A stretch of DNA of 21,991 nt from a virus. Both the position numbers and the translations under genes were made by a program. Below are positions 1 through 21,991 of the stretch, piece by piece. How positions within the stretch are numbered: the first letter of the stretch is position 1; the number at the start of each line of letters is the position of its first letter. The notes beneath the pieces were generated by a model that made no database searches, was not told the origin of the DNA, and worked only from the letters and a program-made list of their open reading frames with translations. The stretch lies in UHGV virus genome UHGV-0131363. The stretch is one strand, 5' to 3'.

Positions 1-18
1 CGTGTGCTCTTCCGATCT
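1..18. other. Illumina TruSeq-type adapter remnant (CGTGTGCTCTTCCGATCT) at contig end
   Basis: Bases 1-18 read cgtgtgctcttccgatct, identical to the 3' end of the common Illumina adapter (...AGACGTGTGCTCTTCCGATCT). Non-biological sequence. Confidence 0.85.
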
Positions 19-317
19 GTTTCCAGATTGAAAGAGCGATACGGAGCACCTTCTTTAACGATACCTTCAGCACCTAACTCTGAAGCCTTACCCATATCAT
101 AGATAGTCATCAGGTTTTCTTTGTGTGCAGTCGTTGAACCAACACCTTTTACGTGCTTCTTAACGTTCAACAATGCACGATATTCACGAATGCTGCCATC
201 AGCTTTTACATTAACAGCACGGAAAATTTTACCTTCAAAGTTACCTTGAATCATTTTACGAACTACTTCAGATTTGTTTGCCGTATCGTCCAGTGCTACC
301 GTAATGATATTGTTCAT
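19..317 (-). CDS. hypothetical protein, 3'-truncated at window/contig edge (N-terminus MNNIITVALDDTANKSEVVRKMIQGNFEGKIF...)
   Basis: Manual translation of the minus strand from ATG at 317..315 stays open for about 100 codons down to the window start, so no stop is seen and it is absent from the ORF track. Sits 12 nt downstream of the TGA of the 329..1024 gene, same orientation as all neighbours. The frame reads through into adapter bases 1-18. Confidence 0.45.
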
Positions 318-328
318 AAGTTCTTCTC

Positions 329-1024
329 TCAATGTTTAACTAACATGGTTTTAATGTGTGGAAGGATTCTGTTTACCTTCTGAACATTCTTCTCTGTATC
401 TTCTATAAAGCATACTATATTAAAGTAAGGAAGAATGCAAGACTGAATCATCCTCACTTTCAAACTTTCTGCACTTATAGAGTTAGTTCCAAAACCACGC
501 ATAAAAAGCAAGTAATCATGCTCTATATTGTGCCTTAAAAACATCTCAGTAGGTATTCTCTGAGATTCACCTCTTGCTGTCAAGAGTCCAACTGCTGCAT
601 GATTTGCAATTGCATCAATAATGTTGAAAACATATGTTGGTTTTGCTCTTACAGAATCAAGAAGATTAGTGTACTGTGAGAATGACCCATCAGTCAATTC
701 CGTTGAGCAATCTTCGTGATTAAAATTTGTAAGAACACCATCAATATCTGCTAAGATGAGGTTACCTTTTTCTACAAGGTCTTTATTGACTATCACTAAA
801 CTATCACGCCTTACACCTATAATTTGTCCAGTCTCTTTGTCCACAACGTTCACAATTGGTTCTGGTGTGTGGAACTCTTCAAGTGAACATACAACTTCTC
901 TTGCAGTGTCTTCAAAATCCCTGCACTGTTCTGGAGTCCATACGCAGGAATCAAGACCTAACTCATGAGGATGCAAGTCATAAGCGTGGCACAGGACTTC
1001 ATCAGACTTTCTTAATTTTTTCAT
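329..1024 (-). CDS. HAD-superfamily phosphatase, 5'(3')-deoxyribonucleotidase-like, with ~90-aa N-terminal extension
   Basis: HAD motif I LILADIDGVLTNF (DxDGV, as in 5'(3')-deoxyribonucleotidases), motif II-like GLLTARGES, motif IV-like VCFIEDTEKN. Start overlaps the upstream gene by 23 nt. Confidence 0.55.
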   Translation of the reverse strand: MKKLRKSDEVLCHAYDLHPHELGLDSCVWTPEQCRDFEDTAREVVCSLEEFHTPEPIVNVVDKETGQIIGVRRDSLVIVNKDLVEKGNLILADIDGVLTNFNHEDCSTELTDGSFSQYTNLLDSVRAKPTYVFNIIDAIANHAAVGLLTARGESQRIPTEMFLRHNIEHDYLLFMRGFGTNSISAESLKVRMIQSCILPYFNIVCFIEDTEKNVQKVNRILPHIKTMLVKH

Positions 1025-1550
1025 GATTTACCTTAGAAATGTTTGTTGCAAATTCACATTGAGCGATAACTTTCATATTGTTATAGACATCTTGAGAGTA
1101 TTTCTTAGCTTTAGGGATTCTGTACGAATACCCAGCATTATATGATGCTAAAACTTTTTGTAAAGTCTTCTTTGACTTTGGGTGACCATGTACCTTCGTC
1201 CAAAACTCAAGCTCTTTATGTGTTTCTTTTGCGGCATAGTCAAAATCTTTTAAGAGTTTCTTTTTAGCAACATTAGGACTAATTTTGTTACGCTTTACAA
1301 CAGTCTTCAAGTGATTCTGGAAAATACCGTAATCATGTGTCTTTTTATTCTCTACCTTCAGACCTAACTCTGACTCTTGTAAGGCTATAGCTGCTAGAGT
1401 GATACCCCAACCTTTACCCATGTTATTCTCACCATACTGGTAAGCTTTTAACATGTTCACTTTTTGGCTAATTGATAGCTCTGGGCAGTCAACTGCATAA
1501 GATAAGTGTGCTGTAAACATTAAGCACAAACCTAGAATCAATTTCTTCAT
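1002..1550 (-). CDS. secreted SLT-domain protein (lytic transglycosylase-like) with N-terminal signal peptide
   Basis: N-terminus MKKLILGLCLMFTAHLSYA is a typical Sec signal peptide. Family-1 lytic transglycosylase-like motifs: ALQESELG (catalytic E-S), GIFQN (GLMQ-like), SYNAGYS (AYNAG-like). RBS AGGAG lies 5 nt upstream of the ATG at 1550. Confidence 0.6.
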   Translation of the reverse strand: MKKLILGLCLMFTAHLSYAVDCPELSISQKVNMLKAYQYGENNMGKGWGITLAAIALQESELGLKVENKKTHDYGIFQNHLKTVVKRNKISPNVAKKKLLKDFDYAAKETHKELEFWTKVHGHPKSKKTLQKVLASYNAGYSYRIPKAKKYSQDVYNNMKVIAQCEFATNISKVNHEKIKKV

Positions 1551-1581
1551 TGGTTCTCCTGTTTAGTTTATCGTGACAACA

Positions 1582-1610
1582 ATTATACAGCACTCTGCAC
1601 AAAATACAAA
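1582..1610 (-). promoter_or_regulatory. candidate sigma70-like promoter upstream of the SLT-domain gene (-10 TATAAT)
   Basis: Minus strand carries a perfect TATAAT (plus-strand attata 1582-1587) about 30 nt upstream of the gene start. The -35 (TTTGTA, 17-nt spacer) is poor and overlaps the U-tract of the upstream terminator. Confidence 0.3.
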
Positions 1611-1633
1611 TAAAAAAGGCCGCCGAAGCAGCC
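1601..1633 (-). terminator. rho-independent terminator downstream of rIIB
   Basis: Minus-strand RNA forms GGCUGC-uucg-GCGGCC (6 bp with one G-U pair, UUCG tetraloop) followed by UUUUUUAUUUGUAUUUU. Lies 15 nt after the rIIB stop. Confidence 0.65.
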
Positions 1634-1651
1634 TTTTAAGAGAATTACTTA

Positions 1652-2761
1652 TTAGATTTCACGTTTATGCTGAGAAATAAGTTCGCCAGCAGTACCAACG
1701 ATAACATGTAGAGCTTCAGTCTTGCCATCCCATGCTTTCAGAACATTACGCTGGCTATCAACGATAGCTGCAACTTCATAACGTGATGAACGCATTTTCA
1801 TATCATTGTAATCAGTTGGAACAGATACAACATCTCGTGGGTGGACACGAACTTTCAGGATTGTATCACCTGAGAAGCTACGAACATAATCCCAAGCACC
1901 AACATGAAGACCTTGAGAGCAAGTCACGTTACGGTTATTATCAACCATCCAACGTGGCATCTCTACAATGTTACCCAAATCGTTAGGAACTTTGTAGGTG
2001 TGGGAGTCAACCAGCTTACCTTCACGAGTAGAGACTTTCTTCCAACCAATGATGTAGCCTTCTCCATCAATTTCAACATCAAGGTGAGATACAAATCCCC
2101 AAAGTTGTTCTACAGAATCTTTAGATGGGTTTTCCATCAGTTTTTCGAAGAACATTACAAGTCGTTCAAAACCTTTATCGCCAGTTTTCATCATGTGAAG
2201 AATACGGTCAACCAGAGTAGAACGCATCTCAACAGCACCGTAGAATAGCTTGTCACCTTTGATTGTGATAGCACCCTGAGTGAAGTTTTCGATAGACTTA
2301 CGAATGTTCATCAGTTCAAAGGCTTTCTTGAACTCACCTTTCACAACATGAACTACAATCTCTTGATAGTTCGGATGAGTAGACTCAACAATTTCAGATT
2401 CTGAACCATAAGTCATAATTACAGAATCACCAGTAATCATGTACTCAATCTTGTCATCTTTCTGCATAGCTTCGTGCAGTTTATTTACTGGAGCTTTCTG
2501 TACAGCGTCTTTAACTACCTTTTCAACTGGTTTTCCAGCTTTCTTCTTAAAGGTCTTAGCAACTTGTTTCAAAGTCTTCGTAGCTGGTGTAGAAGTTGCC
2601 TTCTTATTCCCTTTTAAGGTTGCTTCATGACGCTCTACAGCACGACCGACTGAACGGGTTGAAGTATTAAATTTCTGTGCAATAGCTGTTTTAGTCAGCT
2701 TACCTTCTTTAACCAGTTTGTAAATTTCTGCGTCAATCTGTGCTTTAGTTTTAGTAGTCAT
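1652..2761 (-). CDS. rIIB: rIIB protein (T4 rIIB-like)
   Basis: 369 aa, with C-terminal region VHPRDVVSVPTDYNDMKMR and LVDRILHMMKTGDKGFE...ENPSKDSVEQLW resembling T4 rIIB. Lies immediately downstream of rIIA in the same orientation, as in T4. Confidence 0.8.
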   Translation of the reverse strand: MTTKTKAQIDAEIYKLVKEGKLTKTAIAQKFNTSTRSVGRAVERHEATLKGNKKATSTPATKTLKQVAKTFKKKAGKPVEKVVKDAVQKAPVNKLHEAMQKDDKIEYMITGDSVIMTYGSESEIVESTHPNYQEIVVHVVKGEFKKAFELMNIRKSIENFTQGAITIKGDKLFYGAVEMRSTLVDRILHMMKTGDKGFERLVMFFEKLMENPSKDSVEQLWGFVSHLDVEIDGEGYIIGWKKVSTREGKLVDSHTYKVPNDLGNIVEMPRWMVDNNRNVTCSQGLHVGAWDYVRSFSGDTILKVRVHPRDVVSVPTDYNDMKMRSSRYEVAAIVDSQRNVLKAWDGKTEALHVIVGTAGELISQHKREI

Positions 2762-2805
2762 CTTATTACTCTCTCTTGTTAGTTAATAAATCATTTTGTG
2801 ATGCT

Positions 2806-2835
2806 ATTTTAAGGGGCTTTGAAGCCCCTTGTCAA
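2806..2835 (-). promoter_or_regulatory. candidate sigma70-type promoter for rIIB (-35 TTGACA, 18-nt spacer, -10 TAAAAT) with a 7-bp hairpin in the spacer
   Basis: Minus strand reads TTGACA (plus tgtcaa 2830-2835), an 18-nt spacer, then TAAAAT (plus atttta 2806-2811). The spacer contains the inverted repeat aaggggc/gcccctt (2811-2817 and 2824-2830). Sits in the rIIA-rIIB intergenic region about 40 nt upstream of the rIIB ATG. Confidence 0.45.
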
Positions 2836-2840
2836 ACACT

Positions 2841-5207
2841 TTAATCGTAAATTGTAGTCCCTTCTGGAACACATTTTACATCAAAACCTAAGAACTTACT
2901 CACTTCGATGGGTGACACTTTATTCCAATCTAAATGAGAAAGCAAGAAGTTTTCTTGTTTTCTTTTTGAAAGATAGTTTGCCACCTTAATAACCATACGG
3001 TCACCAGCTTTCTTAATTTTCTTGTAAAGCTTTGTATCGTTGTCAAGACAGTCTTTCAAAGTTTTCAATACACTAATGGTATAAGTGTATGCAAATGGTG
3101 CAGCAACGTATTGGATTTTACCGAACATTGCCTCTACAGCCTCTTCATTTCCTTCTAGGAAGATAGTTTTGTTTGTATCCCTTGAATAACAATACCCGCG
3201 AGAAATCTTCCTGTTATTAAACGTAAAGTTTCTGGCAATAATCCAACTGCTTGTAAGGTCAAGGACACCATTCATATAGATACGCGTCATATATCTGTTA
3301 TGGTTAATCCAGTGAACATCAGTTAAGCTGTCGTTCAAGAGTTTCTCATCTACTTCAATCCAATCTTCTGGTATCTTTTTCCAATTTGCTTTTCGGAAAA
3401 CATAGACTGTCTTACCTGTAACATTAGCAACTGACTTAGCTACATCTTCTGGAGATGAGCAAAAACATTCACCATCAACTGTGTCACCAATTGCCTTAAT
3501 GTAAAGCTGAGGTTCTTCAATTGTGTCTAAGTCCTCTGACACCTCTTTGTAGGAGGCTACACCTTCTGCTGGAACAGCTTTCCAGAGTTTTACAACACCT
3601 CTTACAGCTTCTTTACGCTGGTAATGGTGTTCCTTATCAGACATTTTCACAATCTTTAACAAGCTTTTATCAAGTTTGTGCAGATTGATTAAGTCATCTA
3701 ACTCTTTTTCAGTCGAGAATACAAAGACAATACCATTGTATCTGTGAAACAGACTTGACTCACTGGCATAGTCTCGACATGCACCACGCAAGATTTGGTT
3801 GCGTCCTACAGTCTTCTCAGTACCATTTTTATTGCGACGGTCATTTATAACAAACAAAAACTGTTCAATTTGGCTTTTACGCATTGCGCCAAAGATATTG
3901 AACATACTTGCCTCTTGAGTGTAGGAAAGTGCTGTTGCACGAATCTTACTCTCTAAAGAGTTGAACTTGACATAAGCAACTGGGTCATAAAGATAATCTA
4001 CTTTAGGGATGTTGTTTCCGTTCCTATCAACCTTAATATTACCTTTACCGTCACGTTCATAAATGACTGAGCCGTCTTCTGCGTAGATAATTCCACGACG
4101 AATGTTTAGTAATTCTTCTTCCAGAGAATCAAGCTTAACGCCTCCCCACTCTAACTTTGGACACACAGCATTAAACATCTCTCGTGAGTTCAAACGTAAC
4201 TCAGCATAAGCCTGTGCAGCATCCATGAGTGTAGGTTGACTGTTAACTTTCTTGATAACATCCTTTGTAATTGCTTCAGTTATCTTTTTAGTAGCCTCAA
4301 TGATAACATTTTTTGTCGTGTCATTCATCTGCAATGCTTCACGAGAAGCTGCAATAGCGACTGAACCAATAGGCATGTAGATGTTTACAAGGTCTACGCT
4401 CCTACGGAAAAATTCTGGCAATACTTTGAAGAAATCATCACCAAGTAATGCTTCCATGTTAACAGGGTAGGCAATGTTACCCATCACCACATTAAACTCT
4501 GTCCTGTTATCACTAGAACGCCAGCTGTGCTTATGAATCATGGCATCATAAACACCTTCTTCACGGGCAATGACGTTCATATCTGCTAATACATCGTCGT
4601 ACTCAATATTACTTTCTGGTTTTACAGTGAAGTATGAGTACACATTCCCAGCTTCTTCAAAGAACTTTGAGATACGGTGGTCAGCAACTGCCACACGTAC
4701 AGCTAAACCATTAGGTTCTTTTGTTGGGTTAGTTGTCAGCTTAGTTACTTGAGGGATACCATTCTCAAGATAAACAGAGTACTTATTAACAACACCATCA
4801 ACATAGCTAGATACTGTGAATGACTGAGCAATTGCAAATGGTGACTTTGAGCCGATACCCATTGCACCAATGTAGTCATTAGAGTCATTCTTCGTAGAAG
4901 CTCCATAGTTTAGGTACAAACTCATAACTTTATCATGAGTCAATCCAGTTCCAAAATCACGAACTTCGAAGTAAGGCTCAAAACGAGTAGGTAAATGCAC
5001 ATGGAATGGGATGTTCTCTTTTCCAGCCTCTTTCTGAGCATCTACTGCGTTACATGACAGTTCACGAATCACTGCCCTTTCTTTAAAGGTATATACACCA
5101 GAACTCAAAAGGCTGAACATTTCAGGTGTCATTGTAATCTGTGCTTGAGACGTCTCTAAAGAAGTTGAACTCTTAATCACTTCTGCGTGGTCGTTTACCA
5201 TGCGCAT
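2841..5207 (-). CDS. rIIA: rIIA protein (T4 rIIA-like, GHKL-type ATPase fold at N-terminus)
   Basis: 788 aa. N-terminal EMFSLLSSGVYTFKERAVIRELSCNAVDAQ and DFGTGLT...GAMGIGSKSPF match the Bergerat ATPase N-box and G-box pattern of T4 rIIA. RBS GAGGA upstream of the ATG at 5207. Confidence 0.85.
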   Translation of the reverse strand: MRMVNDHAEVIKSSTSLETSQAQITMTPEMFSLLSSGVYTFKERAVIRELSCNAVDAQKEAGKENIPFHVHLPTRFEPYFEVRDFGTGLTHDKVMSLYLNYGASTKNDSNDYIGAMGIGSKSPFAIAQSFTVSSYVDGVVNKYSVYLENGIPQVTKLTTNPTKEPNGLAVRVAVADHRISKFFEEAGNVYSYFTVKPESNIEYDDVLADMNVIAREEGVYDAMIHKHSWRSSDNRTEFNVVMGNIAYPVNMEALLGDDFFKVLPEFFRRSVDLVNIYMPIGSVAIAASREALQMNDTTKNVIIEATKKITEAITKDVIKKVNSQPTLMDAAQAYAELRLNSREMFNAVCPKLEWGGVKLDSLEEELLNIRRGIIYAEDGSVIYERDGKGNIKVDRNGNNIPKVDYLYDPVAYVKFNSLESKIRATALSYTQEASMFNIFGAMRKSQIEQFLFVINDRRNKNGTEKTVGRNQILRGACRDYASESSLFHRYNGIVFVFSTEKELDDLINLHKLDKSLLKIVKMSDKEHHYQRKEAVRGVVKLWKAVPAEGVASYKEVSEDLDTIEEPQLYIKAIGDTVDGECFCSSPEDVAKSVANVTGKTVYVFRKANWKKIPEDWIEVDEKLLNDSLTDVHWINHNRYMTRIYMNGVLDLTSSWIIARNFTFNNRKISRGYCYSRDTNKTIFLEGNEEAVEAMFGKIQYVAAPFAYTYTISVLKTLKDCLDNDTKLYKKIKKAGDRMVIKVANYLSKRKQENFLLSHLDWNKVSPIEVSKFLGFDVKCVPEGTTIYD

Positions 5208-5235
5208 AATACTTTCCTCTTAGTTTACTGTTAAA

Positions 5236-5412
5236 TTACTTGTTAAACATTTTACCAGAACCACCACACATAGGGCAACAACCTGCTCTTGTATAACCTT
5301 CCCCATTACAGTAGTCACATTTTTTGTGCTCTGCATAGTACTTACAAAGAAGGTAAACAAACACTGCTACGCCACCAAGTGACAGTAAAATTTCTATCCA
5401 ATATGCTTGCAT
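5236..5412 (-). CDS. small membrane-anchored zinc-finger protein (two CxxCxGxG DnaJ-type motifs), not in ORF track (58 aa)
   Basis: Manual translation from ATG 5412..5410 to TAA 5238..5236 gives MQAYWIEILLSLGGVAVFVYLLCKYYAEHKKCDYCNGEGYTRAGCCPMCGGSGKMFNK. It has an N-terminal hydrophobic helix followed by CDYCNGEG and CPMCGGSG. RBS GAGGTG 6 nt upstream. Fills the gap between the 111-aa ORF and rIIA. Confidence 0.45.
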   Translation of the reverse strand: MQAYWIEILLSLGGVAVFVYLLCKYYAEHKKCDYCNGEGYTRAGCCPMCGGSGKMFNK

Positions 5413-5729
5413 GACTCACCTCTCATATTCTTGTAAAGGATAAAGCTTCTGTCATGGACGATACTTGTAGATACTGCAAAGTTACTTTCAAGCATCTGTT
5501 TATTTGGATTGTAGAAGCTTTCTTTAAACTCGTCAAGTGCAAATTGGTGATTGTCTGGAAGACCTTTTACACAGACCTTTATTGTGATTGCTGCTGCAAT
5601 CTTACCAGTCAGTTCTTCTTTAGCTGCTACTAAAATTTTGTTAAGGAACTTATGACCATTTTCAGGTTTCTTGATGTTCTCCCAACGTTCCTCTAAGACG
5701 ATGTTGATGTTCATCTCTTTGATTTTCAT
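5394..5729 (-). CDS. hypothetical protein (111 aa)
   Basis: ORF with RBS GGAGAAG upstream of the ATG at 5729, same strand as neighbours. No recognisable motif. Confidence 0.55.
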   Translation of the reverse strand: MKIKEMNINIVLEERWENIKKPENGHKFLNKILVAAKEELTGKIAAAITIKVCVKGLPDNHQFALDEFKESFYNPNKQMLESNFAVSTSIVHDRSFILYKNMRGESCKHIG

Positions 5730-5740
5730 AATCTTCTCCA

Positions 5741-5768
5741 GAAATTAAAAAGGCTCCCGTAGGAGCCT
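5741..5768 (-). terminator. rho-independent terminator downstream of the Nampt-family gene
   Basis: Minus-strand RNA forms AGGCUCC-uacg-GGAGCCU (7-bp stem, plus-strand arms 5751-5757 and 5762-5768) followed by UUUUAAUUUC. Confidence 0.65.
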
Positions 5769-5771
5769 CTT

Positions 5772-5799
5772 ATCATATACTTTTAAAGCTGCTTGTCAA
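5772..5799 (-). promoter_or_regulatory. candidate sigma70-type promoter (-35 TTGACA, 16-nt spacer, -10 TATGAT) overlapping the 3' end of the Nampt-family gene
   Basis: Minus strand reads TTGACA (plus tgtcaa 5794-5799), a 16-nt spacer, then TATGAT (plus atcata 5772-5777). The predicted start site falls inside the terminator hairpin, so transcripts from here would bypass it and read into the 111-aa gene, the small zinc-finger ORF and rIIA. Confidence 0.3.
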
Positions 5800-7564
5800 T
5801 ATTATTTCGAATATCACCAAGAGTTGTGTAGCCGAACTGCTCAGAGTCGCTAAAGACTAGACGTAAAGCACAAGCTGGATGTTCAAGTGCATCTGCAAAG
5901 CTCTGGAACCCATAGCCATCTACAGCTTTCAGATTTTCACCATCCCACATAGGTGCTACACCACCAAAAGCAGACTTCTTAACACCACTATCTGTTTTAG
6001 GGTCTTTTGCAAGCATAATCTCTTTACCACCAATGCTTGCAAGGGTTGCTTTGACAGCAAATGCAAAGGTGTCACGAGTCATGTACTGGTAAGTGTAAGA
6101 ACCTACACCAAACACTACGTTAGAGCTTGCAAAACCCATTTCATACAAACGCTTCAGTATTTCATTTGCACGTTCCAACGTGATAGAGTCGCCATAAATA
6201 AGTCCAATATGCTCATCCAGTACTTTAAAGCCTTTAGAGTTAATAGTTCCCCCAAAGATGTTGTACAGTGTCTTAATAGCTCCATCAATCTCAGCTACAG
6301 GACGTGTTACAACGTTTGCAGAACCAACCATATAAGCATTTTTCAACATCACTGTATCAGCAACTTCAAAGTCTTCTCTGTCAACAACCATCTCGTAGCC
6401 TTCTGACAGTAGCCATCCAGCAATACCATAGTTGATGTTCTCAAGCTTCATGTTCAGAACAGCATTCAACATTGTGTCACTGGCTTCCAGCTTGCTTAGG
6501 TGCTCGTAATAAGCCTTCTTAGCACATTCTAAGTGGATTGCTTTATAACCTGTGACAATATGTACAGGGTCTCCAGAGTCAGGACGAATTACCAGTTTAC
6601 CGTCACGTCCCATAATCTCTTTGCGAAGTGCTGGTAAAATTTCTGACACAGTTCTCCAGAAGTTATAAGTGTCTGAAACAACACTTGCAATACCAGTTGG
6701 GTAAGTTTCTGTTAAGAAACGACGGAAGGTTTGTAACTCACCTTTAAAGCGTCTTTCTTCTTCAATCAACTCATTACCACCTTCCCAAGCAATGTTTGCA
6801 CACATTACAGAGTGCTCAGTGGCTGGTACAGAGCTACCAATATCAGAGATTGGGTAAGACTGCCCATAAATGCGTTTAGCCGTGTATACAGCAGGGAAGC
6901 TATCAGTTCCTTTAAAGCTGGTTAAGTGACCTACAGCATTAAATGCGTCATCAGTAAAGCCTGACATGCCACGCATAGCAAAGTCATGGCACTGATAGGG
7001 CAGATGCAAGTCGTTGTCACAAGTAAGGTCAGCCCACTTCTTACAGATGCGTTTGTAATGCAATGCAATAGTTGCAATGGTACAAGCCTTCCAAATCTCA
7101 GCAGAGAAAGCATCTTCCAGATAACCTGCTACCCAATGGAAACCTGAAACAGTGTTCTGGAAAACAATCATTGGGACACGCATAGGGACAACTGTGCCTT
7201 CTTCTACAGCGTATACTTCAACTGGTAGATAACCTAAGTCGTGAAGTGCTTCCCAATGCTCTCTACCGATAGCATCTTTACCCAGAACACCATTCATGAC
7301 TTCTAAGATTTCGTCAATTGCTTCTTTTTTATCACGTTCAAAGAAAGTGGCATTCCAGTGGTCTATCAAGTAATCTTTAACAAAACGTTGAATACCAAAA
7401 GCTACTACACCATCAATTGCTAAGGGGCTGTTAAACCATTTATCACTGCGTGGTGTCAGGTTCAACATAAGATATTGCGTAGCATCTGGATACTGATATA
7501 TATGTGATGCCTTGTAAGCATCTGCATTAAGACCTGCTGGTACTGCGTAAAGTGACTTACTCAT
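5783..7564 (-). CDS. nadV: nicotinamide phosphoribosyltransferase-family protein (Nampt/NadV-like); candidate Namat (nicotinamide ADP-ribose transferase) of a NARP1 NAD+ reconstitution pathway
   Basis: 593 aa. N-terminal NADAYKASHIYQYP (Nampt DSYK motif), HDFAMRGMSGF...HLTSFKGTDS...SVPATEHS, VVSDTYNFW...LVIRPDSGDP and GLIYGDSIT...VVFGVGSYTYQ follow the Nampt-family motif order. About 100 aa longer than canonical Nampt. Located 1 gene away from a Prs-family gene. Confidence 0.9.
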   Translation of the reverse strand: MSKSLYAVPAGLNADAYKASHIYQYPDATQYLMLNLTPRSDKWFNSPLAIDGVVAFGIQRFVKDYLIDHWNATFFERDKKEAIDEILEVMNGVLGKDAIGREHWEALHDLGYLPVEVYAVEEGTVVPMRVPMIVFQNTVSGFHWVAGYLEDAFSAEIWKACTIATIALHYKRICKKWADLTCDNDLHLPYQCHDFAMRGMSGFTDDAFNAVGHLTSFKGTDSFPAVYTAKRIYGQSYPISDIGSSVPATEHSVMCANIAWEGGNELIEEERRFKGELQTFRRFLTETYPTGIASVVSDTYNFWRTVSEILPALRKEIMGRDGKLVIRPDSGDPVHIVTGYKAIHLECAKKAYYEHLSKLEASDTMLNAVLNMKLENINYGIAGWLLSEGYEMVVDREDFEVADTVMLKNAYMVGSANVVTRPVAEIDGAIKTLYNIFGGTINSKGFKVLDEHIGLIYGDSITLERANEILKRLYEMGFASSNVVFGVGSYTYQYMTRDTFAFAVKATLASIGGKEIMLAKDPKTDSGVKKSAFGGVAPMWDGENLKAVDGYGFQSFADALEHPACALRLVFSDSEQFGYTTLGDIRNNIDKQL

Positions 7565-7570
7565 ATTTTA

Positions 7571-7582
7571 TCTCTCTCTCTC
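7571..7582. repeat. (TC)6 dinucleotide repeat forming the GAGAGA purine-rich RBS of the Nampt-family gene
   Basis: Plus strand tctctctctctc at 7571-7582 gives (GA)6 on the minus strand, 6 nt upstream of the ATG at 7564. Similar GAGAG runs precede other starts (rIIB, 10403, 20148). Confidence 0.7.
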
Positions 7583-8074
7583 TTAGTTATGTCTTGCAAA
7601 CTCACCATGAAGTTCTATTCGCTTTTTAATTACAGCTTCTTTTGCTTCTTCTACCGTTTTAAATCTTCCACAAAAGTATTCTTTATGGTAAAGCATGACT
7701 CTTGCTTTGTAAAGACCTGTTTGTTTACAAAAACTTACACCCTTCACACCAGTTTTATTATTCTTGTATATACCCCTATTCCTCTGATTTTGTGACTTTG
7801 TGCTAAGTCTTAAATTATCCAACTTATTATTAGATTTATCAAGGTCTATGTGGTCTATCTCATATCCACTTGGTATCTCACCTCCAGACATAATCCATGC
7901 AATATTATGTGCATAGTACCTCTTCTTATTTATCTGGACTTGGATATAACCCTTCTTAGACCTTGTGCCAGCCACATTACCAGCAATAGCGGTACTGCAA
8001 AGGGTTACTCTCCAAATTAATAAACCTGTATCTGGTTCATATATTAGGTATCTTTCAAAATAACCCTTATTCAT
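7583..8074 (-). CDS. free-standing HNH homing endonuclease with C-terminal AP2-type DNA-binding domain
   Basis: 163 aa. HNH motif GYEIDHIDLDKSNNKLDNLRLSTKSQNQRN and AP2-like segment GVKGVSFCKQTGLYKARVMLYHKEYFCGRFKTVEEAKEAV. Inserted between the Prs-family and Nampt-family genes. Confidence 0.75.
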   Translation of the reverse strand: MNKGYFERYLIYEPDTGLLIWRVTLCSTAIAGNVAGTRSKKGYIQVQINKKRYYAHNIAWIMSGGEIPSGYEIDHIDLDKSNNKLDNLRLSTKSQNQRNRGIYKNNKTGVKGVSFCKQTGLYKARVMLYHKEYFCGRFKTVEEAKEAVIKKRIELHGEFARHN

Positions 8075-8082
8075 ACTGTTAC

Positions 8083-8979
8083 CTAATCAATGGTTGCTAC
8101 AGTCACTTGACCGTAATGTGTTAAGCCACGGTCTTTAGCTTCACCTAAAGTGTTTGTAGTGTAGATATGGTCAATACCGTTGTCAAGTAAGTTTTCAACA
8201 CCTTTAGAGAAAATACCATGAGTTACATAGAGTTCCACACGTTTTGCACCTGCTTCACGTAGGTGTTTAGCTGCCTCTACGAAGGTTCGACCACCATCAC
8301 AGATATCATCAAGAATCATGACAGTTTTATCGGTCAAATCAACATCGTCAAGGATTCGCATACCAGTGATTTCTCCAGTCTTAAGATTGCGAACCTTAGA
8401 CATTGTGATATATGGTTTATCTACCTCTTTAGCGGTCTCTGCAACCTTCTTAGCAGCACCTGCATCTGGGGCTACTAAGTAATCAACCAGTGGGTCATTT
8501 GCATAGTGGACTGCAATCTCCTTTTGAGGAATACTCTGGAAGCAGTTAAACAGGTTATCTGGTACATAGCTGTGAGGGTCAACTGCACAGACTGCGCCAA
8601 ATCCCATTGCATTAATCTGTTTAGCAAAAACCTTTAAAGCTGCTGCGTCACCTTTAAACATGTGACGGTCATATCGTGCATTTGGTAAGTAGTAAAAGAT
8701 GACAGTCTTTAAAGCATAATCATGAGGAATTAAATCATCAATTGCTTCTTTAGCAAGTGCCACAGCAAATAATGTGTCTTTGTCATAACCCTTTACAATC
8801 ATAATCACGTTGTTGATGGATGATGTAGCATAAGCAGTAAAATCAACAAACTCTGGTGAAAAGTGTCCACCAATCTCACCAGAAGGGAATTGGACGATGT
8901 TAAACTCTTCTTCATGAGTCCCCTTAGCTGGTGAATGAACTGTAACACGGATAGATGTTTTCATAGTTTTCTCTCTCAA
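8083..8979 (-). CDS. prs: ribose-phosphate pyrophosphokinase-family protein (Prs-like); candidate Adps (ADP-ribose pyrophosphokinase) of a NARP1 NAD+ reconstitution pathway
   Basis: 298 aa. PRPP-synthetase motifs YLPNARYDRH (compare E. coli Prs YFGYARQDRR), VAPDAGAAKK, and the PRTase-type binding loop VMILDDICDGGRTF...GAKRVELYVTHGIFS. ATGA overlap with the upstream gene. Confidence 0.85.
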   Translation of the reverse strand: MREKTMKTSIRVTVHSPAKGTHEEEFNIVQFPSGEIGGHFSPEFVDFTAYATSSINNVIMIVKGYDKDTLFAVALAKEAIDDLIPHDYALKTVIFYYLPNARYDRHMFKGDAAALKVFAKQINAMGFGAVCAVDPHSYVPDNLFNCFQSIPQKEIAVHYANDPLVDYLVAPDAGAAKKVAETAKEVDKPYITMSKVRNLKTGEITGMRILDDVDLTDKTVMILDDICDGGRTFVEAAKHLREAGAKRVELYVTHGIFSKGVENLLDNGIDHIYTTNTLGEAKDRGLTHYGQVTVATID

Positions 8980-9254
8980 TCAAAAGTTACGTTTGTTACT
9001 GCCATTGCAGATTTGCATTTTACAGGGTCTACAACGTGGTAAAGTACACTACAGTTACCTGTGCTGTCTGGTACAGGCTTTACCCATTGCTGCTTTATAG
9101 TTGGCTCTCCTAAGTCTTTGTAAGAACCATCTGTAAAGTTGTTTACCATCTCAAGTGCAATTGGTTCTGGAACATGACCACGTATCATGTACATCTCACA
9201 ACCATTACCTCCTTCACTGACTAATGGTAAAATCTCCCACTTTTCTTTAGCCAT
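8976..9254 (-). CDS. hypothetical protein (92 aa)
   Basis: ORF translationally coupled to neighbours (ATGA overlap downstream, 8-nt overlap upstream). No recognisable motif. Confidence 0.5.
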   Translation of the reverse strand: MAKEKWEILPLVSEGGNGCEMYMIRGHVPEPIALEMVNNFTDGSYKDLGEPTIKQQWVKPVPDSTGNCSVLYHVVDPVKCKSAMAVTNVTFD

Positions 9255-9762
9255 TATAAGTTGCCCTATAAACTGTCTCGAACTTCAACAGGAGAGATAT
9301 TGCCAAATCTGTATAGTTGTTGTCAAGCACATCTGGCATATTATTTTTGATATATTTCTCTTGCTCTTCATAGGTCATCTTAGGGATACTTAGGAGGCTA
9401 TCTCCTTGCTTCTGGTTATCAGCTTTAGTTTGGATAAACCAGTTTGCACAGTGATGTTCACCACCTTTTGTAACAGGTTTGTGATGACCTAATGTAAATG
9501 TTTGCTTACCAGTATACCTGCAAAGATTGTTCAGTGTTGCAATGGTGTTCTTCACAACACACCATTCATACAGGTTATCTATTGTGTAGTGTGGGTAATA
9601 ACGGACAAGTGCTCTTTCACGGAAGTTATCACGATTCCAAAGAACCATGTGATTAGAATTTGAAGGGTCATATTTGTGGGAGTCTATAAACTCTTGACGC
9701 TCATCAAAGCTGAGTCTTAGAACTGACATTGCAACCGAACGTTTCAGGTTTGACAGGTACAT
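9247..9762 (-). CDS. hypothetical protein with possible His-Me finger (HNH-like) nuclease motif
   Basis: 171 aa. Segment LGHHKPVTKGGEHHCANWFIQTKADNQKQG resembles the HH...GG...N...N pattern of HNH/His-Me finger nucleases but lacks the zinc-binding cysteines. RBS GGAGG upstream of the ATG at 9762. Confidence 0.5.
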   Translation of the reverse strand: MYLSNLKRSVAMSVLRLSFDERQEFIDSHKYDPSNSNHMVLWNRDNFRERALVRYYPHYTIDNLYEWCVVKNTIATLNNLCRYTGKQTFTLGHHKPVTKGGEHHCANWFIQTKADNQKQGDSLLSIPKMTYEEQEKYIKNNMPDVLDNNYTDLAISLLLKFETVYRATYNG

Positions 9763-9771
9763 TTTACCTCC

Positions 9772-9801
9772 AAAATAAAAAGGGAACCTTTACAGTTCCC
9801 C
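9772..9801 (-). terminator. rho-independent terminator followed directly by the RBS of the 171-aa gene
   Basis: Minus-strand RNA forms GGGGAAC-uguaaag-GUUCCCU (6-7 bp, plus-strand arms 9782-9787 and 9795-9800) followed by UUUUUAUUUU, then GGAGG and the ATG. Confidence 0.55.
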
Positions 9802-9813
9802 TATAGTATCTGT

Positions 9814-10134
9814 TTACTGAGCTACTTTCAAGATGCTTGTGAATGAAATCTCACTCTCATCCATAAACTCTTTTGCTTTTCCAGTAACTTTTACAAAGTT
9901 ATCTAGGCAGATAATCTTCTTATCTTTCTTGCTGTAAGTTAGCTTAACCTTTTCAATATCTTTCTTAGAGCTTTTCTCTTCATTAAAGAGTTTTACAGCT
10001 TCTTTGAATGGGAGGTATGAGCCATCATCATCGCTAATAAAACCTGTACCACAATAGTAGAAGTTGTATTCTTTAGCCATAAACTGGCACAGTACGAAAA
10101 TCTGTAATTTACGAGTGTTATAAACTTTGCTCAT
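9814..10134 (-). CDS. hypothetical protein (106 aa)
   Basis: ORF in a tightly packed same-strand array. No recognisable motif. Confidence 0.5.
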   Translation of the reverse strand: MSKVYNTRKLQIFVLCQFMAKEYNFYYCGTGFISDDDGSYLPFKEAVKLFNEEKSSKKDIEKVKLTYSKKDKKIICLDNFVKVTGKAKEFMDESEISFTSILKVAQ

Positions 10135-10136
10135 GG

Positions 10137-10418
10137 TTATTTAACCTTCTTGTTACGTTTACGGTTACGAGCTTTCTTAGCTGCTCGTTTAATAGCTGCT
10201 GCACCAGATTGGCGGTGGGCTTGTTTCTTACCACCTTTACCACGTCCTACGTAGATGTAAGGCTGCTGTTCAATTTGGCTTGTAAGAACTTGTGCAACTA
10301 CTGAAGCATCTACACCAACCTGCTTTCCAGTCATAGAAATGATTGCTGCTGCTTTTGCCAGTGCCTTCAAGAAGCCAGCTTTCATATTACCTAAAATTCC
10401 CATTTTAGTCTCTCTCAT
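10137..10418 (-). CDS. hypothetical small basic protein (Lys/Arg-rich C-terminus KRAAKKARNRKRNKKVK)
   Basis: 93-aa ORF. The ATG at 10418 overlaps the upstream stop (TAATG). An alternative start at 10403 has a GAGAGAGA RBS. The C-terminal basic tail suggests nucleic-acid binding. Confidence 0.5.
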   Translation of the reverse strand: MRETKMGILGNMKAGFLKALAKAAAIISMTGKQVGVDASVVAQVLTSQIEQQPYIYVGRGKGGKKQAHRQSGAAAIKRAAKKARNRKRNKKVK

Positions 10419-10738
10419 TAAAGTTTAATACAGAACTTATGAAGTTCTTCTTCAGTAACTGTGACAACTTTATCATCAACACGTAAGTTTGTCTCGTAAA
10501 AATTTGAGAAATGTGCTTTGTGTTTTACTTTAAATACTCCAGCAGCCTCAATACATTTCAATGCTTCCATACCAGTGGAGTCAAACAGACTTTTAGTATA
10601 GACTTTCCACTCTTCAATGGTTTCTGGATTTACTTTGTAACTACCAAATAGTGACATGTTACAGTACGACATAACAAACTCACCGCGTTTGAATCCACCG
10701 CTACTCTGCTCTCCATTGACAGTCACCTTGCCAGCCAT
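10418..10738 (-). CDS. hypothetical protein (start placed at internal ATG 10738; ORF-track start 10819 is inside nrdG)
   Basis: The ORF-track version overlaps nrdG by 119 nt. The ATG at 10738 has GGAG 8 nt upstream and gives a 106-aa product beginning MAGKVTVNGEQ. An ATG at 10672 is an alternative. Confidence 0.45.
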   Translation of the reverse strand: MAGKVTVNGEQSSGGFKRGEFVMSYCNMSLFGSYKVNPETIEEWKVYTKSLFDSTGMEALKCIEAAGVFKVKHKAHFSNFYETNLRVDDKVVTVTEEELHKFCIKL

Positions 10739-11186
10739 ATTCTTTTCTCCACAAGTTTTGGTTGTCTGAACCACGATATGGTTTATTCGTTGGTTTAGAA
10801 GCATCATACTTACCATCAATCACCACGTCAACATATTTCATCACATCCAAGTGGATTTTTTCGTGCAGTTGAAAACCTGTCCAAAGCCATATAGACTTTT
10901 CTGGATAAACAGTTTTAATACGCTTGCATATGTTGGTAACCTCTTGAATATTTCTATCATCCAGAGGCTCTCCACCGAGTATTGACAACCCACTGATGGC
11001 CTCATCATCCATTAACTTAATGATACCGTAGAGGTTTGCATAAGTAAACTCTTTACCAGCATTAAACTTCCAAGACTCCCTGTTAAAGCAGCCTTCACAG
11101 TGATGCTTACAACCAGCTACGAAGAGGCTTACACGAACCCCTTCACCATTAGCTGTGTCAAATGGTCGAATCTCCATGTAATTCAT
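10701..11186 (-). CDS. nrdG: anaerobic ribonucleotide reductase activating protein NrdG (radical SAM)
   Basis: 161 aa. Radical-SAM cluster motif CKHHCEGC near the N-terminus; SIWLWTGF, KYVDVVIDGKY and RGSDNQNLW match T4/E. coli NrdG. Located downstream of nrdD. Confidence 0.9.
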   Translation of the reverse strand: MNYMEIRPFDTANGEGVRVSLFVAGCKHHCEGCFNRESWKFNAGKEFTYANLYGIIKLMDDEAISGLSILGGEPLDDRNIQEVTNICKRIKTVYPEKSIWLWTGFQLHEKIHLDVMKYVDVVIDGKYDASKPTNKPYRGSDNQNLWRKEYGWQGDCQWRAE

Positions 11187-11195
11187 CTAGTTACC

Positions 11196-11495
11196 TCACC
11201 AATACATATAAGTGTTCTTAGCAGCTTTCTTCGGAGACTTACTGTCAATGTCAAAGTCTTCATCTAAGAAGGATGTCTTAGAAAGCTGCCTTATTTGTGT
11301 TCTTGTAAGACGTTTAGTAGCCCTCTTAATCTCTCTACAAGGCTGACTTGTAAAGTCATAAGAGCCACCTTTTCTGGACATCATATCAGAATGGAAGTAG
11401 ACATCTGAAGCATTTTCTCTGTTACGTACCTCATTTCTCCACTCATAAAGTCCATGAACGTTCTTTAAACCTTTTCTTCGAATTGTTTTACTCAT
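11196..11495 (-). CDS. hypothetical protein (99 aa)
   Basis: ORF in the same-strand array between nrdD and nrdG. No recognisable motif. Confidence 0.5.
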   Translation of the reverse strand: MSKTIRRKGLKNVHGLYEWRNEVRNRENASDVYFHSDMMSRKGGSYDFTSQPCREIKRATKRLTRTQIRQLSKTSFLDEDFDIDSKSPKKAAKNTYMYW

Positions 11496-11887
11496 TCAAA
11501 CACCACCTGATAAGGAACCAGTTTAGTAATAAACTCTTCACAGTGCTCTTTAATGAAGTTTTGCAATGGCACACAGTCTTGTGCACAAGTCATTAACATA
11601 ATGTACTCTGGATTCATAATGTTATCAATACTGTAGAAGACAACATCGTTAGATAATTCGTGACCGTCTTCTTCAGACCAAGTTCCAGTGACTACAACTA
11701 ATTTGTCAAGCAACTCATTAGGCAACGCTGCACCATCTTCTATGGAATCACTTAGAACGTTGTCACTGATGTACAATGTAAATGTCGTGCGGAATGTTGA
11801 GTATCTTACATGATTCTTTTCACAAGAGCCACACTCTGAAGCGTAATCTTTAATCCACTCTAACTGTTTTTGGTTCAACTTAATCAT
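11492..11887 (-). CDS. hypothetical protein (131 aa)
   Basis: ORF with 4-nt overlaps to both neighbours. Cys-containing N-terminus (ECGSCEK). No recognisable family. Confidence 0.55.
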   Translation of the reverse strand: MIKLNQKQLEWIKDYASECGSCEKNHVRYSTFRTTFTLYISDNVLSDSIEDGAALPNELLDKLVVVTGTWSEEDGHELSNDVVFYSIDNIMNPEYIMLMTCAQDCVPLQNFIKEHCEEFITKLVPYQVVFE

Positions 11888-12084
11888 AATTTCACCTTAG
11901 TTGGTAATGCGCTGAATGCTATAGCTAACCCTAAAAATGGTTTGAAGCATGACCATAAATCCATCTGACCATGATATGATAAACTCCATTGTGGGTCTGA
12001 AAAACCCCATAACATAACACTAACCCCAAAGAAGAAGATTAGAATGTGGAGTATGTATATCATCGTTTTTGATATCTTAAACAT
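11884..12084 (-). CDS. hypothetical small membrane protein (66 aa)
   Basis: Hydrophobic segment IYILHILIFFFGVSVMLWGF. Coupled by a 4-nt overlap to the downstream gene. Confidence 0.45.
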   Translation of the reverse strand: MFKISKTMIYILHILIFFFGVSVMLWGFSDPQWSLSYHGQMDLWSCFKPFLGLAIAFSALPTKVKL

Positions 12085-12238
12085 TTTAACTTATCTCTCA
12101 ATTCACAATAAGAGAGTCCTAAAAAGAACCCTAGTAAGACAGAACCTATGAATAGGCCAATGATGTTCTCTGCCATATCTAACATCCAATAAAAAAGGTG
12201 ATGCAAGCCTATCAAGACCCACATCACCTTGTCAAGTT

Positions 12239-14383
12239 TTACATAGAAATTCTGTCACGAATCTCAGCGATTTTTGCATCATTCATTCGAGATTCACCTT
12301 TAATCTTAGTCCACCCAAGATATCCGCACACCCTGTTAATCACAGAGATGTCGTGTGAATGGCAAACCTCACATTCTTCAACATCAGCCTTTGGTCTGTT
12401 ACCACAATGTTCACAGATTGCTAAGTCAAAGTTAAGTCCCTGATAAAAACCCTTCAACATCCCTCTGGTAATACAACTTTTAAGTGCTGGCAAGTTTTCT
12501 GGGTTAGCTACCCTTACATACTGGATTCTGCCGCCTCTACAGATATGGAAGAATGGCTCTTCTAAGTCCTGCTTCTCAAATGGTGAGATGTCTGCTGCAA
12601 CATTCATATGGAAACTGTTTGTAAAGTATTCCTTGTCAGAGACACCTTTAATGACGCCAAACATATCTCTGAACTGTTTTAACTGAGTTCCACAAAGTGA
12701 TTCTGCTGGAGTGCCATATACCGCATACAAGAAGCCATCTTCGTTCTTAAACTCTTCAGTTTTCATGTTGATGTATTCCAGAACATCATATGCAAAACTA
12801 TAGCCTCCAACTTCATGAAGTCGTTTACCTTCAGCAAGAACAGATAGCTCATCAAGCGCAGTAACCCCAAAAGAAGCTGTGAAGGACTTCACAATATCCC
12901 AACCAACCCTGTCAGTAGGCTTCTTAGTTCCTTTGTACAGACCACCTTGTGTAAATGCAAGAGGGTTAGAACTTGCTGGCATATTGGCAATCATTTCATA
13001 GCGTTTCTTGTGGAAGCTGCGAATCATCTCTAGGTACTTATCAAGCTCTTTCCAGAAATCTAAACCATTCTCTTTAGAATACTGGTAAATCATTGGTAAG
13101 TTCAAAGATACAGCACCAATGTTAGCACGACCAACGTAGAACTCTTCCCCATCCTCGTTAAGATATGGAGATAAGAAGGCTCTACAACCCATCGGCGAGA
13201 TTACCTTGCCAGAACGCTCAAAAGCTTCTGCTACAGCACCATGACCAGATACACTTAAGAAATCTGGATACATCGCTTTAGAGCAACACTCTATAGCTTT
13301 ACTGTACAGGTGGCCTTGACAGATATTCTCATTATGTCTCTTCTGGTCATAAATATAAACCAGTTTAGGGAATACAACAGGTTTCTTGCTCTTACCTTGT
13401 CCATTCATACGAACATCTAGGAGAGTACTTGCAATCATATATTGCAGTCGGTTATCTTCATTAGACATATCTGAGTCAAGTAACCCGAATGTCAAAGTTG
13501 TAAATGCAAAATCCCCACGGCTACAAGGTACGGTATTTAGTTTCATTTCAAGTGACTGGAAACCTTGAGTTAGTTCAATCTGTAGCTGCTCCATGACATA
13601 ATTGTGGTAATGTTCTTTAGGAATACCATAAGATGCTGCTTTCTCAGCATGATAGCGTAGAGACTTCTTAGCATACGGTACAAGTACCTTATCAATCTCT
13701 GCTAAAGTAAAGCCACCAAATTGCTGTGCAGTTGCTGAAAGAACTACGTCTCCAATAACCTGTAAGGCCGACAGCGCAGACTTTGGTTCACAATATTCGA
13801 TGCCAGACATTTCAAAGCCACCTTTCAGGACTTTACCAATGTCAAACAGGCAACAGTTGATACCACCAAAGATTAGGTCTCTTAAATCATGGATATAGAT
13901 AAACCCTTTTTCAATGGCTTCAAGTTCCTCTGGTGTTAAATGGTACTGTTTAAAGATTTCTTTAGTCAGATAACCACGAATAATTGAACCTTTTGTAGAA
14001 ATTAAACTGCTGTCAAAGTTAGCATTCTCTCTGTCACCTAAGAAGAGTGTATCTTTGGTCTTCTGGTAGAGTTCATCCCAATTTTGAGCAACTTCTTTAC
14101 GGTAATTTCTATATGTTGAGTAAGACTCATAAATCTCGTGATTAACTTCTGCCAAAGCACCTTCAACAATACTGTGAATATCATTTACCGAGATAAGCAA
14201 ATTATTCTGCTTAGCGGACTTTACCAGAATCCTCATAAATGCTGACTCAAGAGCTTGAGTAACATCTGGTGGAAGCTCTTTATAACCAACCCTATTAGCT
14301 GACTTTGTGACTGCTGCTAAAACTTTTTTGATATCAGGTTCTTCGAGTGAGCCATTCTTTTTAATAATCTGTACTTTGTTCAT
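12239..14383 (-). CDS. nrdD: anaerobic ribonucleoside-triphosphate reductase NrdD (glycyl-radical enzyme)
   Basis: 714 aa. C-terminal zinc ribbon CEHCG...CEVCHSH and glycyl-radical motif RVCGYLG. N-terminal ATP-cone-like region. Internal SPMGCRAFLSPY and YGTPAESLC resemble NrdD active-site regions. Confidence 0.95.
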   Translation of the reverse strand: MNKVQIIKKNGSLEEPDIKKVLAAVTKSANRVGYKELPPDVTQALESAFMRILVKSAKQNNLLISVNDIHSIVEGALAEVNHEIYESYSTYRNYRKEVAQNWDELYQKTKDTLFLGDRENANFDSSLISTKGSIIRGYLTKEIFKQYHLTPEELEAIEKGFIYIHDLRDLIFGGINCCLFDIGKVLKGGFEMSGIEYCEPKSALSALQVIGDVVLSATAQQFGGFTLAEIDKVLVPYAKKSLRYHAEKAASYGIPKEHYHNYVMEQLQIELTQGFQSLEMKLNTVPCSRGDFAFTTLTFGLLDSDMSNEDNRLQYMIASTLLDVRMNGQGKSKKPVVFPKLVYIYDQKRHNENICQGHLYSKAIECCSKAMYPDFLSVSGHGAVAEAFERSGKVISPMGCRAFLSPYLNEDGEEFYVGRANIGAVSLNLPMIYQYSKENGLDFWKELDKYLEMIRSFHKKRYEMIANMPASSNPLAFTQGGLYKGTKKPTDRVGWDIVKSFTASFGVTALDELSVLAEGKRLHEVGGYSFAYDVLEYINMKTEEFKNEDGFLYAVYGTPAESLCGTQLKQFRDMFGVIKGVSDKEYFTNSFHMNVAADISPFEKQDLEEPFFHICRGGRIQYVRVANPENLPALKSCITRGMLKGFYQGLNFDLAICEHCGNRPKADVEECEVCHSHDISVINRVCGYLGWTKIKGESRMNDAKIAEIRDRISM

Positions 14384-14402
14384 TATTGCCCCTTTACATG
14401 CT

Positions 14403-14424
14403 AAAAAGGTCTCCGAAGAGACCC
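14403..14424 (-). terminator. rho-independent terminator-like hairpin immediately upstream of nrdD
   Basis: Minus-strand RNA forms GGGUCUC-uucg-GAGACC(U) (UUCG tetraloop, plus-strand arms 14408-14413 and 14418-14423) followed by UUUUU, then the nrdD RBS. Confidence 0.6.
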
Positions 14425-14431
14425 TTTCATT

Positions 14432-14638
14432 TTAAATCTTTTTAGAAAACTTAGAAACGAGTTTTCTCAGTTTTTCAGTGATGCCTAACTGTATCTCTAA
14501 TATTTCAAAGATAACCCATAGTAACATGGCTCCAAACAATGAACCTTGTTCAAAATCAGTAAATAGGTTAACAACAAACATACCAATCACAATGGCTGGT
14601 GCATCAACAACCAGACCTTCCCAAAGGCGTTTAAGCAT
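14432..14638 (-). CDS. hypothetical small membrane protein (68 aa, two predicted TM helices)
   Basis: Hydrophobic segments AIVIGMFVVNLF and FGAMLLWVIFEIL. RBS GAGGTGA 4-5 nt upstream of the ATG at 14638. Overlaps the glutaredoxin-like gene by 8 nt. Confidence 0.45.
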   Translation of the reverse strand: MLKRLWEGLVVDAPAIVIGMFVVNLFTDFEQGSLFGAMLLWVIFEILEIQLGITEKLRKLVSKFSKKI

Positions 14639-14873
14639 TATTCACCTCTGCCATAAAATTCTGTAGCGTTCCAACAGGTTTTAGGTTTTGTCCATCAGTT
14701 TTCATGATGAATGGCATCTGACGAACTGGCATCTGTGCAATATCCATCAGGTCTGATAGTTCATAGTCCTGCCCTAACATTCTCACAACATGGTCAATAC
14801 CACGAGCTTTTGCAAAATTCTTTGCAGTCTCACACTGAGGGCATCCAGTTTTGGAGTAAATTACATAAGTCAT
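14631..14873 (-). CDS. nrdH: glutaredoxin-like protein (NrdH/NrdC-type redoxin, CPQC active site)
   Basis: 80 aa with a CxxC motif (SKTGCPQCETAK) at the position expected for a glutaredoxin/NrdH fold. Immediately downstream of nrdB. Confidence 0.75.
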   Translation of the reverse strand: MTYVIYSKTGCPQCETAKNFAKARGIDHVVRMLGQDYELSDLMDIAQMPVRQMPFIMKTDGQNLKPVGTLQNFMAEVNNA

Positions 14874-15946
14874 TAAGGAACCTCTAAAAATCCACTATTC
14901 AAATCATCTACAACAGTATTCAACAGGTACGCACCGTTCTGTTGCTCCTGATTAGCATTCTGCTCTTTATCAATTTCCATCTTCTTAATCATGTACTTCA
15001 AAGGTGGTTCTTTAGGAGCTACAAAATCTCTGGGAATGCCAAACATATCATACAGTGGGGCAGCATTATAGTAAACCCACTCATGAAGAAGCTTTGTATT
15101 TAAGCCAACTACAGCACGTCCTTCGGAGAAGATATAATACGACCATTTCTCTTCACTTTCAACTACTTCATCTAAGATTACTTTAATCTCTGGAAGAATT
15201 TGTTGAAAAGCTTTCTGCCACTCATCATCTCTTAAAGTTTCTTTTAAAACTTCAATATCAATTTTAGTGTGAAGGATTTCATCAAGCATAATTTTCTGGA
15301 CAGCTTGAGCAATACCCTGAAATTTATCTTGAGCATCAAGTGCAAAAGTACATGCAAAGGATGCCATAAAAGATATACCTTCAAGTGCAGTCACTGCAAA
15401 CAGCCCTTTCAGAATCACTTTATGGAAGTGTAAAGGGTCTTTGTCCAGAAGTGAGTCACGCACATAACTCAGGCGATAGTTTATACCTTCATCCAGTAAT
15501 TCTTCAAGAACACGATTCACAGTTTTTAATCGGTCTTGTACAGCAACATTCTGGTTAATCTCATCTAAGATTGTTTCAGGGTTTTTAATACATTGCCTTA
15601 CAATCTCTGAGTAAGTAAGAGCATGTAGGTTTTCAATCTCAGACTGCTTCATAATTGCAGTTGCATAGATGTCATCAGAGATGAATGGTGCAAAGGCGAA
15701 TGCCAAGCTCTTAGCAACTTGGGTATCTGCTTCCCACTGCCACTTAAGAATCTCAAGCATTACACCTGACATTGATGCTGGGACACTCTCAAAATCAAGA
15801 CGTGATTGTTCAAAAGGGAACTCATCTTCTGACCAATCTTGTGCTTTTTGTTGTTTATAAAGCTCAAAGATTTTTGGGTAGTGTTTATTAAGTGAGTCAA
15901 ATGTCTTTCTCTCACCACCTAAAAAGATTGGGTGTTGGTTAATCAT
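14873..15946 (-). CDS. nrdB: ribonucleotide reductase class Ia beta subunit NrdB
   Basis: N-terminal HPIFLGG...KIFELYKQQ...DWSEDEF and downstream helices follow the NrdB pattern (E. coli/T4 EPMFFG...FFWRPEEV). Start placed at ATG 15946, which overlaps the upstream stop (ATGA) and has GGAG upstream. The ORF-track start at 16006 is a TTG inside the upstream gene. Confidence 0.9.
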   Translation of the reverse strand: MINQHPIFLGGERKTFDSLNKHYPKIFELYKQQKAQDWSEDEFPFEQSRLDFESVPASMSGVMLEILKWQWEADTQVAKSLAFAFAPFISDDIYATAIMKQSEIENLHALTYSEIVRQCIKNPETILDEINQNVAVQDRLKTVNRVLEELLDEGINYRLSYVRDSLLDKDPLHFHKVILKGLFAVTALEGISFMASFACTFALDAQDKFQGIAQAVQKIMLDEILHTKIDIEVLKETLRDDEWQKAFQQILPEIKVILDEVVESEEKWSYYIFSEGRAVVGLNTKLLHEWVYYNAAPLYDMFGIPRDFVAPKEPPLKYMIKKMEIDKEQNANQEQQNGAYLLNTVVDDLNSGFLEVP

Positions 15947-16200
15947 AGTGTGATTTCTCCTTTCTTTATCATTTCTAAGGCTTGTTTTCGGTCTAGAACT
16001 TCCCAATTTTCTTCATTGAACATCTCATATGGTCTTGCATAGATTTTACCATCTGCTGTAGAGATGTATGACACACCATCGACCCATGAGTCATCATTTT
16101 GTTTTATCATCATATCTGTACTACTTACATAGTACAACGTTTTCCGAGGTTTGTAGAGCAGATAAATTGGCCACTCATGATTTGCTATTAAGTCCTTCAT
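15943..16200 (-). CDS. hypothetical protein between nrdA and nrdB (85 aa from ATG 16200; ORF-track start 16284 overlaps nrdA)
   Basis: The ATG at 16200 is preceded by GGAGAGAG. The ORF-track ATG at 16284 would overlap the nrdA 3' end by 29 nt. No recognisable motif. Confidence 0.4.
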   Translation of the reverse strand: MKDLIANHEWPIYLLYKPRKTLYYVSSTDMMIKQNDDSWVDGVSYISTADGKIYARPYEMFNEENWEVLDRKQALEMIKKGEITL

Positions 16201-16222
16201 ACTCTCTCCAAAGTTATTTTTA

Positions 16223-16242
16223 GAGGGTCTTTTACGACCCTC
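16223..16242 (-). other. perfect 7-bp stem-loop (GAGGGTC-6 nt-GACCCTC) between nrdA stop and the next gene start; not followed by a U-tract
   Basis: Inverted repeat visible at 16223-16229 and 16236-16242. The minus-strand flank downstream is A-rich, so it is unlikely to be an intrinsic terminator. Possibly an RNA processing or stability element. Confidence 0.3.
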
Positions 16243-16255
16243 ATAGTTGTTAAAA

Positions 16256-18490
16256 CTAAACACCACAACCCTCGCAATAAGCATCTTGCAGTGCAGATTT
16301 ACCTACACCGATACGGCTGTTCAGATAGTACATGGTTTTCATACCTACCGAGTTGGCATAAATCATGTACTTCAGAGCTTGAGCCAATGATACCTTCTTA
16401 GACTTTGCATAGTCAACATAGAAGTCTGAAGAGATAGCTTGACCAGTGAACTTTTGAACAATTGCATAACAATCAATCATATCAAAGGTGTCAATACCCC
16501 AAGCAATTTCATATACATACTTCAACTCTTCATAATCTGGAACAATAAACAGTACGTTACCAGTTGCAGACTTTTTAGTTAAAATAAAGTCACGAATTGG
16601 ATACAAGCCATTTGTCGTATTGGTTGCCAGTGAAGAACTCTCATTAGGCATGTAAGCTTCTAATACAGAGTTTCGGATTCCACCATTTTCTTTGATACGT
16701 TGTGCTAAGTCATCCCAATCATATCGTAGTTTTGCATCATGCTTTTCATCAATCTTCTTGTTAGCTGTCTTTGGAGGAACCCAGCCTTCAGGATACTTAG
16801 TGAACTTCATGTATTCTGGAACGCCACGCTCTTTAGCAAGTCTCAGAGAGGCTTCATGCAGATAGTAAGAGTGCATCTCTGCCAGTTCATGAAGTTTCGT
16901 TTTACCTGCTCGTGAAGAGTAGTTCACGTAGTTCTTCGCAAGGTAATGAGCCACATTTGTAAGGCCAATCCCAACAGAACGACGCTTCTGAACATGGTTA
17001 CGCATCGACGGATACGGATAATCCATAAGGTCAATAACGGAGTCAACCATTGCAAGAGCATAATAAGCAACGTCAGCGTATTCATCTTCTGAAATTCTCC
17101 CTGCAACCAAACTAGCTAGGAAGCAAAGAGCCACCTCACCATCCTCTTTCACAGCATCGTCTCTGTAAAGGTCTGTCTCTTTCTCAAAACCATACACTGG
17201 CAACACAATTTCCATACAAAGATTTGACATCTTCAATGGTTCTTTAAATGGTGTATGTGTGTTTACATTGTTAGTGAAGAATGGATACACACGACCTGTA
17301 GCATAACGCTGTTGAATAAACAGCTTAGCAATTTCACGAGCCTTGACTCGTCTGTGCTTAACTCCTGAATGTACTGCGTGACCAACTGCCATAGCAAACT
17401 CATCAGCAGATGCTGTGTAGAACATGTCATAGAGTTTTGGTGCATCTTTGTAAGAGAATAGCAACCAATCTGTATCATACTGAACACACTGCCAGAAATA
17501 ATCGTTTGTGCCGAATGAATAGTCCATCTCATTAATACGTTTAGAAGGAACCGTTGTAGGGTGCTTCAAACGCAGTAAATCTTCAATCTGCGGGTCTAGA
17601 GCAGTGTAGAAGTTATTAGCTGAACCGCCACGACTCTTCTGTTTGTTTGCCTCTACAGATGAACGTACAAGCTTGTAATAAGGTAGTTTACCCATGTGCT
17701 CAATCGTATTTTGACGGATACCATCACCAATAGTACGTGTCTCCATCAGCATACCAATACCAGCTTGCTTTGTGGTCATATCATAAGCAACCTTTGCAGC
17801 AATACCAAGAGACTCAGCAGTATCATTTGCCTTAATCAAACAGCATGACGCATAACCTGATTTAGTTGCTCTTAACCCGTTTAAATAGGGCGTAGGAGCG
17901 TTAATCTTCAGGTCAGATAAGTAAGTGTACAGCTTGATAACATCTTGCAGTCTACGGTGCTTTGGTTGCTTCTCAAAGGCTTTCATAGCCATACCCATGA
18001 ACATAAATTGTGGTGACTCAAACAGTCTTCCCGTTTTAATATCACGGATACCATACTTGTCTCTGAACTGTTTCAAGACTGCATAACCGTAAGAGATATC
18101 TTTTGAGTGCACGATGTAACCTTGCAGGTATTCAAACTCTTCCTGTGAATAGTCCATCTTCTCCCAAAGTCCTGCTCTCTCCATATTTTTAACGAAGGTA
18201 ACCAGCGTAGGAACCTTAGTAAAACCTCCAAAGGCTTCTTTGTAGATAATTCCCAGAAGTAGCCGTCCAGCCATATCTGAGTACTCTTGAGTTTGTTTAT
18301 CAACACAAACATCAATCATGGCTTGGTGCATCTCTTTTGTAGTGCAACCTTCATAGACACGTTTCATGGCTTCCATAGTGACTTCTGACCAGATGATTCC
18401 GCGCTTATCTGCCCATGATGCCCACTTATTCAGTCTTTCTGGGTCAAAGCTTACTACTGTACCGTTTGATTTTTTAATTGTCTTAATCAT
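16256..18490 (-). CDS. nrdA: ribonucleotide reductase class Ia alpha subunit NrdA
   Basis: 744 aa. N-terminal ATP-cone (IKTIKKSNGTVVSFDPERL), catalytic-site region NLCMEIVLP, C-terminal CEGCGV tail. RBS AGGA upstream of the ATG at 18490. Confidence 0.95.
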   Translation of the reverse strand: MIKTIKKSNGTVVSFDPERLNKWASWADKRGIIWSEVTMEAMKRVYEGCTTKEMHQAMIDVCVDKQTQEYSDMAGRLLLGIIYKEAFGGFTKVPTLVTFVKNMERAGLWEKMDYSQEEFEYLQGYIVHSKDISYGYAVLKQFRDKYGIRDIKTGRLFESPQFMFMGMAMKAFEKQPKHRRLQDVIKLYTYLSDLKINAPTPYLNGLRATKSGYASCCLIKANDTAESLGIAAKVAYDMTTKQAGIGMLMETRTIGDGIRQNTIEHMGKLPYYKLVRSSVEANKQKSRGGSANNFYTALDPQIEDLLRLKHPTTVPSKRINEMDYSFGTNDYFWQCVQYDTDWLLFSYKDAPKLYDMFYTASADEFAMAVGHAVHSGVKHRRVKAREIAKLFIQQRYATGRVYPFFTNNVNTHTPFKEPLKMSNLCMEIVLPVYGFEKETDLYRDDAVKEDGEVALCFLASLVAGRISEDEYADVAYYALAMVDSVIDLMDYPYPSMRNHVQKRRSVGIGLTNVAHYLAKNYVNYSSRAGKTKLHELAEMHSYYLHEASLRLAKERGVPEYMKFTKYPEGWVPPKTANKKIDEKHDAKLRYDWDDLAQRIKENGGIRNSVLEAYMPNESSSLATNTTNGLYPIRDFILTKKSATGNVLFIVPDYEELKYVYEIAWGIDTFDMIDCYAIVQKFTGQAISSDFYVDYAKSKKVSLAQALKYMIYANSVGMKTMYYLNSRIGVGKSALQDAYCEGCGV

Positions 18491-18508
18491 TTTTGAATCC
18501 TACAGATG

Positions 18509-18532
18509 AAAAGAGCCTCCGAAGAGGCTCCC
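18509..18532 (-). terminator. rho-independent terminator-like hairpin immediately upstream of nrdA
   Basis: Minus-strand RNA forms GAGCCUC-uucg-GAGGCUC (7-bp stem, UUCG tetraloop, plus-strand arms 18513-18519 and 18524-18530) followed by UUUUCAUCU. Confidence 0.6.
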
Positions 18533-18536
18533 TAGT

Positions 18537-18872
18537 TTAAATCTTGAAAATTTGCTCATTCTGCCACATATCGTAAAACTTATCACTTACTTTTGTGACT
18601 GAAGAGGCGTGCATACAATTTAGGAACCATGACGGTGTACTAGCATCCATAATTGTTTCAAGTTTTTGTGTGACATTCACATCCATGTCTGCAACAACGT
18701 AATTGCCTCGCATCTTGCAAACAATTCTTCCAAACAAGATTGCACTTCTGCCTCTTCTGTCGTCACAGTACATAACTGTGTCTCCGTGCTTAACATCTTG
18801 TCCGATACTATCAACACCTAATTTAGCACCTGAGATAATGTCATCATAAGATAGCTTTTTTGCTTTAGACAC
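18537..18872 (-). CDS. hypothetical protein (111 aa)
   Basis: ORF in the same-strand array. No recognisable motif. Confidence 0.5.
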   Translation of the reverse strand: MSKAKKLSYDDIISGAKLGVDSIGQDVKHGDTVMYCDDRRGRSAILFGRIVCKMRGNYVVADMDVNVTQKLETIMDASTPSWFLNCMHASSVTKVSDKFYDMWQNEQIFKI

Positions 18873-19188
18873 GGTATTTCTCCAAGTTTCTTTTTAGATA
18901 TAACCAACCATAGTCAGTTCTTTCTACACCCATGAAGAGTGGAGCCATTACAACTTTACCAAAAGTATTCCTGTGTTGACAGATTTCAAAAGAATACTCT
19001 TTCTCAATATCAATCCCGTATTTGTACAGGACTGCTTTTAAAACTTGTTCATTATCCAGAAGTGTATCTGGAGTCTCACCATACTTCTCAAGTAACGGGT
19101 CATTCATAAACACCGTCATAGAGATATTGTAGTTTGAGAAGTGGCTCTTCTGAGCCACACCTTCTTTATTAATGTTCTGTGAATCCAT
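18865..19188 (-). CDS. hypothetical protein (start at ATG 19188; ORF-track start 19197 is TTG)
   Basis: First in-frame ATG at 19188..19186 gives MDSQNINKEG.... Overlaps the upstream gene by 20 nt. Confidence 0.45.
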   Translation of the reverse strand: MDSQNINKEGVAQKSHFSNYNISMTVFMNDPLLEKYGETPDTLLDNEQVLKAVLYKYGIDIEKEYSFEICQHRNTFGKVVMAPLFMGVERTDYGWLYLKRNLEKYRV

Positions 19189-19924
19189 TATAACCAACCC
19201 CTTTTAACCAGCACTTCAGGTTATTAGCATCATAATTCAGTTTCGGGTATGAGGTTACATGGAACTGCTCACCATCATAGTAGACAATATCTGCAATCCA
19301 TAGTCCATTCTCTTTACAGAAGTCTTTATCTGCTTTAGAGGTAATTGGATTAACTTCTACAAAACCATCTACACCCAAATCCTTTAAGCTACATACAATA
19401 CCTTTGCAGATAACGCATGTGTCAGATACTACCACAAAAAGTTCTTGGCTTTCAAGTTCTACAATGTATTCACCAAGCTGAACTTTAGGGAGATTAGATT
19501 GCTTCATAATCTTCCCATCGGCTGCGCGAACAATTGCATACCACTCTTTACCATCAACTACTGACATTCTGATGATACACTCTTGACCAGTACGCTTCTC
19601 AATATCTGCAAGACGTTTTAAAGCTTCTTCATAGTCGTCTGTGTACTTCAGGTCATTATTATGGCAAACGGCTTCCATAGCGCCATTGTGGTCATGCTGT
19701 GACAGATAAATCAGACCGTCAAGAACATATTGCAAATCTGCCTGAGCATCCAGTGTCTCAATGGGGTCTTTCTCTTCAATTGCTTTTACAAGCTCTTTTG
19801 CTTCTTCAAGCATACATAGAGATTGAGATTTCAAAGACTCCCAATACTCATCACTGTAAGGTTGCTTTTGAGTGTTTCCACAACGAAGATTCCAGTTTTT
19901 TACTGATTCTCTTGAGTTAAACAT
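19169..19924 (-). CDS. two-domain protein: N-terminal MazG-like all-alpha NTP pyrophosphohydrolase-like region, C-terminal CxxC thioredoxin-fold-like region
   Basis: 251 aa. N-terminal LEEAKELVKAIEE...LDAQADLQYVLDGLIYL fits the EExxE...D metal-binding pattern of MazG/dCTPase-type enzymes. C-terminal LFVVVSDTCVICKGIV...LGVDGFVEV resembles a glutaredoxin/thioredoxin beta-CxxC-alpha unit. Both assignments are by eye only. Confidence 0.5.
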   Translation of the reverse strand: MFNSRESVKNWNLRCGNTQKQPYSDEYWESLKSQSLCMLEEAKELVKAIEEKDPIETLDAQADLQYVLDGLIYLSQHDHNGAMEAVCHNNDLKYTDDYEEALKRLADIEKRTGQECIIRMSVVDGKEWYAIVRAADGKIMKQSNLPKVQLGEYIVELESQELFVVVSDTCVICKGIVCSLKDLGVDGFVEVNPITSKADKDFCKENGLWIADIVYYDGEQFHVTSYPKLNYDANNLKCWLKGVGYNGFTEH

Positions 19925-20148
19925 TTGGACTCCTTAAAATATCTGTTAACCTTTAGCTCTCGTGTTTCAATATATTCCAGATGTTCACGTAGCTCTTGAC
20001 GTTTAAGCATTAGGTGCTGCATTTGAGATTCAACAGCTTCAACCTCTTTAATTATTGACTCTCTGGCATTTGCAAGAATGCGCTCAAGTTCTTCAATCTT
20101 GCTGTCAACTTTTGCTACATGACTCACAGCTTTACTTTTGTTAAACAT
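19900..20148 (-). CDS. hypothetical coiled-coil protein (82 aa from ATG 20148; ORF-track start 20163 is TTG)
   Basis: The ATG at 20148 is preceded by GAGAGAGAATAAA. Product is helical and charged (IEELERILANARESIIKEVEAVESQMQHLMLKRQELREHLEYIE). Confidence 0.45.
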   Translation of the reverse strand: MFNKSKAVSHVAKVDSKIEELERILANARESIIKEVEAVESQMQHLMLKRQELREHLEYIETRELKVNRYFKESKCLTQENQ

Positions 20149-20169
20149 TTTATTCTCTCTCAATAGTTA

Positions 20170-20667
20170 TCAAGCACAGTTTGCTTTCATTACCTTATGG
20201 ATTCTTTTTTCAGCATCTTCATAAGTTTCTTTAGTAATAAACTTAATTGCTGCAATATTGGCATTGTAGAAGAGCCTGAGCTTAGAGTCAATCCTTTTTG
20301 TCATTACATCGAATTTATGTTGAAGATTTGCTTCACCATAGACTAGGCCACCTTTTGTGTAGTAGGTCTGAATAATGTAAAAGTCAAAAAATTCTTTTCC
20401 AAAGCTCTCAATATCTTTTTTAATATACTCAGAAGAAGTCTCATAAGTCATCCAATCACTCTCCTTAGTGACTACCTTCTTCCGAGTCTTGCCAGCAACT
20501 TTTCTTTTAGTCACACTATTAAGCTGTTTCTTTCCGATATAATATTGTCCAGTCTTCTTACAGTGTACTAAATAGACAAAGCCAAAATGTTTAGTGGGGT
20601 CAACTTCCCCACATAAAGATACCCAATGACCATAGGTGGGGCAATTGCCAAATCCTTTAATCTTCAT
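20170..20667 (-). CDS. hypothetical protein with GIY-YIG-like motif (possible DenA/Seg-type nuclease)
   Basis: 165 aa. Segment HFGFVYLVHCKKTGQYYIGKKQ has the GIY-(10 aa)-YIG spacing of GIY-YIG nucleases (compare T4 endonuclease II VIYAIAINDELVYIGKT). Downstream catalytic Arg/Glu not confidently placed. Confidence 0.45.
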   Translation of the reverse strand: MKIKGFGNCPTYGHWVSLCGEVDPTKHFGFVYLVHCKKTGQYYIGKKQLNSVTKRKVAGKTRKKVVTKESDWMTYETSSEYIKKDIESFGKEFFDFYIIQTYYTKGGLVYGEANLQHKFDVMTKRIDSKLRLFYNANIAAIKFITKETYEDAEKRIHKVMKANCA

Positions 20668-21697
20668 TCATACACGGCTCCCAATTATATTTCTTGAAAG
20701 AGAAATTGTCTTTTGGATTTCTCTCTTGATATGCTATCCAGAAATGCTGTTCCATTAACTCTAACGGTGTCTTTGTAACAGTCTGTCCATCCCATGACAC
20801 ATAGGTATAAGAGTCTTTTTTAGCATAAAGTTCATAGATAGCATCAAGACACTCTTTGTAGGTCTCTTTACCGTCTAAAGCATTCATCACAGCTACTTTA
20901 CCAGCACCTTTAAGGCCAAAGTAGTTGTCTGCATTATCTCCAGCAACAGCCTGATAACACAAGAATTTAAAACCTACACCAACTGTTTTTGAAGCTTTTG
21001 GTTTTGATTTGATAGGACAATCCCAGATATCACCAACATTATTATCAGCAATAAAAATTAGTGGTGATTTTTCATAGGTCATATCAATACAATAAGTTCC
21101 TTCAGCTTGTCGAAGGTCTTTGTCAATACTCATAAGAGCAGCCTTCTTACCCATCTTTTCAGCTTTAGCAATTACGATTGAATCGGCTTCGAAGCCCCCC
21201 TTTAAGAGCTTGAACTCTGGTCTGGATAAAAGGTATTCACGACAAGCGACTAAGTGTGTTGGTGTGACAGCATCTTTACGATTACCTTGATATTGGTGCT
21301 CAAGACCTTTAATGTCTTTATGTTTATGCACACCCTTCTCTGTTAAATAACCTACCCAAGTTCTTTCTTTACCAACAATCTTAAGCCATTCCTGAAGCAC
21401 CTGTTGAGTAGCCATGATAGCTTCTTTTTCACTCTTAGCTTCTTTCCAAGTTTGTCTTTCCCATTCATCTTCCTCAAATGTCAGGCCAAGCTCTTCCACA
21501 AGGATTCTCTGGTCTGCTAACCATCTTGCAGCATCTTTCGCATTATCAAATGGTTCAGACTCTTCTGCTGTGAGTTTATTAACGTATTTATACTTTGCTT
21601 TCTCAACTACACAAGCACCTTTATAGGCAATGCTGTCAGAGTCAATAAAGACATGTGTAACTGAATCGGGAAGCTTTGTTAATGTGTACTTCTCCAT
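20657..21697 (-). CDS. rnh: RNase H / 5'-3' flap endonuclease (FEN family, T4 rnh-like)
   Basis: 346 aa. N-terminal THVFIDSDSIAYKGAC (T4 RNase H GICLIDFSQIALSTA) and EADSIVIAKAEKMGKKAALMSIDKDLRQ (T4 EADDHIAVLVKK...ILIISSDGDFTQL) match the metal-binding motifs of FEN/T4 RNase H. RBS GGAGAG upstream of the ATG at 21697. Confidence 0.6.
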   Translation of the reverse strand: MEKYTLTKLPDSVTHVFIDSDSIAYKGACVVEKAKYKYVNKLTAEESEPFDNAKDAARWLADQRILVEELGLTFEEDEWERQTWKEAKSEKEAIMATQQVLQEWLKIVGKERTWVGYLTEKGVHKHKDIKGLEHQYQGNRKDAVTPTHLVACREYLLSRPEFKLLKGGFEADSIVIAKAEKMGKKAALMSIDKDLRQAEGTYCIDMTYEKSPLIFIADNNVGDIWDCPIKSKPKASKTVGVGFKFLCYQAVAGDNADNYFGLKGAGKVAVMNALDGKETYKECLDAIYELYAKKDSYTYVSWDGQTVTKTPLELMEQHFWIAYQERNPKDNFSFKKYNWEPCMNED

Positions 21698-21715
21698 TAT
21701 GACTCTCCATATGAA

Positions 21716-21742
21716 AAAGCCCCATACTAAGTACAGGGCTTT
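21716..21742 (-). terminator. weak terminator-like hairpin (7-bp stem, 13-nt loop) upstream of the rnh-like gene
   Basis: Inverted repeat aaagccc/gggcttt at 21716-21722 and 21736-21742. The long loop and a U-tract partly inside the stem make it a poor terminator. Confidence 0.3.
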
Positions 21743-21759
21743 AAAGTAACTTTTAGAGA

Positions 21760-21991
21760 TTAGTCTTCTGTATCGAAGTCTTCATCTTCTTCGTCATCTG
21801 GGTCTGGCAAGTCTTCATCATCACCATCATCAGAATCGTTCGAAGGTTTGTGGTCTTTTGCGTCTTCTTCAGTGATTTCACCGTTATCTTCGACACCATC
21901 AAGACCAAGCATAGCCAGTTCATCTTCATCCAGTTCAGGTTCACCATTAGCACCGTTACCACCAGTGTAAGGTACAAGAGTATCAATGATA
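21760..21991 (-). CDS. 5'-truncated gene encoding a protein with a highly acidic C-terminal tail (...DSDDGDDEDLPDPDDEEDEDFDTED), possibly SSB-like (gp32-type)
   Basis: Manual minus-strand translation is open from the window end to TAA at 21762..21760 and reads ...LVPYTGGNGANGEPELDEDELAMLGLDGVEDNGEITEEDAKDHKPSNDSDD.... The ORF-track 77-aa ORF (21753..21986) is a different frame with implausible composition. Confidence 0.45.
   Translation of the reverse strand, partial: IIDTLVPYTGGNGANGEPELDEDELAMLGLDGVEDNGEITEEDAKDHKPSNDSDDGDDEDLPDPDDEEDEDFDTED

Follow-up and report, generated by a model that had tools for sequence, protein, structure and literature searches.

Illumina forward reads that overrun a short insert carry the adapter sequence AGATCGGAAGAGCACACGTCTGAACTCCAGTCA at their 3′ end, and in libraries made by ligation the natural termini of DNA molecules are over-represented as fragment ends, which is the principle on which PhageTerm relies. 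For phages of the genus Felixounavirus, direct terminal repeats have been identified in PhageTerm studies, e.g. repeats of 581 bp in Pr103Blw (PMC8303462), and direct terminal repeats in phages of this genus are also described in PMC11737134. The deposited Pr103Blw record itself begins and ends with the same 581-bp repeat.

The stretch of DNA analysed here (the window; 21,991 nt, virus genome UHGV-0131363) is the entire contig ENA ERZ1753952 NODE_95_length_21991_cov_4.45241, a SPAdes-style metagenome contig with a k-mer coverage of 4.45. The loci matching window positions 1-3317 and 11760-21991 are the two ends of that contig, positions 11760-21991 having been compared base for base, and the locus for 1-3317 ends in the adapter junction that is the subject of this analysis. 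Since the window is the complete contig, its base 1 is a true contig end. Judged by sequence comparison, bases 19 to 21991 are a fragment of a Felixounavirus, that is, of a Felix O1-like myovirus of the kind infecting E. coli and Salmonella, and they make up about a quarter of a Felixounavirus genome of ~88 kb. A megablast search with the whole window gave matches to 276 phage records, 167 of which cover at least 80% of the window. The best 12 of the 276 span query positions 19 to 21991 with 94.6-96.7% identity over 97-99% of the window, and all of these are E. coli/Shigella Felixounavirus phages. The fragment is thus both similar to and collinear with classified genomes of the genus. Its genes all lie on the minus strand in the same order as in the relatives, i.e. 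a conserved hypothetical gene (phrog_2267), polynucleotide kinase, putative lysin, rIIB, rIIA and nicotinate/nicotinamide phosphoribosyltransferase (NAPRTase), followed by ribose-phosphate pyrophosphokinase, the anaerobic and aerobic ribonucleotide reductases, glutaredoxin and exonuclease.

A few local differences in gene content were seen along the fragment. A gene for a 163-aa HNH_3 (PF13392) endonuclease is located at 7583-8074 on the minus strand, between the NAPRTase and ribose-phosphate pyrophosphokinase genes. It is missing from two otherwise ~98.7% identical contigs (L132 and L134), in which the comparison leaves a gap at 7578-8085 and the flanking genes are adjacent; from the sequences compared, this looks like a presence/absence polymorphism of a homing endonuclease. 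An HNH endonuclease gene of ~510 bp is inserted upstream of the exonuclease gene in ECML-1 (L141, 21954-22462) but not in the window (20671-20697). The window gene at 20170-20667 matches the SegE_GIY-YIG family (PF19835), and its ECML-1 counterpart is labelled 'NAD synthetase', which may be a misannotation. Two short variable segments, at 10456-10703 and 11211-11464, are situated among small hypothetical genes adjoining the anaerobic ribonucleotide reductase activase and are unaligned or replaced in close relatives; ~247 nt in the variable segments compare with 45 nt in ECML-1, and gaps appear against L132, L134 and L137.

The first 18 bases of the window stand apart from the rest. They are almost certainly library adapter and not phage DNA, probably a read-through remnant that was kept as the tip of the contig. 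The features on which the argument turns are the following, in order of position in the window:

1 to 18, plus strand: remnant of the TruSeq index-side adapter, matching at 18 of 18 positions, unique in the window, with no relative aligning to it.
3 to 317, minus strand: partial gene as called in a public gene index, with a 105-aa product ending in NLETDRKST.
19 to 317, minus strand: conserved Felixounavirus gene (phrog_2267, homologue of wV8 gp005), of which native codons 1-99 plus 2 nt are present.
25 to 37, plus strand: native AGATTGAAAGAGC, which repeats the adapter core GCTCTTCCGATCT in inverted orientation, with 2 mismatches, at a distance of 6 nt from the junction.
21760 to 21991, minus strand: the other contig end, where a native gene (a 285-aa hypothetical protein in ECML-1) is represented by its last 76 codons plus the stop codon.

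Bases 1-18 read exactly CGTGTGCTCTTCCGATCT, which is the 3′-terminal 18 nt of GTGACTGGAGTTCAGACGTGTGCTCTTCCGATCT, the Illumina TruSeq index-side adapter. By arithmetic, a given site matches a particular 18-mer exactly with a probability of 4^-18, or ~1.5e-11, and no second match to CGTGTGCTCTTCCGATCT was found in the window on either strand when up to three mismatches were allowed (0.02 matches being expected from shuffled sequences). The G+C content of these bases is 56%, versus 39% for the window as a whole. T18 corresponds to the T overhang of the adapter and abuts the insert, that is, the adapter strand ending in GCTCTTCCGATCT lies directly against the phage DNA; moreover, the native base preceding position 19 is A and not T, so that the junction can be placed without ambiguity between bases 18 and 19. 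Read on the minus strand, the contig tip runs from ...CAATCTGGAAAC straight into AGATCGGAAGAGCACACG, the 18 nt with which the Read 1 read-through adapter begins. The Read 1 and Read 2 adapters (sequences according to PMC10038132) share the 13-mer AGATCGGAAGAGC and can be told apart by the bases that follow it, ACACG indicating Read 1 read-through (index side) and GTCGT indicating Read 2. On the minus-strand tip the 13-mer is followed by ACACG, which assigns the remnant to the Read 1 (index) side, and the Read 2 counterpart AGATCGGAAGAGCGTCGTGTAGGGAAAGAGTGT gives no fit past the shared 13-mer (terminal-prefix match of 0 nt, versus 18 nt for Read 1). No Nextera sequence was detected in the window with up to three mismatches allowed, and no further TruSeq core except for the native two-mismatch look-alike at 25-37.

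The homology to other phages stops at the same point. Using bases 1-1500 as query, megablast matched 256 phage records, and every listed match begins at query base 19; likewise, in an alignment of the window start with three relatives, identity extends from base 19 onwards and there is none before it. Across the breakpoint the relatives read ...CATAAG(A/G)GTA followed directly by GTTTCCAGATTG, and a 160-nt TP15 probe centred on the breakpoint was covered in full in all 224 matching records. The same strain could furthermore be followed in three contigs from independent metagenome assemblies, namely ERZ1753879 NODE_53_length_41571, ERZ1753607 NODE_53_length_42022 and ERZ922208 k127_8194, which from base 19 are 100.000% identical to the window over 11,189, 7,449 and 11,189 bp, respectively. 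All three read ...CATAAGGGTA followed by GTTTCC at the breakpoint, and native phage DNA continues past it for 3,178, 3,178 and 367 bases, respectively. That is, both the relatives and the same strain carry another sequence in place of bases 1-18, and the adapter sits at the true contig terminus with its 5′ side pointing outward. These same-strain contigs are the nearest available equivalent of read evidence, and they contradict a native origin of bases 1-18.

A native origin would have to mean either that the 18 bases match the adapter by chance or that the 3′ part of the gene has been replaced in this particular strain. Nothing beyond the presence of the 18 bases in the contig argues for this, and it is countered by the minute probability of such an exact match, by at least 120 unrelated viral contigs that carry the 18-mer together with the remainder of the adapter at an end (see below), and by the 38-mer across the junction, which was found neither in IMG/VR nor in JGI metagenomes or GTDB genomes. 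It is refuted by the same-strain contigs, which differ from the window at this place while showing zero mismatches elsewhere over up to 11,189 bp, and its probability is practically nil.

The sibling contigs that span the breakpoint have a coverage of 6.1-6.2, versus 4.45 here, which fits with a break at base 19 brought about by thin coverage. No adapter was found on the inspected ends of related contigs from the sibling assemblies, and a systematic fault of the assembly series is therefore not indicated. The preliminary description had recognized bases 1-18 as the 3′ portion of an Illumina adapter, which the exact and unique 18/18 match bears out, and had concluded that the contig end is an assembly artefact. 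The latter also holds, in that the 18 bases are foreign, with the refinement that the position of the break at base 19 was most likely set by low coverage and not caused by the adapter.

The same 18-mer is widespread in public viral sequences. At least 124 occurrences of CGTGTGCTCTTCCGATCT were found in IMG/VR, in at least 120 unrelated viral contigs (loci L012-L131). Among the matches listed, 120 of 124 lie within 300 nt of a contig end with the 5′ side of the adapter outward, and of the 105 listed cases with at least 4 upstream bases, 102 have GTGACTGGAGTTCAGA, i.e. the remaining part of the adapter, directly before the 18-mer. On the insert side, the listed occurrences are flanked by 123 distinct 12-mers. 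A native element would not show such a pattern, with varied inserts on one side and the adapter remainder on the outside. Remnant lengths in the IMG/VR cases are spread fairly evenly from 18 to 35 nt, so that the length of 18 nt carries no special meaning.

Some of the IMG/VR matches have peculiarities of their own. Three contigs (L026, L064 and L071) carry the 18-mer on both ends, pointing inward, an arrangement that could mimic inverted terminal repeats. Another (L100, position 67, minus strand) has ACACTCTTTCCCTAGA in place of the index-side adapter, apparently a hybrid with the universal adapter. In L088 (position 1040, plus strand) unrelated sequence precedes the 18-mer, which is situated ~1 kb into the locus; an internal chimeric join or mere chance could account for this.

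The adapter junction interrupts the first gene of the fragment. This minus-strand ORF has its ATG start at 317 and continues open to the left edge; in the relatives and in the same strain the full gene has 154 codons, of which the last 55, together with the stop codon, are missing here. Translated, 19-317 agrees in every residue with positions 1-99 of the 154-aa protein, both in TP15 and in the same-strain contig. The protein matches phrog_2267 (unknown function) over residues 4-126 with an E-value of 3.7e-50, and no Pfam match was obtained for it. As the region conserved in phrog_2267 reaches residue 126, it is cut by the break after codon 99. The public gene-index call extends into the adapter, and the last five residues of its 105-aa product, DRKST, are coded by adapter bases 3-17. 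An exact look-up of this product returned this contig only, at positions 3-317. The product is present in the gene-position index and, by exact look-up, has no entry in the clustered protein collection; genes truncated at a contig edge are evidently not handled in the same way by these two resources.

The contig end is not an end of the genome. One could nonetheless suppose that base 19 is a genuine terminus of the packaged genome and that the adapter was ligated onto this natural end, given that natural termini are enriched among the fragment ends of ligation libraries and that Felixounaviruses have defined ends with direct terminal repeats, as cited above. However, window base 19 corresponds to position 78,669 of Pr103Blw, leaving 9,172 bp to the right repeat and 9,752 bp to the end of the genome, and the breakpoint falls within conserved coding sequence, at codon 99/100. 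None of the 224 records matching the breakpoint probe starts or ends there. The breakpoint therefore lies off the Pr103Blw repeat, and the sequence next to it is not repeated at the other end of the contig, as would be the case at the end of a terminal repeat. Moreover, all library fragments bear adapter, so that the junction as such says nothing about natural ends. We regard a natural terminus at base 19 as extremely improbable.

The other end of the contig is a plain break, the homology to the relatives running to base 21991, and no adapter prefix was found there beyond a trivial single base. When the product truncated at this right edge was looked up exactly, ERZ1753952 NODE_95 was the single contig returned. 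The two contig ends show no prefix-suffix overlap, and the longest exact word common to both end regions is 10 nt in direct and 13 nt in inverted orientation. Neither contig end is informative about the ends of the genome. It had been claimed beforehand that the left gene was either truncated or fused to the adapter, and that inferring circularity or terminal repeats from the left end would be unsafe. Both possibilities turn out to apply to the gene, with 99 of 154 codons kept in the DNA and a 105-aa product ending in DRKST on record, and the caution regarding the end was justified, there being no overlap between the ends and the Pr103Blw repeat being 9,172 bp away.

There is one feature that the read-through explanation does not account for, namely the adapter-like motif at 25-37. 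AGATTGAAAGAGC is the sole site in the window within two mismatches of the adapter core; all the relatives have it, hence it is native. A hairpin combining adapter and native bases (1-43) has a folding energy of -9.5 kcal/mol, with a z-score of -3.5. The uniqueness of the motif, its position 6 nt from the junction and the stability of the hairpin would all be in keeping with the adapter having been joined here via the motif, by mispriming, template switching or a snap-back hairpin during library PCR, instead of by plain ligation. Against this, bases 1-18 as a snap-back copy of native bases 25-42 would read GTATCGCTCTTTCAATCT, which differs from the observed sequence at 7 of 18 positions, versus none for the adapter, and this candidate was rejected. 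An adapter-tailed primer annealing to the motif would, by reasoning, place the adapter at 25-37 and in the opposite orientation, not at 1-18. In addition, such motifs were seen beside none of 109 other adapter junctions, versus 5 occurrences in 13,080 control tests (6,540 windows in two orientations), and a general enrichment of adapter-like motifs near adapter junctions was rejected on this count. A motif-mediated joining is thus highly improbable, and the presence of the motif so close to the junction is probably a ~1-in-1000 coincidence noticed post hoc. It is also very unlikely, if slightly less so, that the fragment end at base 19 was non-random, arising from a recurrent in vivo DNA break or from a site-specific library artefact promoted by 25-37; were this true, contig ends tipped with adapter would arise systematically at genomic sites that resemble it.

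Starting from what has been established, namely the identity of the adapter, its exact junction with the phage DNA, the 18 bases being foreign and terminal, and the low coverage, plain read-through would have proceeded as follows. In a ligation-type (TruSeq-style) library, the end of a phage fragment would have fallen by chance at base 19. The insert would have been shorter than the read length, and a forward read of the minus strand, heading left, would have overrun it into the adapter AGATCGGAAGAGCACACG..., with the tail of such a read beyond base 19 going on as AGATCGGAAGAGCACACGTCTGAACTCCAGTCAC. This adapter-bearing read may have been left untrimmed or been incompletely trimmed, and at a coverage of 4.45 no other read would have led further to the left, so that the assembler would have retained the adapter-bearing tip. 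The length of the remnant, 18 nt, would then correspond approximately to the read length minus the insert length, and CGTGTGCTCTTCCGATCTGTTTCC would not occur inside the phage molecule.

Bases 1-18 are, then, an artefact of a routine kind from library preparation and assembly, attached to an ordinary Felixounavirus fragment, and the value of the observation is one of data hygiene only. Bases 1-18 should be trimmed and the left gene marked as partial at base 19 (19-317, without stop codon); the 105-aa product with its spurious DRKST tail should not be used, and neither contig end is usable for conclusions on circularity, terminal repeats or packaging type. More generally, public metagenome and viral collections hold adapter-tipped contigs as well as gene calls derived from them, as illustrated by the at least 120 IMG/VR contigs with this 18-mer. 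Our search of the literature on adapter contamination in public databases returned nothing specific, and none was found on the project PRJNA240307.

Compared with the known Felixounavirus genomes (the Escherichia phages ECML-1, TP15, fjerdesal and wV8, and the Salmonella phage Felix O1 group), the fragment has the same gene order and ~95-97% identity, and differs in covering only about a quarter of the genome and in small indels involving homing-endonuclease genes. The contig end resembles the 581-bp repeats of Pr103Blw in forming an 'end' of a linear record, but it lies 9.2 kb from the homologous repeat position, inside a gene, and has no second copy at the opposite end of the contig. The closest match is with untrimmed TruSeq adapter on the tips of other short-read contigs, with which the window start shares the sequence, the terminal place, the 3′ T against the insert and the loss of homology at the junction. 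Nothing essential separates the two, the remnant being 18 nt long here whereas many of the IMG/VR cases retain the full 34 nt plus index.

Follow-up and report, generated by a model that had tools for sequence, protein, structure and literature searches.

The Bacillus protein anti-TRAP (RtpA), about 53 residues long, is built around one DnaJ-type Cys4 knuckle formed by two adjacent motifs that contain CxxC, and as described (PMC2896485) it acts by binding TRAP and not by catalysis. Arabidopsis FIP (At5g02160) has a short lumenal N-terminus, one transmembrane domain (TMD) and a stromal C4 finger with two CXXCXGXG motifs, has no J domain, and binds the membrane protein FtsH5; its authors report it solely in mosses and higher plants (PMC5915565). 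DnaJ has four such motifs and two zinc centres, placed between its J/GF region and its C-terminal domains.

A phage protein of related design has been in the public records for some time. Felix O1 gp131 was listed in 2010 as a membrane protein with one TMD (Whichard et al. 2010), and its record (NP_945023.1) is titled 'hypothetical membrane protein'; the Mushroom counterpart, CPT_Mushroom2 (AJF40532.1, 2015), is called 'heat shock protein; DnaJ-like, contains cysteine-rich domain', and the Moogle record names its ortholog merely 'hypothetical protein'. Gene, membrane anchor and DnaJ-like Cys-rich motif are already known and are not new; they figure in the public annotations of considerably more than a hundred records of Felix O1-like phages. 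An earlier note on the present DNA had called the gene unannotated, which is true of the open reading frame (ORF) track available to its author and of that only, the orthologs being annotated. Our literature searches on Felixounavirus transcriptomics, on CXXCXGXG proteins of phages and on small DnaJ-like membrane proteins of phages turned up genome announcements in which such motifs are mentioned, and no functional study. Several Felix O1-like phages have been studied for biocontrol or therapy.

The DNA analyzed here (the window) is a stretch of 21,991 nucleotides from virus genome UHGV-0131363. The genome is 99.8% identical to phage KhF2 and, by sequence comparison, is that of a Felix O1-like phage (Felixounavirus, Ounavirinae), not of a T4-like phage as had been supposed. 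The protein of interest, 58 aa long, matches phrog_3931 over its full length (E = 4.9e-33; residues 1-58 align with positions 1-59 of the 59-position profile), is 95% identical to the intact cluster P0001 (262 members) and identical to the KhF2 copy; 22 metagenomic Felixounavirus copies show 90-98% identity. Felix O1 gp131 and CPT_Mushroom2 occupy the same position between ORF130 and rIIA, with the same 19-nt overlap, and differ from it in no substantive way. Judged on these alignments and this position, the ORF is the ortholog of Felix O1 gp131, that is, the same gene.

The locus and its neighbors

The ORF is read from the minus strand, beginning with an ATG at 5412-5410 and terminated by TAA, and encodes MQAYWIEILLSLGGVAVFVYLLCKYYAEHKKCDYCNGEGYTRAGCCPMCGGSGKMFNK. 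The features that the earlier note had read from the letters (a 58-aa ORF, the GAGGTG ribosome-binding site before it, a single hydrophobic helix, and the motifs CDYCNGEG and CPMCGGSG) were all confirmed. The GAGGTG stretch is unchanged across four aligned Felixounavirus sequences, and the ribosome-binding site of the ORF is annotated as such in phages Meda and Mushroom. Coordinates are given in Table 1.

Table 1. Positions, within the window, of the gp131 ortholog, its predicted protein features and the neighboring elements.
Feature	Position	Strand	Remarks
rIIA, 788 aa	2841..5207	minus	PHROG 612, E = 4.6e-189
58-aa ORF (stop included), gp131 ortholog	5236..5412	minus	PHROG 3931, NP_945023.1
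Predicted zinc-knuckle module, residues 32-53	5254..5319	minus	CxxCxGxG, 6 residues, CxxCxGxG
Second motif, CPMCGGSG	5254-5277	minus	
First motif, CDYCNGEG	5296-5319	minus	
Predicted single transmembrane helix, about residues 6-23	5344..5397	minus	hydrophobicity, AF2 model
ORF130 ortholog, 111 aa	5394..5729	minus	PHROG 4262; directly upstream
Shine-Dalgarno GAGGTG	5417..5422	minus	4 nt 5' of ATG, within 3' end of upstream ORF
Hairpin terminator	5771-5748	minus	immediately after promoter, nadV/ORF130 junction
Sigma-70-like promoter, TTGACA-16-TATGAT	5799-5772	minus	nadV/ORF130 junction

The last 19 nt of ORF130 overlap the start of the 58-aa ORF, an arrangement found likewise in KhF2, Meda, Moogle (50% identical), Mordin, Felix O1 and Mushroom. 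Through translational coupling at this overlap the two ORFs are probably co-expressed. On the other side, rIIA starts 29 nt past the stop of the 58-aa ORF. In Meda, Felix O1 and Moogle the junction that carries the promoter and terminator has hardly changed, and the annotations of Meda and Mordin include the terminator.

The order nadV, ORF130, 58-aa ORF, rIIA is kept in KhF2, Meda, Felix O1, Mushroom, Moogle, Mordin and phiEa21-4. Where rIIA is in view (Felixounavirus, Moogle, phiEa21-4) the gp131-family gene is the last before it; in Mordin and Arno18 the family gene ends a record that was opened at rIIA. Synteny with rIIA extends across Felixounavirus, Mooglevirus, Kolesnikvirus and the Arno18 lineage, which are all the Ounavirinae lineages examined. 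As a sign of a functional link it is weak, however, since the genomes of Ounavirinae are by and large collinear and since the homolog of RB49/JSE-type phages adjoins nrdH, whereas gp131 adjoins rIIA. ORF130 is absent from Arno18; any partnership with gp130 is therefore not universal.

In the one RT-PCR survey of Felix O1, which covered the flanking genes, the peak of both ORF130 and rIIA comes at 25 min, in a class shared with nucleotide-metabolism genes; with such neighbors the placing of the ORF in an early region, as proposed before, is not established. ORF130 gave no match in searches of Pfam, PDB and NCBIfam; its AF2 model (pLDDT 69) returned weak matches resembling the IF3 C-terminal domain (best E = 0.012, TM about 0.4-0.46). 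Gene product 116 of phiEa21-4 looks by eye like a plausible ORF130 homolog, but with an hhalign probability of 1.9% we do not claim it as one. T4 rIIA.1, which stands at the position equivalent to that of gp131, is unrelated, being a soluble acidic protein of 67 aa with no Cys and no TMD. A search of the whole window for Rfam families returned none.

Predicted membrane helix and zinc knuckle

The helix has a mean Kyte-Doolittle value of 2.13 over 19 residues (5-23; values for the helix lie at 2.1-2.3), and a hydrophobic segment was found in all 12 family members compared. The AF2 model (pLDDT 77.8) consists of a helix spanning residues 3-28 and a hairpin. The tail of 35 residues that follows the transmembrane (TM) helix holds a single Cys4 module, with only five residues after the last Gly of the second motif. 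Eight positions, namely C32, C35, G37, G39, C46, C49, G51 and G53, do not vary anywhere in the range from Felixounavirus to JSE-like phages, and the four Cys among them are the predicted Zn ligands.

Comparison of the family profile with solved structures gave the DnaJ Cys-rich domains 1EXK (E = 2.9e-9), 2CTT (5.7e-6) and 6JZB (1.3e-4), and anti-TRAP 3LCZ (0.011). PF00684, the Pfam model of the DnaJ Cys-rich domain, was matched by eight of nine family members at E <= 0.1, the present protein scoring 15.3 bits against a cut-off of 32.7 over profile positions 41-65 of 65; for TIGR02349 the score was 16 bits against 377. When the model was compared by Foldseek, the best matches were anti-TRAP structures (3LD0, 3LCZ and 2BX9; rmsd 1.1-1.3 Å over 29 aa, the first at 1.1 Å with 34% identity and probability 1.0), followed by DnaJA2, the DnaJ Cys-rich domain and, weakly, BSD2. 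Motifs 3 and 4 of DnaJ are likewise of CxxCxGxG form, and there too 10 residues separate the second Cys from the third. On the strength of the model the soluble part corresponds to one half of the Cys-rich domain of DnaJ, folded as a single anti-TRAP-like knuckle; with two of the four DnaJ motifs it would have just one zinc centre. At the level of the superfamily the sequence matches place it with the DnaJ-type knuckle fold, Zn2+ binding itself being a prediction with which the AF2 model and its superposition on anti-TRAP agree. The membrane anchor and DnaJ-type zinc module proposed earlier are in this way backed, as predictions, by profile and fold comparison.

The likeness to anti-TRAP is confined to the knuckle. 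An N-terminal TM helix sets the phage protein apart from anti-TRAP, which is soluble. In the 53-residue anti-TRAP chain the alignment takes in residues 10-34, past which some 19 residues remain, and the phage protein, ending five residues after its knuckle, has no counterpart of that segment. The C-terminal segment of anti-TRAP mediates assembly of its trimers and dodecamers. The RtpA model NF058604 scored 11 bits against a cut-off of 65, so the phage protein is not a member of the anti-TRAP family; PF15777 was matched by two of nine family members (best E = 0.03). With FIP, compared by description only and the nearest analogue in architecture, both the layout and the predicted topology agree, the lumen being equivalent to the periplasm and the stroma to the cytoplasm. 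FIP nevertheless belongs to the thylakoids of plants and carries a transit peptide, and no FIP-like plant protein appeared among the mid-sized profile matches that we inspected. Independent assembly of the same two parts would explain the likeness to FIP as readily as common descent.

The distribution of charge around the helix provides some information on orientation. The N-terminal flank is free of Lys and Arg in 12 of 12 family members, and the C-terminal flank carries between one and four; in the 58-aa protein the soluble tail as a whole has six Lys/Arg and three Asp/Glu. On this basis, and in answer to the topology check that the earlier note had called for, the predicted topology is N-out/C-in. 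C-flank charges range from +4/-1 in JSE-type members to +1/-5 in Moogle-type members, and this net acidic flank makes the positive-inside call weaker for Moogle-type orthologs.

It is also conceivable that the helix is a signal anchor inserted the other way round (N-in/C-out), so that the Cys-rich tail lies in the periplasm, where its CxxC pairs would form disulfides or the tail would contact Dsb or other envelope proteins, for example in superinfection exclusion. The net acidic C-flank of the Moogle, P0015 and P0021 orthologs is compatible with such an orientation, and exported versions of the module do exist: the profile search recovered bacterial signal-peptide proteins with multiple CxxCxGxG modules after a clear signal peptide (for example P0082, P0107 and P0118). 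The positively charged n-region typical of signal anchors is nonetheless absent, the contrast between an uncharged N-flank and a C-flank with at least one Lys/Arg holds in every one of the 12 members, with +4/-1 in the JSE type, and Cys4-Zn sites are characteristic of the cytoplasm. We consider the inverted orientation unlikely. Reading 'LLC' (residues 21-23) as a lipoprotein signal was rejected: the n-region carries no positive charge, and the Cys is absent from the Arno18, phiEa21-4 and JSE-type members. Nor does Leu match the lipobox at the position directly preceding the Cys.

Possible functions

If the topology rules hold, the protein would insert N-out/C-in in the inner membrane, which would turn its module toward the reducing cytoplasm. 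There C32, C35, C46 and C49 would bind one Zn2+ and form an anti-TRAP-like beta-hairpin knuckle at the inner face of the membrane. The knuckle may then serve as a membrane-tethered protein-protein interaction module, the least certain step of the proposal. We regard such a role as the most likely one because the protein lacks a J domain and leaves no space for catalysis, and because free-standing half-DnaJ modules have been reported to act in this way, anti-TRAP on TRAP and the plant protein FIP on FtsH5. At the membrane the module would either recruit a single partner or sequester it, and the protein would be made together with ORF130, by coupling at the overlap, from transcripts shared with rIIA. 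Taken as a whole, the picture of a TM-anchored cytoplasmic zinc knuckle that binds protein at the inner membrane is, in our judgment, somewhat more probable than its negation.

As candidate partners we would put first the phage's own membrane-associated RIIA/RIIB or its gp130, and after these FtsH or DnaK of the host. It might be that gp131 is a membrane-tethered zinc-knuckle adaptor with a specific inner-membrane target, either the missing membrane anchor or an assembly factor for the peripheral proteins RIIA/RIIB or, by analogy with FIP, a modulator of the host protease FtsH; so definite a role has, to our mind, an outside chance. Were it true, it would supply the first function for the widespread tiny 'DnaJ-like' zinc-finger ORFs of phages and a new handle on the rII system. 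The mechanism of rII is a long-unsolved classic problem, and gp131 would matter to it if it tethered or regulated RIIA/RIIB or FtsH. The present gain is a firmer description: a gene under selection, a probably cytoplasmic knuckle, apparent coupling to ORF130, and adjacency to rIIA across the Ounavirinae. The suggestion of the earlier note that proteins of this kind are candidates for host takeover or interference with defense is pure speculation, and neither the 58-aa protein nor ORF130 matched any of the PADLOC defense models.

The annotation of the Mushroom ortholog implies a different role, that of a DnaJ-like chaperone or thiol-disulfide oxidoreductase, which would hold unfolded substrates or reshuffle the disulfides of membrane proteins. 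Such roles have been reported for the zinc centres of DnaJ and for plant DnaJ-like zinc-finger proteins, and both the significant profile similarity to DnaJ Cys-rich domains and the weak fold match to BSD2 are in keeping with them. Yet the Pfam and NCBIfam searches revealed no J domain (HPD), and the protein has neither a G/F region nor C-terminal substrate-binding domains; of the four motifs it has just two, with scores far under the cut-offs of PF00684 and TIGR02349. A knuckle of 30 residues is too small to act by itself as a holdase, and the cytoplasmic side is an unlikely place for disulfide chemistry. Chaperone or oxidoreductase activity thus seems to us improbable.

Lower still we rate the proposal that gp131 is a holin or lysis-timing protein, a small single-TMD protein that forms or regulates holes in the membrane. 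Whichard et al. (2010) named it as one of five candidates by size, TMD and charge, the holin of the group is unsettled, the announcement of Meda identifying none, and the gene adjoins the rII 'lysis inhibitor' genes. The candidacy of 2010, however, was based solely on generic features (one TMD and a charged C-terminus) which the protein does have. Other announcements appear to place the holin elsewhere, as far as a comparison of labels goes: that of Mushroom gives a class III holin (1 TMD, N-in/C-out) in a record that labels the gp131 ortholog DnaJ-like, and that of Moogle gives a putative holin in a genome where the ortholog is a 'hypothetical protein'. The orientation predicted for 12 of 12 members is opposite to that of class III, and a folded Cys4 zinc knuckle fills nearly the whole soluble tail. 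The neighbors nadV, ORF130 and rIIA, with the RT-PCR peak at 25 min in the nucleotide-metabolism class, speak against a holin, as does the presence of homologs in RB49/JSE-type phages. As T4 relatives, those phages are expected to carry a T-type holin. We conclude that the labels 'holin' and 'heat shock protein' are probably both wrong, and that an interaction module remains the preferred reading.

Selection on the reading frame and relatives in other phages

Within the six frames of the 22-kb window CxxCxGxG occurs twice, both times in the 58-aa ORF. Composition-preserving shuffles give an expectation of 0.073 single motifs per window; a pair of motifs within 40 aa did not arise in any of the 300 shuffles made. 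The uniqueness of the motifs and the result of the shuffles together show that the observation is real and far beyond chance.

In the alignment of orthologs, pN/pS is 0.094 in frame, compared to 1.85 and 1.03 in the control frames. Variable columns fall at codon positions 1, 2 and 3 in the ratio 9/5/29, such that position 3 accounts for 29 of 43; dN/dS between Felix and Moogle is 0.13-0.17. The earlier note had staked its reading on conservation of the frame and of the Cys spacing in relatives: the ORF is intact in 26 of 26 orthologs fetched and, at 39-57% identity across genera, the Cys and Gly of the motifs are invariant. On this comparative evidence the 58-codon ORF is a genuine gene under strong purifying selection. 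That it is instead a chance ORF in the rIIA leader or intergenic region, as its length of just 58 codons and a few frameshifted database entries might suggest, has next to no probability: a pN/pS of 0.09 with variation at third positions, intact and Cys/Gly-invariant orthologs, and a motif pair absent from the shuffles already refute it, so far as comparative sequence analysis can reach.

The frameshifted homologs (P0003, P0005-P0007 and phiWec172) were considered as evidence against conservation and rejected, these rare database entries being single-base indels in homopolymers. In phiWec172, the copy checked at the DNA level, a single base is deleted within a G-run; the P0005 protein sequence equals the product expected from loss of one A in an A6 run; and in the P0007 record nadV and rIIA are fragmented as well. 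The frameshifted clusters have one member apiece, whereas P0001, the intact cluster, has 262. Occasional frameshifted copies may nevertheless include true loss-of-function variants, which would mean that the gene is dispensable in culture.

Homologs with the full layout of TM helix plus knuckle are RB49p046/JSE EpJSE_00047, phiEa21-4 gp117 and Arno18 orf147. A weak tblastn match in Vibrio phage K280 was dropped, since the sequence it falls on bears no annotation and nothing around it supports the match. Phages commonly carry small, uncharacterised ORFs with a DnaJ-type zinc finger: many more phage ORFs, of 46-130 aa, bear the same knuckle, for example 'putative heat shock proteins' of Bacillus phages, and most of them align over some 30 residues only, which is the length of the knuckle.

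A catalogued gene of Felix O1-like phages

The 900 bases around the 58-aa ORF share 99.8% identity with Enterobacteria phage KhF2, and the same region matches 252 phage records, nearly all of them Felix O1-like phages (Ounavirinae, Felixounavirus) of Escherichia, Salmonella and Shigella. The window is therefore Felix O1-like and not, as the earlier note had it, T4-like; the nearby rIIA and rIIB, together with nadV, probably prompted that idea. The ORF is the ortholog of Felix O1 gp131 (ORF131, NP_945023.1), whose family is PHROG 3931 (E = 4.9e-33).

Nor is the ORF unannotated, as had been claimed: orthologs are labelled 'putative membrane protein, similar to NP_945023.1 of Felix O1' (KhF2), 'possible membrane protein' (Meda_002 of Meda, with the RBS annotated), 'hypothetical membrane protein' (Felix O1) and 'heat shock protein; DnaJ-like, contains cysteine-rich domain' (Mushroom). 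In its Supplementary Table 1, the genome paper on Felix O1 lists ORF131 as 'CHP, Membrane protein (1 TMD), 58 aa, pI 8.0', with EpJSE_00047 of phage JSE as nearest homolog (39% identity) and transcription entered as 'NT' (not tested) (PMC3185647). Given this table and the Mushroom label, both features that had drawn attention to the ORF were already recorded. The feature is real and correctly described, but it is the catalogued gp131, and the analysis reveals no new kind of system; what is gained is a tidier description of gp131 and a case against the labels 'holin candidate' and 'heat shock protein'.

Features of the window, with genes in their minus-strand order
Feature	Position	Strand	Remarks
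nadV	5783-7564	minus
Sigma-70-like promoter TTGACA-16-TATGAT, then directly a strong hairpin terminator with 10-bp stem	5748-5799	minus	11/12 promoter matches; upstream of 111-aa ORF, at end of nadV
111-aa ORF	5394-5729	minus
GAGGTG (Shine-Dalgarno)	5417-5422	minus	4 bases ahead of the ATG of the 58-aa ORF, inside 111-aa ORF coding sequence
58-aa ORF	5412 down to 5236, stop included	minus	encodes MQAYWIEILLSLGGVAVFVYLLCKYYAEHKKCDYCNGEGYTRAGCCPMCGGSGKMFNK
A6 run	5320-5325	minus-strand sense	immediately before first Cys motif
G4 run	5301-5304	minus-strand sense	within first Cys motif
Alternative-frame ORF	5220-5360	minus	shifted frame open; 63-aa product
rIIA	2841-5207	minus
Second, strong sigma-70-like promoter match TTGACA-18-TAAAAT	2806-2835	minus	11/12; short rIIA-rIIB intergenic region
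rIIB		minus

Coding status and expression context

Residues 5-23 of gp131 are strongly hydrophobic (Kyte-Doolittle 2.13), and CDYCNGEG and CPMCGGSG, both in gp131, are the only CxxCxGxG matches in six frames of the 22-kb window. With a chance rate of 0.073 motifs per window and the pair present in none of 300 composition-preserving shuffles, the earlier note's account of a hydrophobic helix, an RBS and two motifs is accurate and not explained by chance. No stop or frameshift, which that note had set against a genuine gene, interrupts gp131 in any of the 26 copies compared; 24 of these are from Felixounavirus (22 in IMG/VR contigs, two in GenBank) and the other two from Mooglevirus. Among 21 distinct DNA sequences, 29 of the 43 variable columns fall at codon position 3, and pooled pN/pS is 0.094 in frame, versus 1.85 and 1.03 in the other two frames; between Felix O1 and Moogle dN/dS is 0.13-0.17, with synonymous sites saturated. 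The intact copies, the pattern of substitution and the motif pair together refute the view that the ORF is non-coding and mark it, by its sequence evolution, as a real gene.

Frameshifted variants are found among database proteins (clusters P0003 and P0005-P0007), with tails that continue into the overlapping frame. In phiWec172, the sole variant examined at the DNA level, one base is missing from the G-run; the P0005 protein sequence is as expected if the A6 run were one A shorter. P0007 is carried by MG969406.1, a Felix O1-like GenBank record of 109 kb in which the small ORF is frameshifted, nadV lies in pieces of 54 and 182 aa and rIIA in pieces of 308 and 222 aa; this looks like a low-quality assembly that adds spurious protein clusters to databases. 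In view of the homopolymer indels, the broken nadV and rIIA, and the size of the frameshift clusters (one member each, versus 262 in the intact cluster), the frameshifted copies are probably sequencing errors or sporadic mutations, perhaps real slippage, and not a sign of non-conservation.

The first 19 nt of the 58-aa ORF, counted from its ATG, are also the last 19 nt of the 111-aa ORF (5394-5412), and KhF2, Meda, Felix O1, Mushroom, Moogle and Mordin all have the identical overlap. Its retention down to the last two, at about 50% protein identity, suggests that the two ORFs are translationally coupled. The 111-aa ORF (ORF130 of Felix O1, PHROG 4262) is found only in Felixounavirus/Mooglevirus-type phages; its AlphaFold2 model is an alpha/beta fold (pLDDT 69) weakly similar to the IF3 C-terminal domain (best E = 0.012, TM about 0.4-0.46). 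The upstream promoter/terminator junction has hardly changed between Felix O1, Meda and even Moogle (proteins ~50% identical). Because the predicted start lies within the 5' arm of the hairpin, a transcript from this promoter might read on past the terminator at which nadV transcripts end.

The placement of the ORF in an early region is not established: in the Felix O1 RT-PCR survey the flanking genes are classed 'middle', with ORF129 (nadV), ORF130 and ORF1 (rIIA) peaking 25 min post infection, and ORF131 was left out. In the same survey rIIB (ORF2) peaks at 10 min, versus 25 min for rIIA, which fits separate promoters for the two.

In ULIM3, LF82P2, FSL SP-107 and SSBS18 a 901-bp query matched as two pieces across ~1,250 bp, and therefore a ~350-bp insertion lies within the nadV-rIIA interval; in Moogle and Mordin an additional ~73-aa ORF sits between nadV and the ORF130 homolog (Moogle record 2473-2694). 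The interval looks like a variable small-gene slot.

Conservation and fold

Orthologs of gp131 extend to Mooglevirus (Moogle, Mordin and Silverhawkium, 49-57% identity) and Pectobacterium phage Arno18 (~40%); a 54-aa protein of Erwinia phage phiEa21-4 (Kolesnikvirus) has the same layout. In every case in which the sequence covered includes rIIA (Felixounavirus, Moogle, phiEa21-4), rIIA directly follows the gene, and in Mordin and Arno18 the gene is the final one of a record opened at rIIA; the 52-aa homolog of Krischvirus (RB49/JSE-type) adjoins nrdH, not rIIA. M1, C32, C35, G37, G39, C46, C49, G51 and G53 are invariant across all intact members, and conservation of the Cys spacing, proposed earlier as a check, thus extends to all four motif Cys and four Gly; C23 and C45 vary.

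The AlphaFold2 model built on the family alignment (mean pLDDT 77.8) has a helix at 3-28 and, after it, a small knuckle of beta-hairpin type. The family profile matches DnaJ Cys-rich domains (1EXK, E = 2.9e-9; also 2CTT and 6JZB) and, more weakly, anti-TRAP 3LCZ (E = 0.011). In the PDB, the best Foldseek matches are to anti-TRAP (3LD0, 3LCZ and 2BX9; rmsd 1.1-1.3 Å, 28-34% identity over 29 residues, probability about 1.0), followed by DnaJA2, DnaJ Cys-rich domains and BSD2. The second-to-third Cys gap of 10 residues equals that of the aligned DnaJ motifs 3-4 (CPHCQGRGTLIKDPCNKC). The protein nevertheless qualifies as neither DnaJ nor anti-TRAP: it has no J domain, two motifs in place of DnaJ's four, and scores under the cut-offs of PF00684 (15.3 versus 32.7 bits) and TIGR02349 (16 versus 377), so that it lacks the defining features of a true DnaJ-like chaperone or oxidoreductase; compared with anti-TRAP (11 versus a 65-bit cut-off) it adds a TM helix and stops 5 residues past the knuckle.

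Conserved and maintained by selection, gp131 combines one TM helix with one DnaJ-type Cys4 module in 58 aa, a structural description that we regard as very probably correct.

Topology, possible role and similar small proteins

In 12 of 12 family members examined, Lys/Arg are absent from the N-flank of the TM helix and number 1-4 in the C-flank. Under the positive-inside rule the predicted orientation is N-terminus out and zinc module in the cytoplasm, the compartment in which chemistry would lead one to expect a Cys4-Zn site. A periplasmic zinc module is possible but disfavoured by the same charges; the net acidic C-flank of Moogle-type members weakens the call for those members.

gp131 is probably inserted N-out/C-in, and its Cys4 module is predicted to bind one Zn2+ and to form an anti-TRAP-like knuckle at the cytoplasmic face of the inner membrane. 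As a tentative proposal, somewhat less probable than its negation, gp131 would recruit or sequester one partner as a membrane-tethered protein-binding adaptor. The proposal is made by analogy, from the lack of a J domain, the lack of room for catalysis and the fact that both characterised free-standing modules bind proteins: anti-TRAP acts by binding TRAP (PMC2896485), and Arabidopsis FIP binds the membrane protease FtsH5 (PMC5915565). FIP is laid out like gp131, with a short N-terminus in the lumen, one TMD and a C4 finger of two CXXCXGXG repeats in the stroma, and likewise has no J domain.

Candidate partners of such an adaptor would be the neighbouring RIIA/RIIB, described as membrane-associated (PMC4837284), the probably co-translated gp130, and host FtsH or DnaK. 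A specific role as RII anchor or FtsH modulator is improbable; synteny with rIIA is weak support for a functional link, as gene order is shared throughout Ounavirinae genomes in any case and the homolog in JSE has another position. That gp131 is a holin, a candidacy put forward in 2010 on generic criteria, is unlikely: the predicted N-out/C-in orientation is opposite to that of class III holins, the soluble tail is filled by a predicted folded zinc knuckle, RT-PCR puts the peak of the flanking genes in the middle class, and a holin is reported in the announcements of Mushroom and Moogle, whose records call the gp131 ortholog 'DnaJ-like' and 'hypothetical protein', respectively. The Meda announcement identified no holin.

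When the family profile was run exhaustively against 1.8 billion representatives, the full TM-plus-knuckle layout turned up in only ~10 further small proteins; the remaining ~1,200 matches are mostly multi-repeat CxxCxGxG proteins, DnaJ among them. Among predicted viral structures the gp131-type knuckle recurs in many small phage proteins, all uncharacterised; several of them carry the label 'DnaJ-like' or 'putative heat shock protein'. Many short proteins from the profile search (P0032, P0035, P0051, P0062, P0081, P0082, P0107, P0118 and P0131) have a TM helix or signal peptide at the N-terminus and then 2-4 DnaJ-type zinc modules. The architecture seems to be widespread and is uncharacterised, and some of the proteins are apparently exported. 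In JSE, EpJSE_00047 (52 aa, JSE record 2495-2653) shares 11 nt with the end of the glutaredoxin-like nrdH. The apparent coupling of a Cys-rich zinc microprotein to a thiol-redox protein may or may not be meaningful.

Follow-up and report, generated by a model that had tools for sequence, protein, structure and literature searches.

Does a phage gene pair from the Prs and Nampt families serve ordinary NAD+ salvage, or does it form the anti-defense pathway NARP1? The question is posed by positions 5783-8979 of a 21,991-nt segment of phage DNA (the window, meaning the whole stretch that was analyzed), in which an initial annotation, a reading of the raw sequence made without tools, had recognized a NARP1 operon; the label in public annotations, and in the curated HMMs PRK09198 and TIGR01251, is still Prs/NadV salvage. 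Judged from sequence and structural comparison, the locus is very probably a functional NARP1 anti-defense operon of a Felixounavirus. NARP1 is already known, and the locus is an ordinary copy of it, in the genus of its discovery, that has been split by a selfish homing-endonuclease gene. It brings nothing new for the biology of the pathway; the modest leads are an Ounavirinae insertion in Namat, two allele classes of Adps, and the homing endonuclease at the junction of the two genes.

In the proposed mechanism, a NAD+-depleting defense (SIR2-HerA/Nezha, Thoeris, DSR1/2, SEFIR, or similar) would break NAD+ down to ADP-ribose and nicotinamide. Adps would transfer the beta,gamma-pyrophosphate of ATP to the 1'' hydroxyl of ADP-ribose, yielding ADPR-PP, which Namat would join with nicotinamide to give NAD+ directly, without an NMN intermediate and without an NMNAT. 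NARP1 was first defined by deletion of genes 79-80 of phage Bas63, which abolished escape from SIR2-HerA and sensitized the phage to this defense ~20-fold (Osterman et al., bioRxiv 10.1101/2024.02.11.579819). In that study, NAD+ restoration and ADPR-PP were seen only when wild-type Bas63 was combined with the defense system, and the rescue was independent of host pncC and nadR. Enzymes of SpbetaL1, ICP1, DyoEdafos, and P. foliorum have been shown to convert ADPR to ADPR-PP and on to NAD+, and metabolomics has shown this conversion for Bas63. For the window, orthology, conservation of specificity residues, and fold are established here, and from the published work on orthologs we infer its chemistry and anti-defense phenotype.

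Organization of the adps-namat region

The window is a Felixounavirus segment, with 94-96% nucleotide identity over 96-99% of the length to many FelixO1-like phages and 93.9% to Bas63. Positions 5783-8979 are filled by three intact, closely packed ORFs, all on the minus strand (Table 1), whose matches to PHROG, Pfam, and NCBIfam families are far beyond chance: (i) the adps product matches Pfam Pribosyltran and Pribosyl_synth, TIGR01251 (123 bits), and PHROG 619 (E=7e-97); (ii) the product of the middle gene has HNH_3 and AP2-like DNA-binding domains (Pfam PF13392, E=2e-19; PHROG 99, E=5e-68); and (iii) the namat product matches NAPRTase and NAMPT_N, PRK09198 (469 bits), and PHROG 448 (E=2e-201). 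These matches confirm the Prs- plus Nampt-family pair of the initial annotation, which had also warned that such pairs are often misannotated as Prs and NadV; NCBIfam indeed names Namat 'nicotinate phosphoribosyltransferase'. The start of Adps is almost certainly ATG 8964, giving 293 aa, and not the mechanically assigned TTG 8979, because a GAGAGAG ribosome-binding site lies upstream of this ATG and the position agrees with the annotated start of bas63_0079. This start, the HNH gene, and the divergent N-terminal allele of Adps (discussed later) had been overlooked in the first reading.

Table 1. Features of the adps-namat region, in window coordinates
Feature	Position	Strand	Size or composition	Basis or remark
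Terminator-like hairpin	5748..5771	-	10-bp stem, then T run	12 nt downstream of namat stop codon
namat (Nampt-like, predicted nicotinamide ADP-ribose transferase)	5783..7564	-	593 aa	Orthology, AlphaFold2 model
Namat selectivity-clamp helix motif	6071..6103	-	GSYTYQYMTRD, residues 488-498	Aromatics at motif positions 3 and 7
Namat insertion domain	6284..6538	-	Residues 343-427, small alpha/beta module	Absent from 490-497-aa Namat and Nampt proteins
Namat selectivity-clamp loop	7436..7447	-	SDKW, S40-D41-K42-W43	Identical to Bas63 Namat
HNH homing-endonuclease gene	7583..8074	-	163 aa	Pfam, PHROG 99
adps (Prs-like, predicted ADP-ribose pyrophosphokinase)	8083..8964	-	293 aa	Orthology, PHROG 619, mapped residues
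Divergent-allele segment of adps	8435..8964	-	N-terminal domain, aa 1-177	69% nt, 66% aa identity to Bas63
Two upstream genes of unknown function	8976..9762	-	171 aa and 92 aa	PHROG 3500 and PHROG 4726, respectively
Terminator-like hairpin	9780..9802	-		Upstream of gene block 9762->5783; consensus scan only

The adps and namat genes lie on one strand, 518 nt apart, with the HNH gene alone between them (gaps of 8 and 18 nt). The published criterion for the operon neighborhood is a 'Namat homologue in the immediate vicinity', and for 97% of Adps-clade genes a Namat gene is found close by. Both products have orthologs at equal syntenic positions in Bas63 (Escherichia phage JohannRWettstein), a member of the same genus: Adps, which this orthology places in the phage Adps clade of the PRPS family, is identical to bas63_0079 at 232 of 293 residues (79%) across all 293 aa, and Namat to bas63_0080 at 576 of 593 (97%). 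The two phages also share the position of the locus, between an nrdG-side block and rIIA; the small gene bas63_0081, located downstream of namat in Bas63, is missing from the window.

Terminator-like hairpins bracket five genes, and the one farther upstream may delimit, on the 5' side, the transcription unit with adps and namat. The two upstream genes are possibly co-transcribed with adps. The 171-aa product contains a weak HNH-like stretch, and the position of its gene is kept in phiSUSP1, Arno162, and SB18 at 40-45% identity. We rejected both genes as NARP1 accessories because subfamily-wide synteny and the bracketing hairpins are all that speaks for such a role.

Namat fold and selectivity clamp

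All catalytic-core residues, as defined in the Namat of SpbetaL1 (D13, Y15, F189, R192, D215, the catalytic His, R306, and D308), are present in the window protein (D15, Y17, F195, R198, D221, H251, R327, and D329). An AlphaFold2 model of the latter (pLDDT 91.4) had the crystal structures of SpbetaL1 Namat, 9w5x/9w5w, as its best PDB match (TM 0.95 on target); HdNadV and human NAMPT ranked behind. The window Namat thus shares fold and catalytic residues with an enzyme of a biochemically characterized NARP1, while the SpbetaL1 protein, ~38% identical in the structural alignment, is ~490 aa long and lacks both of the insertions described below.

The clamp helix of the window Namat conforms to the published Namat consensus GSX-phi-X-phi-X-phi-TRD, in which X is aromatic (PMC12774641), and is of one motif type with GSFTYQYNTRD of SpbetaL1. 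Used as controls at this position, H. ducreyi NadV (GAQTYQRNTRD), the closest true NadV with a solved structure, and Xcc Nampt (GGALLQKVDRD) both lack the Namat motif. For the clamp loop, the published rule is that position 3 is Arg, or else that it is Lys/Tyr and a stacking residue comes next (PMC12774641); in SpbetaL1, Arg40 stacks adenine, whereas the window and Bas63 proteins have Lys-Trp, that is, Lys at the third position and then an aromatic stacking residue.

Adps residues and the salvage alternative

Adps residues were mapped onto the structurally characterized Adps of Vibrio phage ICP1 (NrsA; apo, substrate-bound, and product-bound structures, PMC13586617), which is 32% identical to the window protein. 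The catalytic Lys is K190 (8395-8397), within TMSKVRN; it aligns with ICP1 K185, the beta-hairpin lysine equivalent to SpbetaL1 K162 and B. subtilis Prs K197. The acceptor residues R97, H131, D167, D219, D220, and D223 are likewise present (ICP1 R87, H121, D161, D212, D213, and D216). The PP loop, DDICDGGRTF (8281-8310, including C222), shares DDICD with ICP1, which has GAAS in place of GGRT; the E. coli Prs loop is DDMIDTGGTL. As in ICP1, the C-terminus is truncated: at 293 aa, compared with 315 aa for E. coli Prs, Adps is without the alpha11-alpha12 regulatory/filament helices of PRPS, and its alignment with E. coli Prs stops short of the Prs C-terminal helices. In ICP1, F18 (from the neighboring protomer) and F92 stack on the adenine of ADPR (PMC13586617); these align with H10 and M102 in the window and with T10 and M102 in Bas63, within an N-terminal alignment that is weak (32% identity). 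The Bas63 Adps, which is active in vivo, likewise does not have the two ICP1 phenylalanines.

Against the NCBIfam Prs equivalog and subfamily models, Adps scored 41-107 bits, with cut-offs of 296-536; no equivalog cut-off that would mark it as a canonical ribose-phosphate diphosphokinase was reached, and the only model passed was the broad TIGR01251 subfamily model (123 bits vs a cut-off of 113). These scores bear on the alternative that the locus encodes ordinary salvage, in which the Prs-like protein would make PRPP, the Nampt-like protein NMN, and host NadR/PncC would complete NAD+, as a general boost to NAD+ and nucleotides with no dedicated counter-defense. Such a reading fits the database names (Prs, NadV, nicotinate PRTase) and the Pfam/NCBIfam matches. 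It also fits the observation that SpbetaL1 Namat forms NMN from PRPP in vitro at roughly half human Nampt's activity (PMC12774641); Nampt activity is therefore not lost. Nevertheless, because the window Namat has a clamp motif missing from true NadV and Nampt, and its partner Adps falls below all Prs equivalog cut-offs and has no PRPS regulatory C-terminus, we regard salvage as very improbable.

An NMNAT, the initial annotation had observed, was not visible, and this holds: Pfam scans of 27 window ORFs found no NMNAT or CTP_transf_like domain, and the annotation of the complete Bas63 genome lists none either, the search having covered the 22-kb window for this phage and the Bas63 annotation beyond it. 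NARP2 (Nampt plus NMNAT, e.g., in Vibrio phage KVP40), like the NadV/Prs salvage of bacteria, has in common with the window a Nampt-family enzyme and its substrate, nicotinamide; unlike in NARP2, the Nampt homolog of the window has the ADPR-PP clamp motif and Adps, not NMNAT, as its partner. NARP3 (PnuC plus a NadR-like protein) was rejected, as its components differ. A PADLOC scan was uninformative, returning for Adps generic phosphoribosyltransferase-domain matches to the toxins PsyrT and ShosT (E ~4e-6, at most 55 aa).

The comparison of profiles, structures, and pocket residues proposed in the initial annotation favors NARP1, by way of the Namat clamp motif, the Namat-best structure match, and the sub-cut-off Prs scores; orthology to bas63_0079/0080, synteny, and the published Namat and Adps signatures support the same reading. 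The locus also serves as an example of how the families can be discriminated: by GS[YF]T[YF]Q[YF]xTRD in Namat, by a DDICD loop with a truncated C-terminus in Adps, and by the absence of an NMNAT gene.

A homing endonuclease at the adps-namat junction

The HNH gene is a free-standing selfish homing endonuclease settled in the intergenic spacer, not a pathway enzyme, and is a long-standing occupant of the junction. Bas63, whose spacer consists of 45 nt with a small hairpin, does not have it, and neither do Yersinia phage P778 and another contig. It is found at the adps-namat junction in 62 phage records, FelixO1 among them, and sporadically in distant Ounavirinae-like phages; phiSUSP1, Arno162, and SB18, all distant phages, also have the order adps-HNH-namat, and the junction homologs are 51-58% identical across lineages. 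We rejected the possibility that the gene is a domesticated component of the pathway, given these absences and its standard HNH_3 plus AP2 architecture. PADLOC matched it to homing-endonuclease models only, a result that we judged uninformative.

Insertions in Namat

The Nampt-family protein had been described at the outset as about 100 aa longer than canonical Nampt, and this is correct (593 vs 489-497 aa): the extra length comes from two insertions, of which the shorter adds ~14 aa near residues 259-272 and the longer ~72-85 aa near residues 343-427. Since Bas63 Namat has the same length of 593 aa, with insertion and clamp residues as in the window, the extra length does not set the protein apart from NARP1. 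The larger insertion (~85 aa) is confidently folded in the model, and Ounavirinae-like phages as far removed as 46% identity conserve its length; structural comparison detected no relative of its fold. We consider it unlikely that the insertion serves as an additional functional module instead of being neutral decoration; as a module, it could control Namat activity, tether Namat to Adps, or shield Namat from a host inhibitor. The Adps and Namat of SpbetaL1 do not bind each other.

The insertion, or one of the small flanking genes, might alternatively extend the pathway to non-canonical NAD+ breakdown products, in the manner of the Macro-domain ADPR-1P phosphatase of NARP1-AP (Adps-Adpp-Namat) or of RyDEP, a RyR-domain cADPR glycosidase. 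Accessory genes are known to have been recruited to NARP1 operons, and NARP1-AP and RyDEP operons, like the window, have a third gene in or beside the adps-namat pair; a bracketed block in which two of the five genes are of unknown function, and an insertion that folds well and has no known relative, are compatible with such an extension. However, the third gene of the window encodes a plain HNH endonuclease with neither a Macro nor a RyR domain, and nothing suggests that it acts on ADPR derivatives. Pfam gave no Macro or RyR match in the 27 window ORFs scanned, those between 5236 and 10819 included, nor does the Bas63 genome annotation list such a domain, and conservation of the upstream genes reflects genus- and subfamily-wide synteny, not a NARP1-specific association. 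We therefore judge an extended pathway highly unlikely.

Operon integrity and Adps allele classes

Despite the HNH insertion, adps and namat are intact, each with its own ribosome-binding site, which for namat is a GAGAGAG 6-18 nt upstream of the ATG. Because the insertion replaces the 45-nt spacer of Bas63, the relative expression of Adps and Namat could differ. The adps gene itself is a composite when compared with Bas63: its 3' part is 95% identical in nucleotides and the encoded C-terminal catalytic domain 100% identical in amino acids, and the upstream flank is 97% identical in nucleotides, whereas the N-terminal 177 aa belong to another allele class (Table 1).

Both features raise the prospect of an impaired NARP1, in which the HNH gene, having displaced the native spacer, uncouples or lowers namat expression, or in which Adps activity has been lost or changed through the N-terminal domain, whose identity to the tested allele class is 66%. 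We consider this scarcely probable. Both ORFs are full length with all catalytic and specificity residues intact, the namat ribosome-binding site is retained, and the split arrangement recurs both in the 62 phage records and in phiSUSP1, Arno162, and SB18. The window-type Adps allele, moreover, is commoner than the Bas63 type, with 155 records at at least 90% identity and a cluster (P0121) of 791 member sequences. The persistence of the adps-HNH-namat order, together with the commonness of this allele, argues for a working operon. The presence of two deeply diverged N-terminal alleles of Adps within Felixounavirus could reflect host pressure on this protein.

Gene content and relation to phage Bas63

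The minus strand carries every substantial ORF of the window, which has a GC content of ~38-40%, and three of these ORFs, tightly packed, make up 5783-8979 (see table). Profile searches bore out the pairing of a Prs-family gene (adps) with a Nampt-family gene (namat) that the initial annotation had recognized in this interval, but that account left unmentioned the third gene, which encodes an HNH protein. The mechanical call began adps at a TTG (8979); this start was ruled out in favor of the ATG at 8964, which is preceded by GAGAGAG, agrees with the annotated Bas63 start, and yields a protein of 293 aa.

Features of the window discussed in the text
Feature	Coordinates	Strand	Assignment
Terminator-like hairpin	5771-5748	minus	12 nt past namat stop; consensus scan only
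Nampt-family protein (namat), 593 aa	5783-7564	minus	NAPRTase + NAMPT_N; PRK09198, 469 bits; PHROG 448, E=2e-201
Larger Namat insertion, ~72-85 aa (residues 343-427)	6284-6538	minus	
Smaller Namat insertion, ~14 aa (residues ~259-272)	~6749-6790	minus	
HNH_3 + AP2 homing endonuclease, 163 aa	7583-8074	minus	PHROG 99, E=5e-68
Prs-like ORF (adps), as called mechanically	8083-8979	minus	Pribosyltran + Pribosyl_synth; TIGR01251, 123 bits; PHROG 619, E=7e-97
First 530 nt of adps	8435-8964	minus	
92-aa gene upstream of adps	8976-9254	minus	PHROG 4726
171-aa gene upstream of adps	9247-9762	minus	PHROG 3500; weak HNH-like stretch
Terminator-like hairpin	9802-9780	minus	consensus scan only
nrdD, 714 aa	12239-14383	minus	
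PRA-PH / MazG-like pyrophosphohydrolase domain protein, 251 aa	19169-19924	minus	PF01503, E=7e-6 (above Pfam cut-off)
SegE-like GIY-YIG endonuclease, 165 aa	20170-20667	minus	PF19835, E=9e-28

Both the 3.2-kb interval and the full 22-kb window matched more than 250 FelixO1-like records (Felixounavirus, Ounavirinae) at 94-96% identity. Among the matches to the window was Escherichia phage JohannRWettstein (Bas63; MZ501086.1), at 93.9% identity across 96% of the window, and the two share the gene order exonuclease, nrdA, nrdB, nrdD, nrdG, small genes, prs-like, nampt-like, rIIA, rIIB, and PNK. Namat is identical to bas63_0080 at 576 of 593 residues and Adps to bas63_0079 at 232 of 293, identities that by themselves establish orthology of the locus to the founding NARP1 operon. 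NARP1 was discovered by deleting Bas63 genes 79 and 80: the mutant plated ~20-fold worse on SIR2-HerA, NAD+ collapsed with the mutant only, ADPR-PP was seen only for wild-type phage combined with the defense system, and rescue was independent of host pncC and nadR (Osterman et al., bioRxiv 10.1101/2024.02.11.579819).

The window's nrdD is unbroken; the Bas63 annotation joins its nrdD (12543-15429 in L001, the Bas63 sequence) from two segments, with the homing-endonuclease gene bas63_0068 inside, and Bas63 has ~740 extra nt at the point equivalent to window 13186. The 114-aa bas63_0081 (L001 6207-6551), directly 3' of Bas63 namat, is missing from the window (~5730-5782), in which the gene coming straight before the terminator-like hairpin is namat.

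Namat and Adps signatures

A structural study of Namat from SpbetaL1, published in 2026, defined the features that separate Namat from Nampt, with the catalytic core conserved; the adenine 'selectivity clamp' combines the helix motif GSX-phi-X-phi-X-phi-TRD, in which X is aromatic, with a variable loop contributing one further stacking residue (PMC12774641). In the window's Namat the clamp helix reads GSYTYQYMTRD (residues 488-498), the loop is S-D-K-W (residues 40-43), as in Bas63, and core residues D15, Y17, F195, R198, D221, H251, R327, and D329 are kept. At the helix position, the nearest genuine NadV with a solved structure (H. ducreyi, 9ke8) has GAQTYQRNTRD, and Xcc Nampt has GGALLQKVDRD; since both controls differ there, the motif discriminates. 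An AlphaFold2 model of Namat (pLDDT 91.4, pTM 0.91) best matched the Namat crystal structures 9w5x and 9w5w (TM 0.95 on target), with HdNadV and human NAMPT ranking below them.

Chromosomal proteins of Klebsiella, Cronobacter, and Erwinia annotated 'nicotinate phosphoribosyltransferase' (search matches P0072, P0084, and P0069; 495-497 aa) also carry the clamp motif, as GS[YF]TYQYNTRD, and the Adps search returned Adps-like proteins from the same genera. At the level of sequence, this pattern fits the reported bacterial NARP1 modules.

For Adps, we used the functional residues listed in the September 2026 structural paper on the ICP1 enzyme (PMC13586617), aligning the proteins of the window, Bas63, and ICP1 with two further Adps-clade proteins and E. 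coli Prs. The window protein has acceptor residues R97, H131, D167, D219, D220, and D223 and catalytic K190. Its PP loop is DDICDGGRTF, versus DDMIDTGGTL in Prs; it lacks any equivalent of the alpha11-alpha12 regulatory helices at the C-terminus (293 aa versus 315 aa), and every NCBIfam Prs equivalog cut-off lies far above its score. The one mismatch concerns the adenine-stacking Phe18 and Phe92 of ICP1 Adps, which, in a region where the alignment is weak, appear not to be conserved in the window or Bas63 proteins.

Pfam scans covering 27 ORFs of the 22-kb window detected no NMNAT, Macro, or RyR domain, in keeping with the earlier remark that no NMNAT gene was visible, and the annotation of the complete Bas63 genome lists none either; on this coverage, NARP2, NARP1-AP, RyDEP-extended operons, and NARP3 are inapplicable and were ruled out as the identity of the locus. 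In the profile and structure comparison that the initial annotation had proposed, the clamp motif, the Adps acceptor and catalytic residues, and the Namat-like model all fit NARP1. With orthology to the Bas63 pair, they uphold its NARP1-like anti-defense reading and support a NARP1 operon that would work as published: Adps would convert ADPR and ATP to ADPR-PP, Namat would combine ADPR-PP with nicotinamide to give NAD+, and the regenerated NAD+ would counter NAD+-depleting defenses. Lying in the genus where NARP1 was discovered, the locus is already known; the leads left are the insertion domain of Namat, the two alleles of the Adps N-terminus, and the homing endonuclease at the junction.

Variation within the operon

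Over the first 530 nt of adps, identity to Bas63 is 69%, with sharp boundaries; it reaches 97% in the upstream flank and 95% in the 3' 349 nt. In the protein, it is 66% for the N-terminal 177 aa and 100% for the C-terminal 116 aa. Two allele classes, window-type and Bas63-type, coexist in Felixounavirus, and catalytic residues are conserved throughout both. The window-type allele is the more frequent, with 155 phage records at >=90% and a cluster of 791 sequences, and its activity, predicted from sequence, is the chief residual uncertainty.

Namat had been described as ~100 aa longer than canonical Nampt, and this excess resolves into two insertions relative to Namat and Nampt proteins of 490-497 aa. 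Both are also in Bas63 Namat and so belong to the validated NARP1 enzyme. The larger forms a domain that is well folded in the model (pLDDT ~91), of conserved length among Ounavirinae-like phages, and with no detectable fold relative.

In Bas63, adps and namat are separated by a 45-nt spacer (L001 8387-8431) containing a small GC hairpin, GGGGCTTGAAAGCCCC, followed by ATTTTG, a possible attenuator or processing site. The window lacks this hairpin: there the 492-nt HNH gene takes the place of the spacer, leaving gaps of 8 nt and 18 nt, and a GAGAGAG ribosome-binding site is kept before namat. The insertion occurs in 62 phage records, FelixO1 included; phiSUSP1, Arno162, and SB18 have HNH genes at this junction that are 51-58% identical across lineages, and none is present there in Bas63, Yersinia phage P778, or the compared contig L010. 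Such a patchy yet long-lived distribution is as expected of a homing endonuclease that depends on a conserved target, and the HNH gene is not counted as a pathway member. The junction of a metagenomic Ounavirinae-like contig (L011 1677-2524) holds, without an HNH gene, two small unannotated genes (128 and 125 aa) with no Pfam match. The window's SegE-like gene is its second of homing-endonuclease type.

Neighboring genes

Two terminator-like hairpins bracket five genes: the 171-aa and 92-aa genes, adps, the HNH gene, and namat. We found nothing linking the first two to NAD+; their upstream position is kept across the subfamily, the 171-aa gene being likewise placed in phiSUSP1, Arno162, and SB18. 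Farther away, the Bas63 counterpart of the 251-aa PF01503 protein is bas63_0059, annotated as hypothetical.

Follow-up and report, generated by a model that had tools for sequence, protein, structure and literature searches.

Organization of the adps–namat locus

The window, by which we mean the whole stretch of 21,991 nt analysed here (UHGV virus genome UHGV-0131363), shows 92–96% megablast identity to many E. coli and Salmonella phages and belongs to Felixounavirus (Felix O1-like phages, Ounavirinae). An earlier note on this DNA had viewed the locus in terms of T4-like phages, a placement that these matches do not bear out. Three co-oriented genes, adps, an endonuclease gene and namat, follow one another on the minus strand, and the endonuclease gene starts 8 nt after the end of adps and stops 18 nt before namat (Table 1). 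The two flanking genes are orthologous over their full length to genes 79 and 80 of phage Bas63 (JohannRWettstein), the experimentally defined NARP1 pair (bioRxiv 10.1101/2024.02.11.579819). Through the NARP1 pathway, NAD+ is restored from ADPR and nicotinamide, which acts against defences that deplete NAD+ (bioRxiv 10.1101/2024.02.11.579819; PMC12774641). The mechanical open reading frame of adps reaches a TTG at 8979 (8083..8979); a start at 8964 is more likely, since the annotated orthologues are 882 nt long.

Table 1. Features of the adps–namat region, in window coordinates
Feature	Position	Strand	Remarks
Terminator-like hairpin after namat	5748..5771	-	Strong; end of the transcription unit; same element in Bas63
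Nampt-family gene, Namat of NARP1	5783..7564	-	NAPRTase, NAMPT_N; 97% amino acid identity to Bas63 gp80
Haplotype block linked to the endonuclease gene	7463..7564	-	First ~100 nt of namat; putative co-conversion tract; cleavage site predicted inside or bordering it
Downstream junction	7565..7582	-	Endonuclease TAA, (GA)6 (7571-7582), TAAAAT, namat ATG
HNH-AP2 endonuclease gene	7583..8074	-	163 codons plus TAA, ATG start; allele of Felix O1 ORF128
AP2 DNA-binding domain	7604..7753	-	Residues 108-157; three strands and a helix
HNH_3 (beta-beta-alpha-metal) nuclease domain	7781..7918	-	Residues 53-98; D74-H75, N87, N96 and N99 conserved
Upstream junction	8075..8085	-	adps stop TAG (8083-8085), 8-nt spacer GTAACAGT, then endonuclease ATG
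Prs-family gene, Adps of NARP1	8083..8964	-	Pribosyltran/Pribosyl_synth; 79% amino acid identity to Bas63 gp79
Terminator-like hairpin upstream of the unit	9780..9802	-	Before ORF 9247..9762; annotated terminator in ASO1A and AYO145A

Domains, catalytic residues and fold of the endonuclease

The product of the endonuclease gene matches the HNH_3 profile (PF13392) over its full length (profile positions 1–46) with an E value of 2e-19 and 69.4 bits, as compared to the curated Pfam cut-off of 24.8 bits. The match to the AP2 profile (PF00847) remains below threshold, with 20.9 bits against a cut-off of 33.3 bits. Many homologues carry a precomputed PF00847 assignment together with PF13392. PHROG 99 ('HNH endonuclease') matches the ORF at 5e-68, and 94 homologues were found at E ≤ 1e-10. 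In an alignment of 49 family members, H75, R89, N96 and N99 are invariant, while D74, N87 and L88 are conserved in at least 90% of the sequences. The catalytic residues follow the D-H...N...N arrangement of the HNN-type beta-beta-alpha-metal nucleases, and they are kept in all 16 locus copies that we compared.

An AlphaFold2 model built on the same 49-sequence alignment reached a mean pLDDT of 91.2. Its top fold match in the PDB is I-HmuI (1u3e; probability 1.0, Foldseek E value 2e-4), followed by I-PpoI, while a sequence search of the PDB with the protein gave no match at E ≤ 1. The C-terminal unit of the model consists of three strands (113-116, 121-128 and 131-138) and a helix (141-159), and it superposes on the plant AP2 domains 7et5 (rmsd 1.2 Å over 53 columns) and 1gcc (rmsd 1.4 Å over 49 columns), with a probability of 1.0. 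The modelled fold, the PF00847 assignments of the homologues and the PHROG 99 match thus confirm the AP2 domain, despite its sub-threshold Pfam score.

The ORF is intact in each of the 16 copies compared, with dN/dS values of 0.11–0.24, and no paralogue of the protein was detected in the window at E < 1e-5. Given the low AP2 score, one might suspect a chance ORF, or a degenerate pseudogene, with a spurious domain match. We regard this as a negligible prospect; it is refuted by the scores of the HNH_3 (69 bits) and PHROG 99 matches and the 94 homologues, as well as by the confident model and its matches to the I-HmuI and AP2 structures. The earlier note had proposed an HNH-AP2 gene between the Prs-family and Nampt-family genes, and the ORF, the HNH_3 match and the AP2 fold agree with it. 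The note had also named a lack of HNH catalytic residues as grounds for doubt; H75, N96 and N99 are all present and invariant.

Distribution of the gene and structure of the empty allele

The locus is present in 257 phage records, of which only 61 yielded the endonuclease protein in a tblastn search at a minimum identity of 80%, and empty adps–namat junctions were found in most relatives, as the comparison proposed in the earlier note had anticipated for a mobile insert. Records of carriers align in one piece and most others in two, spanning about 2,720 nt as compared to 3,197. When the junction of an empty allele served as the probe and 60 of the matches were sampled evenly, about 13 turned out to be occupied, and 15 of the 37 non-redundant loci that we fetched carry the gene. 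About a quarter of the Felix O1-like phages therefore possess the endonuclease gene, and about three quarters lack it. Bas63, in which NARP1 was shown to work, has an empty site.

The empty allele is a conserved spacer of 44–49 nt with the organization TGA/TAA-AAnTTTATA-GGGGCT-loop-AGCCCC-ATTTT-GAGAGAGAT-TAAAAG-ATG. Its stem is conserved while the loop varies, also in other genera, and the hairpin folds at −13.9 kcal/mol (z −2.6). In the carrier allele, about 30 nt including this hairpin are swapped for the endonuclease cassette. The hairpin is annotated as a rho-independent terminator in AYO145A, but a simple terminator scan does not call it, as only four T follow the stem. Since the terminator assignment comes from one depositor and the scan was negative, we set aside the view of a proven terminator and refer to a conserved hairpin. 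The possibility that the empty site is a deletion scar was ruled out by the hairpin spacer, which is common to several genera.

The earlier note had further described the junction as a mobility hotspot. This wording goes too far, as a single endonuclease lineage was seen at the junction in all of the loci examined.

Divergence of the endonuclease gene and its flanks

The gene and its flanks do not share one history. Between the window and the phages of the VpaE1/Si3/Mushroom type, the endonuclease gene is 99.6–99.8% identical at the nucleotide level with a dS of 0, whereas the flanks are 92–95% identical with a dS of 0.25–0.30; locus L011 behaves in the same manner (99.8% against 92–95%). As compared with phiSUSP1 (Suspvirus) and L027, the gene retains 90–91% nucleotide identity (dS 0.39), while the flanks fall to 75–77% and the dS of adps rises to 1.17. 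The relation is reversed in phages of the L004/ASO1A/Felix O1 type, where the dS of the endonuclease is about 0.4 and that of the flanks 0.13–0.25; the gene is 89% identical to that of L004 and L032, and the flanks 94–97%. A dS of 0 within flanks of dS 0.25–0.30 requires a recent transfer and cannot be produced by loss alone. In neighbour-joining trees of either flank, the distribution of 15 carriers among 37 genomes takes a Fitch minimum of 12–13 changes, as compared to about 12 for shuffled labels; the presence of the gene carries no phylogenetic signal on these trees. The gene is thus missing from most relatives and its divergence is uncoupled from that of the flanks, as the earlier note had proposed for a mobile insert and contrary to the old resident that it had named as the alternative.

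The copy in the window is itself a mosaic: almost all of its 13 differences from the L019/L036 type lie in the first ~100 nt of the gene. Recombination is also visible in adps (8083-8979), which occurs in two allele classes in otherwise close phages, with ~79–81% and 90–96% nucleotide identity to the window. The divergence between the classes is concentrated in the 5' 300–600 nt, which places recombination breakpoints inside adps, and both classes are found with and without the endonuclease gene.

Over larger distances, the picture differs. A homologue with 80% identity (L044) sits at the same Prs|Nampt junction with a flank identity of 75%, and homologues with 56% identity, in Pectobacterium phage Arno162 (L042) and in L046, also occupy this junction. 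At this depth, which counts against homing, the divergence of the endonuclease is close to that of its flanks (56% against 44–52% amino acid identity), so that much of its history was vertical. These comparisons suggest that the lineage is old and site-specific, that its deep history was mostly vertical, and that it continues to move horizontally within and between Felixounavirus and Suspvirus.

The purifying selection on the endonuclease is also compatible with a domesticated function. The gene could then be an old resident whose HNH-AP2 product serves the phage, in NARP1 regulation via the AP2 domain or in DNA processing, and which was lost by deletion in many lineages. Such a resident would fit the dN/dS of 0.11–0.24, the intactness of all copies, and the finding that distant Ounavirinae-like phages have the gene in the same place and about as diverged as the genes around it. 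We nevertheless judge it rather improbable: about three quarters of the close relatives do without the gene, including Bas63 with its working NARP1, the empty site is a conserved cross-genus hairpin spacer with no deletion scar, and the dS of 0 demands the recent transfer described above.

A linked tract extends into namat

We scanned 13 carrier and 17 empty Felixounavirus loci, among ~250 public genomes, for positions associated with the endonuclease gene. Across these 30 loci, no position inside adps is linked to its presence. The adps stop codon is perfectly linked (TAG with the insert, TGA or TAA in the empty alleles), as are the namat positions −1 (T/G) and +5 (G/C, encoding Ser2/Thr2), and linkage is near-perfect at +18. 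All of the carriers share one haplotype up to namat +102, beyond which the association returns to background.

The tract recurs beyond the genus. In two cross-genus carriers of the Suspvirus type, ~90–100 nt of the namat 5' end match the window almost base for base, while the remainder of namat is ~76% identical; the crossing of genus borders by this linked tract speaks further against a domesticated resident. The window and the loci with the most closely related cassettes (L011, L013, L034, L035 and L039) are nearly identical over a block that begins ~19 nt before the endonuclease ATG and ends at namat +102..+117. On the left, the minimal shared unit stops precisely where the gene does; on the right, it reaches ~120 nt past the gene. 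A one-sided tract of this kind is expected if cleavage occurs on the namat side, because the stretch between the cut and the gene is then obligatorily co-converted, and the cut site is accordingly predicted to lie on that side.

Among the 17 empty alleles, four already have the carrier-type haplotype from namat +34 or +54 to +102, and the other 13 keep the alternative one; the former may represent empty sites that are resistant. REP7 has an empty site with the carrier-type haplotype (+34..+102), and Bas63 one with the alternative haplotype. In the +54..+102 patch the two haplotypes differ by ~40%, and the sharp boundary at +102 could therefore reflect a block to crossovers by this hyper-divergent patch instead of cleavage. 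The G4/C4 hairpin of the empty spacer is an equally plausible recognition element, and AP2 domains have been reported to favour GC-rich DNA (PMC10448857). The search for a homing target in the flanks, which the earlier note had suggested, thus delimits an interval from the adps stop codon to ~+105 of namat, with the hairpin and the +54..+102 patch as candidates, but does not single out a finer site.

As these phages are highly mosaic, general homologous recombination could also move the cassette without a nuclease. The gene would then have homed once and now be carried along passively, its product inactive on present-day targets or left without sensitive ones. Such a passive state would accord with the mosaic flanks, the two adps allele classes with their breakpoints in adps, the recombination inside the endonuclease gene, and the four empty alleles with the putatively resistant haplotype (+34..+102). 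We think it unlikely, as every lineage combines intact ORFs and conserved catalytic residues with a dN/dS far under 1, the tight block that is shared lies to one side and its ends are not random, and 13 of the 17 empty alleles retain the alternative haplotype.

A frameshift was noted in the namat gene of L039 (phage ekra, MN850644), where a 2-nt AT insertion in an (AT)4 run at +61 (around window position 7500-7507) shifts the frame; the depositors annotated this namat as shortened. The shift may stem from an error in sequencing, or NARP1 may truly be inactivated in this phage.

Junctions and expression of the three genes

The earlier note had drawn attention to a (TC)6 microsatellite at the namat-side junction. 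The repeat lies exactly at 7571-7582 and is not random, with one occurrence found as compared to 0.04 expected from shuffles. Read on the coding strand, it is the (GA)6 of TAA-(GA)6-TAAAAT-ATG, the Shine-Dalgarno region of namat, and a ribosome-binding site is annotated at this position in phage Mushroom. The (GA)n run counts four units in most relatives, whether or not these have the insert, five in L016 and L017, and six in the window and L019; the homology of the carrier and empty alleles resumes at this region. Because relatives without the insert also have (GA)4-5, the repeat is the native, pre-existing ribosome-binding site of namat, expanded by slippage from four to six units, and not an insertion scar. 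The location given for the repeat therefore stands, but its reading as a signature of the insertion junction does not, as it also occurs in empty alleles.

The suggestion that the insert uncouples the expression of the two NAD-pathway genes found no support. Promoter-like matches in or near the insert are at chance level (14, as compared to 12.4 in shuffles), and so are terminator-like matches (5 against 2.7), which leaves an own promoter or transcriptional uncoupling unsupported. The insert replaces the intergenic hairpin and leaves three tightly packed, co-oriented genes together with the native namat ribosome-binding site.

The hairpin that is removed is the only one between adps and namat. 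We consider it possible, though unlikely, that the endonuclease gene changes the Adps:Namat expression ratio through the loss of this hairpin and the addition of a third cistron, and so alters how carriers rebuild NAD+ against SIR2/TIR-type defences. If this were the case, selfish drive and anti-defence performance would be traded off against each other and so maintain the carrier/empty polymorphism (~1:3), with the endonuclease also spreading one particular Namat N-terminal allele.

At the start of the endonuclease gene, a predicted stem, ATTAGGTA paired with TACCTAAT (8030-8090, minus strand), encloses an SD-like AGG and the start codon and involves pairing with codons 9–11. It is kept in three sub-lineages, one of which has two extra pairs (TT with AA). 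Taken by itself, the stem does not reach significance (z −1.0), and L044, the homologue with 80% identity, lacks it. It may dampen translation of the endonuclease, which we offer as a weak idea.

A proposed homing route for the endonuclease gene

Taken together, the gene is probably a free-standing HNH(HNH_3)-AP2 homing endonuclease gene specific for the adps–namat junction of the Felix O1-like phages. The 8-nt and 18-nt spacers, and the terminators bounding the unit, suggest that it is co-transcribed with adps and namat. On the basis of its fold and residues, the protein would bind DNA via the AP2 domain and nick or cut it with a single-metal beta-beta-alpha-Me site formed by D74, H75 and N96. 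In a mixed infection, the empty allele of a co-infecting relative would be cut between the adps stop codon and ~+105 of namat, and repair, with the endonuclease as its putative driver, would copy the gene from the carrier genome. In the course of this repair, the conserved 30-nt hairpin spacer, which the carriers have replaced, would be exchanged for the gene, and the bases proximal to the namat ribosome-binding site would be co-converted with the first ~100 nt of namat, in keeping with the linked tract. Carrier genomes would be made immune by the loss of the hairpin and by the many, mostly synonymous, differences at the 5' end of their namat. The lineage is probably old at the adps–namat site but still moving between genomes and genera.

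Other endonuclease genes and candidates in the window and its relatives

Several other endonuclease genes or candidates occur in the window or at the corresponding sites of its relatives. A GIY-YIG endonuclease domain of the SegE type (Pfam, 9.4e-28) was detected in a 165-aa ORF at 20170-20667 (minus strand). In contrast to the HNH-AP2 gene, this ORF occurs in nearly all relatives, with 223 of 240 records covering at least 80% of the 2.5-kb region; it is annotated variously as 'GIY-YIG homing endonuclease' or 'NAD synthetase'. At ~19169-21697, the relatives ULIM8, BPS15Q2, O157 typing phage 12, radambza and GEC_vB_NS7 contain an extra ~490 nt annotated as 'HNH endonuclease' or 'AP2 domain protein', so that a site used elsewhere by a second HNH-AP2 endonuclease gene, a paralogue of the first, is empty in the window. 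A tblastn search with the endonuclease protein hits two or three places per genome, consistent with such a second gene.

Upstream of adps, at 9247-9762 (minus strand), a conserved 171-aa ORF (phrog_3500) weakly matches an HNH endonuclease PHROG and contains a motif resembling HHKP...N...N; in ULIM3 it is broken into two ORFs, and pinkbiff and ekra have a shorter version. Between nrdG and nrdD, phage Mushroom (L034, 8234-8734) has a NUMOD3 'homing endonuclease'. The window, at about 11190-12240, has two small ORFs at this site, 11196-11495 (weak DUF5499 match) and 11492-11887. Here too, then, an endonuclease gene of the region is present in one phage and absent from another.

Relation to known systems

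The element itself is already known. Felix O1 carries the gene as ORF128 (NP_945017.1, 'HNH endonuclease') between ORF127 (prs) and nadV, in the same position, with 163 codons and with a catalytic motif that differs by conservative changes only. The allele in the window falls into a different sub-lineage, with a dS of 0.38 to the Felix O1 copy, and is followed by (GA)6 instead of (GA)4. The gene is annotated in dozens of GenBank records, many of them as an HNH homing endonuclease; gp5 of phage Mushroom is named 'HNH homing endonuclease, AP2/ERF domain'. Six copies of HNH endonucleases were described in the Felix O1 genome paper (PMC3185647). In the literature searched, we found no paper linking NARP1 with a homing endonuclease, and no description of the splitting of NARP1 by this gene, of the hairpin replacement or of the one-sided tract into namat.

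In about a quarter of the Felix O1-like phages, including Felix O1, a selfish endonuclease gene splits the NARP1 anti-defence operon. The sensitive, putatively resistant and occupied alleles in sequenced isolates offer a clean natural system for mapping the target of an HNH-AP2 endonuclease, and the locus could show whether the insert affects the output of NARP1.

Among characterized enzymes, I-HmuI, the HNH homing endonuclease of Bacillus phage SPO1, is the best structural match to the whole model, and the two have the same kind of HNN-type beta-beta-alpha-Me site. I-HmuI is a nicking enzyme. It differs from the window protein in that it is intron-encoded and in that the C-terminal module of our model matches AP2 domains, not I-HmuI; the identity between the two proteins is 18%.

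Intronless homing is carried out by free-standing T4-type endonucleases, the Seg and Mob proteins. The window gene resembles these systems in its intergenic position by a conserved gene, its patchy distribution, and the co-conversion of neighbouring markers on the side where cleavage is presumed; exchange bounded by homing endonuclease genes has been described (PMC10448857). It differs in phage group, as the window phage is one of the Ounavirinae, and in protein family, as Seg is GIY-YIG and Mob combines HNH with a zinc finger (PMC10448857), whereas the window protein is HNH-AP2.

A further relationship is to the HNH-AP2 family, which, as far as the work of Magnani et al. (2004) is summarized in PMC4237383 and PMC10448857, includes members from Trichodesmium, Tetrahymena, phage RB49 and phage Felix 01, and from which the plant AP2 domains were proposed to derive. 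The window protein shares with this family an N-terminal HNH domain, a C-terminal AP2 domain and a free-standing gene in a phage genome, with no substantial difference. No new kind of element is therefore revealed, and the value of the locus lies mainly in the context that it gives to NARP1: it holds an ordinary, already annotated homing endonuclease gene with the comparative signature of ongoing mobility.

Follow-up and report, generated by a model that had tools for sequence, protein, structure and literature searches.

In the virus genome UHGV-0131363, five small genes lie between a pair of NARP1 enzyme genes and nrdG, and the locus raises the question of whether such a block is a source of novel inhibitors of bacterial defence, as a preliminary description had proposed. 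The window (the whole analyzed stretch of 21,991 nucleotides) comes from a Felixounavirus, a Felix O1-like phage, and not from a T4-like phage as had been assumed. All five ORFs are real and lie on the minus strand: ORF1 (8976..9254, 92 aa, phrog_4726), ORF2 (9247..9762, 171 aa, phrog_3500), ORF3 (9814..10134, 106 aa, phrog_4462), ORF4 (10137..10418, 93 aa, phrog_4425) and ORF5 (10418..10738, 106 aa from its ATG, phrog_5082). A 133-aa form of ORF5 ending at 10819 is a TTG extension into nrdG, and a second ATG at 10403 would give an 88-aa ORF4. The same five CDSs are annotated in vB_EcoM-Ro111lw, in Felix O1 (ORF122-126) and in Bas63 (bas63_0074-0078). The flanks were also as described, with nrdG (10701..11186, minus strand) on one side and, on the other, the Prs-like first NARP1 enzyme Adps (8083..8964, minus strand) and the Nampt-like second enzyme Namat (5783..7564, minus strand), which are parted by an HNH-AP2 homing endonuclease gene (7583-8074).

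The genes had been presented as one tightly coupled block, and most junctions fit that description. The 5′ end of ORF5 lies inside the 3′ end of nrdG (38-nt overlap), ORF5 and ORF4 share a TAATG, ORF4 and ORF3 are 2 nt apart, ORF2 and the translationally coupled ORF1 overlap by 8 nt, and ORF1 lies 11 nt upstream of Adps. The spacer between ORF3 and ORF2, in contrast, is 51 nt long and contains an intrinsic terminator hairpin with a T-run (9780..9802, minus strand). This hairpin is kept in 31/31 related loci, and Yersinia phage P778 has another hairpin and T-run at the same position. Tight coupling therefore does not hold for all five genes; the terminator divides the block into an nrdG-ORF5-ORF4-ORF3 unit, headed by nrdG, and an ORF2-ORF1-Adps-Namat (NARP1) unit.

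We compared gene presence and alleles across the 31 related loci. Within allele classes, dN/dS was 0.08 for ORF1, 0.12 for ORF2, 0.045 for ORF3, 0.09 for ORF4 and 0.08-0.32 for ORF5, and the flanking enzymes nrdG, Adps and Namat gave 0.06-0.12. These ratios point to purifying selection on all five ORFs. All but one of the five genes are found almost throughout the genus, and ORF2 is present at the same position in every one of the 31 loci. Two divergent alleles are found for each of ORF1, ORF3 and, over its N-terminal half, ORF4, and they reassort among phages that are otherwise ~95% identical; the ORF1 classes lie at 97-100% and 65-71% identity, and the differences between the ORF4 classes are confined to the first ~47 residues (49-57% identity). 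True hypervariability is limited to ORF5. This gene is missing from 10/31 loci, and its alleles, which fall into at least six classes of 89-125 aa, are 31-98% identical, whereas the flanking nrdG is mostly 87-99% identical (~80% in two loci from outlying genera). All ORF5 classes belong to one family, with invariant W44, T48, L60, F69 and EEL..FC.K. The suggested hypervariability thus applies to ORF5 and, in the form of allele replacement, to ORF1, ORF3 and ORF4, but not to ORF2. Nor are the five uniformly conserved core genes with housekeeping functions, the outcome that had been named as fatal to the proposal.

These data also bear on the idea that ORF2 represents a free-standing homing endonuclease in decay, with the other small ORFs as selfish or neutral filler. 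Real mobile HNH endonucleases do occur in the region, at 7583-8074 in the window and at other places in Bas63. A decaying gene would hardly keep its position in every locus, a dN/dS of 0.12 and a catalytic motif that is unchanged down to 34% identity; moreover, selection is seen on five of five ORFs, and the knockout phenotype of the Bas63 counterpart of ORF2 was complemented (10.1101/2024.10.10.617714). The conservation data by themselves largely refute this idea, which we regard as scarcely credible.

That counterpart is gp77 (bas63_0077) of Bas63 (JohannRWettstein). ORF2 is 89% identical to gp77 over 171/171 residues, and all motif residues are kept. The two proteins have the same length, and their genes have the same position and neighbours: the DUF7390 gene on one side and, on the other, the 92-aa gene that precedes Adps and Namat. 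The published primers confirm that gp77 was the gene tested in the Bas63 work. As judged by sequence and gene order, ORF2 is thus the ortholog of a reported anti-retron gene: the PhageMaP preprint reports that gp77 counters retron Ec67/Eco2, with knockout phage sensitised to Ec67 and plating regained on complementation (10.1101/2024.10.10.617714). In the portion of the PhageMaP data consulted, g77 was dispensable on four laboratory hosts and important specifically on Ec67. The effect was modest (10-fold), comes from a single preprint and was measured in Bas63, the only phage for which the phenotype is published, which weakens its transfer to ORF2. Even so, ORF2 most likely protects its phage from Ec67/Eco2. 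Because of this orthology and the variable neighbours, the proposal of a defence-inhibitor block was partly right, and the block does lie between two validated counter-defence loci; for ORF2, however, the anti-defence role is already published and is not novel.

What kind of protein is ORF2? The preliminary description had noticed a His-Me-finger-like motif, which is real and belongs to ORF2. The motif, FTLGH93..GG..N107W..DN116, did not vary in 34 homologs, and H93, N107 and N116 were invariant down to 34% identity. In the AlphaFold2 model (pLDDT 90.8), residues 89-119 (9406..9498, minus strand) form a predicted beta-beta-alpha-metal core, with strands at 89-93 and 108-112 and a helix at 113-119. 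In a Foldseek search against the PDB, the best 11 matches were all HNH nucleases or HNH domains, although every match was statistically weak (E 0.2-2). The top matches included the Gme HNH nicking endonuclease (4H9D), the HNH domains of Cas9 and IscB, and McrA, and with these ORF2 would share a beta-hairpin followed by a helix, a GG loop, a His at the end of strand 1, an Asn at the start of strand 2 and an Asn in the helix. Profile comparisons gave E 2.3e-6 with a PHROG HNH family and E 0.035 with NCBIfam IscB. No curated HNH profile was matched above threshold: the Pfam HNH profile recognised only 2/34 family members, with E values of about 0.009 that fall short of its cut-off; together with the weak fold matches, this counts against the assignment. 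In many HNH proteins, but not all, CxxC pairs that bind zinc flank the core. In ORF2, the equivalent sites hold no Cys and are unconserved. On these results, ORF2 is a predicted cysteine-less HNH (beta-beta-alpha-metal) protein whose core is enclosed by a helical bundle, and its nuclease activity is putative.

The preprint labels gp77 as GIY-YIG (10.1101/2024.10.10.617714), a label that speaks against an HNH assignment, whereas the evidence obtained here points to HNH. With E values up to 1 allowed, GIY-YIG profiles matched none of the 34 family members. The model contains a single beta-hairpin instead of the three-stranded sheet of GIY-YIG nucleases, and the fold matches include no GIY-YIG protein. 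The distinction changes which catalytic residues should be chosen for mutation.

Cleavage of msDNA was proposed as the mechanism of gp77 (10.1101/2024.10.10.617714). This conflicts with evidence from 2026 that msDNA decay activates Eco2. A further difficulty for an anti-retron role is that Stephanstirmvirinae carry an ORF2 homolog and yet are restricted by Eco2. This restriction would be easier to explain if ORF2 were mainly a nuclease of DNA metabolism, acting in host-DNA breakdown, nucleotide salvage or on replication intermediates, with an indirect effect on the retron. Kolesnikvirus and Stephanstirmvirinae have homologs that are 37-51% identical, and the family, which is under purifying selection, spans two subfamilies. 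Its members always neighbour genes of nucleotide metabolism or replication. In Ounavirinae this is the nrd cluster; in phAPEC8 and KP13-26 the homolog lies directly upstream of a Rep/UvrD-like helicase gene, with nrd genes nearby. The Bas63 data argue in the other direction, as g77 matters specifically on Ec67 and can be lost on the four laboratory hosts. We consider a mainly metabolic role unlikely, though it deserves attention, and prefer an anti-Ec67/Eco2 role for ORF2.

ORF75 of the T5-like phage SP15 has likewise been reported to act against Eco2 and Eco7; it too is a small phage gene, and its mechanism is not known (PMC11555353). As this other anti-Eco2 gene maps to the tRNA region of a T5-type phage, we searched the tRNA-rich region of T5, which yielded no homologs of ORF1, ORF2, ORF3 or ORF5.

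The operon structure suggests another role for ORF2, shared with ORF1, as accessory genes of NARP1. Past the terminator, both are in one operon with Adps and Namat, and the synteny of ORF2, a small ORF, Prs and Nampt is held in Erwinia phage phiEa21-4 and Yersinia phage P778. Extended NARP1 operons have a precedent in NARP1-AP, where the macro-domain phosphatase Adpp accompanies Adps and Namat; unlike NARP1-AP, the block studied here has no macro domain. Disruption data from Bas63 do not fit an accessory role. On Sir2-HerA, in the part of the PhageMaP tables covered, scores for g79 and g80 fell to about -2 to -3.3, whereas g77 (about +0.8) and g78 (+0.1 to +0.4) stayed fit. In addition, the sequence up to 5 kb from four distant NARP1 loci contained no ORF2 homolog, on which basis ORF2 was rejected as a general NARP1 companion; ORF1, too, is missing from distant NARP1 loci. 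The ORF2 homolog in Stephanstirmvirinae does not adjoin NARP1. ORF1 is deleted in BPS17W1, and in Kolesnikvirus and P778 unrelated genes take its place. A NARP1-accessory function is thus very unlikely, and the two genes are better read as an anti-retron gene followed by a lineage-restricted orphan. An exhaustive search with ORF1 against 1.84 billion representatives returned only its own family; out-of-family matches, to a junk tandem-repeat protein and giant Ig-repeat proteins, were rejected as homologs because their scores were inflated by repetition. The phiEa21-4 gene gp112 occupies the same slot as ORF1 and is unrelated to it.

For ORF1, ORF3, ORF4 and ORF5, our searches found no known fold, enzymatic signature or link to known inhibitors. 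Pfam, NCBIfam and PADLOC scans of all five proteins gave a single match, that of ORF3 to Pfam DUF7390 (PF24116; E 1e-16, 61.7 bits, cut-off 28.4), a family without assigned function. ORF5 had no Pfam, PDB or PADLOC match. PDB sequence or profile matches of ORF1, ORF2, ORF3 and ORF5 were spurious and included repeat-inflated protein A designs. ORF4 combines an amphipathic N-terminal half with the strongly basic C-terminal tail that had been noted before (10140..10253, minus strand): its last 36 residues include 16 K or R and no acidic residue. The near-invariant tail, YVGRGKGGKKQAHRxxGAAAIKRAAKKARNRKRNKKxK, is almost identical in both allele classes, and by itself it matches two other small-protein PHROGs (phrog_28305 and phrog_8108).

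Could at least one of these four genes be a new direct inhibitor of defence, as originally suggested? All four are small, dispensable and confined to the lineage, and among near-identical phages their alleles are swapped or lost; they also sit within a cluster of validated counter-defence genes. The ORF3 family also shows a weak profile similarity to aRad1, an inhibitor of the aRES NADase (10.64898/2026.01.28.702374), with the ordered motifs x-CGT, F..A and LTY in common (hhalign P 0.0013; 0/150 column shuffles reached the score). The hhalign probability was only 16-19% over about 30 columns, however, and ORF3 lacks the residues on which aRad1 function depends (the glycine of the WxEGYxATGQ loop and the YWGC tryptophan) and bears an N-terminal helix instead. 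An aRad1-type role for ORF3 is therefore not supported, and the same comparison with ORF1 gave nothing. In the PhageMaP data consulted, disruptions of the Bas63 counterparts of all four genes were non-essential in six backgrounds, and no defence-specific fitness drop was seen with Ec67, Sir2-HerA, TerY-P or AVAST4, a result that weighs against direct inhibitors and against the host-interaction reading given below. The preprint names no counter among g74, g75, g76 and g78 (10.1101/2024.10.10.617714), and PADLOC, Pfam and PDB offered no link to an inhibitor. A new inhibitor among the four is possible, but we hold it only tentatively. A literature search on Felixounavirus anti-defence, DUF7390, bas63 locus tags and Felix O1 transcriptomics gave nothing directly relevant.

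Taken together, the data are best explained by a non-essential mosaic block of two transcription units, in which ORF2 is an HNH-type counter to Ec67/Eco2 and the other four are host-interaction genes; we assign this reading a probability of about 0.65. The block would belong to the arm of a Felix O1-like phage genome that serves nucleotide metabolism and host interaction. ORF2 would act on a nucleic-acid component of Ec67/Eco2, or of the infection that triggers it, and so protect the phage from this abortive-infection system. From purifying selection combined with the exchange of divergent alleles, and in ORF5 also loss, we infer that ORF1, ORF3, ORF4 and ORF5 act as binders in host takeover or counter-defence, fitted to targets that vary among hosts. 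In a bolder version, which we think improbable, the whole stretch from nrdG to rIIB would serve Felixounavirus as an anti-defence island: ORF5, ORF1, ORF3 and ORF4 (through its N-terminal half) would be allele-matched inhibitors directed at immune proteins that vary among hosts, ORF3 would be distant kin to aRad1, and ORF2 would counter Eco2 by a route other than destroying msDNA, because msDNA decay activates Eco2. The comparative map places arms-race-like variation in ORF5 most of all, then in ORF1, ORF3 and the N-terminal half of ORF4, and not in ORF2, and it yields a short, cheap list of alleles for trials against defence libraries. Some product names in GenBank and the PhageMaP tables are likely annotation carry-over. 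No motif or fold backs the 'HNH endonuclease' label on some DUF7390 members, and the same origin is likely for 'RNR activating protein' on ORF5 homologs and 'ribose-phosphate pyrophosphokinase' on ORF1 homologs.

The five small genes lying between nrdG and the Prs-like gene were each located where the preliminary description had placed them, on the minus strand like all genes in the surrounding region: ORF1 (8976-9254, 92 aa), ORF2 (9247-9762, 171 aa), ORF3 (9814-10134, 106 aa), ORF4 (10137-10418, 93 aa) and ORF5 (10418-10738, 106 aa when counted from its ATG). ORF4 has a second ATG, preceded by a better ribosome-binding site, which would give 88 aa. The block end of 10819 holds only for a TTG-extended reading of ORF5 that enters nrdG. 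The region had been labelled T4-like, a label that did not survive comparison: the window matches Felix O1-like phages (Felixounavirus, Ounavirinae) instead. The block matched about 250 such records, and its identity to Escherichia phage vB_EcoM-Ro111lw was 95.7%. Felix O1 (ORF122-126) and the BASEL phage Bas63 (bas63_0074 to 0078, hereafter g74-g78) have these five CDS as well, all annotated there as hypothetical proteins. All five are real genes. Each has a full-length PHROG family of its own, and dN/dS within allele classes was 0.08 for ORF1, 0.12 for ORF2, 0.045 for ORF3, 0.09 for ORF4 and 0.08-0.32 for ORF5, with 0.06, 0.12 and 0.06 for the flanking enzyme genes nrdG, Adps and Namat, respectively. 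The block was also found, with ~92% identity, under the names of unrelated hosts, in GU169904.1, 'Staphylococcus phage SA1' (115195-116993), and in two 'Campylobacter' records, which suggests chimeric or contaminated assemblies.

As judged from sequence correspondence, the anti-defence gene within the block is ORF2, whose role has already been reported through its Bas63 counterpart, gp77. In the PhageMaP preprint (Chen et al., 10.1101/2024.10.10.617714, PMC11482910), a barcoded Bas63 knockout library was challenged with defence systems, and the authors report that 'Gp77 is a counter to Ec67 retron'. Deletion of gp77 lowered plating on Ec67 10-fold, and a plasmid copy restored it. In the part of the pooled fitness data considered here, g77 values were -0.29, -0.63 and -0.51 on Ec67 and approximately +0.8 to +1.4 on S17, MG1655, TerY-P, AVAST type 4 and Sir2-HerA. 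The PhageMaP gene numbers are the GenBank locus tags (65, glutaredoxin; 73, nrdG; 79/80, NARP1; 84/85, rIIA/B), and the gp77 complementation primers encode MYLSNLKRS... and ...VYRATYNG*, the two ends of bas63_0077, which is 89% identical to ORF2 across all 171 residues. Separate evidence indicates that most Felixounavirus species are not restricted by retron Eco2, which is the same as Ec67.

PhageMaP labels gp77 a 'GIY-YIG catalytic domain protein*' (10.1101/2024.10.10.617714, PMC11482910), whereas the sequence and predicted fold of ORF2 point to HNH. The GIY-YIG label is not supported: no member of the ORF2 family (34 homologs) matched a GIY-YIG profile, the model contains a single beta-hairpin, and no GIY-YIG protein was among the fold matches. 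A His-Me-finger-like motif had been noticed in one gene of the block; it is that of ORF2 (H93, N107 and N116). The pattern FTLGH93-P96-GG-H103-N107W108-N116 is invariant in the 34 homologs and represents an H-N-N version of HNH without the zinc cysteines. ORF2 matches a PHROG HNH family (E = 2.3e-6), and Pfam HNH gave a weak match to 2 of the 34 family members. In the AlphaFold2 model, which is confident (pLDDT 90.8, pTM 0.87), short strands 89-93 and 108-112 and helix 113-119 fall exactly on the motif, with a helical bundle around them. When the model was compared with the PDB by Foldseek, the best 11 matches were all HNH nucleases or domains, including the Gme HNH nicking endonuclease and Cas9 HNH, and McrA, IscB and type I-F HNH Cascade ranked lower, although all E-values were weak (0.2-10). 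Taken together, these individually weak lines make HNH the best reading of ORF2. Homologs sharing 37-51% identity are encoded by Kolesnikvirus phages of Erwinia, by Yersinia phage P778 and by Stephanstirmvirinae, for example phAPEC8 and Klebsiella KP13-26.

PhageMaP proposes that gp77 cuts Ec67 msDNA and thereby disarms the retron (10.1101/2024.10.10.617714). This proposal clashes with the current understanding of Eco2. According to a 2026 structural study, the branched msDNA cages the TOPRIM nuclease, and the phage endonuclease DenB starts msDNA decay, so that TOPRIM is released and cuts tRNAs. Because msDNA decay frees TOPRIM, a plain msDNA-degrading nuclease should trigger Eco2 rather than counter it. 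In addition, Stephanstirmvirinae possess an ORF2 homolog and yet are restricted by Eco2 in published data. Our best guess is that the action of ORF2 is directed at nucleic acid: it might destroy the ncRNA or msDNA precursor ahead of complex formation, cut the retron complex without freeing active TOPRIM, or remove a phage-made trigger. As the chief alternative, ORF2 would be a nuclease of DNA metabolism whose anti-retron effect is indirect. This would fit the way it always sits among genes for nrd and replication functions; in phAPEC8 and KP13-26, for instance, its homolog lies immediately upstream of a Rep-like helicase gene. The clash over mechanism goes modestly beyond prior knowledge, as do the assignment of gp77/ORF2 to the HNH fold and, as described below, the division of the operon and the map of alleles.

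The anti-defence locus said to lie beside the block was correctly recognized and is already known: its Prs-like gene is Adps and its Nampt-like gene is Namat. Both belong to NARP1, a pathway of NAD+ reconstitution that was originally defined with Bas63 genes 79-80. Neither ORF2 nor ORF1 seems to be a component of NARP1. In the Sir2-HerA data considered (10.1101/2024.10.10.617714), fitness was about -2 to -3.3 for g79 and g80, about +0.8 for g77 and +0.1 to +0.4 for g78; no ORF2 homolog lay within 5 kb of four distant NARP1 loci; and, in Kolesnikvirus and P778, unrelated genes occupy the position between ORF2 and Adps. In Klebsiella phage KP13-26, a NadR and PnuC pair (1-1973) lies ~2 kb upstream of the ORF2 homolog, placing NAD-related genes close, but not adjacent, to it in a second lineage. 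The NARP1 pair of the window is split by an HNH_3 and AP2-domain homing endonuclease gene (7583-8074, minus), whose presence in ~7 of 31 related loci indicates a mobile insertion. The window rIIA and rIIB genes (1652-5207, minus) correspond to g84 and g85, reported counters of qatABCD with a 10^4-10^5-fold effect (10.1101/2024.10.10.617714). NARP1, gp77 and rIIA/B together make this a neighbourhood rich in counter-defence genes. The window nrdD (12239-14383) is uninterrupted, unlike Bas63 nrdD (46630-49516, joined CDS), which contains an intron-like insertion with a homing endonuclease.

The five genes had been described as tightly coupled, which is true of the junctions within each of two units but not across the block, as a terminator divides ORF3 from ORF2. 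In the 51-nt gap between these genes, a GC-rich hairpin is followed by a T-run (9802-9780, minus), and both were conserved across the 31 related loci compared. At the equivalent place, Yersinia phage P778 carries another hairpin and T-run, which speaks for a conserved function and not merely for inherited sequence. ORF5, ORF4 and ORF3 therefore close the nrdG-containing unit, with a 38-nt nrdG/ORF5 overlap, a common TAATG at ORF5/ORF4 and a 2-nt ORF4-ORF3 gap. ORF2 and ORF1, overlapping by 8 nt, head the second unit, which runs on 11 nt past ORF1 into the Prs-like and Nampt-like genes. Directly 5' of the hairpin (9803-9831, minus), a -10-like hexamer, TACTAT (TATGAT in the other allele background), is conserved at the same place in related loci; it could be the promoter of the ORF2-ORF1-NARP1 unit or a chance match. 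A 259-aa protein call on a metagenomic ENA contig fuses DUF7390 (ORF3) to ORF2; read-through or a frameshift in the spacer that contains the terminator most likely produced this artefact.

The strongly basic C-terminal tail attributed to one gene is the Lys/Arg-rich tail of ORF4, YVGRGKGGKKQAHR..GAAAIKRAAKKARNRKRNKK (10140-10253, minus), which is near-invariant in both allele classes. ORF4 looks like a two-part protein with an exchangeable amphipathic N-terminal half and this fixed tail. The tail alone matches two further small-protein PHROGs, and putative nucleic-acid binding through it is plausible. It contains GRGKGGK, seven residues that also occur in the N-terminal tail of eukaryotic histone H4; this likeness is probably a coincidence. 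ORF1 is an orphan, for which 1.84 billion cluster representatives, searched exhaustively, yielded only its own family and chance hits inflated by repeats. ORF5 had no match to a known family or structure in profile and PDB searches. ORF3 homologs are labelled 'HNH (homing) endonuclease' in GenBank/PhageMaP tables, g74 'RNR class III activating protein*' and g78 'ribose-phosphate pyrophosphokinase*'. Profile and fold searches backed none of these labels, which appear to have been carried over from neighbours or older records.

The Bas63 counterparts of ORF4, ORF3 and ORF1 are 93%, 99% and 99% identical to the window proteins, and at the position of ORF5 Bas63 carries another allele (35% identity). 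In the PhageMaP values considered (10.1101/2024.10.10.617714), disruptions of g74, g75, g76 and g78 scored as non-essential on S17 and MG1655 (mostly positive, with g74 and g76 noisy) and on Ec67, Sir2-HerA, TerY-P and AVAST type 4. The same work describes the entire Bas63 46-66 kb region as non-essential on four laboratory hosts and lists no counter among these four genes. The expectation of novel defence inhibitors is partly supported: one gene, ORF2, is a counter-defence gene but had already been reported, and the other four showed no anti-defence phenotype in the PhageMaP data examined. ORF1, ORF3, ORF4 and ORF5 are real, dispensable, lineage-restricted genes.

The block had also been called hypervariable. 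Comparison of 31 loci from Felixounavirus and the sister genera Mooglevirus and Suspvirus upheld this well for ORF5 and, as allele replacement, for ORF1, ORF3 and ORF4, but not for ORF2, which was present in all 31 (76-99% identity). ORF5 was missing from 10 loci and reduced to a remnant in one. Elsewhere at least six classes could be told apart (31-98% identity, 89-125 aa), all of them members of a single family whose ends are conserved and in which W44, T48, L60, F69 and EEL..FC.K are invariant. ORF1 was present in 30 loci, with a clean deletion in BPS17W1, and had two allele classes (97-100% versus 65-71% identity) and one further sequence at 88%. ORF3 (31/31, truncated in HY02) also had two classes (82-99% versus ~50% identity; 106 and 103 aa), and the two classes of ORF4 (31/31) diverged solely across the first ~47 residues (49-57% identity). 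Allele classes of different genes reassorted independently, and in 100-nt bins the drop in nucleotide identity (90-100% to 60-70%, or to a loss of alignment) coincided exactly with gene borders. This turnover of ORF1, ORF3, ORF4 and ORF5 is consistent with host-interaction roles. Searches of 50,697 phage records agreed with the locus comparison, as matches numbered 231 for ORF1, 266 for ORF3, 107 for ORF5, 142 for ORF4, whose tail was masked by the low-complexity filter, and 429 for ORF2, a higher count because ORF2 extends to other groups. Just outside the block, a 99-aa ORF between nrdG and a 131-aa ORF (11196-11495, minus; phrog_1774, weak DUF5499 match) was carried by some relatives and cleanly missing from others, and its site is a second presence/absence slot.
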